From contig CBDCSU010000005.1 in the NCBI GenBank assembly GCA_965221775.1, positions 1,152,001 to 1,216,000 of the forward strand: a stretch of DNA of 64,000 bases. The letters run 5' to 3'. This stretch comes from Candidatus Latescibacterota bacterium. GTDB taxonomy: Bacteria > Latescibacterota > UBA2968 > UBA8231. This document shows positions 1 to 64,000 of this stretch, one piece after another. The notes below the pieces were generated by a model. The model worked only from the letters and a program-made list of their open reading frames with translations. It ran no database searches and was not told where the DNA came from. Position 1 is the stretch's first letter, and each line of letters begins with the position of its first letter. The position numbers and the translations under genes were made by a program.

Positions 1-3000
1 GTCCCGCGTGCAGCATCGCCACCCGCTGCCCCGTCAGGGCGAACACCTCCAGCCGCGCCGGCCCCGCCTGCAGCAGCAACCACGGGATCACCGTCTGGCT
101 GTTGAAGGGATTCGGCGCGTTCTGCTGCAGCCCGGGTCCCTCCGGCAGACCGATCCGCTCCCGCGCCATGGCCACCAGCTTGCCCCGCTCCGGCTGGGCG
201 AAGTGCTCGGCGAAGAGGAAGAAATCGGCGAAGTCCACCGAGCCGCTGCCGTCCAGGTCGAAGCGGGGGTCGCTGCCGCCGAAGGCCTCGGCGAAGAGGA
301 AGAAGTCGCCGAACCCGACCTCGCCGTCGCCGTCGAAGTCGGGTGATGCCTTGGCGGTGGCGGTGAAGGTCACCGGCTCGAGGTCAGCCAACGTGGCCAC
401 CACCCTGTAGGCTCCCAGCTCCTCTCCCAGCGTCAGAGTGGTAACCGCCCGGCCCTCGGCATCGGTGGTGTCGGTGATGGTCGAAAGGGATCCGCCCTCG
501 CCGGTGAGCGCAAAGGTGACCACCGCGCCCGGGAAGGCCGCTCCGTTCTGGTCGCGCACCTCGACCACCAGGGGCTCGGGCAGTTGCTCGCCCTCCGTTG
601 CCTGCTGCTCGTCCCCGGCGAGTTTGGTCAGAGTCTGCGGAATCGCAATGCCGACGGCGGTGAAGGTCACAGGGGCGAGTCCGGCCACGGTCACGCGCAC
701 ACTGTTGGGGCCCGGCGCACCCCCCAGGGTGAGGGTGCTGGCGGCGCGGCCCTCGGGGTCGGTGGTTGCGGTGGTCACCGAGAGGGTGCCCCCGCCGGCG
801 GCCACCTCGAAGGTGACGGCCACGCCCGCCAGGGGGGATCCGATCTGATCGAGCAAAGAGACGACCAAAGGCTCGGCCAGCGGTTCGCCTCCCGGCCCCT
901 GCTGGCCGTCGCCGCCGAGTTTGCCCAGGGTCGTGGGAATGGACCGGGTGTGGGCGGTGAAGCTCACCGGCTCCACTCCCTCCACCTCCACCACCACGGT
1001 GTTCGGTCCGGGTGCGTTGCCCAAGGTCAGAGTCGTAGACGCCCGGCCGCGGAGGTTGGTCGTCGCCCTTTCCACGGAGACGGTGCCCCCGCCGGAGGTG
1101 ACCGCGAAGGTGACCTCGGCGCCGCTCAGCCATTGGCCCTTCTGGTCCCTCACCTCGATGACGAAGGGCTCCGCCAGGGCGAGCCCCGGTGTCCCTTCCT
1201 GCTCATCTCCGGAGAGCATGGTCAGGCTCCTGGGATGGGGCAGGATCCGCCGCATGTCCCACACCAGGACGCTCCCGTCCACTGACCCGGAAGCGAAGAT
1301 CGGGAGATCCCGGGAGTATGCCACCGCGGTGATGGGGCCGGAATGTCCTCGGAGGGTGGCGATGCTCTCCCGGGTCTCCAGGTCCCACACCTGGACCTGG
1401 AAGGGACCGGCGTATTCGCCGATCACGAGAGTTCTCCCATCGGCCGAGAGGGTCGCGGAATCGGCCGTTCCCTCCGCGGGGAGGCTGCCGATTCGGCGCT
1501 CCGGCAGCACGTCCCACAGCTCGAGGACTCTCCACGATCCGCCGACGGCCAAGGGCAGGCCATCGTCCGCAAATGCCACGGAAACCACCCGATCCAGGGG
1601 CATCTCAAAGTGCGTCGTCTGGTTCCCCGTCGCCACGTCCCACACCCTCACCGTGCCATCCGAGGACCCGGAGACCAGGAGCCTGTCATCGGGAGAGAAA
1701 GCCATGGAGCCGATCTGGTTGGTGTGTCCCTCGAGAGAGACGGAAGGCGTGCCGGCAGCCGCGTCCCACAACTGGATGGCGCCCGTCTTGTGTCCCGCGG
1801 CTACCATCTCTCCGTCACGCGAAAAGACCACCCGGCTGACCCAGTTCTCAGGCTCGGGTGATTCCAGGGTAAGGGTATTGGCGCCGGTCGCCCTCTCCCA
1901 GAGTCTGACCGTGTTGTCCGAGGATCCCGAGGCCAGGATCCTGCCATCGGGCGAGAAGGCCAGGGCCAGAATCCAATCCGGGTGCCCGACGTTCACGTGC
2001 CCTTCGAGGCGGCCGGTAATGGCGCCCGTCTCGACGTCCCACAGTCTGACGGTGAGGTCCCTCGATCCGGAGGCCAGGGTTCTCCCATCGGGAGAGAGAG
2101 CCACCGAGGCGATCCGGTGCGTGTGATGGTGCTCCCTGGCAAGGATGGTGGTGGCGTTGCCCGTGGCGGCCTCCCAGAGCAGGACCGTGCCACGCTGCTC
2201 CCCGGAGGCCAGGGTCCTCCCGTCGGGCGAGAACGCCACGGACCGGACCGAGGAACCATGCCCCTCGAAAGAAGCGATCTCGGTCCCTGTCGCCACCTCC
2301 CACAACTTGACGGTGCGATCGAAGGCCCCCGAGGCGAGGGTCCTTCCGTCCGGCGAGAACTCGACGGACTCGACCCAGGAGGTGTGCCCCTCGAGAGGGG
2401 CCATACTGGTGTGCGCAGCCACGTCCCACAGCCTTATCGTGTGGTCGCCAGATGCGGAGGCGAGCGTTCTTCCGTCGGGGGAGAAGGCGACGGATCTGAT
2501 TTCATCCGTGTGTCCTTCGAGGATGGCGATCAGGGTCCCGGTCTCCACGTCCCACAGGCGGCAGGGACCTTCGGAGTATCCCCCCGCGAGGATGGTCCGG
2601 TCGGGGGAGAAGGCCGCCGTGTTCCCCACCGGCCAATTCCTTTCCACGGGAACAGTGGCCGTATTCATCCCCGTTGCCACGTCCCACTGCTTGATGGACG
2701 AGCCTGCGGAAATGAGTGTGGCACCATCAGTGGAAAACGCCACGAAGCGAGGACGGTTGTCGTATCCATCGAGGACTGCCGTATTGGTGCCGGTCGCCAC
2801 GTCCCACAGCTCGAATCCTTCACTGGTTGCGGCAGCCACCGTCTGCCCATCGGGGGAGAAGGCCAGGGAAGTGACGTATTCCAGGGGGCCCAGCAGCACG
2901 AGGGGTTGGACCGTCTCGACAGCGTATACCCAGATACCGATCTGGGTCGTAATGGCGAGGAGCCGTCCGTCCCCGGAAAAGGCGAACATCCGGTTCCCCC

Positions 3001-5371
3001 GACCGATCCCCCTCGTGTCGAGCAGCCCCCTCCCGAGTCGGGCCCTGGCCCCGTCCGGCAGGCTCCAGGTATGGTACCCGCCATCCAGGGGCCTCGTGGA
3101 AGAGATGCCGGATGCCGCGGCACCGAAGGTCACGCGCTCCAGCCCGGAGATCACCGCCTCGACGGAGTTGGGTCCCGGATACGGGCCGAGGGTGAGCAGG
3201 ACCTCCGTCCGACCGTTGATGTCGGTCGTCGTTCTCTCCCGGGTGAACTTCTCGCCGAGCCGGCCATCCCCCTCGGTGACCACAAAGGTGACCTCCACAC
3301 CCTGCAGGGGATCGCCGTACTGATCCCTCACCTCGACGACCAGCGGCTCCGCCAAGGGCTCTCCACTGGTCCCCTGCTGGTCGTCGCCCGAGACCACCAG
3401 CACCCTTCCTGGACGGGAGTTCAGCCACTCCGACGTGTCCCACAGGCCGATCCTGCCATCTTCCGTGCCCGCGGCGAGGGTGGCGGCATCGGGGGCGAAG
3501 GCCACGGTGCCGACTCCCCTGCCCTCGCCCCGCAGGATGCCCAGCTGCTCCCTCGTCCCCGGGTCCCACAAGTGCACGCCCAGTCCGCTCCCGGAAGCGA
3601 GCAGAGTCCCGTCGGGGGAGAAGGCCACGGATCGCACGGGCCCGTCGTGCTCCTCCAGGACGCCGACGCTCTCCTCCGTCTCCACGTCCCACAGCCTCAC
3701 GGTCGCATCGTCCCCCCCGGAGGCGACCAGGGTCCCGTCAGGTGAGAACACCACGCTGTTGACCCCGGAGCCCCAACCGCCGCTGCCATGCCGGTGGGTG
3801 GCCACCTCGGTCCGCGTGGCCACGTCCCACAGCCGCACTCCGTCCCCGGAGCCCGAGGCGAGCATCGACCCGTCGGGGGAGAAGGCTACCGACGTGGCGT
3901 CCACGGGAAGGGTTGCGCTACCGCTCCGCCCTGCCACGTCCCACAGCCGAATGCCGTCACCGGCCCCCGACGCGAGAGTCCTGCCGTCCCGCGTGAAGGC
4001 AAGGGAGCGGATCTCGTGCGTGTGTCCGGAGAGCGTTGCGGTCACTCGGCCTTCGGGATCATGGAGTTGGACCTGGCCGCTGCCGGATCCCGAAGCCAGG
4101 ACAGCCCCGTCCTCCGAGAGGGCCACGGCCGTGGCGCCGCTGGCCAGAGAGGTCGTGGTGCCTGTCCGGGTCTCCAGGTCCCACAGCTCCAACCCCTTGC
4201 CCGAGCCGGAGGCCAAGGTCCTGCCGCCGGGCGCAAAGACCGCCCCATGGACCTCCTCGCCGACCTCGAGGGTGGCCAGATGCTGGCGGGACAGCTCCCA
4301 CAGATCGAAGCTGATGCCCGCCCTGTTTCCGTCCCTGTCCACTACGCTGATGAAGATCGGATGCACCTGGGGGTCGGCGAGATCCGTAAAGCCCCAGGCA
4401 GCGCCCGACGGAACCACGCCATCGTAGTCGATTTCGACGACGGCCTGATCCTCCCCCATCATCGCATGGCATGTCTTCAGCTCCGTGCCCCCTGCACTGA
4501 TCCTGGCGCTGTGGGTCTCTACCGAGCGGACTCGCAAGCGCACATGATGCAGCCCATGGGCGGCGCTGAGCTTGAGCCGGATGGGGACGCTCTCCGACCC
4601 GGCCGGATAGGCGCGCGCCGAGAGCAACTCCACTACCGGCGCCTCGGTCCACTCGACTCCGACGTCGGGATTGAAGTAGGGATGAACCGCCAGGACTCCG
4701 GCGCTGCACGCGGACAGGGTGTCCCTGGACCACCCGTAGGACAGGATGTAGGAGTCGTCGCGGAAGTCGTGACCCATGCGGAAGGTGTGGGCCAGTTCAT
4801 GGGCCAGGGTATCCCAGGCGAACTCACCCCCCACCAGGGCGATGCCGCTCTGCTTCGAGCTCCAGGTCGCCGCTCCGCTGGCCGTACGGCCGATCCGGTT
4901 GGTGCTGTTGTCGACCACGACGACGATGATGCTCTGCGACAGGTCGAAGGCCTCCCTGATCTCGTTGACCGAGTCCCACGTGTTGCCGATGTAGTGACTG
5001 TCGGGATGCTGTCCGTCCACGCGGTGAACGACGGGATCCCCCTCTTCGTCGGTCTCGATCCGGAAGGTCCTGTACCCGTACCCATGGCCCTCCATCTGCT
5101 CCCCGTACCAAGCCTGGAGGCTGAGCATCTCGTCCTTGATCCGCTGAACCACGTCGGCGCGGAAGGGACGGTCGTTGGGCAGGAAGTAGAACAGCCGCAT
5201 CGTGCGGGGCTCGCCGGCGTCCAGGTCCGACAGGCGCTTGCCGGCGGCGTAGGTGACGGGCGGGTGCAACTCGGGGTCGAGGAAGAGGCCGGAGTGCTGG
5301 CGGTCGGGAGGCTCCGAGGCGTGGCCGACGGCCAGGGACGAGAGGATGAGAGCAAGGATGAGTCTCTTCAT
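1..5371 (-). CDS. Large secreted modular protein (3' end beyond window): signal peptide, zincin-like domain, two WD40 blocks, Big_1-like Ig domains, dockerin/EF-hand-like pair, FlgD-Ig C-terminal domain
   Basis: Manual translation from ATG at 5371 (MKRLILALILSSLAVGHASE) is in frame with the window start (...VFALTGQRVAMLHAG). HELAHTFRMGH at ~4769-4801. Many WD40 units (F-S-P-D-G..LA..WD). DFDGDGEVGFGDFFLFAEAFG and DLDGSGSVDFADFFLFAEHF at ~200-345. PNPFNSQT at ~90-115. Omitted from the ORF track because there is no stop in the window. Confidence 0.9.
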   Translation of the reverse strand, partial: MKRLILALILSSLAVGHASEPPDRQHSGLFLDPELHPPVTYAAGKRLSDLDAGEPRTMRLFYFLPNDRPFRADVVQRIKDEMLSLQAWYGEQMEGHGYGYRTFRIETDEEGDPVVHRVDGQHPDSHYIGNTWDSVNEIREAFDLSQSIIVVVVDNSTNRIGRTASGAATWSSKQSGIALVGGEFAWDTLAHELAHTFRMGHDFRDDSYILSYGWSRDTLSACSAGVLAVHPYFNPDVGVEWTEAPVVELLSARAYPAGSESVPIRLKLSAAHGLHHVRLRVRSVETHSARISAGGTELKTCHAMMGEDQAVVEIDYDGVVPSGAAWGFTDLADPQVHPIFISVVDRDGNRAGISFDLWELSRQHLATLEVGEEVHGAVFAPGGRTLASGSGKGLELWDLETRTGTTTSLASGATAVALSEDGAVLASGSGSGQVQLHDPEGRVTATLSGHTHEIRSLAFTRDGRTLASGAGDGIRLWDVAGRSGSATLPVDATSVAFSPDGSMLASGSGDGVRLWDVATRTEVATHRHGSGGWGSGVNSVVFSPDGTLVASGGDDATVRLWDVETEESVGVLEEHDGPVRSVAFSPDGTLLASGSGLGVHLWDPGTREQLGILRGEGRGVGTVAFAPDAATLAAGTEDGRIGLWDTSEWLNSRPGRVLVVSGDDQQGTSGEPLAEPLVVEVRDQYGDPLQGVEVTFVVTEGDGRLGEKFTRERTTTDINGRTEVLLTLGPYPGPNSVEAVISGLERVTFGAAASGISSTRPLDGGYHTWSLPDGARARLGRGLLDTRGIGRGNRMFAFSGDGRLLAITTQIGIWVYAVETVQPLVLLGPLEYVTSLAFSPDGQTVAAATSEGFELWDVATGTNTAVLDGYDNRPRFVAFSTDGATLISAGSSIKQWDVATGMNTATVPVERNWPVGNTAAFSPDRTILAGGYSEGPCRLWDVETGTLIAILEGHTDEIRSVAFSPDGRTLASASGDHTIRLWDVAAHTSMAPLEGHTSWVESVEFSPDGRTLASGAFDRTVKLWEVATGTEIASFEGHGSSVRSVAFSPDGRTLASGEQRGTVLLWEAATGNATTILAREHHHTHRIASVALSPDGRTLASGSRDLTVRLWDVETGAITGRLEGHVNVGHPDWILALAFSPDGRILASGSSDNTVRLWERATGANTLTLESPEPENWVSRVVFSRDGEMVAAGHKTGAIQLWDAAAGTPSVSLEGHTNQIGSMAFSPDDRLLVSGSSDGTVRVWDVATGNQTTHFEMPLDRVVSVAFADDGLPLAVGGSWRVLELWDVLPERRIGSLPAEGTADSATLSADGRTLVIGEYAGPFQVQVWDLETRESIATLRGHSGPITAVAYSRDLPIFASGSVDGSVLVWDMRRILPHPRSLTMLSGDEQEGTPGLALAEPFVIEVRDQKGQWLSGAEVTFAVTSGGGTVSVERATTNLRGRASTTLTLGNAPGPNTVVVEVEGVEPVSFTAHTRSIPTTLGKLGGDGQQGPGGEPLAEPLVVSLLDQIGSPLAGVAVTFEVAAGGGTLSVTTATTDPEGRAASTLTLGGAPGPNSVRVTVAGLAPVTFTAVGIAIPQTLTKLAGDEQQATEGEQLPEPLVVEVRDQNGAAFPGAVVTFALTGEGGSLSTITDTTDAEGRAVTTLTLGEELGAYRVVATLADLEPVTFTATAKASPDFDGDGEVGFGDFFLFAEAFGGSDPRFDLDGSGSVDFADFFLFAEHFAQPERGKLVAMARERIGLPEGPGLQQNAPNPFNSQTVIPWLLLQAGPARLEVFALTGQRVAMLHAG

Positions 5372-5407
5372 GATTCGCTCCGTGAAGTCGCGGGCGGCGG
5401 GCGCCCC

Positions 5408-6922
5408 TCAGACGAAGCGGTACCCGTAGAGGCGGGCCGCCCCGTAGAGCCAGAAACGCAGCTTGAAGCGGTCCCGCCCCACCTCGGCCAGACCCCTCCC
5501 CGCCCACTCCACCGGCCGGCGCAGTCCGTCGACAAAGATGTCGCCGCAGTCCTCGCACCCGTACCCGGGGAGGGGCTCGCCGGTGTCGGCGTCGAGGACC
5601 TCCACCTCCACCCAGCTGCGGTGCTGGCGCACGCCGCCCACGTTCACCGTGAGGCGGGTCGAGCGGTCGGTGAGCTGCAGGGGCGTGGTGGTGGCGTGGC
5701 CCGGGGTCTCGCGGTCGGGCGTCTCCAGGCAGGTGAAGCCGTCCTCGCGCAGGGTGGCCAGACCCATGCGCATCACCCGGGCGCCGCCGCTGCCCAGCTC
5801 GTGGCGGAACTCGGGGCTTTGGTTCTCCGGCGGCCAGCTGGTGAAGTCCTCGCCCGCGCCGCCGTAGAACAGGTGGATCGTCCCGTCCTTGACCGCCGGC
5901 TTGTCGGTGATCACCAGCAACCCGCCGTCCCACTCGTTGTGGGCGCCGCGGGGGATCACCTTCTGGTGCGGGTTCACGCGGTCGAAGCGGAGGCCGTCGC
6001 CGCTGACGGCCAGGCGGATGTCGGCGGCGTACATGCCGTAGAGGCCGTAGCGGTTGGGCACGTACCAGCCGTACTCGTAGGCCATGATCCACGCGCCGCC
6101 GTAGGGCGACATCATGATGTGGTGGTCCTCGTACTCCAGGCCGTCCGCCGGTGACAGCAGGGGATTCTCCTCGGCCCGGCGGAAGTGCTCGATGTCGGGG
6201 CCGTACGCCAGCAGCTTGGCCCGCCCCAGGCCATGGTACTTCCTGGCGCGGCGCTTGATGTCCGGCTTGCCGAAGGGGACAACCTCCTGGAAGACGGCCT
6301 TGTAGCGCCGCGAGGGATCGGGGTCCTGGTCGTCGCGCACGAGAACGCCGATGTCGGGCGGTCCGTCCTTCACCCACTCCGGCAGGTCGATCCGCGGGCC
6401 CTCGGTCCAGTGGATGCCGTCGGGCGAGTAGTTGGCCCGGGCGCCGATGGCCACGTACTCCGGATCGCGCTGGCCGACGGGCATCGGCTTGGAGAAAGGC
6501 CGCTTGATCCCCTTGAAGCGCTTCGCCGGGTCCGGCTCGGCGTCGTCCCTGATGATCGGTCCCCGGCCGTCGAGGACGATGTTGTTTTGTTTGCTGCCGT
6601 TGTACTCGTGCAGGCCGAGGACGGGCTTGTGCCAGTTGACGCCGTCCTCGCTCTCGGCGTAGCCCATGGCCCACCAGCGCCGGGTGGTGATGTCCGAGCC
6701 GGCGTACCACGCCTTGAAGAGCCCGTCCTCCTCGTCGTAGAGCACCGTGGGCGAGGACCAGGGCCCGCAGTGGGAGGAGTCCCACTCGTGCACGTCGCCC
6801 AGGGGCAGGACCGGGTTGAGGGGATGCTTCTCGGCCTCGCACACGGTCCGGTCCACGTGATGGGTGGACTCGACTCCGTCCATGAGCAGGAATCCGTCGC
6901 CGCGGCCTCGGTTGGTGTTCAT
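5408..6922 (-). CDS. Five-bladed beta-propeller glycoside hydrolase-like protein (GH32/GH43 clan-like), function unknown
   Basis: 504-aa ORF with KHPLNPVL, YAESEDGVNWHKP, YSPDGIHW, SGDGLRF, EWDGG and LATLREDGF motifs, plus a C-terminal beta-sandwich (LRFWL...LYGYRF). Confidence 0.75.
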   Translation of the reverse strand: MNTNRGRGDGFLLMDGVESTHHVDRTVCEAEKHPLNPVLPLGDVHEWDSSHCGPWSSPTVLYDEEDGLFKAWYAGSDITTRRWWAMGYAESEDGVNWHKPVLGLHEYNGSKQNNIVLDGRGPIIRDDAEPDPAKRFKGIKRPFSKPMPVGQRDPEYVAIGARANYSPDGIHWTEGPRIDLPEWVKDGPPDIGVLVRDDQDPDPSRRYKAVFQEVVPFGKPDIKRRARKYHGLGRAKLLAYGPDIEHFRRAEENPLLSPADGLEYEDHHIMMSPYGGAWIMAYEYGWYVPNRYGLYGMYAADIRLAVSGDGLRFDRVNPHQKVIPRGAHNEWDGGLLVITDKPAVKDGTIHLFYGGAGEDFTSWPPENQSPEFRHELGSGGARVMRMGLATLREDGFTCLETPDRETPGHATTTPLQLTDRSTRLTVNVGGVRQHRSWVEVEVLDADTGEPLPGYGCEDCGDIFVDGLRRPVEWAGRGLAEVGRDRFKLRFWLYGAARLYGYRFV

Positions 6923-7047
6923 CGCAATGCCATTTCGGTGTAGTCCATCCCGTGGGAGGTGGCCGAGTTGCCGATGTTGCGCTCCGGCATCTGCAGGATG
7001 CGCCCCGGCGCGTGCACGTCGAAGGAGAAGTCCACCAGCTCCTGCAT
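6919..7047 (-). pseudogene. 42-codon ORF or gene remnant coupled (ATGA overlap) to the downstream gene
   Basis: MQELVDFSFDVHAPGRILQMPERNIGNSATSHGMDYTEMALR with host-like codon use; its stop overlaps the ATG at 6922. Confidence 0.35.
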
Positions 7048-7111
7048 GGTGCGCAGGCCGCGGGCACCCGGCTCTCGACCTGGGCCTCTCCTGTCATGTG
7101 GGGAGCGGGAG

Positions 7112-8068
7112 CTACTGGCCCCGGGGCCGGTACCTGGGGGTGAAGGCGCGCCCGTGGAAGAGGGGCATGAGGTCGTGGGGCACGTCATCCGTCCGCCCCA
7201 GCCAGTCGGTGTTGCCGAACTCGTAGTCGGAGTGGACCATGCGGCAGAGCATGATGAGGCGCTCCCGGTCGCTGCGGATCGGGATCGTCCGGTGCATGAG
7301 GGGACCGTCGGCGAAGAGCAGCACCGAGCCGCGGCGGGCGGTGATCTGGTGGAAGAACTCGGAGTCCGGGTTGTCGGTGATGTATCGCTTCAGGTCGTCG
7401 AAGGGGACGTGGATGCGGTGGCTCCCCGCGAAGATGCCGGTGCCCCCGTCCTCGGGGCCGACGTCGGTGAGATAGAGGATCAGCCCGAGGATCTGCGTGT
7501 GGAACCAGCCGTTGACGCAGACGGCCCGGTCCTTGTGGCGGCTCACGCCTCCGTGCCAGCCGAGGACGGGATTGTCCGAGCGCCGGTTGAAGCGCACGGC
7601 GAGGGAGTGGTACCGGTAGGTCCCGCCGAGCAGCTCGGTGGCGACGCCCACGAGACGCGGCTTCGTGAGGACCGCGCGAAAGACGGGATCGAGGCCGAGG
7701 ACGCTCTCGATCTCCAAGCGGTCCAGGTGAAGCCCGCCCGAGGGGGTCCTCGTCCGGTTGCCGCGCCACTTCGCGCCGTCCCGGAAGGGGTGGTACTTCT
7801 CCGGCGGCGGCAGCGGCTCGAAGGGGGCGTCGCCGGCGGCTTCGAGCAGCTCCCCCTTCAGCCCCCCGGCCGCGGCCTCGATGGAGTCCAGCTCCTCCTC
7901 GGTGAACAGGTCCTCGACGACGGTGTAGCCATACAGCTCGAAGCGCATCCTCTGTTCGAGAGTCAGCGCCGGGAAGGGATAGTCGTACTCCTTCTCCGGG
8001 ACATCCGTGAACCCGAAGCCCGGGTTCGGCGGGTTGTATGGAGCCTTCGGGAGTGCTTCCGTCGTCAT
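7112..8068 (-). CDS. Phytanoyl-CoA dioxygenase (PhyH) family Fe(II)/2-oxoglutarate enzyme
   Basis: FELYGYTVVEDLF, LYLTDVGPEDGGTGIFAGSH, GSVLLF...MHRT...RER. The first metal motif reads H-G-G. Confidence 0.85.
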   Translation of the reverse strand: MTTEALPKAPYNPPNPGFGFTDVPEKEYDYPFPALTLEQRMRFELYGYTVVEDLFTEEELDSIEAAAGGLKGELLEAAGDAPFEPLPPPEKYHPFRDGAKWRGNRTRTPSGGLHLDRLEIESVLGLDPVFRAVLTKPRLVGVATELLGGTYRYHSLAVRFNRRSDNPVLGWHGGVSRHKDRAVCVNGWFHTQILGLILYLTDVGPEDGGTGIFAGSHRIHVPFDDLKRYITDNPDSEFFHQITARRGSVLLFADGPLMHRTIPIRSDRERLIMLCRMVHSDYEFGNTDWLGRTDDVPHDLMPLFHGRAFTPRYRPRGQ

Positions 8069-8257
8069 GGCGTCTCCCGGGGATGGTCGTGGGAAGGCTG
8101 TCGGGGGTCGGGCGGGGCCGGGAGTATAGACGGGCCTTCAAACCCCGGTCAACGGAGCGGCTGCCTGCGCGCGCGGCGCACCAAGTGCCGCTTGACCTGC
8201 CCCTTCCCGTCCGATGAATTCCGGGTCTCTGCGATCCCCTTCTCCACGAGAAACCCC

Positions 8258-8992
8258 ATGGCGATCCCCCTGCGCGAGATCACCGGCATGCCGGCCTTCT
8301 CCTCCTGCTACCCCATGCCGCCGTGCCGCTACCGCCAAGCCCGGTTCCAGCTCGTCTTCTTCCGCGCCGATCCGGCGGCCGTCGACCGGGTCCTTCCCGA
8401 GTGCTTCACCCCGGAGGACGGCCTGTGCGTGGCCATGGGCCTGGCCGTTCCCTGGAGCTCCAGCTACGGCGCCTTCGAGGAGAGCGCCCTTTCCGTGCCC
8501 TGCGCCTTCGAGGGGCGGTCCGGCTACTTCTGCGCCGTGGCCTTCCTCAACTCGCGCTCCAGCATTCCCGCCGGCCGCGAGATCTACGGGACCCCGAAGG
8601 TCCACGCGCAGATCGCCGTCTCCATGGACGAGCGCGTCATGTGCACCGACACGGTGGCGGGCGGCGGTTCCGTCATGAGCATCCGGTCCACCATGCACCG
8701 GGAGGCCCGCCCCGAGGACGTGCCCCCCACCAGCCCCAACTGGCGCCTCAAGGTGATCCCCCGGGCCGACGGCCGCGGCCCCGAGGTGATGCAGGTCATC
8801 GACACCGACGAGGTCAGCACCGACCGGGAGGTCCATCTCTGCCGCGCCGGCGACGGCATCGTCCAGTTCAACCCCTCCCCCGTCTTCGACCTCTCCGACT
8901 TCGCCCCCCTCTCCATCCACGGTGCCTGGTACCTGGAGATGGACTACACCGAGGGCTACGGCCAGGTCGTGCGCGACTTCTCGGGCGAGTAG
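8258..8992 (+). CDS. Acetoacetate decarboxylase family protein
   Basis: C-terminal part of ORF 6959..8992 from ATG 8258; AGREIYGTPK Schiff-base Lys motif and LKVIPRADG. Confidence 0.85.
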   Translation: MAIPLREITGMPAFSSCYPMPPCRYRQARFQLVFFRADPAAVDRVLPECFTPEDGLCVAMGLAVPWSSSYGAFEESALSVPCAFEGRSGYFCAVAFLNSRSSIPAGREIYGTPKVHAQIAVSMDERVMCTDTVAGGGSVMSIRSTMHREARPEDVPPTSPNWRLKVIPRADGRGPEVMQVIDTDEVSTDREVHLCRAGDGIVQFNPSPVFDLSDFAPLSIHGAWYLEMDYTEGYGQVVRDFSGE

Positions 8993-9103
8993 CCGCCGGA
9001 CCGGCCGTACGGGGCCCTCCACCCCTCCGACGCGGGCCTGACGATGCGCTCGGCCGCCGGGCCTTTCCGCGGGGCTGGCCAAGGCAAAGGCCCCTTCCGT
9101 CCC

Positions 9104-10645
9104 TCAGTGCAGCAGCGTCAGCTTGTGGCTCTCATCCGTCCCATCGACCGACACCACCAGGAAGTAGGTGCCGGAGGCCTGCAGCCGCCCCTCCTGGTCG
9201 AGCCCGTCCCAGACGAACTGGTAGGAGCCCGCCGGGCGCTCGGCCGCCGCCGCCAGCACCCGCACCCGCTGCCCCAACTCGTCGTAGATCCGTACCGAGA
9301 CGGAGGCCGCCTGGTCCAACTCGAAGGCGATGGTGACAGCGGCATTGAAGGGATTCGGCCACAGGCGCACAGAGGGTAGCGCTCCTTCGGTACGGCCTGC
9401 CGGCACCTCCTCCTCGACCGCCTCCACCGCCGTGGCCACCCTCCACTCCCTTACCCGGCAGATGCGGCGCAACTGGGAGAACTCCTCTCCCCCCCAATAG
9501 ATGCCCCGAAAGTCATTCAGCATCGAGACGAGGAGATCACCTTCGGACGTCAGCAACTGGCGAAAGGGCCACCAGATCGGGGCCTCCAGCGCCGGACCGC
9601 CGTTGCCGATATTGTCCTGGCAGCGGTGCTCCGAGACTCGCTTGCCGGCGACCGCCCGTTTCTCCACGGCAGCGCAGCCCCGTGCAACGTAGTCCAGTCC
9701 GTTACCGGCGACGGTCTCGATGACACCGTCCGGCCAGATGCGATGAATGCGGTGAAAGCCCTGATCGAGAATGTACAGCGCCCCCTGTTCGTCGATCGTG
9801 ATCTCCCATGGTTGGTAGAGAGGAACTTCTGTCGCCAGACGGCCCTCGCCGACAGAGTAACTTCTGTTGTCCTGCACGGAGGGCGGGTGGTCTCCATACA
9901 CCCGGGAGCCGGCCACGATCTCGATGACGCCATCGGCGGACCGGCGGAAGACCTGGTTGCCCTGCGAGAAGAACACCACTCCCTGGCCATCCACGAGCAC
10001 CCCGGTTACCAAGTCGGTTTCCACCAGCGTGGTGACCACGCCCTGGCCATCGATCTGCCGGATCCCGTCCGTGCCGGCGACCAGCAGGCGGCCCTCCCGA
10101 TCAAACGCCAGCGCGGCCATCACGCCAAACCGGGCTTCCTTGGCCGGCCCGCCGTCGCCGCTGGACCCATACTCGCCTCCCGCGACGGTGACCACCTGAC
10201 CGTCCGGGTCCAGCCTCGCTATTCTGGACAGCTTCCTCCCCCAGTCGGGCCACGAGCGGTTGACATAGTCCACGAAGTAGAGCCGGCCCTGCCGGTCAAA
10301 GGCCAATCCCTCCGGTCCGATGCGGGCATCCAGGGCCGCGACGCTGTCCCGCAGGACATTGGCCGCCCGTTCCTCGCGGGTCTGCGGCACCCCCACGATG
10401 CGCGTGGCCGAGCCGTCGGATTCGAGGCGGTAGATGACGGAACCATCGGACACATGGACCTGCCCTGCCGGGTCCAAGGCCAGGCCCAAGGGCAGGTAGC
10501 TCCTATGCTCGCCGAAGGCCGCCAGGTAGTCCCCGCCGTCCGGGGCGGTCACGCTGCTGATGGTGCCCGGCTCGCCGCACGGCGGCAGCGCCCCCACCGG
10601 GGCCGTCAAGGCAAGCCACGACAGGCAGAGGAGCCGGGTTGCCAT
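9104..10645 (-). CDS. Secreted NHL-repeat (teneurin-like) protein with FlgD-Ig C-terminal domain
   Basis: Start MATRLLCLSWLAL at 10645; PxGLAFD, GDGGPA and IETVAGNG repeats; PNPFNAAV...WDGLDQEG..ASGTY...KLTLLH. Confidence 0.85.
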   Translation of the reverse strand: MATRLLCLSWLALTAPVGALPPCGEPGTISSVTAPDGGDYLAAFGEHRSYLPLGLALDPAGQVHVSDGSVIYRLESDGSATRIVGVPQTREERAANVLRDSVAALDARIGPEGLAFDRQGRLYFVDYVNRSWPDWGRKLSRIARLDPDGQVVTVAGGEYGSSGDGGPAKEARFGVMAALAFDREGRLLVAGTDGIRQIDGQGVVTTLVETDLVTGVLVDGQGVVFFSQGNQVFRRSADGVIEIVAGSRVYGDHPPSVQDNRSYSVGEGRLATEVPLYQPWEITIDEQGALYILDQGFHRIHRIWPDGVIETVAGNGLDYVARGCAAVEKRAVAGKRVSEHRCQDNIGNGGPALEAPIWWPFRQLLTSEGDLLVSMLNDFRGIYWGGEEFSQLRRICRVREWRVATAVEAVEEEVPAGRTEGALPSVRLWPNPFNAAVTIAFELDQAASVSVRIYDELGQRVRVLAAAAERPAGSYQFVWDGLDQEGRLQASGTYFLVVSVDGTDESHKLTLLH

Positions 10646-10650
10646 GTCCC

Positions 10651-12306
10651 TCAGTGCAGCAGCGTCAGCTTGTGGCTCTCGGTCGTCCCATCGACCGAGA
10701 TCACCAATAGGTACGTGCCCGAGGCTTGGGATCGCCCCTCCTGGTCGAGCCCGTCCCAGACGAACTGGTAGGAGCCCGGTGGGCACTCGGCCTCGGCGGC
10801 CAGCACCCGCACCCGCTGGCCCAACTCGTCGTAGACCCGTACCGATACGGAGGCTGAGTGGTCCAACTCGAAGGCGACGGTGACTGAGGCATTGGAGGGA
10901 TTCGGGTACAGGCGAAGTGAGAGTCTCCCTGCCTCGGCGCCACTCGCAGGCAGCTCCTCCTCTTCGACCGCCTCGACGCCCGTGGCGACCATCCACTCGC
11001 GGACCCGGCAGATGCGGCGCAGGTGGGAGATGTCGCCCCCCGCCCACATCATGCCCCCCGGCCACATCCCCACGAGAAGATCGCCCTCCGGCGTCATCTG
11101 CAGCAGATGGGGAGACCAGACCGGGGCCTCCAGCGCCGGCCCGCCGTCGCCGATGTTGTCCAGGCATGGGGGAATGGGGATGCCCCCGGCCACCCGCTTC
11201 TCGGACGCCGCACAGCCGGGTGACCAACCGAAGTCCAGACCGTTGCCAGCGACGGTCTCGATGGCGCCGTCGGGACGGACCCGATGGACTCGGTGGAAGT
11301 AGTAGTTGGCTATATACAGGGACCCGTCCGAGTCGAGAGCGAGGGCCGACACAAAGTTGAAGGGAGCCTCGGTCGCCGGACCACCGTTGGCGGCGTAGTA
11401 CCCGCCCGGGCGCTCTTCCGACCACTCCCCTTCCAACGCCGCCTCACGCATGGCCCTGCGGCCATCCCAGGTCGACCCGGCGAGGTGCTCGATCATGCCG
11501 TCGCCATTGCGACGGAAGACCTGGTTGCCCGAGGCGAAATACAGTCTCCCCTGGCCATCTACTTGCGCTCGATGAGCTGACTCCATGGGCCCGGAGGGTG
11601 CGGAGACATCTCCCTGGTCGTCAATGCGCCAGATCCCTCCATGACCCGACAACAGCAGATGTCCCTCCAGATCGAAGACCAGCGAGCTTGCCCAACCGAA
11701 CGCCTCCGGGCCGGCGAAGGTGACGACCCGACCATCGGTCTCCACGCGCGCAATGCGTGACACCGCTATCGGAAGGTCTTCGGGCGGCCCAAACAACTGC
11801 GACGCGTCGACGTAGTCCACGAAGTAGAGCTGCCCCTGCCTGTCGAAGGCCATCGGGCCCGGCGCAATGCGAGCGTCCAGCGCCGCCACCGTGTCCACGA
11901 GGACATTCCCCTTTTGCAGACGGGGTGGCCAGTACCGGTCATGGCCTATGCCGGTTTCGTCACTGTCCCGATACTGGGGTACGCCGACCATGCGGGTGGC
12001 GCTGCCATCGGCTTCGAAACGGTAGATGATCGTCCAGTCGGCGACATGGACGCGCCCTTGGGGGCCGACGGACAGGTACTGCGGATAGTGACTGCGATAC
12101 TCCGGCGCAGCGGCCAGGTCCCCGTAGCCGGGTACGTCCTGCGGCGGGTAGACCTTGTAGCCACTGAAGGCGGCTATGTAGTCCCCGCCGTCGGGGGCGG
12201 TCACGGTGCTGATCGTGCCCGGCTCCCCGCACGGCGGCAGCGCCCCCACCGGGGCCGCCAGGGCAAGCCACCACAAGGCGGGGAAGCCATGAAGACGGGT
12301 TGGCAC
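10651..12306 (-). CDS. Secreted NHL-repeat protein with FlgD-Ig domain, tandem paralogue of 9104..10645
   Basis: GTG start after GGAGGAGG; same N-terminus (APVGALPPCGEPGTIS) and same C-terminus (ESHKLTLLH) as the neighbour. Confidence 0.85.
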   Translation of the reverse strand: MPTRLHGFPALWWLALAAPVGALPPCGEPGTISTVTAPDGGDYIAAFSGYKVYPPQDVPGYGDLAAAPEYRSHYPQYLSVGPQGRVHVADWTIIYRFEADGSATRMVGVPQYRDSDETGIGHDRYWPPRLQKGNVLVDTVAALDARIAPGPMAFDRQGQLYFVDYVDASQLFGPPEDLPIAVSRIARVETDGRVVTFAGPEAFGWASSLVFDLEGHLLLSGHGGIWRIDDQGDVSAPSGPMESAHRAQVDGQGRLYFASGNQVFRRNGDGMIEHLAGSTWDGRRAMREAALEGEWSEERPGGYYAANGGPATEAPFNFVSALALDSDGSLYIANYYFHRVHRVRPDGAIETVAGNGLDFGWSPGCAASEKRVAGGIPIPPCLDNIGDGGPALEAPVWSPHLLQMTPEGDLLVGMWPGGMMWAGGDISHLRRICRVREWMVATGVEAVEEEELPASGAEAGRLSLRLYPNPSNASVTVAFELDHSASVSVRVYDELGQRVRVLAAEAECPPGSYQFVWDGLDQEGRSQASGTYLLVISVDGTTESHKLTLLH

Positions 12307-12339
12307 AACCCCTCCTCCCTTAGTGCAGCAGGGTCAACT

Positions 12340-13575
12340 TCAGCCGGCCTCGATCTGCGCCTGCAGAAAGTCCAGGGCCGCCCTGTTCACCCAGCGCTCC
12401 TCGTGGAAGGCCCGCCCGTACTCCAGAGCCGTCACCTCGCGGTACTCGTGGGCCTCGTCGTCGATGAACATCAGTTGCTTTCTGATCGAGGCCCGCACGG
12501 AGGGATCGGCCCCGCGCTCGAGCAGCGCCCTGATGAAGTAATCGGCCTCGAGGCCCCTCACCGTCGCAGGCTGCACGACCACGGCGCTGAACAAAGGCGT
12601 GTGCCCGCCGAAGCCGTCGGCGTCGACCGCCGCGCGGGCGTTCGGGTCGGCGCCGTGAGCCAGGAGCCAGTCGAAGATCTCGCGCTCGTAGTAGTCGATC
12701 GCCATGTGCAGCAGAGTGGCGCCTTGCAGCGGCGTTCCGTGCAGCCCGTAGCCGTCGTCGCCGCCGCAGCCGCACGCCCGAGGGAAGATCTCCTCGCCGG
12801 TGAGCGGACGGCCGACGAAGCCGGGGTCGCGCTCGTACAGGGCCTCGAGCAGGTCGATCCGCCCGCGGTGCACGGCCATGGCGGGCGTGTCGGGGTAGTC
12901 GACGTTGGCCTCCAGGATGTGCAGGACCTCGTGCTTGCCGGCCGGGTTGCGGGAGTAGGTGCTCAGCGCCATGGCGACGGGGGCCAGGCGGTCGCCCTCG
13001 GAGTCGCACAGCTCGGCGCCGACCTCGACCAGCTCCCTCAGGCCGTCCCCGTTCACCGTCTCGCAGCAGCCGATGATGATGCCGCGCGGGACCGGCGCGC
13101 CGAGGGCGGCCAGCTTGCGCATGGTGCTCACCTTTCCCTGCAGGGCCGCGCGTGAGAAAGCCCTTTCCAGGTCCTTGGCGCCGAGGGAGGCGAGCATCTC
13201 CACGATCTCATCCCGGCCGAGGTTGGCGGCCTGTGACATGGGCGGGCCCCAGTCCTCGTTGCGCACGTTCTCGCCCAGCAGGTCGGGGTGCTCCGCGACG
13301 ATGTCGCGGACCCGCTGCACGTCGTCGCGCCAGATGGCGCGCAGCAGGTCCACCTTCACGCGCAGGCGTGGCCAGCTCGCCTGCTGATAGGCCCGCGCCA
13401 GCGCGAGCTGCGCGTCGGCGAGCTTCGCCTCGGGGGGCTCCACCCCGCGGGGATGGAACTCCTCGAAGTCGGACCGGGCGTCGGGGTCGCCGGAGCGGTA
13501 CGCGGCGAGCAGCGACTTGGCCTGGCCCCTGAGGTGGTCCAGGTCGGGATCGTTGGGCAGATGGCGGATCGGCAT
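12340..13575 (-). CDS. Ankyrin-repeat protein
   Basis: Start MPIRHLPNDPDLDHLRGQAK (TGATG overlap with the upstream gene); LADAQLALAR..SWPRL leader domain; TLLHMAID..LLAHGADPNA and GHTPLFSAV..LLERGADP ankyrin units. Confidence 0.85.
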   Translation of the reverse strand: MPIRHLPNDPDLDHLRGQAKSLLAAYRSGDPDARSDFEEFHPRGVEPPEAKLADAQLALARAYQQASWPRLRVKVDLLRAIWRDDVQRVRDIVAEHPDLLGENVRNEDWGPPMSQAANLGRDEIVEMLASLGAKDLERAFSRAALQGKVSTMRKLAALGAPVPRGIIIGCCETVNGDGLRELVEVGAELCDSEGDRLAPVAMALSTYSRNPAGKHEVLHILEANVDYPDTPAMAVHRGRIDLLEALYERDPGFVGRPLTGEEIFPRACGCGGDDGYGLHGTPLQGATLLHMAIDYYEREIFDWLLAHGADPNARAAVDADGFGGHTPLFSAVVVQPATVRGLEADYFIRALLERGADPSVRASIRKQLMFIDDEAHEYREVTALEYGRAFHEERWVNRAALDFLQAQIEAG

Positions 13576-14981
13576 CACTCCACCTCCCCGTCGAGCAGCG
13601 CCCGCCCGTACAGAATGTGGGGGATGTCCAGCCCGGGCCGCTCGAGCCGGTTGAACCGGGCCCACTGGATCTCCCAGATCCGCGGGTCCCAGCGGCACAG
13701 TTCCATCCAGCCGCGGATGATCTTGCTGTCGCCGTCGGGCCCGTCCACGCGGCCGCCGATGCGCGGTTCCTCCAGCGAGCCGTTCCACATCTGGTCCGTA
13801 AAGGTGCGCGTGAACCGCAGCATGTCCTCCCGCGTGAAGACCACGCCCCGGCGGAAAGCCTCGACGGCGAAGGTCACGTCGATTTGCCCGTGGCTGGAGT
13901 CCTCGGGCCGGCTGTGGTCCGGCTCTCCGGCCTCGGTCCAGTCCCAGTAGTTCCAGGTCCAGGCATTTCCCGTCTTTTCGAGGAAGTGCTTGAAATGGGC
14001 GGCCATTTGGGTGGCCCGCTCCAGGTAGAGGGGGTTCTCCGACACGTCCTTCAGCACCAGCCAGACCCGCGCCGGGGCGAGGTACTGGTTGTGGGGCATG
14101 ACGCGGTTGGGAAAGCGCTCGGAGGGGGACTCGGTGAACCGGTAGGCCCCCATGCCCGGCCCCACCTCCTGCCAGTGGCGCTCCTGCTTCTGAAGGACGC
14201 GTTCCTCGATCAGTTGGAGGTAGGAGCGCGCCTTCTCCTCGTACCGGCCCTGCAGGCGCGGGTCCTTCAGAGCCAGCTCGATGAGCTGGGCCACGGGGTA
14301 GAGGATCATCCCCTCGTGCACGGCGTACTCCAGCGGAGCCGGTCCCCGGGTCTCGACGCGGAAGCGGTCGCCGATCTCGGGCCGGCCCTCCAGCCGCACC
14401 TCGAAGCCGGCGATGCCGGGAATCGGCTCTCCCTCGGCCTGCGGACCGTCGTGGACCACTTCCCACGGGCCGCCGCTCAGCTGCCGCACCGTGAAGCGGT
14501 CCTCCCCGGTGCGCTCGACGATGTACTCCGCGTCGACCGCCTGGTGGGCCTGCTGGATGTTCGTCTCCACCTCCGCCCCGGGCAGGATCCGCGCCGTCCC
14601 CCGGTTGTGCAGTTCCTCGGCGCGCATGCGGGAGACGGAGTAGCGGTCCGCCTGCCACCCCGGGATGCCGTCGCCGTCGTGGTCGCTCATGTTCGCCGCC
14701 ATGCGGTCGAAGTGGTCGATCACCTTGTCCAGCCAGCGCACGTCCCCGGTGACGCGGTACATCTTGATGTAGCCGTTCAGGTAGTAGCTCTCGCCCCAGG
14801 CCAGGGCCGACGAGGTCTTCTGGTCCGAGTACGCCCTGCCCTCGTTCCGCGAGTTGTCGAAGGCGACGAACTCGGCGATCAGGGCCTCGCGGTCGAATTT
14901 GGTCACTTGCGCCCGTCCTTCCTGAAAGGTCAGCAGCACGAGGCCGGCGGCGGCGGCCGGCCATGCGGGGATCGATCTCAT
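13575..14981 (-). CDS. Secreted hypothetical protein, probable alpha/alpha-toroid fold with inserted beta domain
   Basis: GAGGAGG RBS, signal peptide MRSIPAWPAAAAGLVLL; helical-barrel-like segments AWGESYYLNGYIKMYRVTGDVRWLD and NPLYLERATQMA. Fold is an inference. Confidence 0.7.
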   Translation of the reverse strand: MRSIPAWPAAAAGLVLLTFQEGRAQVTKFDREALIAEFVAFDNSRNEGRAYSDQKTSSALAWGESYYLNGYIKMYRVTGDVRWLDKVIDHFDRMAANMSDHDGDGIPGWQADRYSVSRMRAEELHNRGTARILPGAEVETNIQQAHQAVDAEYIVERTGEDRFTVRQLSGGPWEVVHDGPQAEGEPIPGIAGFEVRLEGRPEIGDRFRVETRGPAPLEYAVHEGMILYPVAQLIELALKDPRLQGRYEEKARSYLQLIEERVLQKQERHWQEVGPGMGAYRFTESPSERFPNRVMPHNQYLAPARVWLVLKDVSENPLYLERATQMAAHFKHFLEKTGNAWTWNYWDWTEAGEPDHSRPEDSSHGQIDVTFAVEAFRRGVVFTREDMLRFTRTFTDQMWNGSLEEPRIGGRVDGPDGDSKIIRGWMELCRWDPRIWEIQWARFNRLERPGLDIPHILYGRALLDGEVE

Positions 14982-15221
14982 CGGGTTGCCTCCTCGAGTC
15001 GGCCTTCCAGCCTCGGCAAGGTAGGCCCGCCCGAAAGACGGGACCAATCGCCCCAATCGCCCAGCCATCGGCCAAGGCTTCCGGCTGGCGTGGCCGTCCC
15101 TCGCCACCTTCACTCCTGCTCGCCCGGCCCCCCGAACCCTTGACGCTGCCCGCGCCCACGCGGAACCTATGCCGCCCCGGCAGCACCCCCGATCCGCACC
15201 CCGCACCCGACCCGAGGCCCC

Positions 15222-16409
15222 ATGGATCCCCTTCGCGTCGCCGCCATCTGCACCATCTACTACCCCAAGTCGCACGCCGACGTGATCGTCACCAAGTTCC
15301 TGGAGGGGGCCTCCACCGACGAGGGCTTCCGACCCTTCGACGACGTGCGCATCACCTCCGTGTACATCGACCACGTGCTGGAGAACGATGTCGGCCTCGG
15401 GCGCCTGGCGAAGCACGGGGTCCCCCATCACCCCAGCATCCGCCGCGCCCTGCACGCCGGGTCCAACGAGTTGGACGTGGACGCCGTGCTCCTCGTGGGC
15501 GAGCACGGGGACTACCCGTGGAACGAGCGCGGCCGGCACATGTACCCGCGGCGCTACTTCTTCGAGCAGATCGCCGGGGTCTTCGCCGAGAGCGGCCGCG
15601 TGGCGCCGGTCTTCAGCGACAAGCACCTGGCCTACAGCTGGGACGACGCCGCCTGGATGTGGGCCCGCAAGCAGGAGCTGGGCATCCCCCTCATGGCCGG
15701 GTCCTCCCTGCCCCTGTGCTGGCGCCGGCCGTGGTTGGAATACGACAAGGGCGTCGAGCTGGAGGAGGTCATGGCCCTCAGCTACGGATCGGTGGAGGCC
15801 TACGGTTACCACGCCCTGGAGACCATGCAGTGCATGGCCGAACGCCGCGCCGGCGGCGAGACCGGCGTCGTCTCCGTGCAGTGCCTGGAGGGCGACGATG
15901 TGTGGCGGGCCCGGGACCGCGGCGAGTGGTCCGGGGACCTGGCCGCGGCCATGCTGTCCGCCACGGAGAAGGCCCGCAGCAACGACCCCGAGGAGTACGA
16001 CGACCCCACCCTCTTCCTGGTGCGCTACGCCGACGGGCTGAAGGCATCCGTCCTGCATCTCAACGGCGTGGGCACCTTTGCCTACGCCGCGCGCCGGCGG
16101 GACGGCACCGTCGACGCCTGCGAGGCCCACACCCAGGAAGGGGGGCCCTTCGCCCACTTCGGCTACCTCACCCGCAACATCGAGCAGTTCTTCCGCACCG
16201 GCGTGCCGCCGTACCCCTGCGAGCGCACCCTGCTCATCACCGGTGTCATCGACGCCGTCATGATCTCCCGCAGCGAGGGGTGCCGCGTCGTCGACACGCC
16301 CTACCTCGACATCCGTTACGAGTCCTACGACGAGATGCCCCTGCGCCCGCGGGGTCCGCGTCCGGTGGGCGCCTGTCTCGATCCGAACGCCCCCGACATG
16401 CCCGCCTGA
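15222..16409 (+). CDS. Conserved hypothetical protein, Gfo/Idh/MocA oxidoreductase-like
   Basis: 395-aa ORF with strong codon bias; SHADVI, DAVLLVGEHGDYP, PVFSDKHL, MAGSSLP, YGYHALE. Confidence 0.7.
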   Translation: MDPLRVAAICTIYYPKSHADVIVTKFLEGASTDEGFRPFDDVRITSVYIDHVLENDVGLGRLAKHGVPHHPSIRRALHAGSNELDVDAVLLVGEHGDYPWNERGRHMYPRRYFFEQIAGVFAESGRVAPVFSDKHLAYSWDDAAWMWARKQELGIPLMAGSSLPLCWRRPWLEYDKGVELEEVMALSYGSVEAYGYHALETMQCMAERRAGGETGVVSVQCLEGDDVWRARDRGEWSGDLAAAMLSATEKARSNDPEEYDDPTLFLVRYADGLKASVLHLNGVGTFAYAARRRDGTVDACEAHTQEGGPFAHFGYLTRNIEQFFRTGVPPYPCERTLLITGVIDAVMISRSEGCRVVDTPYLDIRYESYDEMPLRPRGPRPVGACLDPNAPDMPA

Positions 16410-16414
16410 GCGCC

Positions 16415-17644
16415 ATGGCCCCCTATCCGACCTATCTCTTCGTCAACCCGCGGGCCCAGCCTCCGCCGGAGTACGGCCCGGCGCAGCAGGCGTTGCTGAA
16501 CCGCCAGGCCTTCGCGGATGTGGAAGCGGAGGTGACACGCTTCCCAGGGTATCGGCCGACGCCGCTCATCGCGCTGGACGGTCTCGCGTCGGCGAGCGCT
16601 GTCGACGGCCTGTGGTGCAAGCACGAAGGGCATCGGTTCGAGGTGGGCAGCTTCAAGCCGACGGGACCGGTCTACGCGATGCTGGCCGTGTTGAAGGGCG
16701 AAGTCGCGAAGGCCACCGGCGCGGAGACGGTCACCACACGGGACCTGATGGACCGGAAGCATGAATCCGTGACGAGGGAGATCACCGTCTCGGCGGCGAC
16801 ATCGGGCAATCACGGGCGGGCCCTGGCGTGGGGCGCCCGCATGTTCGGCTGCCGCTGCGTGATCTACATGAACGACGGGGTCAGCGCCGGCCGGGAAGAG
16901 GCGATCGCCGCCTACGGAGCGGAGGTGGTGCGCGTGGCGGGGAGCTACGATCGAACCGTGCAGCGCTCCTACGCGGACGCCGAGAGGCTCGGCTACTTCC
17001 CCATATCGGATGAGAAGTCCACGGAGTACCCCCACATTTCGCGCGACATCATCCAGGGTTACGCCATGGTGGCGGACGAGATCGTTCGGCAGTTCGGCGG
17101 GGGCCGGCCGCCCACGCATGTCTTCGTCCCCGGCGGCGGCGGCCGCCTGGCGGCTGCCACCTGCGGCCACTTGTGGGAGCGGTACGGGAGCAGGCATCCG
17201 CGGGTGGTCGTCGTCGAGCCGGCCAACTCCGCGTGCCTGTATCACAGCGCCCTCGACGACAGGGCCGCAACCCTCGGCGGAGACGGGCGGTCGGTGATGG
17301 ACGGACTGGTGGTCGAGGCCGCCTCGCCCCAGGCCTGGGAGATCCTGAGGGCCGGCGCCTTCGCCTTTCTCGCGATTCCCGACGAGGCCGCTGTCGATGC
17401 CATGCGGCAGGCGGCGGCCGGTGTCGGCGGCGATCCCCCGCTCGTCATCGGCGAGACGGGGATCGCGGCGTGGGCGGGATTCCTGGCCGCGATGCGTGAC
17501 GAGGAGTTGAAGCAGCAGCTTGGACTGGATTCCAGCAGCCGCGTGGTCGTCATCGCCACCGAAGGGGCCACCGATCCGGAGGTCTACCTCAACCTCGTCG
17601 GCAGGACTCCGGAAGCGGTCCTGGCGCAGGAGGACTCCGAATGA
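16415..17644 (+). CDS. dpaL: Diaminopropionate ammonia-lyase (fold-type II PLP enzyme)
   Basis: YRPTPL, KHEGHRFEVGSFK (PLP Lys), ATSGNHGRALAWGA, IIQGY, PTHVFV, TEGATDPEVY. Confidence 0.85.
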   Translation: MAPYPTYLFVNPRAQPPPEYGPAQQALLNRQAFADVEAEVTRFPGYRPTPLIALDGLASASAVDGLWCKHEGHRFEVGSFKPTGPVYAMLAVLKGEVAKATGAETVTTRDLMDRKHESVTREITVSAATSGNHGRALAWGARMFGCRCVIYMNDGVSAGREEAIAAYGAEVVRVAGSYDRTVQRSYADAERLGYFPISDEKSTEYPHISRDIIQGYAMVADEIVRQFGGGRPPTHVFVPGGGGRLAAATCGHLWERYGSRHPRVVVVEPANSACLYHSALDDRAATLGGDGRSVMDGLVVEAASPQAWEILRAGAFAFLAIPDEAAVDAMRQAAAGVGGDPPLVIGETGIAAWAGFLAAMRDEELKQQLGLDSSSRVVVIATEGATDPEVYLNLVGRTPEAVLAQEDSE

Positions 17645-19008
17645 GTGATCCAGCTCTCCAGGGCCTGATCCCGGAGATCGAGCGCCTGGCGCAGACCAAG
17701 GTCGCCAGGCACAGACTCCCCGGCATGGCCCTCGGCATCGTCCGCGGCCAGGAGCTGGCCTGGTTCGGCGGGTTCGGCGCGGCCGATCTCGACTCGGGCG
17801 CAACGCCCACGGAGGAGACGATCGCCCGCGTCGCTTCCGTCACCAAGACCTTCACCGCCACGGCGATCCTGCAGTTGCGGGACCAGGGGCGGCTCACGTT
17901 GGAGGACCCGCTGGCGCGGCACGTCCCCGAGTTCGCCTCGGCCCGCGCCGTCCGCGGCGACGTGGAAGGCGTGACCCTCCGGCGGCTGCTGACCCACCGC
18001 TCGGGGCTGGTCACCGAGTCGCCGACCCACGGCTGGGCCGCCCTCGACTTCCCGAGCCGGGAGGAGATTCTGGCGAAGCTGCCGGAGACGGGGATCGTCA
18101 TCCCCCAGGACTCCGCCTTCAAGTACTCGAACCTCGCCTTCGGCTTGCTCGGCGAGGTCGTCTACCGGGTCACCGGCACGCCCTACACGGAGTACGTCCA
18201 CACCCACATCATCGATCCCCTCGGCCTGACCTCCACCGTCTTCGACCTCACCGACGAACTGCGCCCCCGCTTCTTCACCGGCTACAACCCGTCCCCCTGG
18301 CAGGACCGCCCCGAGCGCGCCCCCTATGCACACCTGAAGGGGATCTCGGCGGGGGGCCAGCTGCACTCCACCGTGAGCGACCTGGCGAAATGGGTGTCGT
18401 TCCAGTTCCGCGGCGACGCGCAGGTGCTCAGGGCCGAGACCCTGCGGGAGATCCAGCGCCCCCAGTACGTCGAGCCGGACTGGTCGGCGGGACAGTGCAT
18501 CGGCTGGCGCGCCACCCGCATCGGCGACCGCGTCCATCACAATCACGGCGGCGGCATCCACGGCTTCGCGACGCAGGTGTGGTACAACATTCCGGGCAGG
18601 ACGGGCGTGGTTCTTCTCATCAACATGTGGCCTCCCCACGGCGGCCTGGAGACGGCGCAGGAGGTTCTGGAGATGGTGCTGCAGGCCGACGAGGCGGCGC
18701 CGTCCGCACCCGAACCGCCGAGGCTCGAGCCGACGCCGGAGGCATTGCGGCGTTTCGTCGGGTACTACCGCGCCGAACCCGGAATCGACGTGAACATCGA
18801 GTGGCGCGACGGCGCCCTGCGGCTGGTCCCCCACGGTGGGTCCGCACTCTCGCTGCATGCCCCGGCGATCCTCGAAGCGACGGACCAGGAGCAGGAGTGG
18901 GTGGTCCGCGGGGGCCGCGCCGCCGGAGAGACGGCCCTCTTCACGTTGGATGAGGACCGGGTCGTCAGCTATGAGTTGGGAGCTCTCGTGTTCAGGAAGC
19001 TGGTGTGA
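17641..19008 (+). CDS. Serine hydrolase, beta-lactamase/class C family
   Basis: ASVTK (SxxK), LLTHRSGL, FKYSN, HGGGIHGF. Confidence 0.9.
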   Translation: MSDPALQGLIPEIERLAQTKVARHRLPGMALGIVRGQELAWFGGFGAADLDSGATPTEETIARVASVTKTFTATAILQLRDQGRLTLEDPLARHVPEFASARAVRGDVEGVTLRRLLTHRSGLVTESPTHGWAALDFPSREEILAKLPETGIVIPQDSAFKYSNLAFGLLGEVVYRVTGTPYTEYVHTHIIDPLGLTSTVFDLTDELRPRFFTGYNPSPWQDRPERAPYAHLKGISAGGQLHSTVSDLAKWVSFQFRGDAQVLRAETLREIQRPQYVEPDWSAGQCIGWRATRIGDRVHHNHGGGIHGFATQVWYNIPGRTGVVLLINMWPPHGGLETAQEVLEMVLQADEAAPSAPEPPRLEPTPEALRRFVGYYRAEPGIDVNIEWRDGALRLVPHGGSALSLHAPAILEATDQEQEWVVRGGRAAGETALFTLDEDRVVSYELGALVFRKLV

Positions 19009-20045
19009 GGACCTTCCGGCTGTGGGCGGGCGGGGATGCGCACGTGGGCACGGACTTGGCCCGCGGCCATCGCCGCAGCCTTGCGGAGGCGATCCTGCAA
19101 GCCGAGCGGGGCGGCGCCGAGGGCGGTCCCCCCTTCGAGTGGGACATCATGCTCGACATCGGGGACCTGTCGGGTTCGCAGACGCCGCCGGATGACGAGG
19201 AGGGGGAAGAGGTGGTGCGGCAGTACGGCGCGTCGACCCTGCATCCCAGGGAGGACTTCTACAACATCGTCGGCAACCACGACGCCAGCGGCCCGGACGA
19301 GCCGTGCCAGTGGTGGTTCCGCAAGTGGGTGGATCCCACCGGGGAGCACACCGGGCATTCAGGCGTTCACGCCCACCGGAGGCCCTGGCCGGTGGAGGGG
19401 ACCTGGGAGCGGTACTCCTTCCAGGTGGGGAACATCCTCTTCCTGGCCATGGGCGACCGCAACGACGGCGGGCCCCCGGTGGGGCGGGGCGAGAGAGGCG
19501 GGTACCCCGCGGGCGCGGTGACGCGGGAGACCTTCGAGTGGTGGCGAGAGAAGGTCGAGCAGAACCAGGACAAGATCATCGTGACCGCTCACCACCACAT
19601 GCTGAGGGAGACGACCGTCGCCTCCGGCCCCTGGGAGGGGGTCGACGGCGGCTACCACGGCCGCTTCGAGGACGGGGCCCCCATGGGCGCGTCGTATCTC
19701 CACTTTGTCGGGGGAGAGCCCGACGCGGGGGCCTTCGAGTCCTACCTAGAGGCGAACCCGGGCGCCATCGACCTCTGGCTGGGAGGGCATACCCACACGA
19801 ACCCGGACGACACACACGGCGGGCGGTCCCACGTGGAGCGGAAGTGGGGCGTGACCTTCGTGAATGTGTCAGCCATATCGAGATACCACGGACGGAGGAA
19901 CATCTCCATGAGCCGGCTGCTGACGTTTTCGGAAGGAGCGGCGGAGGTCGACATCAAGTGCTACCTCCACATGAGCGACTACGCGCCCCAGGGGTGGTAC
20001 GACAAGGCGGAGAGGACGGCGCCGCTGAGGATGCCGTTCTCATGA
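19005..20045 (+). CDS. Calcineurin-like metallophosphoesterase
   Basis: GDAH, IGD, GNHD, HHH and GHTH motifs; GTGA overlap with the upstream stop. Confidence 0.85.
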   Translation: MRTFRLWAGGDAHVGTDLARGHRRSLAEAILQAERGGAEGGPPFEWDIMLDIGDLSGSQTPPDDEEGEEVVRQYGASTLHPREDFYNIVGNHDASGPDEPCQWWFRKWVDPTGEHTGHSGVHAHRRPWPVEGTWERYSFQVGNILFLAMGDRNDGGPPVGRGERGGYPAGAVTRETFEWWREKVEQNQDKIIVTAHHHMLRETTVASGPWEGVDGGYHGRFEDGAPMGASYLHFVGGEPDAGAFESYLEANPGAIDLWLGGHTHTNPDDTHGGRSHVERKWGVTFVNVSAISRYHGRRNISMSRLLTFSEGAAEVDIKCYLHMSDYAPQGWYDKAERTAPLRMPFS

Positions 20046-21004
20046 CCTTCGAGATTGAAGGACGGGACAAGGTGGGGCCGATCCGGTTGGCCATCGACGC
20101 CGACAACCAGTTCGAGGGCGGGGGGCGGTGGCTCCGGGGCGGCCTGCACAGCCACGTGGCGCAGATGGGCGAACCGGAAGCGGTCTGCGACCACTATCGA
20201 GGATTGGGCTTCGACTTCCTCGCCACCACGGACTACCTCAGCATCACGCCCATGCCCGAGGCGACGGAGTCGTTCTTCACGATTCCGGGAGCGGAGGTGT
20301 TCTGGCCGGAATACGACGACCTGATGCACATCATCTGCCTCGGCCTGCAAGAGGTGCCGCGGCCCCTCGACGGCACGGTGGAGGACGTGGCCCGGCTGGC
20401 GCGCGACACCGAGGCGCAGGGCGGTCTGGCCACGCTCCCCCACCCGGCCTGGAGCGATTACACCTGGGAGAAGGCCCTCACCCTGGCCCGTTCCGGCCTA
20501 TCGGGTTTCGAGCTGAGCAACCGGCTGGCGTGGCAGATCAACGGCAAGGAGCGGGCCGAGGAGTTGTGGCAGATGCTCCTCAACGCCGGGGCCCGGCTGC
20601 CCGCCATCGGCGTGGACGATGCCACCGTGCTGGAGGACGCGGCGGTGACGGGACAGACCTGGACCGGCGCGCTGGTCCGCCGCCCCGGGGCGGAGGGAGT
20701 CCTGGAGGCGATCCGGGCCCACCGCACCTACGCCAGCGAGGGGCCGGAGATCCGCGGCATCCGCATGGAGCCGCGGGGAGCGATCGTCGTGGAGTGCAGT
20801 CCGTGCACGGCGTGCCACGTCCGTTCCATCGGTTTCGGGGTCCGCAGCGTCCAGTCGAAGACGCCGGCGGAGCGCTTCGAGGTCGATCTGACCGTGGACG
20901 GCTACCGCATGCAGGACTGGGTCTTCGTCTGCCTGGAGCAGGAGAACGGGCGCCGGGCCTGGAGCAGCGCCATCCCCGTCCGTGTAGAGATCACGCGTCT
21001 GTAG
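20042..21004 (+). CDS. PHP-fold (CehA/McbA-like) metallohydrolase
   Basis: ATGA overlap; WLRGGLHSH, GFDFLATTD, PGAE, PHP.WS, YASEGPEI, AWSSAI. Confidence 0.75.
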   Translation: MTFEIEGRDKVGPIRLAIDADNQFEGGGRWLRGGLHSHVAQMGEPEAVCDHYRGLGFDFLATTDYLSITPMPEATESFFTIPGAEVFWPEYDDLMHIICLGLQEVPRPLDGTVEDVARLARDTEAQGGLATLPHPAWSDYTWEKALTLARSGLSGFELSNRLAWQINGKERAEELWQMLLNAGARLPAIGVDDATVLEDAAVTGQTWTGALVRRPGAEGVLEAIRAHRTYASEGPEIRGIRMEPRGAIVVECSPCTACHVRSIGFGVRSVQSKTPAERFEVDLTVDGYRMQDWVFVCLEQENGRRAWSSAIPVRVEITRL

Positions 21005-21012
21005 GAGGAGCG

Positions 21013-21717
21013 ATGGTTGTCAACGTGGCCCACCGGGGGGCGTCGGGAAGCTACCCCGAGAACACGCTGCTCGCATTCCGGAAGGCGGTGGAGATCGGTG
21101 CCGACGAGATCGAGCTCGACCTCCACTCGACGAAGGACGGCCACCTGGTCGTCATGCACGATGGCACCGTGGATCGAACGACCGACGGCACGGGGGCGAT
21201 CGGAGAGATGACACTGGCCGAGATCAGGGCCCTCGATGCCGGGAAGGGCGAGCGTGTGCCCACGTGGGAGGAAGTGTTGGACCTCGTGCAAGGCAAGGTC
21301 GGACTGAATGTCCACCTGAAGGAGGGGGGCGATCCGGACGGCACCTACGAGGGCAAGGTCGCAGGGCCGCTGCGCGATTTCGGGATGGTGGAGAGTTCCG
21401 TCGTGACCTGCAGGGACGAGAGCGTGGGGATCTTCGCCGCGATCGACCCGCGGATCGAGTGCCGGATCTTCCGTGCCAACCGCACGCCGGAGGAGTACAT
21501 CCACAAGTCGGTGGAGATGGGGCTGCGGACGATGCAGCCGGGGCGGGACATCACGACCCGGGAGTTCGTCGAGAAGGCCCACGCGGCGGGACGGATGGTG
21601 CACGTCTTCTATGCAGACACCCCCGAGGACATGCGCGCCTTCATCGTCATCGGCGTCGACGGGATCCTGACGAACTACCCGGAGCGCCTGAAGGCGGTTC
21701 TGGCGGAGGCCGAGTAG
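21013..21717 (+). CDS. Glycerophosphodiester phosphodiesterase
   Basis: AGGAGGAG RBS; AHRGASGSYPENTL, IELDLHSTKDG.LVVMHD..VDRTT, GVDGILTNYP. Confidence 0.92.
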   Translation: MVVNVAHRGASGSYPENTLLAFRKAVEIGADEIELDLHSTKDGHLVVMHDGTVDRTTDGTGAIGEMTLAEIRALDAGKGERVPTWEEVLDLVQGKVGLNVHLKEGGDPDGTYEGKVAGPLRDFGMVESSVVTCRDESVGIFAAIDPRIECRIFRANRTPEEYIHKSVEMGLRTMQPGRDITTREFVEKAHAAGRMVHVFYADTPEDMRAFIVIGVDGILTNYPERLKAVLAEAE

Positions 21718-21725
21718 CCGATCCC

Positions 21726-22769
21726 TTATCTCACCAGCTGCCAACCCGAGGCGTCAGCGGTCAGCGCGGTGTGCCCCTTGTGCTGGTCGGAGATCCGGTG
21801 CATCTCCTCGATCGTGTCGAACCAGCCGACGATGTGCGCGGCACTGAAGGAGTCCCCCGCCTTCACCGGCTCTCCGTGAATCTCCTCGATCATGACGATG
21901 ATGCCTCCGGGCCGCTGGCTGCACCAGGCCTCGTAGACCACCGATGGCTCGAGGGTCATCCCCGCCAGCCAGGGACCCTGCTCGCCCGTCCGCTTGTCCC
22001 GCGGTCGGTAGGCGCGGATGAAGTGCTCCGGCGTCGCGTTCAGGTCCCGCCGATAGCCGAACTTCAGGTCCGGCGGAAAGGGGGTGAGGAACTCGCTGGA
22101 GGGGATGCGCACTCCCTTGGGGCCGCCCAGGTAGCTGAGGAAGATCTCGCTGAAGGAATCCCCCTTCTCGTGGCGGACACAGCCCGGCATGTCCCCGCGG
22201 AGGAACATCTCCGGCGAGTCGTTGACGCTGTCGATCCGGTCCATGAGGACGAAGAACCGCTCCCCCCGGGGGAAGACGATCCGCTGCGTCCAGCGCGATC
22301 CGGCCTGGCGTCCGGGGGCGGCGTACTCGAACCGGTACGTGGTGGTGACCGCCACGAAGTCCGCCCCCTGGATCACCTCCGGCTGGACGGGCTTCATCCG
22401 GTGGCAGAGCTGCGGCCCCTCGACCATGCGCTTGCGGTGGCTGCTGCCGTGAGACATGCGGGTGTAGTACCGCCGCTCCGGGTCGGTCTCGTTCTCGTAC
22501 CACGAGTACCGGCCCACACCCTCCCCGTCCGGCGCGACCACCCGGTCGCCGTACTCCTCGTCGCTGCCCGCTTCCATCAGCCAGTCGACGACCATCAGGC
22601 CATCGCCGATCTCCCGGAAACCGGTGGCCTTGTCGAGGAACGATCCCTTCTCGATTCCGGTCATCCAGTGCCCGGGGTCTTTCTTCGGGATGACCGCCTC
22701 GAGTCTGTCGGTCTCGACCTTGATGGCGAGATCGCTCTCTTCCACGCTCGCCCATGCGGTCTGCTGCAT
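21726..22769 (-). CDS. Hypothetical protein
   Basis: 347-aa ORF with GGAGGAG RBS and strong codon bias; no motif recognised. Confidence 0.75.
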   Translation of the reverse strand: MQQTAWASVEESDLAIKVETDRLEAVIPKKDPGHWMTGIEKGSFLDKATGFREIGDGLMVVDWLMEAGSDEEYGDRVVAPDGEGVGRYSWYENETDPERRYYTRMSHGSSHRKRMVEGPQLCHRMKPVQPEVIQGADFVAVTTTYRFEYAAPGRQAGSRWTQRIVFPRGERFFVLMDRIDSVNDSPEMFLRGDMPGCVRHEKGDSFSEIFLSYLGGPKGVRIPSSEFLTPFPPDLKFGYRRDLNATPEHFIRAYRPRDKRTGEQGPWLAGMTLEPSVVYEAWCSQRPGGIIVMIEEIHGEPVKAGDSFSAAHIVGWFDTIEEMHRISDQHKGHTALTADASGWQLVR

Positions 22770-22782
22770 TGACTACTCCTCC

Positions 22783-24723
22783 ATGAGTGGCTTCACGATT
22801 CCTTGCCTCGCGGCGCTGCTGCTCCTGGCCCCCGGCGCCACCCCGGGCTGGGAGTGGTCCTCGTACGCCGCCGACCCCGCCAGCACCCGCTTCGCGCCCC
22901 TGTCGCAGATCGACGGCGGCAACTTCCACCAGCTGCGGGAGGCCTGGCGGTACACGGCGCCCGACCTGGCGATCTCCGAGGCCGAGGGCTTCGGGCCGTG
23001 GTGGAACAAGGGCACCCCCCTGGTGGCCGACGGCGTCCTCTACTACGGCTCCCCCTTCAACGTACTCTGCGCCGTCGACCCGGCCAGCGGCCAGGAGCTG
23101 TGGACCTTCGACCCCCGGGCCTGGGAGGACGAGGGCTACAGGGGCACCTCCCGGGGAGTCGCGTACTGGCGCAGCGGCTCGCTGAAGCGGGTGTTCTACG
23201 GCACCGCCAGCGACCGCCTCTACTCGATCGACGCCGGGACCGGCCGACCCGACACGGCCTTCGGCGAGGGCGGCTTCGTCGACCTGGGGGAAGGCCTGCG
23301 GCGCCCCATCGACCGCGAGCGCTACTGCGTCACCTCCCCGCCCATCGTCTGTCGCGGCGTGGTGGTGGTCGGCGCCGGCATCGTCGACTGGCACGGTGAG
23401 CCCCCCGAGGAGTACTCCACCCCGGGCGACGTGCGCGGCTTCGACGCCCGCACCGGCGAGCAACTCTGGGTCTTCCACACGGTGCCGCAGGACGGAGAGG
23501 ACGGCAACGAGACCTGGGAGAACGAGGCCTGGCGGAACTTCGGGCAGGCCAACGTGTGGTCGGCCATGAGCGCCGACGAGGAGCTGGGCTACGTCTACCT
23601 GCCGACGAGCGCGGCGACCCACAACTACTACGGCGGCGACCGCCCCGGGGCCAACCTCTTCAGCCAGAGCCTGGTCTGCGTGAAGGCCGCTACCGGGGAA
23701 CGCGTCTGGCACTACCAGTTCGTGCACCACGGCCTCTGGAACTACGACCTGTCGGCGCCGCCGGTGCTGGCCGACATCACGGTCGACGGCCGCACGGTCA
23801 AGGCCCTGGCTCAGGTGAGCAAGCAGGCCTTCTGCTACGTCCTCGACCGCACCACGGGGGAGCCGGTCTGGCCCATCGAGGAGCGCCCGGTGCCGGTGTC
23901 GAAGGCCCCGGGCGAGAGGAGCTGGCCCACCCAGCCTTTCCCCACGAGGCCGGCGCCCTACGACCGCCAGGGCCTGCAGGAGGAGGATCTCATCGACTTC
24001 ACCCCGGAGCTGAGGCGCCAGGCCCTGGACCATCTCCGCCGGTTCGAGCACGGGCCCCTGTTCACCCCGCCCACCGAGTGGGGCACTCTGGTCCTGCCCG
24101 GCACCCAGGGCGCCACCGACTGGAACGGAGCGGCCCTGGTGCCGGGAGCGAACGTGCTCTACGTGCCCTCACGCACCGAGCCCGACGTCGTCTGGGTGGA
24201 GAAGGTGGGGATTCTGGACGCCATCATGGATTGGTCCCGCGCCTCGGACTACGCCAGCTTCAAGCGCGACTACCCCTTCGTCGACGGCCTGCCCTTGGTG
24301 AAGCCTCCCTACGGCCGCGTCACCGCCATCGACCTCGACACCGGCGAGCACCTCTGGATGAGCCCGGTGGGCCGCGGCCCCGTCAACCATCCGGCCCTGC
24401 GCGGCCTCGACCTGCCGCCCCTCGGCTGGTTCGACCGCAGCTTTCCCCTGGCCACGGAGACGGTGCTGGTCCTGGCCACCGGGTGGGCTCGCGGGCTGAC
24501 ACACCCGGGCGCCGAGGCCTTCGTCGACCTGGGGCCCCGCCTGCGCGCCTTCGACCTGGAGACGGGAGCGGTCCTGGCGGAGGTGAGGCTCCGCGACCAA
24601 CCCGGGGGGAACCCCATCAGCTACGTGGTGGACGGCCGCCAGTACCTGGTCATCCCCATCAACAGCGACGACTCCTGGGCGCCGCAGTTGCTGGCCCTGG
24701 CGCTGCCGGAGGCCGGACCGTGA
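22783..24723 (+). CDS. PQQ-dependent glucose/quinate dehydrogenase-family protein, copy 1
   Basis: Signal peptide MSGFTIPCLAALLLLA; TPLVADGVLY, SRGVAYW, GDVRGFDARTG, ANVWSAMSADEELG, KPPYGRVTAIDLDTG, PISYVVDGRQY. Confidence 0.9.
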   Translation: MSGFTIPCLAALLLLAPGATPGWEWSSYAADPASTRFAPLSQIDGGNFHQLREAWRYTAPDLAISEAEGFGPWWNKGTPLVADGVLYYGSPFNVLCAVDPASGQELWTFDPRAWEDEGYRGTSRGVAYWRSGSLKRVFYGTASDRLYSIDAGTGRPDTAFGEGGFVDLGEGLRRPIDRERYCVTSPPIVCRGVVVVGAGIVDWHGEPPEEYSTPGDVRGFDARTGEQLWVFHTVPQDGEDGNETWENEAWRNFGQANVWSAMSADEELGYVYLPTSAATHNYYGGDRPGANLFSQSLVCVKAATGERVWHYQFVHHGLWNYDLSAPPVLADITVDGRTVKALAQVSKQAFCYVLDRTTGEPVWPIEERPVPVSKAPGERSWPTQPFPTRPAPYDRQGLQEEDLIDFTPELRRQALDHLRRFEHGPLFTPPTEWGTLVLPGTQGATDWNGAALVPGANVLYVPSRTEPDVVWVEKVGILDAIMDWSRASDYASFKRDYPFVDGLPLVKPPYGRVTAIDLDTGEHLWMSPVGRGPVNHPALRGLDLPPLGWFDRSFPLATETVLVLATGWARGLTHPGAEAFVDLGPRLRAFDLETGAVLAEVRLRDQPGGNPISYVVDGRQYLVIPINSDDSWAPQLLALALPEAGP

Positions 24724-26627
24724 GTGCCTTCAGGATACCTTGCCTTGCGGCGCTGCTGCTCCTGGCCGCCTGCGCCGCCCCGGGCTGGGAGTGGTCCTCG
24801 TACGCCGCCGACCCCGCCAGCACCCGCTTCGCGCCCCTGTCGCAGATCGACGGCGGCAACTTCCACCAGTTGCGGGAGGCCTGGCGGTACACCGCGCCCG
24901 ACAAGGCGATCGCCGCGGCCGAGGGCCTCGGGACCTACGCCAACAAGGGCAGCCCCCTCGTCGCCGACGGAGTGCTCTACTACGGGTCCCCCTTCAACGT
25001 GCTCTGCGCCGTCGATCCGGCCAGCGGCGAGGAGCTGTGGACCTTCGACCCCCGGGCCTGGGAGGCCGGGGGCTTCCGCGGCACCTCCCGGGGAGTCGCG
25101 TACTGGCGCAGCGGCCCGGTGAAGCGGCTGTTCTACGGCACCGCCAGCGACCGCCTCTACTCCATCGACGCCGAGACCGGCCGGCCCGACACGGCCTTCG
25201 GCGAGGGCGGCTTCGTCGACCTGGGCGAGGGCCTGCGGCGGCCCATCGACCGCGAGCGCTACTGCGTCACCTCGCCGCCCATCGTCTGCCGCGGCGTGGT
25301 GGTGGTCGGCGCCGGCATCGCCGACTGGCACGCCGAGCCCCCCGAGGAGTACTCCACCCCGGGCGACGTGCGCGGCTTCGACGCCCGCACCGGCGAGCAG
25401 CTGTGGGTCTTCCACACGGTGCCGCAGGAGGGCGAGGACGGCAACGAGACCTGGGAGAACGACGCCTGGCGCACCTTCGGGAACGCCAACGTGTGGTCGG
25501 CCATGAGCGCCGACGAGGAGCTGGGCTACGTCTACCTGCCGACGAGCGCGACGACCCACAACTACTACGGCGGCGACCGCCCCGGGGCCAACCTCTTCAG
25601 CCAGAGCCTGGTCTGCGTGAAGGCCGCCACCGGGGAGCGCGTGTGGCATTACCAGTTCGTGCACCACGGCCTGTGGAACTACGACCTGTCGGCGCCGCCG
25701 GTGCTGGCCGACATCAGGGTGGACGGCCGCACGGTCAAGGCCCTGGCCCAAGTGAGCAAGCAGGCCTTCTGCTATGTCCTCGACCGCACCACCGGGGAGC
25801 CGGTCTGGCCGATCGAGGAGAGTCCGGTGCCGGCGTCCGGGGTCCCGGGGGAACGGAGCTGGCCTACCCAGCCCTTCCCCACGAGGCCGGCGCCCTACGA
25901 CCGCCAGGGCCTGCAGGAGGAGGACCTCATCGACTTCACCCCCGAGCTGAGGCGCAAGGCCCTGGACCGTCTCCGCCGGTTCGACCACGGGCCCCTGTAC
26001 ACGCCCCCCAGCGAGCGGGGCGCGCTGGTCCTGCCCGGGGCCCAGGGAGCCGCGGACTGGAACGGTCCGGCCCTGGTGCCGGGGACCAACGTGCTCTACG
26101 TGGCCTCGCGCACCGAACCCGACGTCGTCTGGTTGGAGCAGGCGGGGGCCCCGGGGGAGTACGGCAGCTTCACGAGGGGCGATGTGTACGTCGACGGCCT
26201 GCCCCTGGTGAAGCCCCCCTACGGCCGCGTCACCGCCATCGACCTCGACACCGGCGAGCACCTGTGGATGAGCCCCGTGGGCCGCGGCCCCGTCAACCAT
26301 CCGGCCCTGCGCGGACTCGACCTGCCGCCACTGGGCTGGTTCGACCGCAGCTTCCCGCTGGCCACCGAGACGGTGCTGATCCTGGCCACCGGGATGCCTC
26401 GCTCGCTGCCCCCGGGAGCCGAGGCCTTCGTCGACCTGGGAGCCTGCCTGCGCGCCTTCGACCTGGAGACGGGAGCGGTCCTGGCGGAGGTGAAGCTCCG
26501 GGACCAGCCCGAGGGGAGCCCCGTCAGCTACATGGTCGACGGCCGCCAGTACCTGGTCGTCCCCGTCAACGGCGCCCCCGGAGCGCCGCAGCTGCTGGCC
26601 CTGGCGCTGCCGGAGGACGGATCGTGA
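24720..26627 (+). CDS. PQQ-dependent glucose/quinate dehydrogenase-family protein, copy 2 (tandem duplicate)
   Basis: GTG at 24720 overlaps the stop of copy 1; long near-identical DNA tracts shared with copy 1. Confidence 0.9.
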   Translation: MSAFRIPCLAALLLLAACAAPGWEWSSYAADPASTRFAPLSQIDGGNFHQLREAWRYTAPDKAIAAAEGLGTYANKGSPLVADGVLYYGSPFNVLCAVDPASGEELWTFDPRAWEAGGFRGTSRGVAYWRSGPVKRLFYGTASDRLYSIDAETGRPDTAFGEGGFVDLGEGLRRPIDRERYCVTSPPIVCRGVVVVGAGIADWHAEPPEEYSTPGDVRGFDARTGEQLWVFHTVPQEGEDGNETWENDAWRTFGNANVWSAMSADEELGYVYLPTSATTHNYYGGDRPGANLFSQSLVCVKAATGERVWHYQFVHHGLWNYDLSAPPVLADIRVDGRTVKALAQVSKQAFCYVLDRTTGEPVWPIEESPVPASGVPGERSWPTQPFPTRPAPYDRQGLQEEDLIDFTPELRRKALDRLRRFDHGPLYTPPSERGALVLPGAQGAADWNGPALVPGTNVLYVASRTEPDVVWLEQAGAPGEYGSFTRGDVYVDGLPLVKPPYGRVTAIDLDTGEHLWMSPVGRGPVNHPALRGLDLPPLGWFDRSFPLATETVLILATGMPRSLPPGAEAFVDLGACLRAFDLETGAVLAEVKLRDQPEGSPVSYMVDGRQYLVVPVNGAPGAPQLLALALPEDGS

Positions 26628-26691
26628 TCGAGGCGCCTCGACCGGACCGCTCCCTTGCTCTAGGGTGAGGAGGCAGTGGGGCACCCTGAAA

Positions 26692-26875
26692 CCGCCGAGC
26701 CCTGCCGCCCGAGAAGGCGCCCCATGAGATTCGTCGCCTGCCTGCCTGACCGCGAAGGTCCCCCATGGGATTCGCCGCCGCCGAGCCCCGCCGCCCGGGA
26801 AGGCTCCCCATGCGACTGGCGCCCGCCGCGCCTCTCTGCCCGAGAAGGTCCCCCATGAGACTGAGATTCGCCGCC
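26692..26875 (+). repeat. Four imperfect tandem copies (41-45 bp) of a GAAGG-n-CCCCATG RBS/start unit
   Basis: ATGs at 26724, 26765, 26810 and 26855, each preceded by GAAGGnnCCCC. Confidence 0.8.
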
Positions 26876-29074
26876 ATCGCCCTGTGGATCGCCGCCCTCT
26901 GCGGACCGGCCGCCGCCGGGACCACCCTGATCGACGGCCGGCAGCCCCTCGCCGCCGTGGTGCTGCCGCCGCACCCCCACGAGGACGAGGAGCTGGCCGC
27001 GCTCGAGCTGCGGGAGCACCTGCGGCGCATGAGCGGGGTCGAGCTTCCCCTGGTGGAGGGCCGTGCGCCCGATGGCCTGGTGCCGGTGCGCCTCGGCCTG
27101 GAGCTGCGCCCGGAGTCCGAGCAAGTCATCCGGACCCGCAGCGACGACCGGGCCGCCTTCCTCCTGGAGGTGACGGCTGAAGGGGTGACCCTGGCCGGGC
27201 TCACGCCCGAGGGAACCCTGTTCGCCGCCTACGAGCTGCTGGAGCAGCTCGGCTGCCGCTGGTACATGCCCGGAGAGCTGGGCACGGTGGTGCCCCGCCG
27301 GACGAGGGTGACCGCCGCGGCGCAGCGGACCGTGCGCTTCCCCTCCTTCGCCGCCCGCAACCTGCAGGCGGTGACGCGGGCCCTGCCCTGGTACCGCCGG
27401 CAGCGCCTCGGCGGCGACTGGTTCCCCGGGGCCCACGGCATCCCCCTCGAGCCGCCGGCCGCGCTGGAGACCGAGCCCGAGCTGTTCGCCCTGGTGGACG
27501 GGAGGCGGGTCTCGGGCCAGCTCTGCGTCGGCCATCCCGAGGTCGTGCGGCGGGCCACGGCCGCCGTCATCGCCTACTTCGAGGAGCACCCGGAGCGGCC
27601 CTGGGTCGGGCTGGGCCCCGACGACGGCCGGGGGTTCTGCGAGGACGAGCGCTGCCGCGCCCTCGACGGCGGCGAGTGGGACCCCCACGCGGCCGGCCCG
27701 TCGATGACCGACCGCTACGTCTGGCTCTTCAACCGGATCCTCGAGGGCATGGAGGAGCGCTTCCCCGACAAGAGGATCGGCTTCTACGCCTACGACTCGT
27801 ACAAGCTGCCGCCGCGCCGGGTGAAGCCCGACCCCCGCATCGTGCCCGCCTTCGCGCCGATCACCCTGTGCCGCCTCCACGGGCTGGACAACCCCGTCTG
27901 CCCCGACCGCTCCTTCTACAAGAGCCTGATGCGGCGCTGGGGGGAGCTGGTGCCGGAGGTCTTCGAGCGCGGCTACTACTTCAACCTCGCCGACCCCGGC
28001 TTCCCCTTCAGCAAGGTCCACGCCCTGCGCCAGGAGACGCCCTTCGCCCACGCCGCCGGCATCAGCGGCTGGCGCGTCGAGTGCATGCCGGCGTGGTCGG
28101 CGCACACCCCCACCCTCTACGTGGCGGCGCGGCTCATGTGGGACGTCGACACCGACGTGGACGCGCTGTTGCGGGAGTTCTACTCCGCCTTCTTCGGGCC
28201 CGCCGCCGAGCCCATGGGCGCCTACCTCGGCAGCATCGACCACGCCTACCGCGACACCGACTGCCACGCCGGCAGCAGCCACTGCCTGCCCCGCGTCTTC
28301 GACGACGACTGGCGCGGCAGGGCCGCCGGCCTGCTGGCCGAGGCCGCGGCTCTGGCGGAGGGCGCCGACGCCGAGCGGGTGCGCATCTACGCCCTCGCCC
28401 ACGCCCGCCTGGAGGCGTTCCTCGCCATGCTGGCGTCGCGCGACGCCTTCGACTTCGCCGCCGCCCACGAGCATCTGCTACAGGTGCGGGCCCTCACCGA
28501 TACCATGCTCGCCTACCCCCTGGCCGAGAACGCCCACCTGCTGTGGCCGCGCATCGCCCACTCCTACCTCGACCGCTTCTGGAGCCCCGCCGTGGAGCAG
28601 GCCCACGAGCGCGCCGTGGAGCGCGGAGAGCTGGTGGCCCCCCTGCCCGAGGTCTGGGACTTCCTCATCGATCCCGCCGGCGTCGGCGAGAGCCTGGGCT
28701 GGTTCCGCGAGGGGGAGATCGGCGGCAACTGGCAACCGCTGCGCACCAGCACCGCCAGCTGGAGCGAGCAGGGTCTGCACTACTACAAGGGAGCGGCCTG
28801 GTACCGGACGCAGGTCGAGGTGCCGGCCGCTTCGGTCGGCCGGCGGATCCACCTCTTCTTCGGGAGCGTCGACGAGCAGGCGCGGGTGTGGGTGAACGGC
28901 CGGCTGCTCGGCGACAGCCCGGGCCGCAGCTTCCTGCCCTTCGAGTTCGACGCCACCGCCGCCCTGCGGCCGGGCGCCAACACCGTGGCCGTGCGGATAG
29001 TCAACGTGGAGCTGAACGAGATCGGCACCGGCGGGATCACGGCGCCAGTGATGCTGTGGTCGCCGACGGAGTGA
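26855..29074 (+). CDS. Secreted DUF4838-type glycoside hydrolase-like protein with C-terminal GH2-like sugar-binding domain
   Basis: Signal MRLRFAAIALWIAALCGPAAA; GTLFAAYELLEQLGCRWYMP, QLCVGHPEV, FCEDERC, YVAARLMWD; GAAWYRT, FGSVDEQARVWVNG, LRPGANTVAVRI. Confidence 0.8.
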   Translation: MRLRFAAIALWIAALCGPAAAGTTLIDGRQPLAAVVLPPHPHEDEELAALELREHLRRMSGVELPLVEGRAPDGLVPVRLGLELRPESEQVIRTRSDDRAAFLLEVTAEGVTLAGLTPEGTLFAAYELLEQLGCRWYMPGELGTVVPRRTRVTAAAQRTVRFPSFAARNLQAVTRALPWYRRQRLGGDWFPGAHGIPLEPPAALETEPELFALVDGRRVSGQLCVGHPEVVRRATAAVIAYFEEHPERPWVGLGPDDGRGFCEDERCRALDGGEWDPHAAGPSMTDRYVWLFNRILEGMEERFPDKRIGFYAYDSYKLPPRRVKPDPRIVPAFAPITLCRLHGLDNPVCPDRSFYKSLMRRWGELVPEVFERGYYFNLADPGFPFSKVHALRQETPFAHAAGISGWRVECMPAWSAHTPTLYVAARLMWDVDTDVDALLREFYSAFFGPAAEPMGAYLGSIDHAYRDTDCHAGSSHCLPRVFDDDWRGRAAGLLAEAAALAEGADAERVRIYALAHARLEAFLAMLASRDAFDFAAAHEHLLQVRALTDTMLAYPLAENAHLLWPRIAHSYLDRFWSPAVEQAHERAVERGELVAPLPEVWDFLIDPAGVGESLGWFREGEIGGNWQPLRTSTASWSEQGLHYYKGAAWYRTQVEVPAASVGRRIHLFFGSVDEQARVWVNGRLLGDSPGRSFLPFEFDATAALRPGANTVAVRIVNVELNEIGTGGITAPVMLWSPTE

Positions 29075-29162
29075 GTGAGGTGACGGCTGTACGCCCGTCC
29101 CACCCAGATCTACGCCGCCGAAGGTCTCTCAGCTCAGACGTCTGGAAGCAGGCGCCACGAGG

Positions 29163-29396
29163 TCAATTCTCCTCACGTGCTTTCCAGACTCTCTGCTTTA
29201 TCCCTAGAAAGGTATGGCTCATGTCATGAGGACCAACGGAGATTGCCTTGCCTGCACCATCCCCGGTCATCTCGAAGACAAATCGGAACTGGCGATTCAG
29301 TCTGACTGAATAGGAGCCAGGATACTGTCCAAGTGGTTCCAGGTTTCGACCGGGCGACAATTCGCCGGTACTGAATTCATCGAAAACCTTGACCAC
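29163..29396 (-). pseudogene. RelE/HigB-like mRNA interferase toxin, apparently N-terminally truncated
   Basis: LEPLGQYPGSYSVRLNRQFRFVF...VGPHD resembles the RelE/HigB core; low-GC DNA; overlaps the upstream ORF by ~100 nt. Confidence 0.55.
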
Positions 29397-29920
29397 TTCT
29401 CTTCCAAGGACTTCAGGAACTCCTGTCCTCCCCTTATCCTTCCCACACTCTCGGCCATTCTCCCGTCATGCATCAGGATGGTCCAACGTAGATCCTGAAA
29501 CAGCGAAACAAGCTCTCTGTAGAGAGAGTCCAATCGATCCAGTTCAAGGAAGACCTCCGAGCCGTATTTCCTCTCTCCCCCCTTCTTCTCCAGAATCCTC
29601 CGGACGCTGTGTAACTCTTCTCTCTCCTTGTGGAAGTATCCCTCGCCGCGTTCCAATGGCGGTACCCCAGTGTCGTCCGGATCCATTTCCTCATCTTCGG
29701 GATACATGTCGATCGCCTCCCTGAACGTCTCTCGGATGTCCGGGATATTGGACAGGTTCGCCGCCCGCAGCCTGAGGCTTCTCGTATACTCCTTCACGAG
29801 CATCTGGTCCTGCCGGTCAGCAATCGACAAGGAGGCGGGTTTCGACATCCAGATCATGGTCCCCGCGACACTCCTCACTGCCTCATTGAATCCAATCATC
29901 GGCTCTTGCTGCGCAAGCAT
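29297..29920 (-). CDS. Hypothetical acidic helical protein (candidate antitoxin) in low-GC patch
   Basis: AGGAG RBS before ATG 29920 (MLAQQEP; alternative start 29983); composition differs from the flanking DNA. Confidence 0.6.
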   Translation of the reverse strand: MLAQQEPMIGFNEAVRSVAGTMIWMSKPASLSIADRQDQMLVKEYTRSLRLRAANLSNIPDIRETFREAIDMYPEDEEMDPDDTGVPPLERGEGYFHKEREELHSVRRILEKKGGERKYGSEVFLELDRLDSLYRELVSLFQDLRWTILMHDGRMAESVGRIRGGQEFLKSLEEKWSRFSMNSVPANCRPVETWNHLDSILAPIQSD

Positions 29921-29985
29921 CTCACTCCTGCTCCTTTTGAGAGAATATACGGCTTTCGACCACCCAAGTCGGGACTTGGCCATCT

Positions 29986-30135
29986 CTACCAGTCGACCAC
30001 CGACCCGTCGTCGGCGTCGTAATCGACGCGGTAGGGGTGGGGCTCCCCCACCTGGAGGTAGTCGGCGACCTCGAGGGGCGCCGGCGCCGCGGCCTTGGGG
30101 CACGGACGTGGAGACCGCTGTCGTCGGACGCCGCA
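29986..30135 (-). pseudogene. Orphan C-terminal gene fragment
   Basis: Reads ...PLEVADYLQVGEPHPYRVDYDADDGSVVDW* with host codon bias but has no start codon. Confidence 0.35.
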
Positions 30136-32844
30136 CTAGCGCGGCGCCAGCCGCTCCAGCAGCTGCAGGCGCAGCGACTCCAGGACGTCGAAGTTGACGA
30201 TCTTGGCGCCCTCGGCGTCGACGATGTAGAACGCGTCGGTGGCGCGGTCGGTGACGGTATTGATGATCGCCATGTGTATGTGGCAGCCCTGCTCGCCGAG
30301 GCAGTGGGTGATGGTGTAGAGCAGGCCCACCTCGTCCTGGGCGTTGACGTCGACCACGGTGTAGCGGTCGGAGACCTGGTTCTCGAAGAGCACCTCCGGA
30401 TCGCGCACCGGCCGGTCGCGGCGGCGGCTCCAGTTGGCGCTGTAGCGGTCGAAGAGCTCCTGCACGGCCAGCTCTCCGGCGATCACCTGTGACAGACGCC
30501 GCTCGAGGCGCTGCTTCTTCCACGGGGGCAGGACCGCCGTGCCGTCCACGTCGGTGACGTGGAAGGTGTCGATGACGACATCGTCGTCGCGGGTCTGCAC
30601 GTCGGCGCGCAGGATGTCGATGTCGTGGACGGCGAGGACGCCGCAGATCTCGGCCAGCAGGTGGCGCTGGTCGGCGGCGCAGACGGCGACCTCCGTGTGG
30701 CCCGGGTGCTCCACGTACTCCAGCAGCACCCGCTCCTGCCCCGAGGCGAGGGCCTCCACGAGGGCCAGGTGGCGCTCGATCTGATCCCGGTCGTAGGCCA
30801 GCAGGTAGCGTTCGGGCAGACTCCCCACGTGGGCCTCGAAGGCGGCCACCTTCCCCGGCGCCCAGCGGCCACGGACCTGCTCCAGGTGGCCCTCGACGAT
30901 CGTCCGCGCCCGGGCCCGCCCCTCCAGGCTCTCCATCCCCGAGGCGAGCTGCTCCATCGTCTTGTGGTAGAGCTCCCACAGCAGGGCCCCCTGCCAGTCG
31001 GTCCAGGCGTCGGCGGCGACGGCCGACAGGTCGGCGTAGGACATCAGGTAGAGGGCGCGCAGCCACTCGGGTTCGGCGAAGCGGCCGGCGAAGTCGGCGA
31101 TCATGCGGTGATCGTCGAGGTCGCGGCGCTTGGAGATGGTGACCATCTCCTGGTGGTTCTCGATGAGGAACAGGACCTGCCTCGTGTCGGCCTCGGACAG
31201 CCCGATGCGCTCGCACAGCTCGGCGCCCATGCGCAGGCCGACGCTGATGTGCTCCTCCCGGCGCGACTTGCCGATGTCGTGGAGGAGCATGCCCAGGAAG
31301 AGCAGCTCCTTGCGCTCGATCCCGGCGGCGGCCTGCACCAGCGACGGCGGTCCCTCGCCGCGCAGGAGTTCCTCGAGCTTCTCCAGGCCCACCAGGGTGT
31401 GCTCGTCCACCGTGTAGAGGTGGTAGATGTCGTACTGCACCAGGCAGGTGAGGTCCCCGAACTCGGGCAGGTAGGCGCCGAGGACGCCGAGCTCGTGCAT
31501 CGCCCTCAGGGTGGCGGCGGTGTTCCGCCGGCGCTCGAGGATGCGCAGGAAGAGGTCGCGGGCCCCGGGATGGCGGCGCACCCCGTCGTCGATCAGGTGG
31601 GTCGACTGGCGCAGGAGGCGGCAGACCGGCTCGGACAGGTACAGGCGCCGGGTCTGGGAGAGGCGGAAGATCGACAGCAGCCGCAGCGGGTCGGCGGCCA
31701 GCCACTCGGCGCCGCCGGGCAGCTCGATCTGGTTGTCCACGGCCACCACCCCCGGCTCCAGCAGCAGCCGCCGGCCCCGGCGGGGCCCAGCGGCGAGGCG
31801 GTCGAAACCGAGACGCGCCGCGTGGAAGGCCTGGCTCGCATGCAGGTAGTAGTCCCGTAAAAAGGCCTCCACGGCCAGCTCGCGGCCGCGGTCGGGGCCG
31901 GTGCGGTCCGGCGTCCCCACGCGCAGCAGGTCCCCCTGCCTCGGCAGCTCGCCGGGGGCGCCGACGGCGCGGTCGAAGTAGCCGAGGCTGCGGGCCACGA
32001 CGGGTTTGATCTCGTTGCCGAGGACGTCGTGCTTGCGGCCCATGGAGAAGTGCAGCTCGTGGCGGATGCGCCACAGGAAGCCGCGCCCCTTGGCCAGGGC
32101 TTCCAGGTCCTGCTCGTCGAGGTAGCGGCCGAGGCCCTCGGCGGCGTCGGCGGTGCGCTCGCGGGCCTTGACGGCCCACTCCAGCAGGTGGATCTCGCGC
32201 AGGCCGCCGGGTGACTCCTTGACGTTGGGCTCCAGCAGCTGCACCGAGCCGGTGTGGGCGCCGCGCTCCAGGTGCAGCCGGCGAAGACGCCCGGCGGTGC
32301 CCTTCGGCAGCCGCGCCAGCAGCCGCTTGCGGAAGTCGGCGAAGAGCCCGGCGTCGCCGGCCAGCAGGCGCGCGTCGAGCATCGCCGTGCACGACTCCAG
32401 GTCGCGGGACATCTGCACGCACTCGGAGAGGGTGCGGCTGCTGTGGCCGATGTCGAAGCCGAGGTCCCACAACGGGTGCAGGACCCCGGCGACGAGCTCC
32501 GCCTTCTTGTCGCGCCTGCGGGCGAAGAGGAAGAGCAGGTCCACGTCGGACCGGGGCGCCATCTCGCCGCGGCCGTAGCCGCCGAGGGCGGCCAGGGCGT
32601 GGCTCACGTCGTGGTGGGGGGCGGCCCCCGCCTCCCAGGCGTCGAGGACGACGGCGTCGGCGGTGGCGGCGATGCCCGCCGCCGTCTCGAGGCCGCCGGC
32701 GCCGGCCTGGTGGGCGCAAGACAGCTCCTCCATGCGCGACTCCCAGAAGCCGAGGCGCGCCTCGGTGGAAGCGCCGCGGTCGCGCAGTTGCCGGCGCAGC
32801 TTGCGCAGCCGTCCGTCCGGGGAGTCGCCTTCGGGAGGGGTCAT
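30136..32844 (-). CDS. glnD: [Protein-PII] uridylyltransferase/uridylyl-removing enzyme
   Basis: ALGGYGRGEMAPRSDVDLL, EPNVKESPGGLREIH, YHLYTVDEH, HDIGK, two C-terminal ACT domains. Confidence 0.95.
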   Translation of the reverse strand: MTPPEGDSPDGRLRKLRRQLRDRGASTEARLGFWESRMEELSCAHQAGAGGLETAAGIAATADAVVLDAWEAGAAPHHDVSHALAALGGYGRGEMAPRSDVDLLFLFARRRDKKAELVAGVLHPLWDLGFDIGHSSRTLSECVQMSRDLESCTAMLDARLLAGDAGLFADFRKRLLARLPKGTAGRLRRLHLERGAHTGSVQLLEPNVKESPGGLREIHLLEWAVKARERTADAAEGLGRYLDEQDLEALAKGRGFLWRIRHELHFSMGRKHDVLGNEIKPVVARSLGYFDRAVGAPGELPRQGDLLRVGTPDRTGPDRGRELAVEAFLRDYYLHASQAFHAARLGFDRLAAGPRRGRRLLLEPGVVAVDNQIELPGGAEWLAADPLRLLSIFRLSQTRRLYLSEPVCRLLRQSTHLIDDGVRRHPGARDLFLRILERRRNTAATLRAMHELGVLGAYLPEFGDLTCLVQYDIYHLYTVDEHTLVGLEKLEELLRGEGPPSLVQAAAGIERKELLFLGMLLHDIGKSRREEHISVGLRMGAELCERIGLSEADTRQVLFLIENHQEMVTISKRRDLDDHRMIADFAGRFAEPEWLRALYLMSYADLSAVAADAWTDWQGALLWELYHKTMEQLASGMESLEGRARARTIVEGHLEQVRGRWAPGKVAAFEAHVGSLPERYLLAYDRDQIERHLALVEALASGQERVLLEYVEHPGHTEVAVCAADQRHLLAEICGVLAVHDIDILRADVQTRDDDVVIDTFHVTDVDGTAVLPPWKKQRLERRLSQVIAGELAVQELFDRYSANWSRRRDRPVRDPEVLFENQVSDRYTVVDVNAQDEVGLLYTITHCLGEQGCHIHMAIINTVTDRATDAFYIVDAEGAKIVNFDVLESLRLQLLERLAPR

Positions 32845-32921
32845 GGCCCGGGCTGGGAGGCTCGCCGGGGCCGCTCAGGGCCGCCCGGCAGCAGAAGTCC
32901 GGAGGCCGGGTCCGCCCGCGC

Positions 32922-35414
<2,493 letters not shown>

Positions 35415-35480
35415 GACTCTCTCCTGGGTCGCTCCGGACGGCCGGAAAGGGCCCTCCGTTGAGCTCGTAAGTAACGGAGA

Positions 35481-35510
35481 AATCTACACTTCTGTGTGGT
35501 CCCGTGTCAA
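35481..35510 (-). promoter_or_regulatory. Sigma70-type promoter for lon
   Basis: Minus strand TTGACA-N18-TAGATT upstream of the lon start. Confidence 0.6.
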
Positions 35511-35555
35511 GGTCGAGGGGGGCCCCCGGCGGCCTCCGGCGCAGCGGTCCGGCGC

Positions 35556-35585
35556 TTGACATCGTTCCCCTGGTCCGGGTATAGT
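35556..35585 (+). promoter_or_regulatory. Sigma70-type promoter for hflX (probably leaderless transcript)
   Basis: TTGACA (35556)-N18-TATAGT (35580-35585); ATG at 35592; no Shine-Dalgarno. Confidence 0.7.
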
Positions 35586-35591
35586 GGCTGC

Positions 35592-36899
35592 ATGAGTCAC
35601 CCCACCGCTCCGCCCCGCGAGTCCGCCCTGCTCGTCGGCCTGGCCCTGCCGGGCATGCCCGCGTGGGAAGTGCGGGAGTCCCTCGACGAGCTCGCCCGCC
35701 TGGCCGACACCGCGACCCTGGCCGTGGCCGACCGGTTGCTGCAGACCAGGCCCCGCGTCGACGCCGCCTACTACATCGGCAAGGGCAAGGCCAACCAGCT
35801 GCGCGAGCTGGCCGAGGGCTGCGGGGCCGACATGATCCTCTTCGACAACGACCTCACCCCCGCCCAGATGCGCAACCTCGAGAAGCTCACCGAGATGCGC
35901 ATCCTCGACCGCAGCGCCATCATCCTCGACATCTTCGCCCGCCACGCGCGCACCCGCACCGCCCACGTGCAGGTCGAGCTGGCGCAGCTGAAGTACCTGC
36001 TGCCGCGCCTGACCCGCGCCTGGACCCACCTGTCGCGCCAGGCCGGGGGCGGCGCCATCCGCGGCATGGGGGCCGCCGGCGGCCGCGGCCCCGGCGAGAC
36101 CCAGCTCGAGGTCGACCGCCGCCTCGTGCGCACCCGCATCGGCTCGCTGCAGAGCGAGCTGAACCGCATCGGCTCGCAGATGGCCAATGCGCGCAAGGGG
36201 CGCGGGGACCTCTTCCGCGTCGCCCTCGTGGGCTACACCAACGCCGGCAAGTCGACCCTCATGCGGGCGCTGTCCGGCGCCGGCGTGCTCGTGCAGGACC
36301 AGCTCTTCGCCACCCTCGACTCCACGACCCGCTCCGTCGACCTCGAGGGCGGACCCCGCATCCTGCTCACCGACACGGTGGGCTTCATCAACCGCCTGCC
36401 CCACCATCTCTTCGCTTCCTTCCGCGCCACCCTCGAGGAGGCCGCCGAGGCCGACCTGCTGCTGCACGTGGTCGACCGCTCGCACCCTCAGTACGCGCAC
36501 CAGATGGGCACCGTCGAAGGCGTCCTCGCCGAGCTCGGAATCGAGGACCGGCCGCTGCTGGTGGTCAAGAACAAGATCGACCGCCTCGATCCCGACGGAG
36601 AAGAAGAGGAGGAACTCACTTGCGCCGGGGAGGACGAGGTCGCCGTCTCCGCCCTCACCGGGGTGGGGCTCGACGACCTGCGCGGCGCGATCCGCGCCCA
36701 CTGCCAGGAGCAGGAAGTCACCCTCGACCTCTGCATCCCCCAGGCCGAGGGCCGGCTGCTGTCGCAGCTGCACGAGCAGGGGGAGGTCCTGGAGCAGTCC
36801 TACGACCCGCGCGAAGTCCACCTGCGGGTGCGCCTCGGCCGCGCCTGGGCCGAGCGCTGGAGCCTGGAGCGCTTCCAGCCCAGCGAGACCGGCCCCTAA
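35592..36899 (+). CDS. hflX: Ribosome-splitting GTPase HflX
   Basis: IGKGK, ILDIFARHA, GPGETQLEVDRR, GYTNAGKSTL, LFATLD, DTVGFI, NKID. Confidence 0.97.
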   Translation: MSHPTAPPRESALLVGLALPGMPAWEVRESLDELARLADTATLAVADRLLQTRPRVDAAYYIGKGKANQLRELAEGCGADMILFDNDLTPAQMRNLEKLTEMRILDRSAIILDIFARHARTRTAHVQVELAQLKYLLPRLTRAWTHLSRQAGGGAIRGMGAAGGRGPGETQLEVDRRLVRTRIGSLQSELNRIGSQMANARKGRGDLFRVALVGYTNAGKSTLMRALSGAGVLVQDQLFATLDSTTRSVDLEGGPRILLTDTVGFINRLPHHLFASFRATLEEAAEADLLLHVVDRSHPQYAHQMGTVEGVLAELGIEDRPLLVVKNKIDRLDPDGEEEEELTCAGEDEVAVSALTGVGLDDLRGAIRAHCQEQEVTLDLCIPQAEGRLLSQLHEQGEVLEQSYDPREVHLRVRLGRAWAERWSLERFQPSETGP

Positions 36900-37498
36900 C
36901 CCTCCAGCTTTCCCTCCTTCACGGAATCGGCGATCAGCCGCCGCGCGAACTCCCAGAGCGCCGGCGAGCCGTCGGCGATGTGCTGGTTGCGGTCCACCAC
37001 CTGGGGCGCGCGCACGCCGTGCCGCCGCCAGCCGGTGACCCCGCGCATGTGGTAGTTGAGCAGCAGCGGCTGCAGCCGGTCGAGGGCGGCCGCGTACCGG
37101 GCCTCGGGCGTCTCGCGGGCCTCGAACTCCTCCCACAGCCGCCGCAGGGAGTCGCCCTGATCGGCGGGCAGCAACCCGAAGATGCGTTCCGCCGCGGCGG
37201 CCTCGCGCTCCTCCTTGCCGACGTTGGCCTCCTCGTCGTAGGCGAAGGTGTCGCCGGCGTCGATCTCCACGAGGTCGTGGATCACGTGCATGGTCAGCAC
37301 CTTGCACAGGTCGACCTCCTCGGCGGCGTGCTCGCGCAGCACCACCGCCATCAGCGCCAGGTGCCAGGAGTGCTCGGCGTCGTTCTCCCAGCGGCTGTCG
37401 TCGGTGAGGCGGGACCGCCGGAAGACCTGCTTGAGGCGGTCCACGGCGACGATGAACTCGATCTGCTGGGGGAGGCGCTCGGGGTCGGGGGGAGGCAT
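36896..37498 (-). CDS. HD-domain hydrolase (HD_3/YfbR-like)
   Basis: ENDAEHSWHLA, IHDLVEIDAGD, LWEEFE, DRLQP. Confidence 0.9.
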   Translation of the reverse strand: MPPPDPERLPQQIEFIVAVDRLKQVFRRSRLTDDSRWENDAEHSWHLALMAVVLREHAAEEVDLCKVLTMHVIHDLVEIDAGDTFAYDEEANVGKEEREAAAAERIFGLLPADQGDSLRRLWEEFEARETPEARYAAALDRLQPLLLNYHMRGVTGWRRHGVRAPQVVDRNQHIADGSPALWEFARRLIADSVKEGKLEG

Positions 37499-37529
37499 GT
37501 CGCTGCGGCTCAGGGGGTGGAGCCCACCG

Positions 37530-38288
37530 TCAATCCTGGGGTTTCCGTTCGTTCAGTCTCCAGCCGTTCAGCCTCTTCACTTTCAGCAGCTTTTCCCGAG
37601 ACACCTCCAGATCGACCTTCAGCTGGCGTTCCAGCTCGGCGTCGCTGAGAGAAAGGGGCACGTCCTTCTGCAGCGAGAATCCGTGCTTCAATACGCACAC
37701 ATGGATGGTCAGTCCCGGTGTGTCGATCTCGTCTCCAAACTCGCCGCGCACCTCACCGATCCCATCCCTGATCACCTCCAGGAAGTTTGGAATGGTCGAG
37801 TTGTCCGTACTCTCCAGGAGATGGAACCAGAGGCCCCATACTGGCTCGCGCAGCAGCTTCTGCACGTCCTTGTAGATCTTCTCCTTGTTCCTCTCCTGAG
37901 CAGACGGACTGATCCCTCCCGCCTTGAACTCGACGTTGCAGCGGCGGTCTTTCGTCTCCAGGTCATATAGAGTGAGGTCCGTCTGAGCTGACTCCTCGTG
38001 TTTGCCGGTGAACTTGTAGCCTTTGTCCGTAGGCGTCTCGACGGAGTACCTGAACCGCCCGGCCGTGCACAAGGCTTCCACGAAAGCGAACCTGGCCCCC
38101 TGCTCACTGACTCGCAGTTTCCCCTTCTCGCCCTTCTTCCCACGGTACCGCGGAAAAAGGAGACGGCATCTGTCCGGGATCTCGGACTGATCTCCGCTCC
38201 GTGCGTACGCCTCCCACAGGAGACGGTCCGTACGCCTGCACTGGCCCGAGATGCCTGCTGGCTGGGTCTTCATGGTTGAATCCTCCAT
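37530..38288 (-). CDS. Putative PD-(D/E)XK-superfamily nuclease
   Basis: AAGGAGG RBS before MEDST; SEQ..R, SVETPT, TDLTLY and VEFKA give an E...D...ExK arrangement; lower GC than the flanks. Confidence 0.6.
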   Translation of the reverse strand: MEDSTMKTQPAGISGQCRRTDRLLWEAYARSGDQSEIPDRCRLLFPRYRGKKGEKGKLRVSEQGARFAFVEALCTAGRFRYSVETPTDKGYKFTGKHEESAQTDLTLYDLETKDRRCNVEFKAGGISPSAQERNKEKIYKDVQKLLREPVWGLWFHLLESTDNSTIPNFLEVIRDGIGEVRGEFGDEIDTPGLTIHVCVLKHGFSLQKDVPLSLSDAELERQLKVDLEVSREKLLKVKRLNGWRLNERKPQD

Positions 38289-38397
38289 TCTCGCCTCCTT
38301 TCGGAGGTCGTGATTGCTGCTGCCCTCCGTGACCATATACGCAATTTCAGCGATTCTCACTACGGATCCTGAAGAAAAACCGCCGCCTGACCCACCC

Positions 38398-39657
38398 TCA
38401 GACCTCCCACCACACCCCGTCCTCCTGCCGGTCCACGTTGTCGAAGAACTCCCCGAAACGCGCGGTCTCGAAGGAGTGGATGGGCACCAGCCGGCGCGGG
38501 GCGAGGGCGGCGGCGAAGCGCTGCAGGTCGGCCACCGAGGCGTGGCCGGAGGTGTGGAGCACCTGCCAGGGAATGCCCTTCTCCTCCAGCCATCCCGTGA
38601 CTCTACGGGTGCTCTCCTCCTTCAGGTAGCCCTCCCACATCGAGTAGGTGAGGGCGGCGCCGTCGAGCACGGACTGAAGGCCGCGGTCGTGCATCATGCC
38701 GGTGCGGAAGAGCATGACGGCCCTGCCTCCCAGTCCGGGCAGGTTCTCCGGGTAGATGCGGTTCGAGTCATGCCGTCCAAGTTCATCGAACATCTTGTTG
38801 GTCTTGACGAGCACCCGTTGGCGCTGAGGGAGATAGAGCTTCACGCCGTCCCAGTGGGACTGGGGGACTCTCTCCCTTCCCGTCGCTTCGAGGACGAGGG
38901 CCGCGTAGAGATCGATGAGCAGGGCGCGGCCCGTCTTCCGGGCGGCGCGGAAGATCGTCACCACGCGGTCGATGTTCTGGGCCGAGGTCCAGACGAGGTG
39001 GAGACCCCGAGTCTCTTCGAAGGCCTGGACGAACTGCTCTTCGAGTTCCGCCTCGGTGACGAATCCCTCGCCCGTGCCCGTGCGGCCGATCGTCGTTCCT
39101 TCCATCAGGAGGACATCGATGCCCCGGGGCGGATGCTGGATCACCGCCTCTATCAGAGACGCCTTGCGGCCGTGGGCGCGGAAGTCGCCGGAGTAGTAGA
39201 CGCGCTTGCCGTCGGCTTCCACGAGGAGGGCGTAGGCGTCGAAGGCGCTGTGATCGACGAGGTGCGGGGTGATGCGGAAGGGCCCGATCTCCACCGGCCT
39301 CCGGTGATGGAGGAAGCGGGGACTCGCGAAGGCGTAGCCCTGCGGGACAAAGGGCCGCGCCGCCGCCAGGATCTTGTGCGCCGCTTCGCCGATATGCACC
39401 GGGATCTCCGGGCGGATGTTCCGCGCCAGACCGTAGTGGTCGGGATGCGAATGGGAGATCACCACGCCCAGCAGGCTGTCGTCCCGCTCCCGGAAGCCGG
39501 AGACCTTGGGGAGCAGGCTTTCGTACACATCCGCATCGGCGGCGTCGGACGCGTCCAGCGGCAGGCCGACGTCGAGAACGACGCGCTTCCCCTGCGCCTC
39601 GATCTCGATGCAGGTGCCGCCGATCTCCTTGGTGCCGCGATGGATGCGAATTCTCAA
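38398..39657 (-). CDS. RNase J-like MBL/beta-CASP metallo-hydrolase
   Basis: TTG start overlapping the upstream stop; IHRG..EIGGTC, SHSHPDHYG, VDHSAFDAY, YSGDFRAHG, HTSGHA, PIHS. Confidence 0.85.
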   Translation of the reverse strand: MRIRIHRGTKEIGGTCIEIEAQGKRVVLDVGLPLDASDAADADVYESLLPKVSGFRERDDSLLGVVISHSHPDHYGLARNIRPEIPVHIGEAAHKILAAARPFVPQGYAFASPRFLHHRRPVEIGPFRITPHLVDHSAFDAYALLVEADGKRVYYSGDFRAHGRKASLIEAVIQHPPRGIDVLLMEGTTIGRTGTGEGFVTEAELEEQFVQAFEETRGLHLVWTSAQNIDRVVTIFRAARKTGRALLIDLYAALVLEATGRERVPQSHWDGVKLYLPQRQRVLVKTNKMFDELGRHDSNRIYPENLPGLGGRAVMLFRTGMMHDRGLQSVLDGAALTYSMWEGYLKEESTRRVTGWLEEKGIPWQVLHTSGHASVADLQRFAAALAPRRLVPIHSFETARFGEFFDNVDRQEDGVWWEV

Positions 39658-40697
39658 GAACTCTCGGTCCCGCTCCCCTCCCCCAGGGCCGCCACAACCC
39701 GCCCCGCCGAGATCGAGCCCACCGTCTCGCCGCTGTCGTCCACCACCGGCGCCTCGCTCGGGGCCGGCGGCGTCAGCAGGGGCAGGGCGTCGCCCAGGGA
39801 CATCTCCGCGGGGATGTGGGGCGGCCCCCGCAGGCCCTCCTTCGCCGGCTCCATGAGGGAGCCCACGCGCAGGACGCGGCCGCGGTTGATGTTGCGGGTG
39901 AACTCGGCGATGTAGTCGTCCACCGGCTCCAGGACGATCTGCTGCGGGTCCCCGTTCTGGACGATCTCGCCGTCGCGCAGGATGGCGATGCGGTCGCCGA
40001 TCTCGATCGCCTCCTCCAGGTCGTGTGTGACGAAGACGATCGTCTTGTGCAGCTCCCGCTGCAGCTCCAGCAGCAGGGCCTGCATGTCGGTGCGGATCAG
40101 CGGGTCGAGGGCGCTGAAGGGCTCGTCCATGAGCAGGATGCCAGCGTCGGTGGCCAGGGCCCGCGCCAGTCCCACGCGCTGCTGCATGCCACCCGACAGC
40201 CGCGCCGGGTACGAGTCCTCGTAGCCCGTCAGGCCGACGCGCTCGATCCACCCGCCGGCGCGGTCCGTCCACTCGGCGCGCGGCACCCCCTGCATGCTCA
40301 GGCCGTAGGCGACGTTCTCCAGCACCGTCTTGTGAGGCAGCAGGGCGAAGCGCTGGAAGACCATGCTGACCTCGTGCCGGCGGAAGTGCTGCAACTCCAG
40401 CCGGTCGAGGGCGAGCACGTCCTGGCCGCCCACGAGGACCTCGCCCTCGGTGGGCTCGATGAGGCGGTTGATGTGGCGGATGAGGGTCGACTTGCCGGAG
40501 CCGCTGAGGCCCATGACGACCTGCACCGTGTGCTCCTCGATGGCCAGGTCGACGTGGCGCAGTCCGAGGATGTGGTCGTAGCCGGAGAGCAGCTCCTCCT
40601 TGCCCACCCCCTCGCGGACCCGGTCCATGGCCGCCTCCGGATCGGGGCCGAAGACCTTGTAGAGGCCGCGGATCTCGATGTCGCCGGGACGCGCCAT
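39654..40697 (-). CDS. proV: Glycine betaine/proline-type ABC transporter ATP-binding subunit
   Basis: LYKVFG, GLSGSGKST, LSGGMQQRVGLARAL, MDEPFSALDPLIR. Confidence 0.9.
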   Translation of the reverse strand: MARPGDIEIRGLYKVFGPDPEAAMDRVREGVGKEELLSGYDHILGLRHVDLAIEEHTVQVVMGLSGSGKSTLIRHINRLIEPTEGEVLVGGQDVLALDRLELQHFRRHEVSMVFQRFALLPHKTVLENVAYGLSMQGVPRAEWTDRAGGWIERVGLTGYEDSYPARLSGGMQQRVGLARALATDAGILLMDEPFSALDPLIRTDMQALLLELQRELHKTIVFVTHDLEEAIEIGDRIAILRDGEIVQNGDPQQIVLEPVDDYIAEFTRNINRGRVLRVGSLMEPAKEGLRGPPHIPAEMSLGDALPLLTPPAPSEAPVVDDSGETVGSISAGRVVAALGEGSGTESS

Positions 40698-40699
40698 GG

Positions 40700-41575
40700 T
40701 CAGCGGTTGGCCTGCAGGCGCCGGCCGCAGCTCTGGGTGATGCGGTCGAAGACGATGGCCAGGGCCACCACCGCGGCGCCGTTGAACAGGCCGAGGGCGA
40801 AGTACTGGTTGGTCACCGCCCGCAGCACCGGCTGGCCGAGTCCCTTGACGCCGATCATGGAGGAGATGACGACCATGGAGAGGGCCATCATGATCGTCTG
40901 GTTGACGCCGGCCATGATGTTGGGCAGGGCCAGGGGCAGCTGCACGCCCAGGAGCCGGCGGCGGGCGTCGGCGCCGAAGGCGTCGGCCGCCTCCAGGACC
41001 TCCTCGTCGACGAGGCGGATGCCGAGGTTGGTAAGGCGGATCACCGGCGGCACGGCGTAGATGACGACAGCGATGACGCCGGGGATCTTGCCGAGACCGA
41101 AGAGCATGACCACGGGGATCAGGTAGACGAAGATCGGCATCGTCTGCATGACGTCGAGGACGGGGGTGATGACGGCCTGCACCCGGTCCGAGCGCGACAT
41201 GGCGATGCCCACGGGGATGCCGGCGGCGACGGCCATGAGGGTGGAGACGAGGATGATGGCGAGGGTGCGCATCGTGTCCTCCCACATGCCCAACCAGCCG
41301 ATGGCGAAGAACGTGACGACCACGCCGGCGGTGAGCCAACGGCTCCGGCTCGCCAGGTAGCAGAGCCCGGCGATGACGGCGATCATCAGCCACCAGGGGG
41401 TGGCGAGCAGGAGCTGCTCGAAGCGGATGAGGAGGTAGAGGAGGGGGTCGAAGAACGCCTCGATCGCCTCGCCGTACTCGCGGGAGAAACCCCGGTACGC
41501 GGCGTCGAAGGACTTCTTGAGGGCGCGCAGCTCGCCCACTTCGAGAGTCGGGAATTCCCGCAGCCAGTCCGCCAT
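40700..41575 (-). CDS. proW: Glycine betaine/proline-type ABC transporter permease
   Basis: PVLDVMQTMPIFVYLIP, RLTNLGIR, EAADAFG, GVNQTIMMALSMVVI. Confidence 0.9.
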   Translation of the reverse strand: MADWLREFPTLEVGELRALKKSFDAAYRGFSREYGEAIEAFFDPLLYLLIRFEQLLLATPWWLMIAVIAGLCYLASRSRWLTAGVVVTFFAIGWLGMWEDTMRTLAIILVSTLMAVAAGIPVGIAMSRSDRVQAVITPVLDVMQTMPIFVYLIPVVMLFGLGKIPGVIAVVIYAVPPVIRLTNLGIRLVDEEVLEAADAFGADARRRLLGVQLPLALPNIMAGVNQTIMMALSMVVISSMIGVKGLGQPVLRAVTNQYFALGLFNGAAVVALAIVFDRITQSCGRRLQANR

Positions 41576-41673
41576 CGGCGCTTCTCCGTCCTGCCGGCGG
41601 TCCGCCGGCCTGTTGTTGGATTCCGCGGCCGGGCAGCCGCCGGCCGGAGGCAGAGGCGGGCCTCCCGGGCGGG

Positions 41674-42804
41674 CTACAAGCCGGCCTTCACCTTCTCCGC
41701 TACCTCTTCGGGCACCCAGGCTCCCCAGATCTCCTCGCGGCTGCCGAGGAAGTGCTCGGCCGTCTCCCGGGCCGTGGCCTGGCGCTCGTCCTGCCAGGCC
41801 AAGAATCCGTTGACCACCTCGTTCGACCAGGAGAGGCGGGAGAGGAAGTCGAAGGCCTCGGGCGACTCCTCCGCAAAGCGCGAGGTGACGACGGTGAGCA
41901 CGACGCTGGGCTCCCAGCCGTTGGGCCGCGGGTCGGCGCAGTCCTTGTCGGCGATGCAGTCCCAGGTCTCGGGATCGTGCTCCATGCCGCCGAGCCGCAC
42001 CAGCGGGTAGCGGCCGAGGATCGCCGTGGGCGCCCAGTAGTAGGTGAAGATCGGCCGCCGGCGCTCGAACTGGCGGGCGATGGCCCCCTTCAGCCCCTCG
42101 GAAGAGCCCGGGTTGAAGAGGGTGAAGCCCGCCTCCTCCATGCCGTAGGCGGCGAAGAGGTTGACGTTCAGGTGCTCGCAGGCCCAGCCCGGCGGGCAGC
42201 CGTAGAACCGCCCCTTGCCCGGCTCCTCCTTGTCGGGGAAGAGGTCCGGCCGCTCGCGCACCGCCTGCAGGGTGGTCAGCTCCGGGTGCTCCTCCACCAT
42301 GTAGTCGGGGATCCACCAGCCTTCGACGCCGCCGTCGGAGAGGATCTCGCCGGCGATCTTCAGCCGCCCCTCGGCCACCGCCTTGTCCACGGCCTCGCGG
42401 GCGGCGTTGATCCAGACCTCCGGGGCGACATCGGGCTCGCCCTTCTCGGTCATGGAGGTCACCGTGGGCACGGTGTCGCCGGGCACCAGGTCGGGGGTGC
42501 AGCCGTAGCCCTCATGGAGGATGATCGCCGTCACGTGGGCGGCCACCGCCGCCGAGGCCCAGTTCATCTCGGCGATGGTCACATCGCCGCAGGCCGAGGC
42601 GCCGGTCTCGGCGGAGTCCGCGGCAGCGGCGGGTTCGGCCCAGGCGCCGCAGAGGAGGGCTGCCGCCACGGCCGCGGTGGCCCGGCGCGGGAAGCCACGC
42701 CGCAACAGGGAGGGCCGCGGCAGGTTCCGCTGTCCGGTCCGGGGGCCGCGCGCCGGTTCGGGGGCGCCGATCCGGCCTGGGCGCCGCTGGGCCGCCAAGG
42801 GCAT
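41674..42804 (-). CDS. proX: Glycine betaine/proline-type ABC substrate-binding protein (start uncertain)
   Basis: CGDVTIAEMNWASA, GYGC, PEVW, GRFYGCPPGWAC, YYWAPT. Confidence 0.85.
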   Translation of the reverse strand: MPLAAQRRPGRIGAPEPARGPRTGQRNLPRPSLLRRGFPRRATAAVAAALLCGAWAEPAAAADSAETGASACGDVTIAEMNWASAAVAAHVTAIILHEGYGCTPDLVPGDTVPTVTSMTEKGEPDVAPEVWINAAREAVDKAVAEGRLKIAGEILSDGGVEGWWIPDYMVEEHPELTTLQAVRERPDLFPDKEEPGKGRFYGCPPGWACEHLNVNLFAAYGMEEAGFTLFNPGSSEGLKGAIARQFERRRPIFTYYWAPTAILGRYPLVRLGGMEHDPETWDCIADKDCADPRPNGWEPSVVLTVVTSRFAEESPEAFDFLSRLSWSNEVVNGFLAWQDERQATARETAEHFLGSREEIWGAWVPEEVAEKVKAGL

Positions 42805-42808
42805 CCGC

Positions 42809-43753
42809 CTAGCCCCCCTGCCCGGCGATCCGCCGGTAGATGGCGAAGTCGTGGGCCTCGATATGCTCCATGACCCGCTCCATGAGCCAGTCGGGCAGGG
42901 CCGAGCCGCCGCGGCGGCTGTAGGCGCTGCGGAAGATGCCGGCGCGCACGAAGAGGGTCTTGTGCAGCCACAGGGGCGACGCGGCACCGACGATGAGGGT
43001 CCGCAGCACCGGCGCCACGATGCCGTGGTAGGCCTGCCGGCCGGCCTCGGGATCGCCGTCGGCGTAGTGGTCGCAGACGGTGCGGAAGGAGTCGATCAGG
43101 GCCGGGTGGGGCATGCTGCCCACGGAGCCGCGGTCCAGCTCCTCGGGGAGCCAGTTGCCGTTGCCGCCGCCGAGGACGGTGAGCTCCCGGGGGCCGCCGC
43201 CCAGGAGGCCGCGCTCCCGCAGCCCGTCGACGACGGCGCCGATCTTGTCCGGGGCCCCCTGCGATTCCAGCTTGAGGCAGCAGACCTGCGGGGCTTCGTC
43301 CACGGCCTGGAGCAGCACCTCGGCCGGGGCGTTGCCGCCGGCGTCCTGCACCATCAGCGGCAGCTTCACCTGCTCCGACAGGTCGCGGAACAACCGCACC
43401 AGCTCGTCGCCGCCGTGGCGGTCCGGGTTGACCATGGCGAGGTCGACGCCGCAGTCGCGGGCCATCGCCGTGTGCTCCAGGGTCCCCGGGCGGCTGGCGT
43501 GGGCGGTGGCGGCGATGACCGGCACGCGGCCGTCCACGTGGCGCGCCGCCAGGCTCCACATGCGGCTCTTCTCCGAGTCGGTGAGGACGGCGCTCTCGCT
43601 GCCCATGCCGAAGGCCACGGCCTGCGATCCGGCCTCGACGCAGAAGTCGAGCTGCCGCCGCATGCTGTCTTCGTCGATGACCCCCTCGTCGTCGAAGGGC
43701 ATGGCCAGGACGGGCACGGCGCCCTCGATCCGGGGTGCTCCATCATCGCTCAC
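42809..43753 (-). CDS. Dihydrodipicolinate synthase (DapA)-family class I aldolase
   Basis: PVLAMPFD, GMGSE, GRVPVIA, LPLMVQD, CLKLE. Confidence 0.85.
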   Translation of the reverse strand: MSDDGAPRIEGAVPVLAMPFDDEGVIDEDSMRRQLDFCVEAGSQAVAFGMGSESAVLTDSEKSRMWSLAARHVDGRVPVIAATAHASRPGTLEHTAMARDCGVDLAMVNPDRHGGDELVRLFRDLSEQVKLPLMVQDAGGNAPAEVLLQAVDEAPQVCCLKLESQGAPDKIGAVVDGLRERGLLGGGPRELTVLGGGNGNWLPEELDRGSVGSMPHPALIDSFRTVCDHYADGDPEAGRQAYHGIVAPVLRTLIVGAASPLWLHKTLFVRAGIFRSAYSRRGGSALPDWLMERVMEHIEAHDFAIYRRIAGQGG

Positions 43754-43852
43754 TGGGACGTTCCTTTCGTCTGTGGGGGCGCGTGGCCCATGCGATCCAA
43801 CTTGCGTTAATTGACCGCACGGGGCAACCAGCCCCCTTCACCGGAGACAGCC

Positions 43853-45022
43853 ATGTCACAGACCGCCGACGCCGTCGTCATCGGGGGCGGCATCCTCGGC
43901 GTCAGCACCGCCCACTTCCTCGCCCGGACGGGCTTCGGATCGGTGGTGCTGCTCGAAAAGCGCAGCCTCGCCGCGGTCAGCACCGGACACTCGGCGGCGG
44001 CGATCCGCACCTTCTACTCGAATCCCCTGACCATCCGCCTGGCCGTGCGCTCGGCGGAGATGTTCGCCGGCGCGCAGGAGACCTTCGGCGGTTCCTGCGG
44101 CTTCCGGCAGTCCGGCTATCTGACCCTCCTCGACGAGGACAGCCTCGACCAGGGGCGGCAGGTGGCCGACATGGAGCGGCAGCACGGCGTGCCGGTGGAG
44201 GAGCTCTCCCCCGGGGCGCTGCGGGAGCGCTTCCCCGTGGTCGACCTGGAGCGGGTGCGGGCCGGCATCTTCGAGCCGCGGTCCGGGTACGCCGACCCGC
44301 TGGCCACCACCCGGCTGCTGGCGTCAACGGCCGAACCGCTGGGCCTGACCGTGCGCGAGGGCGTGGGCGCCACCGGGATCACCCTGGAGGGAGGCCGCGT
44401 GGCCGGCGTGGAGACCGAGGCGGGACCGGTCTCGACGCCGGTGGTGGTCAACGCCGCCGGCGGCTGGGGCCGCGTCGTAGCCTCGTGGGTGGGGCTGAAC
44501 TACTCCTTCCGCTGGAGCCGCGAGTCCGACATCGTTCTCGACGTGCCCTTCGAGACCGACGGGTTCCCGTGGCTCTCCGACCCCCGGCTGCGGTTCTACG
44601 CCAGGCCCGCGGGGCCCCGCCGGCTGCTGGCCGGCCTCGGCTTCCCCAAGGAGATCGAGCCCCTCGACATCGAGCGCTACGACCCCGGGATCGACGAGCC
44701 CACCCGCCGTCGCATCGAGGATCTCCTCGGCCAGCGCGTCCCCGCCGCCCGCGAGGGGACCTTCGTGCGCGGCTGGGCCTCGTTCTACACCATCACCGAC
44801 GACTGGCACCCCCTCGTCGGCCCGGAGCCCGAGGTCCCCGGGTACTACGCCTGCGTCGCCGGCAACGGCCACTGCTTCAAGCTCGGCCCCTCCATCGGCG
44901 AGTCGCTGGCGCAGAACATCGCCGGCCAGGAGCCCGAGGTCGACCTGCACGCCCTGCGCCCGAACCGGTTCCACGAGGGCGACTACTTCACCTCGGTCTG
45001 GGGCGGCGGCAACCGCGCCTGA
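43853..45022 (+). CDS. FAD-dependent oxidoreductase, DAO/sarcosine oxidase beta family
   Basis: VVIGGGILG, STGHSAA, VVNAAGGW, TDDWHPLVG, GHCFKLGP. Confidence 0.88.
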   Translation: MSQTADAVVIGGGILGVSTAHFLARTGFGSVVLLEKRSLAAVSTGHSAAAIRTFYSNPLTIRLAVRSAEMFAGAQETFGGSCGFRQSGYLTLLDEDSLDQGRQVADMERQHGVPVEELSPGALRERFPVVDLERVRAGIFEPRSGYADPLATTRLLASTAEPLGLTVREGVGATGITLEGGRVAGVETEAGPVSTPVVVNAAGGWGRVVASWVGLNYSFRWSRESDIVLDVPFETDGFPWLSDPRLRFYARPAGPRRLLAGLGFPKEIEPLDIERYDPGIDEPTRRRIEDLLGQRVPAAREGTFVRGWASFYTITDDWHPLVGPEPEVPGYYACVAGNGHCFKLGPSIGESLAQNIAGQEPEVDLHALRPNRFHEGDYFTSVWGGGNRA

Positions 45023-45044
45023 CGCGGCACCCGCCACCAAGCCC

Positions 45045-46766
45045 GTGAAGACCGACCCCATCAAGTTCGAGGTCATCCGCAACGCCCTCGGCGAGACCAC
45101 CGAGGAGATGTCCGCCGCCCTGCGGCGCAGCGCCTACTCGACCAACATCAAGACCCGCTGCGACTTCTCCTGCGCCATCTTCGACCGCGACGCCAACGTC
45201 CTGGCCCAGGCCTTCGCCCAGGCCAACCACCTCGGATCGATGGTGCGCCTCGTCCCCCTCGCCCTCGAGGAGTACGGCGTCGACAACCTCGCCCCGGGCG
45301 ACGCCATCGTCATGAACGACCCGTACCGGGGCGGCGTTCACCTCAACGACATCTTCCTCATCGCCCCCTTCTACTATGAGGATGAGCTGTGCGGCTTCGT
45401 CGCCAACCTCGCCCATCACGTCGACGTGGGAGGCGGGGCCCCGGCCAGCGTCGGCGCCTTCCAGGAGGTCTACCAGGAGGGGGTGATCATCCCGCCCGTG
45501 AAGCTGGTGACCGGCGGCGAGATGAACCCCGACGTCTTCCGGCTGATCCTCGGGCAGATCCGCTCCAAGCGCGAGACGGCGGGCGACTTCCGCGCCCAGG
45601 TGGCGGCCAACAACACCGGCATCCGGCGGCTCACCGCCCTCTACCGGCGGTACGGCCGCGAGACGGTGGAGGAGTACGCCCGGCGGCTCATCGACTACGC
45701 CGACCGGCTGACCCGCGACGAGATCTCCCGCCTCCCGCGCGGGGCGTTCGCCGCCGAGGGCGTGGTCGACAACGACGGCTTCACCGACCGGCCGGTGCGC
45801 CTGGCGGTGAAGGTCGTCGTCGACGACGAGGGGATCCTCTTCGACTTCAGCGGCTGCGACGAGCAGCGCCCGGCGCCGGTGAACTCCACCCTCTCCATGA
45901 CCTACGCCGTGGCCGCCTACGTGCTGCGCTGCGCCATCGGCACCGACGTGCCCCTCAACGCCGGCTTCTACCGCTCGGTGCGCCTCGTGGCGCCGGAGGG
46001 CACGGTGGCCAACTGCCGGCCGCCGGCGCCGGTGGTCGGCGGCTGGGAGACCCACATGCGCCTCGTGGAGGTCACCTTCCGGGCCCTGGCGCAGGCCCTG
46101 CCGGAGCGCATGCCGGCGGGCACCAAGGGCATGATCTGCCACTCCGGCTTCGGCGGCCTCGACCCGGCCACGGGGGAGTACTTCTGCTTCCTCGAAACCC
46201 TCGGCGGCGGCTACGGCGGCCGTGTCGGCAGCGACGGCCCCGACGCGGTGCAGGCCCACGGCCAGAACACGGAGAACGCCCCCGTGGAGGAGACGGAGCT
46301 GAACTACCCGGTGCGCATCGAGCGCTACGAGCTGGTGGAGGACTCCGAGGGCCCGGGCCGCCACCGCGGCGGCCTCGGCATGCGCCGCGACTACCGGTTC
46401 CCCTCCGGCGAGGCGACCTTCACGATCCTCGCCGACCGCGACCGCTGGGGCCCCCACGGCCTCTTCGGCGGGCAGGACGGCCGCCGGGCCAGCTACGCGG
46501 TGGAGCGCGACGGCGAGACCACCCCTCTCGGCTCCAAGGTGACCGTCACCCTCGGGCCCGGCGACGTCCTCAGCTACCGCACCTGCGGCGGCGGCGGCTA
46601 CGGTTCGCCGGAGGAACGCGACCCGGAGCGGGTCCTGAAGGACGTGCGCGACGGCAAGGTCGATCCCGCCCGGGCCCGCGAGATCTACCGCGTCGCCGTC
46701 GACACCGACTCCTGGAGCGTCGACGAGGAGGAGACCCGGCGGCTGAGGGGCCAGGGGCAGGCCTAG
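45045..46766 (+). CDS. Hydantoinase B/oxoprolinase family subunit
   Basis: RSAYSTNIK..DFSCA, NDPYRGGVHLND, HHVDVGG, GPGRHRGGLG, GGGGYG.P.ERD. Confidence 0.93.
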   Translation: MKTDPIKFEVIRNALGETTEEMSAALRRSAYSTNIKTRCDFSCAIFDRDANVLAQAFAQANHLGSMVRLVPLALEEYGVDNLAPGDAIVMNDPYRGGVHLNDIFLIAPFYYEDELCGFVANLAHHVDVGGGAPASVGAFQEVYQEGVIIPPVKLVTGGEMNPDVFRLILGQIRSKRETAGDFRAQVAANNTGIRRLTALYRRYGRETVEEYARRLIDYADRLTRDEISRLPRGAFAAEGVVDNDGFTDRPVRLAVKVVVDDEGILFDFSGCDEQRPAPVNSTLSMTYAVAAYVLRCAIGTDVPLNAGFYRSVRLVAPEGTVANCRPPAPVVGGWETHMRLVEVTFRALAQALPERMPAGTKGMICHSGFGGLDPATGEYFCFLETLGGGYGGRVGSDGPDAVQAHGQNTENAPVEETELNYPVRIERYELVEDSEGPGRHRGGLGMRRDYRFPSGEATFTILADRDRWGPHGLFGGQDGRRASYAVERDGETTPLGSKVTVTLGPGDVLSYRTCGGGGYGSPEERDPERVLKDVRDGKVDPARAREIYRVAVDTDSWSVDEEETRRLRGQGQA

Positions 46767-46767
46767 C

Positions 46768-48876
46768 ATGGCCGCGCCCCCGGCCGCCGGTTTCCGCCTC
46801 GGCGTCGACATCGGCGGCACCTTCACCGACGCCACCCTCGTGGACGAGGCCAGCGGCCGGGTCCACATCTGCAAGCTCTCCTCCACCCCCGCCGACCCCT
46901 CCGACGGCTTCCTGCGCATCACCTCCCGCATCCTCGAGCAGGCGGGGGTCTCGCCCGGGGAGGTGAGCTACGTCGTCCACGGGACCACCGTCGCCACCAA
47001 CTCCATCATCGAGGGCCGCCTGGCGCCGACGGGCTTCGTCACCACCGAGGGCTTCCGCGACCTGCTGGAGATCCAGCGCCAGATCCGCGCCTCCCTCTAC
47101 GACGTCCACTTCGAGAAGCCGCCGCCCCTGGTGCCCCGGCACCGCTGCTTCGGCGTGCCCGAGCGCCTCGACGCCTCCGGCGAGGTCGTCCGCCCCCTCG
47201 ACGAGGCCGCCCTCCGCCAGACGGCGGCGCGGCTCCGGGACGAGGGCGTCGAGTCGATCGCCGTCTGCTTCCTCCACTCCTACGTCAACCCCGCCCACGA
47301 GCGCCGCGCCGGCGAGATCCTGCGCGAGCGGTTCGGCGCCGAGGCCGTCTCCCTCTCCTGCGAGGTGGCCCCCGACTTCCGCGAGTACTTCCGCGCCAGC
47401 ACCACGGTGATCAACGCCGGCATCCGGCCCTCGGTGGCCCGCTACCTGGAACGCATCGAGACGCGCCTGCGGGAGGCCGGGCTGCAGGCCCCGCTGCTGC
47501 TCATGCAGAGCAGCGGCGGCGTCTACTCCTTCCGGGCGGCCGCGGAGAAGCCGGTCTTCATGGTCGAGTCCGGTCCGGCGGCGGGGGTGATCGCCGCCGG
47601 GGCCCTCGGCCAGCGGCTGGGGCGCCGGGACCTGATCTCCTTCGACATGGGCGGCACCACGGCCAAGGCGGGCCTCGTCCAGGACGGCGCCCCCGGCATC
47701 ACCAAGGAGTACGAGGTCGGCTCGGCGGCGGTCTCCAGCGAGCACGGGGCCCGGGGCGGGGGCTACCCGATCCGCAGCTCCGTCATCGACCTCGTGGAGA
47801 TCGGCGCCGGCGGCGGCTCCATCGCCTGGATCGACCGCGGCGGCGCCCTGCGGGTCGGTCCGCGCAGCGCCGGAGCCGACCCGGGGCCGGCCTGCTACGG
47901 CGCCGGCGGCCGCGAGCCGACGATCACCGACGCCAACCTGGTCCTCGGCCGGCTGGACCCCGGCTACTTCCTGGGCGGCGAGATCCGCCTCGACGTGGAG
48001 GCGGCGGAACGCGCCGTCCGCGAGCGCTGCGCCGAACCCCTGGGACTGGAACCGGTGGAGGCCGCCCGCGGCATCGTGGAGATCGCCAACGCCGCCATGG
48101 CCGGCGCCCTGCGCCGGATCTCCATCCAGCGGGGGTACGACCCCCGGGACTTCACCCTCGTCGCCTTCGGCGGCGCCGGACCCGTGCACGGCAACCGGCT
48201 GGCGCGGGAGCTGGAGATCCCGGAGCTGCTGGTGCCGCCGAGCCCGGGGACGTTCTCGGCCATGGGCCTGCTGAGCACCGACCTGCGCCACGACTTCAAC
48301 GCCACCCACCTGGAGCCGCTGGCAGCGGCGGGGGCCGATCGCCTGGCGTCCGCACTGGAGGCACTGGAGGCGCAGGGGCGCCGGGCCCTGGCCGCCGACG
48401 GCGTCGACCCGGCGCGCATGCGCTTCGTCCGCCAGCTCGACCTGCGCTACGTGGGGCAGAGCTACGAGCTGGGGGTGGAGGTCGAGGACGCCGGCTTTCC
48501 TCCCGCGGAGGTGCGCCGGCTGGCGGGGCGCTTCCACGAGGAGCACGAGCGCGCCTACGGCTTCAAGGCGCCCGGGGAGCCGGTGGAGATCGTCACCATC
48601 CGCCTGTCGGCGGTGGGCGAGATCTCCCGGCCGGAGCTGCGGCGGCTGGAGGCGGACTCGGGCGCCGGGCCGGCGGGGTCCCGGCTCGTGTACTTCGAGG
48701 AGTCGGGGGGATTCGTGGACTGCCCGGTGTACGAGCGCTCCGGCCTCGGGGCGGGGGCCCGCATCGACGGCCCGGCGGTGGTGCAGGAGCTGGACTCGAC
48801 GACGCTGCTGCACCCGGGGTACCGGGCGGAGGTGGACACCTACGGCAACCTGCTGATCCGGCCGGGTACGGACTAG
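46768..48876 (+). CDS. Hydantoinase A/oxoprolinase family subunit
   Basis: GVDIGGTFTD, HGTTVATN, ESGPAAG, DMGGTT, GAGGGSIA, AFGGAGP. Confidence 0.93.
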   Translation: MAAPPAAGFRLGVDIGGTFTDATLVDEASGRVHICKLSSTPADPSDGFLRITSRILEQAGVSPGEVSYVVHGTTVATNSIIEGRLAPTGFVTTEGFRDLLEIQRQIRASLYDVHFEKPPPLVPRHRCFGVPERLDASGEVVRPLDEAALRQTAARLRDEGVESIAVCFLHSYVNPAHERRAGEILRERFGAEAVSLSCEVAPDFREYFRASTTVINAGIRPSVARYLERIETRLREAGLQAPLLLMQSSGGVYSFRAAAEKPVFMVESGPAAGVIAAGALGQRLGRRDLISFDMGGTTAKAGLVQDGAPGITKEYEVGSAAVSSEHGARGGGYPIRSSVIDLVEIGAGGGSIAWIDRGGALRVGPRSAGADPGPACYGAGGREPTITDANLVLGRLDPGYFLGGEIRLDVEAAERAVRERCAEPLGLEPVEAARGIVEIANAAMAGALRRISIQRGYDPRDFTLVAFGGAGPVHGNRLARELEIPELLVPPSPGTFSAMGLLSTDLRHDFNATHLEPLAAAGADRLASALEALEAQGRRALAADGVDPARMRFVRQLDLRYVGQSYELGVEVEDAGFPPAEVRRLAGRFHEEHERAYGFKAPGEPVEIVTIRLSAVGEISRPELRRLEADSGAGPAGSRLVYFEESGGFVDCPVYERSGLGAGARIDGPAVVQELDSTTLLHPGYRAEVDTYGNLLIRPGTD

Positions 48877-48878
48877 GG

Positions 48879-50225
48879 ATGCGACTCGGCCGGCGATCCA
48901 TCCGGGCGGGCCTCGTGCTGCCGGTGCTCCTGGGCGGCGGGTGGTGCCTCGGCGGCTGTCAGAGCGAGGACCGGGTCGTCATTCAGCTCACCGTCGATCC
49001 CATCGACGATCAAACCCTCGACACGGGGGACGAGGTGCAGCTGACGGTGAGCCTCAGCGGAGGGCCGGGAGACCACTTTCTGCATGCCTACTCCAGCGAC
49101 ACCTCGGTGGTCACCGTATCCGTGAGCGAAGGCCTGCTCACTCTCACCGGGGTCGGAACGGGGACCGCCACCGTCACCGTTTCCGTCTCCGCCCCCACCG
49201 GGAGGCGGCTGCACGCGGCGGTCTTCCGGGTCACCGTCGATTCGGAACTCCAGAGGGCCGCCCGCGAACGCGAGGTCCTGGCCGCCTTCTATCGCGCCAC
49301 CGGCGGCCCCGACTGGAAGACGGCCGCGAACTGGTCGACCGACGACCTGGAGAGCTGGCACGGAGTCACCGTCCAAGACGGACGGGTGACGGCCCTGCTT
49401 CTCGAAGAGAACAACCTGAAGGGTGCCGTTGCCGAGGCCCTTGGGATCCTCGGCCGCCTGGATCACCTGGAGGCGGCCCTCTTCGCCTCGAACGGACTCA
49501 GCGGAGAGATACCCGACACCCTGGCCGGTCTGGAGCCGTTGCGGTTCCTGGATCTGCGGGATAACGACCTGAGCGGCCCGATCCCGGAGGCCCTCGGCCG
49601 CCTCGACAGCCTGCAGGGGCTGAACCTCCCGGGAAACGACCTCCACGGACCGATCCCCGAAGCCCTCGGCCGCCTCTCCGCCCTCTCCCACCTGAGCCTG
49701 GCAGAGAACGATCTGAGCGGACCCATTCCCGAGGCCCTGGGCGCCCTGACCAGCCTCACCTTCCTGCGGCTGGACGGCAACGACCTCACGGGACCCATCC
49801 CCGAAGCCCTGGGCGGCCTTTCCAGCCTCGGGCACCTGAGCCTGGCAGAGAACGATCTGAGCGGACCCATTCCCGAGGCCTTGGCCCGCCTCTCCAACCT
49901 CAGCGGCCTCTTCCTCCAGGACAACGATCTCACCGGCGAGATTCCCGAGGCCCTGGGCAATCTCTCCAACCTCGTCTTCCTCAACCTCTCCCACTGCGAT
50001 CTGTCAGGAAGCGTCCCCGACACCCTGGGCACCCTCTCCCGGCTGTGGACGCTCGATCTCTCCGTCAACCCGCAACTGACCGGCCCTCTTCCCCTGAGTC
50101 TGATCGAGCTGTCGGATCTCAAGCACATCGACTTCCGCGGCACCGGGCTCTGCGCGCCGGCAGACGCCGCCTTCCAGGAGTGGCTCGAAGGCGTTCCCCA
50201 AGCCCATGGCCAGGTCTGCGAATGA
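48879..50225 (+). CDS. Lipoprotein with Ig-like domain and plant receptor-type leucine-rich repeats
   Basis: LGGC lipobox; EREVLAAFYRATGGPDW...WHGVTV cap; ~10 repeats of 24-aa LxxLxxLxLxxNxLSGPIPEALG. Confidence 0.9.
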   Translation: MRLGRRSIRAGLVLPVLLGGGWCLGGCQSEDRVVIQLTVDPIDDQTLDTGDEVQLTVSLSGGPGDHFLHAYSSDTSVVTVSVSEGLLTLTGVGTGTATVTVSVSAPTGRRLHAAVFRVTVDSELQRAAREREVLAAFYRATGGPDWKTAANWSTDDLESWHGVTVQDGRVTALLLEENNLKGAVAEALGILGRLDHLEAALFASNGLSGEIPDTLAGLEPLRFLDLRDNDLSGPIPEALGRLDSLQGLNLPGNDLHGPIPEALGRLSALSHLSLAENDLSGPIPEALGALTSLTFLRLDGNDLTGPIPEALGGLSSLGHLSLAENDLSGPIPEALARLSNLSGLFLQDNDLTGEIPEALGNLSNLVFLNLSHCDLSGSVPDTLGTLSRLWTLDLSVNPQLTGPLPLSLIELSDLKHIDFRGTGLCAPADAAFQEWLEGVPQAHGQVCE

Positions 50226-50276
50226 TACGATCCGAGCGCCCCGACACGGGTCGAGGGACACCGAGATTCGGACGCG

Positions 50277-52529
50277 CTATTTCAGCAGCAACAGACGCCG
50301 CGTCTGCACCTCCTGTGTGGTGGACAACCGATACAGGTATATCCCACTGGCAACAGGCGCACCGCTGTCGTTGCGCCCATTCCAGGCAACCTGATAGCTG
50401 CCGGCGGCCTGTATCTCCTGCACCAGGATGCGTACCCGCTGTCCCAGGACATTGTAAATCGCCAACTCCACAGGGCCGGCCGTGGACAGGGTATAGGCGA
50501 TCCGGGTTACGGGATTGAACGGATTGGGGTAGTTCTCCCCAAGCCCGAAGGTCAGACTTGACACCACGGGCTTGGACGCCTGCGACTCCATGACGGTGAT
50601 GACGGCCTCCCCACTCCAATCCCCTGAGGAGCCGCCAAATCGGGCGCGCACCATGGCTTTGTGCTTCTCGCCCCCCTCCAAGCCGGTGATGGTGTAGGAA
50701 GGTTCGGCGGGGAAGGCGTTGCCGGTGTTGTCGGTCCAGGTCTTGAAGCTCTCGCTCTCCTTGGCCCAGGAAATGCGGTAGTCGGCAGGCTCCTCCGTGG
50801 GTGCCTCCCAGCTGGCCTGGATCGTCCCCGGTTGAGAGCTGACCAAGGTGATCCTCCCTATGTCGCGAGAATCACGCGGGTCGGGCGGCTCCAGCACGAC
50901 AGTATTCCCCTGCGCCGGTCCGGAAGAGATGTCTTGGACTGTGATGACAACGCCGGGCGAGAGGACCAACCCGCCCCCACTGGTGGGCGGATCGGCAGGA
51001 ACGTCCTGAATTGTGACGGCAACGGCATCAGAGCCCGCGGCGCCGTGCTCGTCGGTGGCGGTGAGCGTGAAGGTGATGGTGGTATCAGAGTCCACCTGGG
51101 GCGCAGCAAACGTGGTCGAGAGGGCCGCCGGGTCTCCAAGTGAGATGCCCAAGTCGCCCCGGTCGTGGGTCCACTGGTAGGTGAGAGTATCGTTGTCAGG
51201 GTCAGAGGCCGTTCCGGACAGCGTCACTGCGGAGCCTTCCTGGACGATCTGGTCGGATCCGGCATCGGCAGTCGGCGCGGCGTTGGCAGAAGAAGCCGCG
51301 ACGGTGATGACGGCCTCCCCACTCCAATCCCCCGAGGAGCCGTCGTATCGGGCGCGCACTTTGGCTTTATGCCTCTCGCCCCCCTCCAAGCCGGTGATCG
51401 TGCAGGAAGGTTCGGTGGGGAAGGCGTTGCCGGTGTTGTCGGTCCAGGTCTTGAAACTCTCGCTCTCCTTGGCCCATGAAATGCGGTAGTCGGCAGGCTC
51501 CTCCGTGGGTGCCTCCCAGCTGGCCTGGATCGTCCCCGGCTGAGAGCTGACCAGGATGATCCTTCCTATGTCGCGAGTGCCACGCGAGTCGGGCGGCTCC
51601 AGCACGACAGGGGTAGCCACCGGGGCATCCTGAAGCTCGTAGACCCGGACCCAGTCCACCAGGGCCTCGTTCGGAAACGTGCCGGTATGAGCGTTGCCTT
51701 GGCGCCAACTCAATCCGGTGGACAGAATGACGTATCCATCACTGTGCGACAGGCCCTGGTACCTTTGTACCATGAGCTGGTCGTCCGCGTAAAAGGTGTA
51801 ACTGTCCGGTGTCCACGCTACGGCGAAGACGTGAAACTGTCCGTCGTGCATCGGAGCGAACTCCAAATCGGCAGCGTGCGAATTGCCTTCCCAATGCACG
51901 GCCAGGGTATAGTGATTGCTGACGTACACCGACTCGAGGATGTCGATTTCGGCTCCGTCGGAGGGCCCATCGACACCGCCATCTGCAGCCGTTCGGTCTC
52001 GATTGTCGTTCTGGAGCCAGAAGGCAGTGTGCATGCCGTCTGCGGTCGGCGCGATCCGGACGCTGGCCTCGAAGTATCCGTACGTCTGCTCGAACTTTCC
52101 CTTGGAGTCGATCGCAGCGGCCTTGACCAGGTCAGATGTCTGGTCAGAGGTCTGAGGATCCCGGGTATTGCGCAACACCAAGTGGCCGTCTCTCAGGCTG
52201 ACGTTGTCGTGCTCATATCTCCACCTGATTCGGTGTCCGCCATGCCAGCGCTCAGATCGAAATGCCTCACTCCTGTGATTCCACTTCGACGCATCAAACG
52301 TGGTGCCGTTGAAGTCATCGCTCCATACCAGGACCCAGCGTTTGCCGGTAGGGGGAGAGGGAGGGACTGCATCGGCCACATGCGGATAGAGTAGGAACAG
52401 CGATACCACTCGCGTAACGATGGCCCTGGCCGACCAGGCCTCTGTATCTCGACACTCTCGCTTGTACAAGCTCAATTCCTGTCCAGTTGCGTTCCATCGC
52501 ACTCTTCGGGTGCACAATAGAGCACTCAT
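50277..52529 (-). CDS. Secreted GH16 glycoside hydrolase with FN3-like x2, PKD-like and FlgD-Ig domains (start uncertain)
   Basis: WSDDFNG, YGYFEA, AFWL, EIDILE catalytic motif, VDWVRVY; ADAGSDQ PKD; NYPNPFNP...ASGIYLYRL. The start at 52529 is chosen by homology of its leader to that of the 54586 gene. Confidence 0.85.
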   Translation of the reverse strand: MSALLCTRRVRWNATGQELSLYKRECRDTEAWSARAIVTRVVSLFLLYPHVADAVPPSPPTGKRWVLVWSDDFNGTTFDASKWNHRSEAFRSERWHGGHRIRWRYEHDNVSLRDGHLVLRNTRDPQTSDQTSDLVKAAAIDSKGKFEQTYGYFEASVRIAPTADGMHTAFWLQNDNRDRTAADGGVDGPSDGAEIDILESVYVSNHYTLAVHWEGNSHAADLEFAPMHDGQFHVFAVAWTPDSYTFYADDQLMVQRYQGLSHSDGYVILSTGLSWRQGNAHTGTFPNEALVDWVRVYELQDAPVATPVVLEPPDSRGTRDIGRIILVSSQPGTIQASWEAPTEEPADYRISWAKESESFKTWTDNTGNAFPTEPSCTITGLEGGERHKAKVRARYDGSSGDWSGEAVITVAASSANAAPTADAGSDQIVQEGSAVTLSGTASDPDNDTLTYQWTHDRGDLGISLGDPAALSTTFAAPQVDSDTTITFTLTATDEHGAAGSDAVAVTIQDVPADPPTSGGGLVLSPGVVITVQDISSGPAQGNTVVLEPPDPRDSRDIGRITLVSSQPGTIQASWEAPTEEPADYRISWAKESESFKTWTDNTGNAFPAEPSYTITGLEGGEKHKAMVRARFGGSSGDWSGEAVITVMESQASKPVVSSLTFGLGENYPNPFNPVTRIAYTLSTAGPVELAIYNVLGQRVRILVQEIQAAGSYQVAWNGRNDSGAPVASGIYLYRLSTTQEVQTRRLLLLK
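50593..51608 (-). repeat. Internal direct duplication of a ~310-bp FN3-like module (about 50593-50900 and 51301-51608)
   Basis: VLEPPD..RDIGRI.LVSSQPGTIQASWEAPTEEPADYRISWAKESESFKTWTDNTGNAFP occurs twice with near-identical DNA. Confidence 0.9.
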
Positions 52530-52551
52530 CTTCGAGCCCGGCATCGCTGTG

Positions 52552-52855
52552 GACCGGCGGCTTCGCCTTGGGCGTCCACCCGGGGCCGCGGGCACAGACT
52601 CCGGCCCCCCCTCAAGGGCCGAATCTCATCCCTTGAGGGTGACCCCGGGTCCCGTGCTGGCATCCCCACGTGGAACGCGCGGAGGAAAAGGAGGGAGATG
52701 ATTTACACGTGTATAATGGGGAATATACACGTGTAAATCAAGCTTTTTTGACTTCGCTCCTCCGAGGGTCCATCCTCGATGGTCGCAGGAGTGTCCAACG
52801 GAACTCCCTCTTTGGGGAGCGGGTCGGGCGTGGTCACCGGGTTGGCACGGCGAGC
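52552..52855. repeat. Left arm of ~300-bp diverged inverted repeat flanking the LacI gene
   Basis: Aligns by eye to the reverse complement of 54203-54511 (e.g. ggcgtccacccggggccgcgggcac, gggtgaccccggg, cgtggaacgcgc, tgatttacacgtgta, ggcgtggtcaccgggt). Confidence 0.9.
52699..52740. promoter_or_regulatory. Twin LacI-type operators forming a 42-bp palindrome, overlapping a TATAAT -10 box
   Basis: TGATTTACACGTGTATA-N8-TATACACGTGTAAATCA; ACACGTGT cores 22 bp apart; TATAAT at 52712-52717. Confidence 0.8.
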
Positions 52856-52878
52856 CTTCTGGGGGACAGGCAAGGGCC

Positions 52879-53901
52879 ATGAGCAAGAAACGGGTCACCA
52901 TCAAGGACATCGCTCGGGAGCTGGGGATTACCCACCCGACGGTGTCCCGGGCCCTGTCTCAGAACCCCGAGGTTTCCGCCCTGGTGACCGAGAAGACCCG
53001 AGAGCGGATCAAGCGGCTGGCCGCGGACCTGGGCTACACCCCCAACCTGATGGCGAAGGGGGTCGTGACCGGACGCACGGGCACCCTGGGCCTGCTGACC
53101 TACCAGCTCAACCGCGAGATCCATGGCACGTACGCCGATGAGATTCTGAAGGCGGCGGACCGGCGGAACTACCGGCTCCTGGTGAGCCTGGACGCCTATC
53201 CGCGTGCTCCGATTCTACCAGAGGAGCAGGGCCGGCAGATCCAGCAGACGGTGGCCCGCGGCGTCGACGGTCTCCTGATCTATACCCGCGGGGAGGGGGG
53301 AGAGTCCGAGCGCATTCTCAAGGCGGCCGAGGGTTTGCCCGTAGTGACGTTTGGCTATACGACGAGCAAGGATCTGAGCGGCGTCGAGCTGGACGAGACG
53401 GCGGGTTTCTTCGAGGTCACAGAGCATCTGATCCGACTCGGGCACGAGCGGATCGGCTTCATCGGCTCGGACTGGCATCTGGATCGCGTCGGTTCCGCCA
53501 AGGCGCAAGGCTACTTCCGGGCCATGCAAGAGCACCACCTGACCCCGGAGCGCCTGCCTGCTACTCATCTGGTTCGATCAGGCTATCAGTTGGGAAAAAC
53601 AACCCTCGACCGGTTCACGGCCTATGTCTGCCGGACCGACTACATTGCCATCGGGCTCTGCCGCGGGCTGCGGGAAGCGGGGCTGCGCGTTCCCGAGGAT
53701 GTGGCCGTGGTGGGGCAAGGCGATCTGGAGGTGTCAGCCTACATGACGCCGGCCCTGACCACCTTGGCCACCCCCTACCAAGAGATCGCCGACACGGTGA
53801 TGGACCTGATGCTGGAGTGGCTGCAAGGCGGCGCCAGCCCTCGGAAAGCCACCCTGACCTACCGCCTCATCGTGCGGGAGTCCTGCGGAGCGAGCTCCTG
53901 A
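52879..53901 (+). CDS. LacI-family transcriptional regulator
   Basis: VTIKDIARELGITHPTVSRAL HTH, LGYTPN hinge, LGHERIGFI, VPEDVAVVG, PALTT, LIVRESC. Confidence 0.95.
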   Translation: MSKKRVTIKDIARELGITHPTVSRALSQNPEVSALVTEKTRERIKRLAADLGYTPNLMAKGVVTGRTGTLGLLTYQLNREIHGTYADEILKAADRRNYRLLVSLDAYPRAPILPEEQGRQIQQTVARGVDGLLIYTRGEGGESERILKAAEGLPVVTFGYTTSKDLSGVELDETAGFFEVTEHLIRLGHERIGFIGSDWHLDRVGSAKAQGYFRAMQEHHLTPERLPATHLVRSGYQLGKTTLDRFTAYVCRTDYIAIGLCRGLREAGLRVPEDVAVVGQGDLEVSAYMTPALTTLATPYQEIADTVMDLMLEWLQGGASPRKATLTYRLIVRESCGASS

Positions 53902-54202
53902 GCAAGCGCAGATTGTAGAGCCCATCAGCTCTCTCAAGCACGTGCGCATAGTCCGCATCGTTTGCGCACTGGCGAGGATCGGGAGCCACAATCTGCGGAC
54001 GGCCTTCCGGGCTCACGCTATTGCAAGACCTGCGGGAGCCGCTCAACCCCTCGAAGTGCCCGGCCAACACGGCCGATTCCTTGGACGGAGCACTCTTTCG
54101 GTACGTGTACGTGGTTCCCGTATCCGTATCTGCCAGGGCTTGCGAGCCTCCATGTCGAGGATCTCTCCCCCGTCCATAGGGAGGGGCATGAACCGCCTTC
54201 TC

Positions 54203-54511
54203 GCTCGCCGTGCTGACCCGGTGACCACGCCTGAGCCCATCTAGTCCCAGCACAGTGCTCGCTCCGCCGCTCCCCGTACGGGGAGTCCCACTTGGAACAC
54301 TCCCGCGGTCATCGAGGGGACTTGCTTTCACACGTGTATATCCTCACTGTTCTACACGTGTAAATCAGGATCTTTCCCTCTTCGCGCGTTCCACGAGGGA
54401 TGCGAGCACGGGCCCCGGGGTCACCCAAGGAATGCGATTCAGCCCTTGAGAGGGGGCGCTCCGGAGCGTGCCCGCGGCCCCGGGTGGACGCCAAAGGCAA
54501 AGCCACCGGTC
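54203..54511. repeat. Right arm of the inverted repeat flanking the LacI gene
   Basis: Reverse-complement homologue of 52552-52855 with indels. Confidence 0.9.
54326..54367. promoter_or_regulatory. Second pair of LacI-type operators
   Basis: TTTCACACGTGTATA and CTACACGTGTAAATCA; cores at 54330 and 54354. Confidence 0.75.
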
Positions 54512-54585
54512 AGAGTGGCGGTCCCCTGATGTAGGCGGCGGAGGTAACAAGCCGGACGGACGCAAGTCCTGGTTGCCGGCAGAAG

Positions 54586-57500
54586 ATGACCTGCACAACC
54601 AACCTGAGGGCTGCCTCCGTCTTGGCGAGGCTGGCGGCCGTCTGTCTTCTGTGTCTGTTGCCGGGAACCCTGTCCGAGTCGGAGGTGGAGGGACAGGGCG
54701 GAGACGAGGATGGGGGGGAGGCGGTGCCCTCTCGTCTGTACTGGACGGACGCGGGCACGGACAAGATCCAGCGCTCCCTCCTGGACGGCTCCGAGGTGGA
54801 GGACGTGGTCACCGGTCCGCGCCAGCTTCGGGGCCTGGCCGTGGATCTGGCCGGCGGCCGGGTCTACTGGGCCGACCGCCGCTCCGGGAAGATCCAGCGG
54901 TCCGATCTGGAGGGCTACGGGGAGCGGGACGTGGTCACCGGCCTGCGCCATCCCCGCAGCCTGGCTCTGGACTCGGCGGCCGGCCACCTCTACTGGGTCG
55001 ACGCCGGCACCGACCGGGTCCAGCGGTCCGACCTGAACGGCTCCTATGTGCAGGACCTGGTCACCGAGGGCCTGCAGATCCCGGTGGGCCTGGCCCTGGA
55101 CCCGGACGCCGGCCATCTCTACTGGGCCGACTCGGGCACCGACAAGATCCAGCGGTGCAATCTGGACGGCGCCGGGGTGGAAGATCTGGTCTCCGGCCTG
55201 CACACGCCCCAGGACCTGGCTCTGGACCCGGGGGCCGGCATGATCTACTGGGCGGACTCGGGTACGGACAGGATCCAGCGGTCCAACCTGGACGGCACCG
55301 GGGTGGAGGACGTGGTCACCGGCCTGCGCCTGCCCCAGGCGCTGGCTCTGGACGCGGCGGCCGGCCACCTCTACTGGGTCGACGCCGGCACGCGCAAGAT
55401 CCAGCGCTGCAACTTGGACGGCACGGGGGTGGAAGATCTGGTCACGGGGTTGCTCCTGCCCTGGGGCCTGGACCTGGCGTTGACCGGTCCGACCAACCGC
55501 GCCCCGACCCTGGCGCCGATCACGGACCAGACCTTGTTCGCCGGTGACCGTGTGCGCTTACGCCTGGAGGGGCAGGATCCCGACGGCGACGACCTGACCT
55601 GGGAGGCCGAGTCCAGCGACGAGGAGGTGGCCACGGTCTCGGTGGCGGCCGGGGTGCTGCTCGTTGAGGCCGTGGGCCCCGGTCAGGCGGCGACCACGGT
55701 GACCGTCCGCGACCCGGACGGCCTCCGAGCCGCGCAGGGCTTCACGGTGACCGTGCCGTCCAACCGGCCTCCGGTGGCGGTAACCTGGCTCTACTGGACC
55801 GACGCCGGCAGCGGCAGCATCCGGCGCTCGCGCCTGGACGGGTCGCAGGTGCAGGACGTGGTCGCCGGCCTGGGGCAACCGCGGGGCCTGGCCCTGGACG
55901 CGGCCGGGGGGCGGATCTACTGGACGGACAGCCGCGCCGACAAGATCCAGCGGGCAGCCCTCGACGGGTCGATGATCGAGGATCTGGTGACGGAAGGGCT
56001 GCGGTCGCCCTCGGGCCTGGCCGTGGACCCGGCGGGGGGCCAGGTCTACTGGAGCGACTACGGCGCCCGCCGCATCCAGCGGGCCGACCTCGACGGCGCC
56101 AGCGTGGAGGACGTGGTCACCCGCGGCCTGCGCGAGCCTCTGGGCCTGGCGGTGGATGCGTCCGCCGGGCGCCTCTACTGGACCGACTGGGGAGCCGACC
56201 GTGTGCAGCAGTCCCGCCTTGACGGCAGCGGAGTGCGCAGCCTGGTCACCACGGGCCTGCAGTCTCCGCAGGACATCGCCGTGGATCCGCTCGGCGGCCA
56301 TCTCTACTGGGCCGACTTCGGCACCGACAAGATCCAGCGATCCCGCCTCGACGGCTCGGAGGTGGAGGATCTGGTCGCCGAAGGGCTGCACGCCCCCCAT
56401 GGCCTGGCTTTGGACGCGGCCGGCGGCGGGCTCTACTGGACCGACTACGGCACCGGCCGGATCCAGCGCGCCAACCTCGACGGGTCCGAGGTGGAGGACG
56501 TGATCACGGAAGACCTGGACACGCCCTACGGCCTGGCCCTGGGGGCGGGACTGCCGGCGCGGCGGGTGCGGGCCGGCCACGAGCCGGACACCCTGTCGCT
56601 GGCCGGCCGCTTCCTCGACCCGGAGGGCGGGGCCCTGAGCTACGGCGCGGTCTCACGGGACACGTCGCTGGCGTCGGCCGAGGTCTCGCGGGACACCCTG
56701 ACCATCACGGGCGTGGCCCCCGGACAGACCTCGATCGCCGTCACCGCCCGCGACCCGGAGGGGCTGCAGACCACCTTGCCCCTGGCCCTGCGCGTGCTGC
56801 CCCCCGCCAACCGGCCACCGGTCCTGTCGCCGCTCTCGGACCTGGCCGCCCTCGCCGGCGACACCCTCACCGTCGGCATCGAGGCCACCGATCCCGACGG
56901 CGACAGTCTCCGCTACGAGGCTGCCTCCGCCGACACCGCCATCGCCCAGGCCGGTACCGCCGACTCGGTGATCACCCTGCTTCCCATCGCGGCGGGCGAG
57001 ACGACGGTCGCCGTCACGGTCCGCGACGACAGCCTGGCCGTGGCCGACACCTTCGGGGTGACGGTGGCGTGGCCCAACCGGGCGCCGCAGCCCGGCCGTC
57101 TGAGGGCCCGCCAGGTGTTCCTGGGCGGGGTGGCCAGGATCGTCCTGCGCCGGGAGTTCACCGACCCCGACGGCGACAGCCTGAGCTACACCGCGGCTTC
57201 GCGGGACTCGAACGTGGCCACGGTCGAGGTTTCCCGCGACACCCTGACGATCACCCCGGTGGCCGCCGGCCAGACGGCGATCGACATGACGGCCACCGAT
57301 CCGGAGGGCCTGCAGGCGGCCGGGTCCTTCGCCCTCACCGTCCGGCGCCGCCCCCCGCCCCCACCGCCCGGAGGCGGAGGCGGAGGGGGAGGAGGTGGTG
57401 GAGGTTTCTTCATCCCCCCTCCCCCGCCTCCTCCGCCCCGGACCACCAACCAGGCCCCGGTCTTCCCCGAGGCGCCGAGCGCGGAGCGCACCCTGGCCGA

Positions 57501-60500
57501 AAACACCCCCGCCAACCGGAACATCCAGCACCCGGTGCGCGCTACCGACGCTGACAACGACCGCCTCACCTACCTGCTCTCCGGCACCGACGCGGACAGC
57601 TTCTCCGTGGTCTCCACCAGCGGCCAGCTGCGCACGCGCTCGGGCATCACCTACGACTTCGAGCTCCGGGACAGCTACCAGTTGCTCCTGGAAGCCGCCG
57701 ACGGCTACGGCGACACCGCCGACATCGCCGTCACCGTCCACCTGTCCGACATCGACGAGCCGCCCCGGCCGCCGGCCCGGCCGCAGGTCGAGCCGGCCTC
57801 CTCCACGAGCCTGACCGTGACCTGGACGGAGCCAGTCAACACCGGCCCCGACATCGATGACTACGACGTGCAGTACCGCAAGAGCGGCAGCTTTCTCCCC
57901 TGGCCGCACAGCGGCCCCGGTACTTCCACCACGATCCCGGACCTGGACCCGGGCACCCGCTACGAGGCGCAGGTGCGGGCCACCAATGCCGAAGGCACCG
58001 GCGGGTGGTCGGCCTCGGGCTTCGGCAACACCAGCGCCAATCAGCGGCCCGTCTTCGACGAGTCCGCCCCCACCCGCAGTCTGGCGGAGAACACCGCGGG
58101 CCCCCAGGCCATCGGCAGTCCGGTGACCGCCACCGATCCTGAGTTCACCTCCATCACCTACCAGCTCTCTGGAGGAGACGCGGCCTCTTTCACCATCGAC
58201 GAGACCAGCGGCCAGCTGCGCACGCGCTCGGGCGTCGACTACGACTTCGAGACGAGGAGCCGCTACTCGGTGAGGGTGCAGGCCGAGGACGAGCACAACG
58301 GCCGCACGACGATCACCGTGACCATCGACGTGACCGACGACGACAACGAGCAGCCCGAGCGGCCTGACAAGCCGACGGTGACGGCCTCGACGTCCAGCAG
58401 TCTGGCCATCCGCTGGACGGCCCCCGACAACCCGGGACCGGCCATCAACGACTACGATGTCCAGTACAGCGAGGATAGCGGGGCTTTCGAGGACTGGTCC
58501 CACACCGGCCCCGGCACGGGCACGACGATCACCGGTTTGACCGCCAACACCCTCTACCAAGTACAGGTGCTGGCGCGCAGCGACGAGGGCGAGAGCCCCT
58601 GGTCCGAGTCGGTCGAGGCCACGACCAGCGCCAACCGGGCGCCCACCTTCAACGAGGGGACGAGCACCACGCGCCGTTTGGCCGAGAACACCACCGGGAC
58701 CCAGGACATCGGCAACCCGATCACCGCCACCGACTCAGACGGCGGTACCCCGGTCTACGCCTTGGCCGGCACCGATGGGGCCCGCTTCGACATCGACGCG
58801 GACAATGGACAGCTGCAGACCCGATCCAACGAGACCTGGGACTTCGAGGCGAAGTCCCGCTACGAGGTAACGGTGCGCGCCGATGACGGTCAGGGCGGCA
58901 GCAACACCATCGAGGTGGCGATCCATCTGACGGATCAGCAGGAACCGCCCGAGACCCCCTCGGCGCCCGGCGTCTCGGCGGCCTCCTCCACCAGCCTGAC
59001 CGTGACCTGGTCGGAGCCGGTCAACACCGGACCCGACATCAGCGACTACGACATCCAGTACCGGCTCAGAGACACCGGCAGCTTCCGGGGCTGGACCCAC
59101 AACAGCGCCGAGCGCAGCGCCACGATCAACCTTCTGATCCCGGACTCCACCTACCAGGTGCAGGTGCGGGCCCGCAACGCCGAAGGCGCCAGCGGCTGGT
59201 CGCCGTCGGGCTCGGGCACCACCGACCCCAACGGGCTGCCGGTCTTCGCCGACGGGTCGAGCGCCACCCGCCGCCTCGACGAGAACACCGCCGGCGTGCA
59301 CACCGTCGGCGATCCGGTGAGGGCAACGGATCCGGAGCAGACGACCCTGACCTACAGCCTCGAGGGCGCCGACGCCGACTCCTTCACCGTCGACACCCGC
59401 AACGGTCAGCTGCGCACCAGGAGCGGCCAGACCTGGGACTACGAGACGAAGTCGAGGTACTCGGTGGACGTGAAGGCCATCGACGGCCACAAGGGGGAGC
59501 GCACGATCCCGGTGACCATCGACCTGAACGACCTCAACGAGCCGCCGGTCTTCACCAGCGCCGCGGCCCTGGAAGCGGCCGAGAACCAGACCTTCGCCGG
59601 CCGCGTGGAAGCCGAGGATCTCGACAGCGTCGACGGAATCACCGGCTACACGATCACCGGCGGCGCCGATCAGAGCCTGTTGGAGGTCAACAGCGCCGGC
59701 ACCCTGACCTTCCAGGAGGCCCCCGACTTCGAGAGTCCCTCGGACGCGGGCGGCAACCGACAGTACAACGTCACCGTCACCGCCACCGGCGGCACGGGAG
59801 GCAGGGCCCTGACGGCCTCGCAGGCGATCGCCGTCACCCTAACCGACGAGAACGAGCCGCCCGTCTTCACCAGCGCCGACACCATCGAGGTGAAGGAGAA
59901 CATCCGCCTCGCCGGCCCCGTGGTGGCCCGGGACGCCGATGCCGCTGACGGCATCACCGGTTACGCCGTCACCGGCGGCGCCGACCAGGACGACTTCGAG
60001 ATCGCCGGCACGAACCAGCTGCGCTTCACGGCGGACCCCGACTTCGAGCGCCCGGCCGACTCCGGGGGCGGCAACGACTACAGCGTCGAGGTCACGGCCA
60101 CCGGCGGCGCCGACCCCCGGGACCTGACCGCCGCCAAGACGGTCGTGGTCCTCGTGGAGGACGTGAACGAGCCGCCGGGCCAGCCCGATCCGCCCACGGT
60201 CAGCGACGAGACGGAGAGCAGCCTCACCGTGAGCTGGGACGAGCCGGCCAACACCGGCCCCGTCATCAGCAACTACCACGTGCAGTACCGCCGCAGGGGC
60301 GCCTACATCGCCTGGTCCGACAGCGGGGCAGCGAGGTCGCGCACGATCACCGGCCTGCGCTCCAGCTCGACCTACCACATCCAGGTGCAGGCCAAGAACG
60401 ACGAGGGCGAGGGACTCTGGTCGAATGCCGGCAGCGGCCGTACGCACGAGGCGCCGACCGTCTCCCGCGTCGCCTTCACGTCAACCCCGGCCACGGGCCA

Positions 60501-62160
60501 GAGCAACGCCTACAAGCTCAACGACACCCTCGACGTGACCGTCACCTTCAGCGAAGCGGCGACCGTCACCGGAACGCCGCAGGTCGACCTGACCCTCGGC
60601 TCCACCGAGCGCCCGGCCGACTACGAGAGCGGCTCGACCACGACCCAGCTGCTGTTCCAGTATGTGGTGCAGGACACCGACGAGGACGACAACGGCGCCG
60701 CCATCAACCAGAACGGCCTCAAGCTCAACAGCGGCCGCATCTTCATGCTCAGGAACAGCACCACGGTCAACGCCGATCTGGTCCACTCGGCCGTCGCCAG
60801 TCAGTCCCGCCACAAGGTCGACGGTATCGCGCCGATGTTCACGAAGGCCGAAGTGAATGACGACAAGCTGACGATAGAGTACGACGAAGTGCTCGACGGG
60901 GATACAACGCCGGCGCCCGCCGACTTCGCGGTCACCGTAGATGGCAGGTCGCGGAATGTCGAGTCGGTTGCTGTACGCGACAGCAAGGTGAAGCTCGACC
61001 TCGCGTCGGACGTGACGTCGGTACAGGTCGTGCTGCTTGGCTACACGCCCGGGACCAACCCGATCCGCGACCGGTCCAAGAACCCGGCCATTGCGCTGGA
61101 AGACGAAACGGTGACGAATCTGGACCAACGTCTGGCGCAGATCAATCTGCCCGAAGGGTTCCAGATTCGTGTGTACGCCGAAGGGGTGCGGGGCGCACGC
61201 TCGATGAGCCTCAGCCCGAACGGCACCCTCTACGTCGGCACCCGCTCCAGGGGCCACGTGTACGCGATACGCGACGAAGATGGCGACCACAACGCGGAGC
61301 GGATCATCACCCTGGCCAGCGGCCTCTATTACCCCAACGGTGTCGCCTTCAAGGACGGCAGTCTCTACGTAGCCGAAGCCCTCCGCATCCTGCGTTACCC
61401 CAACGTCGAGAATCGCCTCACGAACCCGCCGCAGCCGCAAGTCGTCAGCGACGACTTTCCCTTCACAAGCGGAGATGGCCATATCTGGAAATTCATCCGC
61501 TTCAGCCCCGACGATTCACTGTACGTGCCGGTGGGCTCGCCGTGCAACATCTGCAATCCGGGCAATCGATACGCCGTAATCGGCAGGGTAAGCGCCGATA
61601 GCACGTTCACTACCGTGGCGCGCGGCATTCGCAACACCGTCGGCTTCGATTGGCACCCGGACACCCACGAATTGTGGTTCACCGACAACGGACGAGATCG
61701 CATGGGTGATGACCAGCCGCCTGACGAACTGAACAGAATTTCCGCCGATGGTCAGCACTTCGGCTATCCCTACTGCCATGGCGCCGATACTGCCGATCCG
61801 CGATTCGGCTCTCAGCGTCCCTGCAGCGAGTTCGTGGCGCCGGTCATGGAACTGGGGCCGCACGTTGCGGCTCTGGGAATGCGTTTCTACACCGGCAGCA
61901 TGTTCCCAGAGCAGTACCGCAACCAGATCTTCATCGCAGAACACGGGTCGTGGGACCGAAGCAGCAAGGTCGGTTACCGCGTAACCCTGGTGCGCCTGAA
62001 TGGCAACGAAGCGACCAGCTACGAGGAATTCGCAACAGGCTGGCTACAGGGAGAAACGTACTGGGGCCGGCCGGTCGACATCCTCGTCATGAACGACGGC
62101 TCCCTGTTGGTGTCAGACGACCATGCCGGCATGATCTATCGGATCAGCTACTCGGAGTAA
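54586..62160 (+). CDS. 2524-aa surface protein: two YWTD (LDL-receptor class B) propellers, Ig domains, Pro/Gly linker, cadherin/FN3 stalk, SwmB-like repeat, C-terminal glucose/sorbosone dehydrogenase-family domain
   Basis: 12 LYWTD/IYWAD-type repeats; NxAPxF..DxD cadherin units; SLTVTW.EP FN3 units; LPEGFQI..YA, YVPVGSPCNIC, GIRNTVGFDW, WFTDNGRD, PPDELN, HVAALG, AEHGSW, GRPVD, SDD. Confidence 0.92.
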   Translation: MTCTTNLRAASVLARLAAVCLLCLLPGTLSESEVEGQGGDEDGGEAVPSRLYWTDAGTDKIQRSLLDGSEVEDVVTGPRQLRGLAVDLAGGRVYWADRRSGKIQRSDLEGYGERDVVTGLRHPRSLALDSAAGHLYWVDAGTDRVQRSDLNGSYVQDLVTEGLQIPVGLALDPDAGHLYWADSGTDKIQRCNLDGAGVEDLVSGLHTPQDLALDPGAGMIYWADSGTDRIQRSNLDGTGVEDVVTGLRLPQALALDAAAGHLYWVDAGTRKIQRCNLDGTGVEDLVTGLLLPWGLDLALTGPTNRAPTLAPITDQTLFAGDRVRLRLEGQDPDGDDLTWEAESSDEEVATVSVAAGVLLVEAVGPGQAATTVTVRDPDGLRAAQGFTVTVPSNRPPVAVTWLYWTDAGSGSIRRSRLDGSQVQDVVAGLGQPRGLALDAAGGRIYWTDSRADKIQRAALDGSMIEDLVTEGLRSPSGLAVDPAGGQVYWSDYGARRIQRADLDGASVEDVVTRGLREPLGLAVDASAGRLYWTDWGADRVQQSRLDGSGVRSLVTTGLQSPQDIAVDPLGGHLYWADFGTDKIQRSRLDGSEVEDLVAEGLHAPHGLALDAAGGGLYWTDYGTGRIQRANLDGSEVEDVITEDLDTPYGLALGAGLPARRVRAGHEPDTLSLAGRFLDPEGGALSYGAVSRDTSLASAEVSRDTLTITGVAPGQTSIAVTARDPEGLQTTLPLALRVLPPANRPPVLSPLSDLAALAGDTLTVGIEATDPDGDSLRYEAASADTAIAQAGTADSVITLLPIAAGETTVAVTVRDDSLAVADTFGVTVAWPNRAPQPGRLRARQVFLGGVARIVLRREFTDPDGDSLSYTAASRDSNVATVEVSRDTLTITPVAAGQTAIDMTATDPEGLQAAGSFALTVRRRPPPPPPGGGGGGGGGGGGFFIPPPPPPPPRTTNQAPVFPEAPSAERTLAENTPANRNIQHPVRATDADNDRLTYLLSGTDADSFSVVSTSGQLRTRSGITYDFELRDSYQLLLEAADGYGDTADIAVTVHLSDIDEPPRPPARPQVEPASSTSLTVTWTEPVNTGPDIDDYDVQYRKSGSFLPWPHSGPGTSTTIPDLDPGTRYEAQVRATNAEGTGGWSASGFGNTSANQRPVFDESAPTRSLAENTAGPQAIGSPVTATDPEFTSITYQLSGGDAASFTIDETSGQLRTRSGVDYDFETRSRYSVRVQAEDEHNGRTTITVTIDVTDDDNEQPERPDKPTVTASTSSSLAIRWTAPDNPGPAINDYDVQYSEDSGAFEDWSHTGPGTGTTITGLTANTLYQVQVLARSDEGESPWSESVEATTSANRAPTFNEGTSTTRRLAENTTGTQDIGNPITATDSDGGTPVYALAGTDGARFDIDADNGQLQTRSNETWDFEAKSRYEVTVRADDGQGGSNTIEVAIHLTDQQEPPETPSAPGVSAASSTSLTVTWSEPVNTGPDISDYDIQYRLRDTGSFRGWTHNSAERSATINLLIPDSTYQVQVRARNAEGASGWSPSGSGTTDPNGLPVFADGSSATRRLDENTAGVHTVGDPVRATDPEQTTLTYSLEGADADSFTVDTRNGQLRTRSGQTWDYETKSRYSVDVKAIDGHKGERTIPVTIDLNDLNEPPVFTSAAALEAAENQTFAGRVEAEDLDSVDGITGYTITGGADQSLLEVNSAGTLTFQEAPDFESPSDAGGNRQYNVTVTATGGTGGRALTASQAIAVTLTDENEPPVFTSADTIEVKENIRLAGPVVARDADAADGITGYAVTGGADQDDFEIAGTNQLRFTADPDFERPADSGGGNDYSVEVTATGGADPRDLTAAKTVVVLVEDVNEPPGQPDPPTVSDETESSLTVSWDEPANTGPVISNYHVQYRRRGAYIAWSDSGAARSRTITGLRSSSTYHIQVQAKNDEGEGLWSNAGSGRTHEAPTVSRVAFTSTPATGQSNAYKLNDTLDVTVTFSEAATVTGTPQVDLTLGSTERPADYESGSTTTQLLFQYVVQDTDEDDNGAAINQNGLKLNSGRIFMLRNSTTVNADLVHSAVASQSRHKVDGIAPMFTKAEVNDDKLTIEYDEVLDGDTTPAPADFAVTVDGRSRNVESVAVRDSKVKLDLASDVTSVQVVLLGYTPGTNPIRDRSKNPAIALEDETVTNLDQRLAQINLPEGFQIRVYAEGVRGARSMSLSPNGTLYVGTRSRGHVYAIRDEDGDHNAERIITLASGLYYPNGVAFKDGSLYVAEALRILRYPNVENRLTNPPQPQVVSDDFPFTSGDGHIWKFIRFSPDDSLYVPVGSPCNICNPGNRYAVIGRVSADSTFTTVARGIRNTVGFDWHPDTHELWFTDNGRDRMGDDQPPDELNRISADGQHFGYPYCHGADTADPRFGSQRPCSEFVAPVMELGPHVAALGMRFYTGSMFPEQYRNQIFIAEHGSWDRSSKVGYRVTLVRLNGNEATSYEEFATGWLQGETYWGRPVDILVMNDGSLLVSDDHAGMIYRISYSE

Positions 62161-62598
62161 CCCCATCTCTGGCGGGACCCGGAATTTCCCCCTACCGCCG
62201 CGGGTGGGCGCCGCAGTTGGCTCGCGACCAGACTCCGCGGAACCGCTCCCCAAACCAAGTGGTGGCCGAGGCGGCATCCTCTCCCCCAAGCAATTCCGCC
62301 CTTTCGGAGGAGCAGAGGCAGCCACGGCGGCTCCTGATGGGCAGCTACCAAGGGCGGGCTCAGGACCGGGAGCCGCCATCCGCAAGGGAGCCTCCAGAGG
62401 TGACGTCAAGGGGGTTGCCATGCGGGCTCAGGCTTCTGCGCGAGCCGATCGGAAGGGCGAGAGGGAGCTACCTCTGCATGCATGCATTCATGTATACTAT
62501 CCGGCCGGGCGGCTCCCCTGCCCTTGACGGCTCCGGGGCAAGAGACCTTGAGGTCTCCCCCGTTCGCCAATAGTGACCGACAAATCGAAGGCTTCGTA

Positions 62599-64000
62599 AT
62601 GGACCACCGACCCAACATCCTCTTCGTCATGTCCGACGACCACGCCTCCCACGCCATGAGCTGCTACGGGAGCCGCATCAACCGCACGCCCAACCTCGAC
62701 CGCATCGCCGACGAGGGCATGCGCTTCGACAACTGCTTCTGCACCAACGGCATCTGCACCCCCAGCCGGGCCGCCATCCTCACCGGCACCTACAACCACG
62801 TCAACCGCGTCACCACCCTGTCGACGCACATGGACAACCGCCTGACGACCTACCCGAAGCTGCTGCGCGAGGCGGGCTACCAGACGGCGCTCTTCGGAAA
62901 GTGGCACCTCGGCCAGGGGCCAGAACACGAGCCGGCGGGCTTCGACGACTGGTGCGTGCTGCCGGGGCAGGGCCTCTACCACAGCCCGGTGATGATCGAC
63001 CCTTCGGGCCAGAGCGTGCGCGTCGGCTACGTGACCGACGTGATCACCGACATGTCCCTGCAGTGGCTCCGCAACCGGGACCGCTCCCGGCCCTTCGCCC
63101 TCATGGTGCACCACAAGGCGCCGCACCGCGAGTGGGAGCCGGACGCCGCCCACGCGGCGATGTACGAGAGCGAGGAGATCCCCGAGCCGGAGACCTTCGA
63201 CGATGACTACCAGAACCGCTCGGCCGCGGCGGCGGCGGCGCGCATGCGCATGGAGGACCTGCAGTGGAAGGACCTGAAGGCCGACGTCCCCTCCGGCCTG
63301 TCGCCCGCCGAGGAGAGGAGCTGGCGCTACCAGCGCTACATCAAGGACTACCTGCGGGTGGTGGCCGCCGTCGACGACAACGTGGGACGCCTCCTCGACT
63401 ACCTCGACCGGGAGGGACTGACCGAGGACACCCTGGTCATCTACACCTCCGACCAGGGGTTCTTCCTCGGCGACCACGGCTGGTTCGACAAGCGCTTCAT
63501 GTACGAGGAGTCCCTGCGCATGCCCTTCGTGGCCCGCCTGCCGCGGGAGATCGAGGCGGGCACCACCTGTGACGAGTTCGTCCTCAACGTCGACTTCGCG
63601 CCGCTCTTCCTCGACCTGGCGGGGGTGACAATCCCCGACGAATTCCAGGGCCGCTCCTTCCGGCCGCTGCTGCACGGCGAGACACCTCCCGACTGGCAGC
63701 AGTCGATGTACTACCGCTACTGGATGCACGGCGACGGCGCCCACAACGTGTACGCCCACTACGGCGTGCGCACCCACCGCCACAAGCTGATCTACTTCTA
63801 CAACGACGGCTGCGGCCAAGCGGGCACCGGCGACGAGCGGCAGCCGCCGGAGTGGGAGTTGTTCGACCTGCAGGCCGACCGCAACGAGCTGCGCAGCCTC
63901 TACCACGACGAGGCCCACGCGGCCGTGCGCCGGGAGCTGACGGACGAGTTGCACCGGCTCCAGGCGGCCGTGGGTGATGAGCGCTATCCGCTGGACGACG
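62599..64000 (+). CDS. Cys-type S1 sulfatase (3' end just beyond window)
   Basis: Manual translation: MDHRPNILFVMSDDH, CTPSRAAILTG, GKWHLG, HKAPHR, YTSDQGFFLGDHG.FDKRFMYEES. Omitted from the ORF track because there is no stop in the window. Confidence 0.95.
   Translation, partial: MDHRPNILFVMSDDHASHAMSCYGSRINRTPNLDRIADEGMRFDNCFCTNGICTPSRAAILTGTYNHVNRVTTLSTHMDNRLTTYPKLLREAGYQTALFGKWHLGQGPEHEPAGFDDWCVLPGQGLYHSPVMIDPSGQSVRVGYVTDVITDMSLQWLRNRDRSRPFALMVHHKAPHREWEPDAAHAAMYESEEIPEPETFDDDYQNRSAAAAAARMRMEDLQWKDLKADVPSGLSPAEERSWRYQRYIKDYLRVVAAVDDNVGRLLDYLDREGLTEDTLVIYTSDQGFFLGDHGWFDKRFMYEESLRMPFVARLPREIEAGTTCDEFVLNVDFAPLFLDLAGVTIPDEFQGRSFRPLLHGETPPDWQQSMYYRYWMHGDGAHNVYAHYGVRTHRHKLIYFYNDGCGQAGTGDERQPPEWELFDLQADRNELRSLYHDEAHAAVRRELTDELHRLQAAVGDERYPLDD

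Follow-up and report, generated by a model that had tools for sequence, protein, structure and literature searches.

Well-studied LacI/GalR-family systems place several operators of one repressor around the regulated unit. In the E. coli lac (O1/O2/O3) and gal (OE/OI) systems these operators are spread over hundreds of bases and brought together by looping, for which E. coli LacI uses a C-terminal tetramerisation helix. Other regulatory arrangements depend on repeats. Invertible switches such as fimS of E. coli and the Bacteroides capsule invertons are framed by short, near-identical repeats, require a nearby site-specific recombinase and coexist in both orientations, while Correia, ERIC and similar MITE-type repeats, which carry promoters or binding sites of regulators, number tens to hundreds of copies, with terminal repeats and target duplications. 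The locus described here, from a sponge-associated Candidatus Latescibacterota bacterium, shares with lac and gal the several operators around a regulated unit, with the invertons the inverted repeats flanking a segment between outward-facing genes, and with Correia and ERIC the recurrence of a short regulatory, non-coding unit at more than one site. In the available part of a survey of LacI-family regulators, 1173 of 1303 were assigned even palindromes with a central CG, 72% were autoregulated, intersite distances peaked at 13, 22 and 32 bp and some regulogs had obligate double sites at 21-22 bp (PMC4052901). RafR (Enterobacteriales) and ScrR (Burkholderiales), as far as covered there, control local regulons through obligate double operators 21-22 bp apart (PMC4052901). 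Like these, the present locus combines a repressor made of an HTH and a sugar-binding core with even, CG-centred palindromes, two of which are spaced by roughly two turns of the helix within a divergent intergenic region adjoining the regulator gene. Unlike them, the whole control region and not just a site is doubled in inverted orientation around the regulator, and control would be exerted on a GH16 enzyme and on a giant adhesin-like protein, not on a sugar transport/catabolism operon.

Within the window, the stretch of 64,000 nucleotides that was analysed, the central gene is lacI (52879-53901, + strand), encoding a LacI-family repressor of 340 aa with Pfam matches to the LacI HTH (43 bits) and Peripla_BP_3 (107 bits). 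A 239-nt contig from a metatranscriptome library, the only RNA-library contig of this organism, spans 52841-53079 with 1 difference at a depth of 2.3 and gives a weak hint that lacI is expressed. The alignment of the protein to E. coli LacI covers residues 2-328 only; unlike in lac, the protein ends where residue ~328 of E. coli LacI aligns. As there is no C-terminal tetramerisation tail, LacI-type looping between the arms is not indicated; the sequence-only reading had noted that some family members loop DNA. With 1626 bp between the two pairs of operator boxes and a separate gene behind each pair, two independent promoters are the simpler reading.

To the left of lacI lies a gene on the - strand (50277-52529) whose product contains GH16, PKD, fn3 and C-terminal FlgD_ig/Por_Secre_tail domains (Pfam), and for which the nearest solved structures are laminarinases (E 1e-13). 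A paralog at C6:442453-445832 shares 85-93% identity with its gene body and has a similar N-terminus, which suggests ATG 52529 as the start of the GH16 gene. On the right, a gene on the + strand (54586-62160) encodes a secreted or surface protein of 2524 aa with YWTD (Ldl_recept_b) propellers, fn3, cadherin and Big_9 domains and a C-terminal GSDH/DUF7133 domain (Pfam). The gene body from 54627 to 61089 is 83% identical to G007:C1:3251587-3258055, a counterpart in a relative, where the upstream region and the first codons differ. Both outward genes had been taken to encode carbohydrate enzymes. This holds for GH16, but the 2524-aa protein consists mostly of adhesin-like repeats plus one GSDH-like domain and is thus not clearly an enzyme.

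The left arm (52552-52855) makes up nearly all of the GH16/lacI intergenic region (52530-52878), and the right arm (54203-54511) is an inverted copy of this control region from which the inner, lacI-facing promoter block has been deleted. A repeat search joined the arms by colinear inverted blocks (I1-I7) with 78-93% complementarity, and BLAST against the whole genome recovered 52552-52742 versus 54321-54511 at 80.9% (E 7e-41) and, as a second block, 52821-52855 versus 54203-54237 at 88.6%. In a segment-wise MAFFT alignment 213 of 274 positions were identical over the whole arm (77.7%, 65 gap columns). The outer leader half (52552-52698) reached 116/142 (81.7%), while the inner half (52741-52855) reached 70/95 (73.7%) with 53 gap columns, the right arm having a 28-nt deletion and many gaps there. 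Weak similarity is visible up to both start codons (GCCGG..GAAGATGA), the right side being ~52 bases longer, and the duplicated unit is the entire 349-bp GH16/lacI intergenic region. The sequence-only reading had described the arms as diverged inverted copies with indels, with weaker similarity reaching both start codons, the left inner side preceding lacI and the right inner side facing non-coding DNA; all of this is borne out. The stretch separating the right arm from the lacI stop (53902-54202) appears non-coding: Pfam gave no match at E<=10, GC is flat over the codon positions (0.63/0.60/0.64), and one strain (run X7) carries deletions of 15, 5 and 3 nt. On its + strand a weak LacI-like similarity was seen, which was equalled by 3 of 300 shuffles.

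Each arm contains two palindromes, as had been proposed. The core ACACGTGT occurs four times in the window, exclusively within the arms (52705, 52727, 54330 and 54354), where 0.44 occurrences are expected; four were reached in none of 100 shuffles, and the 5.36-Mb genome holds only six. The left double operator (52705-52712 and 52727-52734) has its cores 22 bp apart from centre to centre and is enclosed by a 42-bp palindrome (52699-52740), whereas the sites of the right one (54330-54337 and 54354-54361) are 24 bp apart, outside 21-22 bp. While CACGTG cores are common in the genome (n=1477), AT-flanked ones number eight, five of which fall in three double-box regions, namely the two arms and the region upstream of an 87% identical LacI paralog on another contig (C6:569910/569932); AT-flanked pairs at 22-24 bp occur genome-wide only there. 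In another genus (genome G041), a double CACGTG box with 21-bp spacing lies between a 1530-aa Calx-beta gene and a lacI relic, and beyond it follows sequence homologous to the inner half of the arm. The boxes accompany this LacI clade at a paralogous locus and in a second genus. Two LacI paralogs of lower identity (65%, 56%) carry other upstream motifs, G041 has no box upstream of its intact lacI and no excess of ACACGTGT (13 versus 10 in the control), and among 25 box-pattern loci from relatives a LacI homolog adjoins only the G041 locus. Boxes were found in 0/9 same-genus relatives, so that the footprint rests on two genomes with four copies of shared ancestry. Across these copies the box flanks vary, the central CG is kept in 8/8 boxes, and form and spacing (21-24 bp) are those of LacI-family double operators. 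A limited literature search, with sources available in part, found no published bacterial LacI operator with the ACACGTGT core.

TACAnnTGTA is the cop-box pattern, the site of CopY/BlaI-type repressors. The pattern also appears in the available part of PMC7253601. Three of the four window boxes read TACACGTGTA and fit it as well, TACAnnTGTA sites number only 7 genome-wide, and the genome has one Penicillinase_R family gene (C5:492636-492977). The boxes might then serve as operators for a different regulator, such as a winged-helix repressor of the BlaI/CopY type, and their closeness to lacI would be incidental. We regard this as improbable: the region upstream of the Penicillinase_R gene has another palindrome (AACTAA..TTAGTT) twice and no TACAnnTGTA, the paralog and G041 boxes misfit the pattern yet keep the central CACGTG, all eight boxes keep the central CG that marks LacI sites, and boxes are found only adjoining lacI genes or relics.

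A consensus promoter scan of 52400-54700 found no promoter, and the outward promoter is therefore put forward only as a candidate under relaxed criteria, which apply to all promoters named here. On the left (52713-52741, - strand) a TTGATT -35 hexamer (52741-52736) and a CATTAT -10 hexamer (52718-52713) are separated by 17 nt; the inner box lies within the spacer and the outer box begins 1 nt past the -10. A putative lacI promoter (TTGACT, 17 nt, CATCCT) is placed at 52748-52776 (+ strand). On the right (+ strand), TTGCTT (54322-54327) and CACTGT (54345-54350), again 17 nt apart, are weaker than the outward hexamers of the other three copies. All four copies show this layout, in which the spacer contains one box and the predicted start site falls at the other. 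In the three copies followed by a lacI gene or relic the candidate lacI-promoter block is conserved; the right arm has lost it by deletion. Of the bidirectional promoter/operator/leader cassette proposed as duplicated in inverted orientation, the full region is indeed present twice in silico, but judged by its sequence the right copy is no longer bidirectional.

Such decay could mean that the right arm is a by-product of mosaic-island assembly, by segmental duplication and fusion, that is itself decaying and has no present regulatory role, with the 2524-aa gene driven otherwise or poorly expressed. Weak hexamers, the 24-bp spacing, the 28-nt deletion and the many gaps of the inner half would fit, as would the surrounding island, a patchwork of paralogous and foreign pieces. 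Divergence between the arms (18-27%) also resembles that of neutral 4-fold sites; the similarity is within the neutral range seen there (0.83-0.85), and conservation by itself is no proof of function. We nevertheless consider this explanation unlikely, since the right arm retains its two ACACGTGT cores unaltered despite their rarity in the genome, the decay sits on the gene-less side with the outward half still well conserved, the arm extends to the start-codon region of the 2524-aa gene, and it is kept in three sampled populations.

The outward half also comprises the leaders, a predicted GH16 5' UTR of ~177 nt on the left (52530-52704, - strand) and ~229 nt to the start codon on the right (54362-54585, + strand), which matches the left leader up to 54511. 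The 150-nt leader is the best-conserved part of the arms, and by eye an equivalent ATG in each leader can be seen to open a reading frame of 45-47 codons, whose stop on the left overlaps the GH16 start. That the conserved element is mainly a cis-acting leader controlling translation or secretion of the two outward genes, be it through a structured 5' UTR RNA or through a small upstream ORF, is nonetheless very improbable. No Rfam match was found and the leaders folded no better than shuffles (z -0.46 left, -0.10 right); in a comparison of two sequences only, 3 of 44 predicted pairs were changed on both sides. By rough calculation a 45-codon open frame has a ~40% chance at 70% GC, strain indels break the frame (5 nt inserted behind 52603, 1 nt deleted at 52612), and neither the paralog copy nor the G041 copy contains the leader.

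The GH16-lacI-2524 block is itself a 12.36-kb insertion, and close relatives lack it. On either side of it stands one copy of an imperfect 13-nt direct repeat of the target (50234-50246 and 62605-62617), each copy matching the LRR/sulfatase-junction sequence of G007 at 11/13 positions. Homology to G007 and G002 ends at 50246 and restarts, for these two and G006, at 62606. A relic of the old start codon of the sulfatase remains at 50222, just ahead of the left repeat, and its present start is ATG 62599. The lacI gene with its control region is 87.5% identical at the nucleotide level between genera versus ~70% for housekeeping genes, and lacI looks horizontally shared. The notion of a portable module holds only in this evolutionary sense, as cross-genus sharing and species-specific insertion. 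That the arms, ~300-bp inverted repeats bracketing a 1.35-kb segment, belong to an invertible switch or a mobile element with lacI as cargo would be in keeping with this sharing and with the direct repeat around the larger block, but is barely credible. In contigs of three independent DNA studies, orientation and arrangement match those of the window and strand-switch joints are absent, although rare variants are lost in contig assembly. No recombinase, integrase or transposase family was found among 37 window ORFs, a list covering part of the window, in agreement with the sequence-only reading. Unlike the short repeats of fimS and the Bacteroides invertons, the 300-bp arms are 78% identical with indels and occur in a single orientation. 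Arm ends fall at start codons and not at target duplications, and the island ends have no terminal inverted repeat. Unlike Correia and ERIC, two full copies and one partial copy of the control unit exist in 5.36 Mb, each beside a lacI gene, with no further arm copies in the genome or in 40 relatives. The single orientation in these contigs, the lack of a recombinase among the ORFs scanned and the absence of additional copies leave the earlier suggestion of an invertible module and the alternative of generic MITE/REP arms unsupported.

The reading we favour, and hold to be probable, is that the duplicated control region lets one local LacI-family repressor gate the GH16 and 2524-aa genes together. 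We infer a divergent control region between GH16 and lacI with two operators, a sigma-70-like promoter pointing outward and a promoter of its own for lacI. In this region the inner operator would lie in the outward-promoter spacer, the outer one over the predicted start site and the lacI promoter just past the inner box. An inverted copy of it, with its leader and the stretch reaching to the start codon, would have been placed beyond lacI and joined to the front of the 2524-aa gene. LacI-family dimers would occupy the two box pairs, the boxes of a pair probably being bound cooperatively, and both outward promoters would be shut until a sugar effector releases the repressor; by analogy with the family, lacI is likely autoregulated. 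The right copy may later have lost the lacI-facing promoter, which had nothing to drive there, while boxes and outward half were kept. As each copy faces a large secreted-protein gene, one repressor probably switches both, and the locus would represent an example of regulatory copy-and-paste, not a new kind of system.

The lacI gene (52879-53901) is bracketed by two arms, 52552-52855 and 54203-54511, which were linked in a repeat search by seven colinear inverted blocks (I1-I7) of 78-93% complementarity. When the region was compared by BLAST with its own 5.36-Mb genome, 52552-52742 matched 54321-54511 (E 7e-41, 80.9% over 199 columns) and a second block, 52821-52855, matched 54203-54237 at 88.6%. 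Segment-wise MAFFT alignment of the whole arms gave 213/274 identical positions with 65 gap columns; identity was 116/142 (81.7%) in the outer half (52552-52698) and 70/95 (73.7%), with 53 gap columns, in the inner half (52741-52855). The left arm makes up roughly the entire intergenic region between the GH16 gene and lacI (52530-52878). The right arm repeats this unit in reverse, with its outer end heading to the start codon of the gene for a 2524-aa protein and its inner end stopping 24 nt short of the position equivalent to the lacI ATG. The inverted arms, their palindromic boxes and the flanking genes, as first described in the sequence-only reading, were borne out by the repeat search, BLAST, MAFFT, box count and Pfam.

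That the arms might be a generic MITE or IS-derived repeat, which the same reading had considered, is contradicted by their distribution. BLAST against the whole genome found no further full copy, and apart from the two arms only a partial copy of 96 nt (78%) is present on another contig, C6 (C6:569842-569937), immediately upstream of a second lacI gene whose product is 87% identical to the window LacI (90% at the DNA level). Among 40 relatives no arm copies were detected, and G041, a genome of another genus, has short patches only. To follow the suggestion of an invertible module, Logan contigs of three independent DNA sequencing studies (runs X1, X5 and X7) were placed on 51800-55300. These contigs bridge the arms in the orientation of the window and have no strand-change joint: in X1, record 2 spans 52271-52908 and records 5-7 tile 53749-55010, in each case with 0 differences; in X7, 52457-53011 is covered by record 21 and 53686-54850 by the tiled records 25-27; in X5, records 14, 15, 18 and 19 cover both arms. 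Inversion is thus not supported, and since rare variants drop out of contigs, only a rare flipped form would still be compatible with these data. As the initial reading had stated, no recombinase, integrase or transposase family was found among the 37 ORFs of the window scanned with Pfam, a list that is not exhaustive.

Each arm harbors two palindromic boxes with the sequence ACACGTGT around a CACGTG core. All four occurrences of ACACGTGT in the 64-kb window lie within the arms (expected 0.44; 0/100 shuffles reached four), and the whole genome contains six. CACGTG cores number 1477 genome-wide and form 36 adjacent pairs 8-60 nt apart; AT-flanked pairs at a distance of 22-24 bp are confined to the two arms and the C6 paralog, where five of the eight AT-flanked cores of the genome are found. 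The core-to-core spacing is 22 bp in the left arm and the C6 paralog, 21 bp in G041 and 24 bp, off by two, in the right arm. In silico, ACACGTGT-centred even palindromes with a central CG adjoin lacI in these four copies. In the part of a survey of LacI-family regulators considered here (PMC4052901), even palindromes with a central CG are described for 1173 of 1303 regulators, autoregulation for 72% of the regulators, spacing peaks of 13, 22 and 32 bp for paired sites, and obligate double sites at 21-22 bp for some regulogs. As in these double-operator regulogs, a pair of sites separated by roughly two helical turns is located in one intergenic region, and the predicted box anatomy fits the published description of LacI-family operators. 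Literature searches found nothing relevant linking LacI, CACGTG and operator, and no use of the phrase 'duplicated intergenic region' among the papers listed.

The boxes might instead be read by another binder of the BlaI/CopY type, as the motif TACAnnTGTA fits three of the window boxes and the genome encodes one member of this family. However, the upstream region of that gene carries a different palindrome, twice, and the boxes of the C6 paralog and of G041 retain only the CACGTG core. The different palindromes, two copies of AACTAA..TTAGTT around a TTGACA/TATGTT promoter (contig C5:492300-492640), are probably the own operator of this sole BlaI/CopY-family gene.

Reading the boxes as operators of the LacI protein finds its counterpart in G041. 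The intact G041 lacI (locus L117; 3584-4618 of locus L221, G041:C1:1136000-1153999) encodes a protein 85% identical to the window LacI and has no box upstream. About 5 kb away, at 9671-9800 of L221, the double CACGTG box is situated between a divergent gene for a 1530-aa Calx-beta protein and a lacI relic, which keeps the first 15 codons (14 identical) and, in another frame, a fragment of residues 257-286 (83%). The sequence beyond the boxes is homologous to the inner half of the arms. The box region has apparently outlived its own lacI, and the comparison lends independent support to the boxes as operators of this LacI. A 31-nt stretch following the boxes is present in G041 and in the right arm and missing from the left arm; therefore, the right arm was not copied from the present left arm, and both derive from an older full-length region. 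G041 shares site and coordinates with G082, labelled as belonging to a different genus within the same family, and the two appear to be one genome.

Outside these loci, the double box was not recovered next to lacI. The strict pattern was found only in the own genome among 76 genomes of the family; the relaxed pattern was found in 23 of the 76. Relaxed matches other than those of the own genome and G082 were all GC-rich and belonged mostly to one conserved stretch in 16 genomes of one genus, and no LacI homolog was found beside these GC-rich loci. Upstream motifs of two more distant LacI paralogs (65% and 56%) are unrelated to the double box, and the same-genus lacI orthologs L026-L028 (74% at the nucleotide level, the same level as a paralog on contig C4) have no AT-flanked boxes. 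LacI orthologs of other MAGs, 53% identical, were tried as a source for footprinting and discarded: their well conserved promoter and leader differ from those of the window, and they lack the double box, so that they are uninformative on its operator. In a LacI ortholog group (L119-L132, 52-54% identical, from many MAGs labelled Latescibacterota or Gemmatimonadota), a strikingly conserved TTGACA promoter precedes the LacI match by ~200-260 nt and is followed by ~200 nt of conserved leader, a candidate conserved 5' UTR element.

A consensus scan for sigma-70-type promoters in 52400-54700 returned none. Promoters elsewhere in the lineage combine a strong TTGACA -35 element with a weak -10 element, and relaxed criteria were applied (-35 starting with TTG, 16-19 nt of spacer, and a -10 element whose second base is A and whose sixth is T). 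Under these criteria, an identical outward promoter layout was obtained in all four copies: the -35 element lies 2-3 nt ahead of the inner box, the inner box is located within the spacer, the -10 element lies between the boxes, and the outer box begins 1-4 nt past the -10 element. The candidates are TTGATT-17-CATTAT in the left arm, TTGCTT-17-CACTGT in the right arm, TTGACT-18-TATTAT at the C6 paralog and TTGACG-17-TAATGT in G041 (-35, spacer in nt, -10). Such an arrangement of boxes and promoter would be the classical one for repression. Facing lacI, a second candidate promoter (TTGAC(T/A), 17 nt, CA(T/A/C)CCT) is common to those three copies that have a lacI gene or relic behind them; from the right arm, a 28-nt deletion has removed it. 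Transcription is predicted to begin near 52706 (minus strand), 54357 (plus strand) and, for lacI, 52783. The proposal that a bidirectional cassette was duplicated in inverted orientation thus holds in that the control region is present twice, but the right arm has lost its lacI-facing promoter. Having kept the operators and the outward half while losing the half that had nothing to drive, the right arm provides the strongest internal argument for a function, which would be outward only. A 42-bp palindrome followed by a T-run was also considered as a plus-strand terminator and rejected, as no gene reads into the palindrome, the T-run belongs just upstream of the lacI -35 element, and the other copies have no T-run.

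Other functions of the arms and of the spacer between lacI and the right arm found no support. For a structured RNA leader, an Rfam scan of 52000-55000 returned only a plant microRNA model at chance level (E 0.7), folding was no better than in shuffles (z -0.46 and -0.10), and Alifold gave nothing usable on covariation from two sequences. An upstream ORF in the leaders was dismissed because the sole shared open frame is broken in strains by a 5-nt insertion behind 52603 and by a deletion of 1 nt at 52612, and because chance openness is likely in GC-rich DNA. Within the spacer, a minus-strand ORF (53867-54331/54190) was rejected as a gene, having no Pfam match, flat codon GC and indels in one strain. 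A relic of a second lacI was not found on the minus strand; on the plus strand, 53909-54163 shows weak similarity to LacI residues 179-271 (21 bits, equalled by 3/300 shuffles, no Pfam support), which may be due to chance or to the remains of an older gene of the LacI family.

The product of the plus-strand gene at 52879-53901 was assigned to the LacI family by Pfam, with a LacI-type helix-turn-helix at residues 7-56 (PF00356, 43 bits, cut-off 27) and a periplasmic-binding-protein-like effector domain (PF13377 and PF00532, 107 and 54 bits), and it aligns over its full length to structures of PurR, CcpA and LacI (E 1e-24 to 1e-31). Looping, which had been brought up because some family members loop DNA, was not borne out in the form known from tetrameric LacI. 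In E. coli LacI the tetramerisation helix is C-terminal, at about residues 340-357. The alignment of the 340-aa window protein with the 360-aa E. coli chains covers their residues 2-328, where the protein ends, and the tetramerisation segment is therefore absent. In the metatranscriptome run X19, only one contig clearly derives from the organism (52841-53079).

The block GH16-lacI-2524-aa gene is an insertion of the genomic-island type. The LRR gene (window 48879-50225) and the sulfatase gene are immediate neighbours, with overlapping stop and start, in the same-genus relatives G007 and G002, and the sulfatase gene of G006 adjoins hydantoinase A; in the window, 12.36 kb (50247-62604) separate the LRR and sulfatase genes. 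These contain GH16, the left arm, lacI, the spacer, the right arm and the 2524-aa gene, followed by a tail of 440 nt. At the borders, 50234-50246 and 62605-62617, 13 nt of the target form an imperfect direct repeat, both copies of which match G007 at 11/13 positions. A relic of the former sulfatase start remains at 50222, and the present start is ATG 62599 rather than 62482. Terminal inverted repeats were not found at the island ends (the alignment score was under the shuffle mean), and Pfam detected no integrase or transposase in the island, its genes being GH16, lacI and the 2524-aa gene only. The bases just before the sulfatase start codon are a recurrent insertion point (window 48876-50246 and 62599; G006:C1:4752566-4752573; G007:C1:1387096-1387107): hydantoinase A is next to the sulfatase in G006, the LRR gene intervenes in G007 and G002, and in the window the 12.36-kb block is present in addition to the LRR gene. 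Further surface or eukaryote-like proteins are encoded nearby, namely the LRR protein with Big_2 (48879-50225), which is preceded by a hydantoinase B/A pair (45045-48876), and an NHL/FlgD_ig protein (10651-12306).

Of the two outward genes, the one to the left of lacI is on the minus strand and encodes GH16, PKD, fn3 and FlgD_ig domains (Pfam). Its start at ATG 52529 is supported by the paralog at C6:442395-445832, whose N-terminus has the same Arg-rich motif. The GH16 body is a diverged copy of this C6 gene (85-93% identical), and the 5' end differs beyond 52431. Its Ig-like/fn3 part contains a 311-nt internal direct repeat (50592-50902 and 51300-51610, 93%), of which the C6 paralog has extra copies, so that the repeat number varies between the paralogs. 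The gene to the right (54586-62160, plus strand) encodes the 2524-aa protein with YWTD, fn3, cadherin and GSDH domains (Pfam). Its YWTD/Ldl_recept_b repeats are encoded by 126-nt units arrayed in tandem from 54739-54990 onward, with 71% between the first and second unit, and the genome has similar repeats at six or more further loci. Over its body (54627-61089), this gene shares 83% identity with a gene that G007 carries at a different locus, and the upstream region and first codons differ, which indicates that the right arm gave the recruited gene a new promoter, leader and start. No match to the G007 neighbourhood was found in the own genome, so that translocation and duplication plus loss fit alike. 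Divergent from the C6 lacI paralog lies a gene for ~160 aa (C6:570049-570529; 10050-10529 of locus L021), by eye with a signal peptide and a carboxypeptidase-regulatory-like start followed by low complexity, which may be truncated.

The lacI gene itself appears to have a history of its own. Lon and HflX of the window (3978 nt) are 95% identical to those of the same-genus G002 and G007 and only 70%, over 1268 nt, to those of G041, whereas lacI is 87.5% identical in DNA to G041 and at most 74% to G002 and G007. At 4-fold sites the window, C6 and G041 lacI copies are equidistant at 0.84, the G000-G007 species distance (G000 being the own genome) being 0.83-0.85. As this pattern is opposite to that of the housekeeping genes, the lacI module looks horizontally shared, and to judge from these identities lacI has likely moved between lineages found in the same kind of samples. 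The unit is accordingly portable in an evolutionary sense only; neither an invertible module, as the original proposal had allowed for, nor a MITE-like element is supported by the present evidence.

Taken together, we consider it reasonably probable that, through a duplicated LacI control region, a single local repressor governs both of the secreted-protein genes pointing outward; confidence is held at this level because the right-arm promoter is weak and repressor binding and transcription are predicted. The kind of system is the well-known LacI double-operator divergon, and what is new is the copying of the whole control region. A bolder reading, which we regard as speculative and rather doubtful, is that lacI and its double-box control region are a portable plug-in cassette among co-resident sponge symbionts. 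It would move between genera and duplicate within genomes, with the whole control region (operators, promoter, leader and start codon) fused before newly recruited giant eukaryote-like surface-protein genes (YWTD/cadherin here, Calx-beta in G041), which would make the host-interaction display sugar-gated; the inverted arms would then be the record of one recruitment. Sponge-symbiont papers, in the portions drawn on here, often treat the eukaryote-like YWTD/cadherin/fn3 protein class as host-interaction factors.

Growth of regulons is usually ascribed to point mutations that create sites or to mobile repeats that carry them. Here, a 300-bp control region with leader and start-codon context was seemingly copied onto a second gene, with the unused half decaying, and the arms are a clear and datable natural case of regulatory copy-and-paste. 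The predicted operator, a double site with a ACACGTGT core, is directly testable with recombinant protein. For uncultured sponge-associated Latescibacterota, the prediction is that a sugar signal sensed by LacI would co-control a GH16 glucanase-like enzyme and the 2524-aa protein with its eukaryote-like YWTD, cadherin and fn3 domains, and the locus gives a handle on how such a protein may be regulated in an uncultured symbiont.
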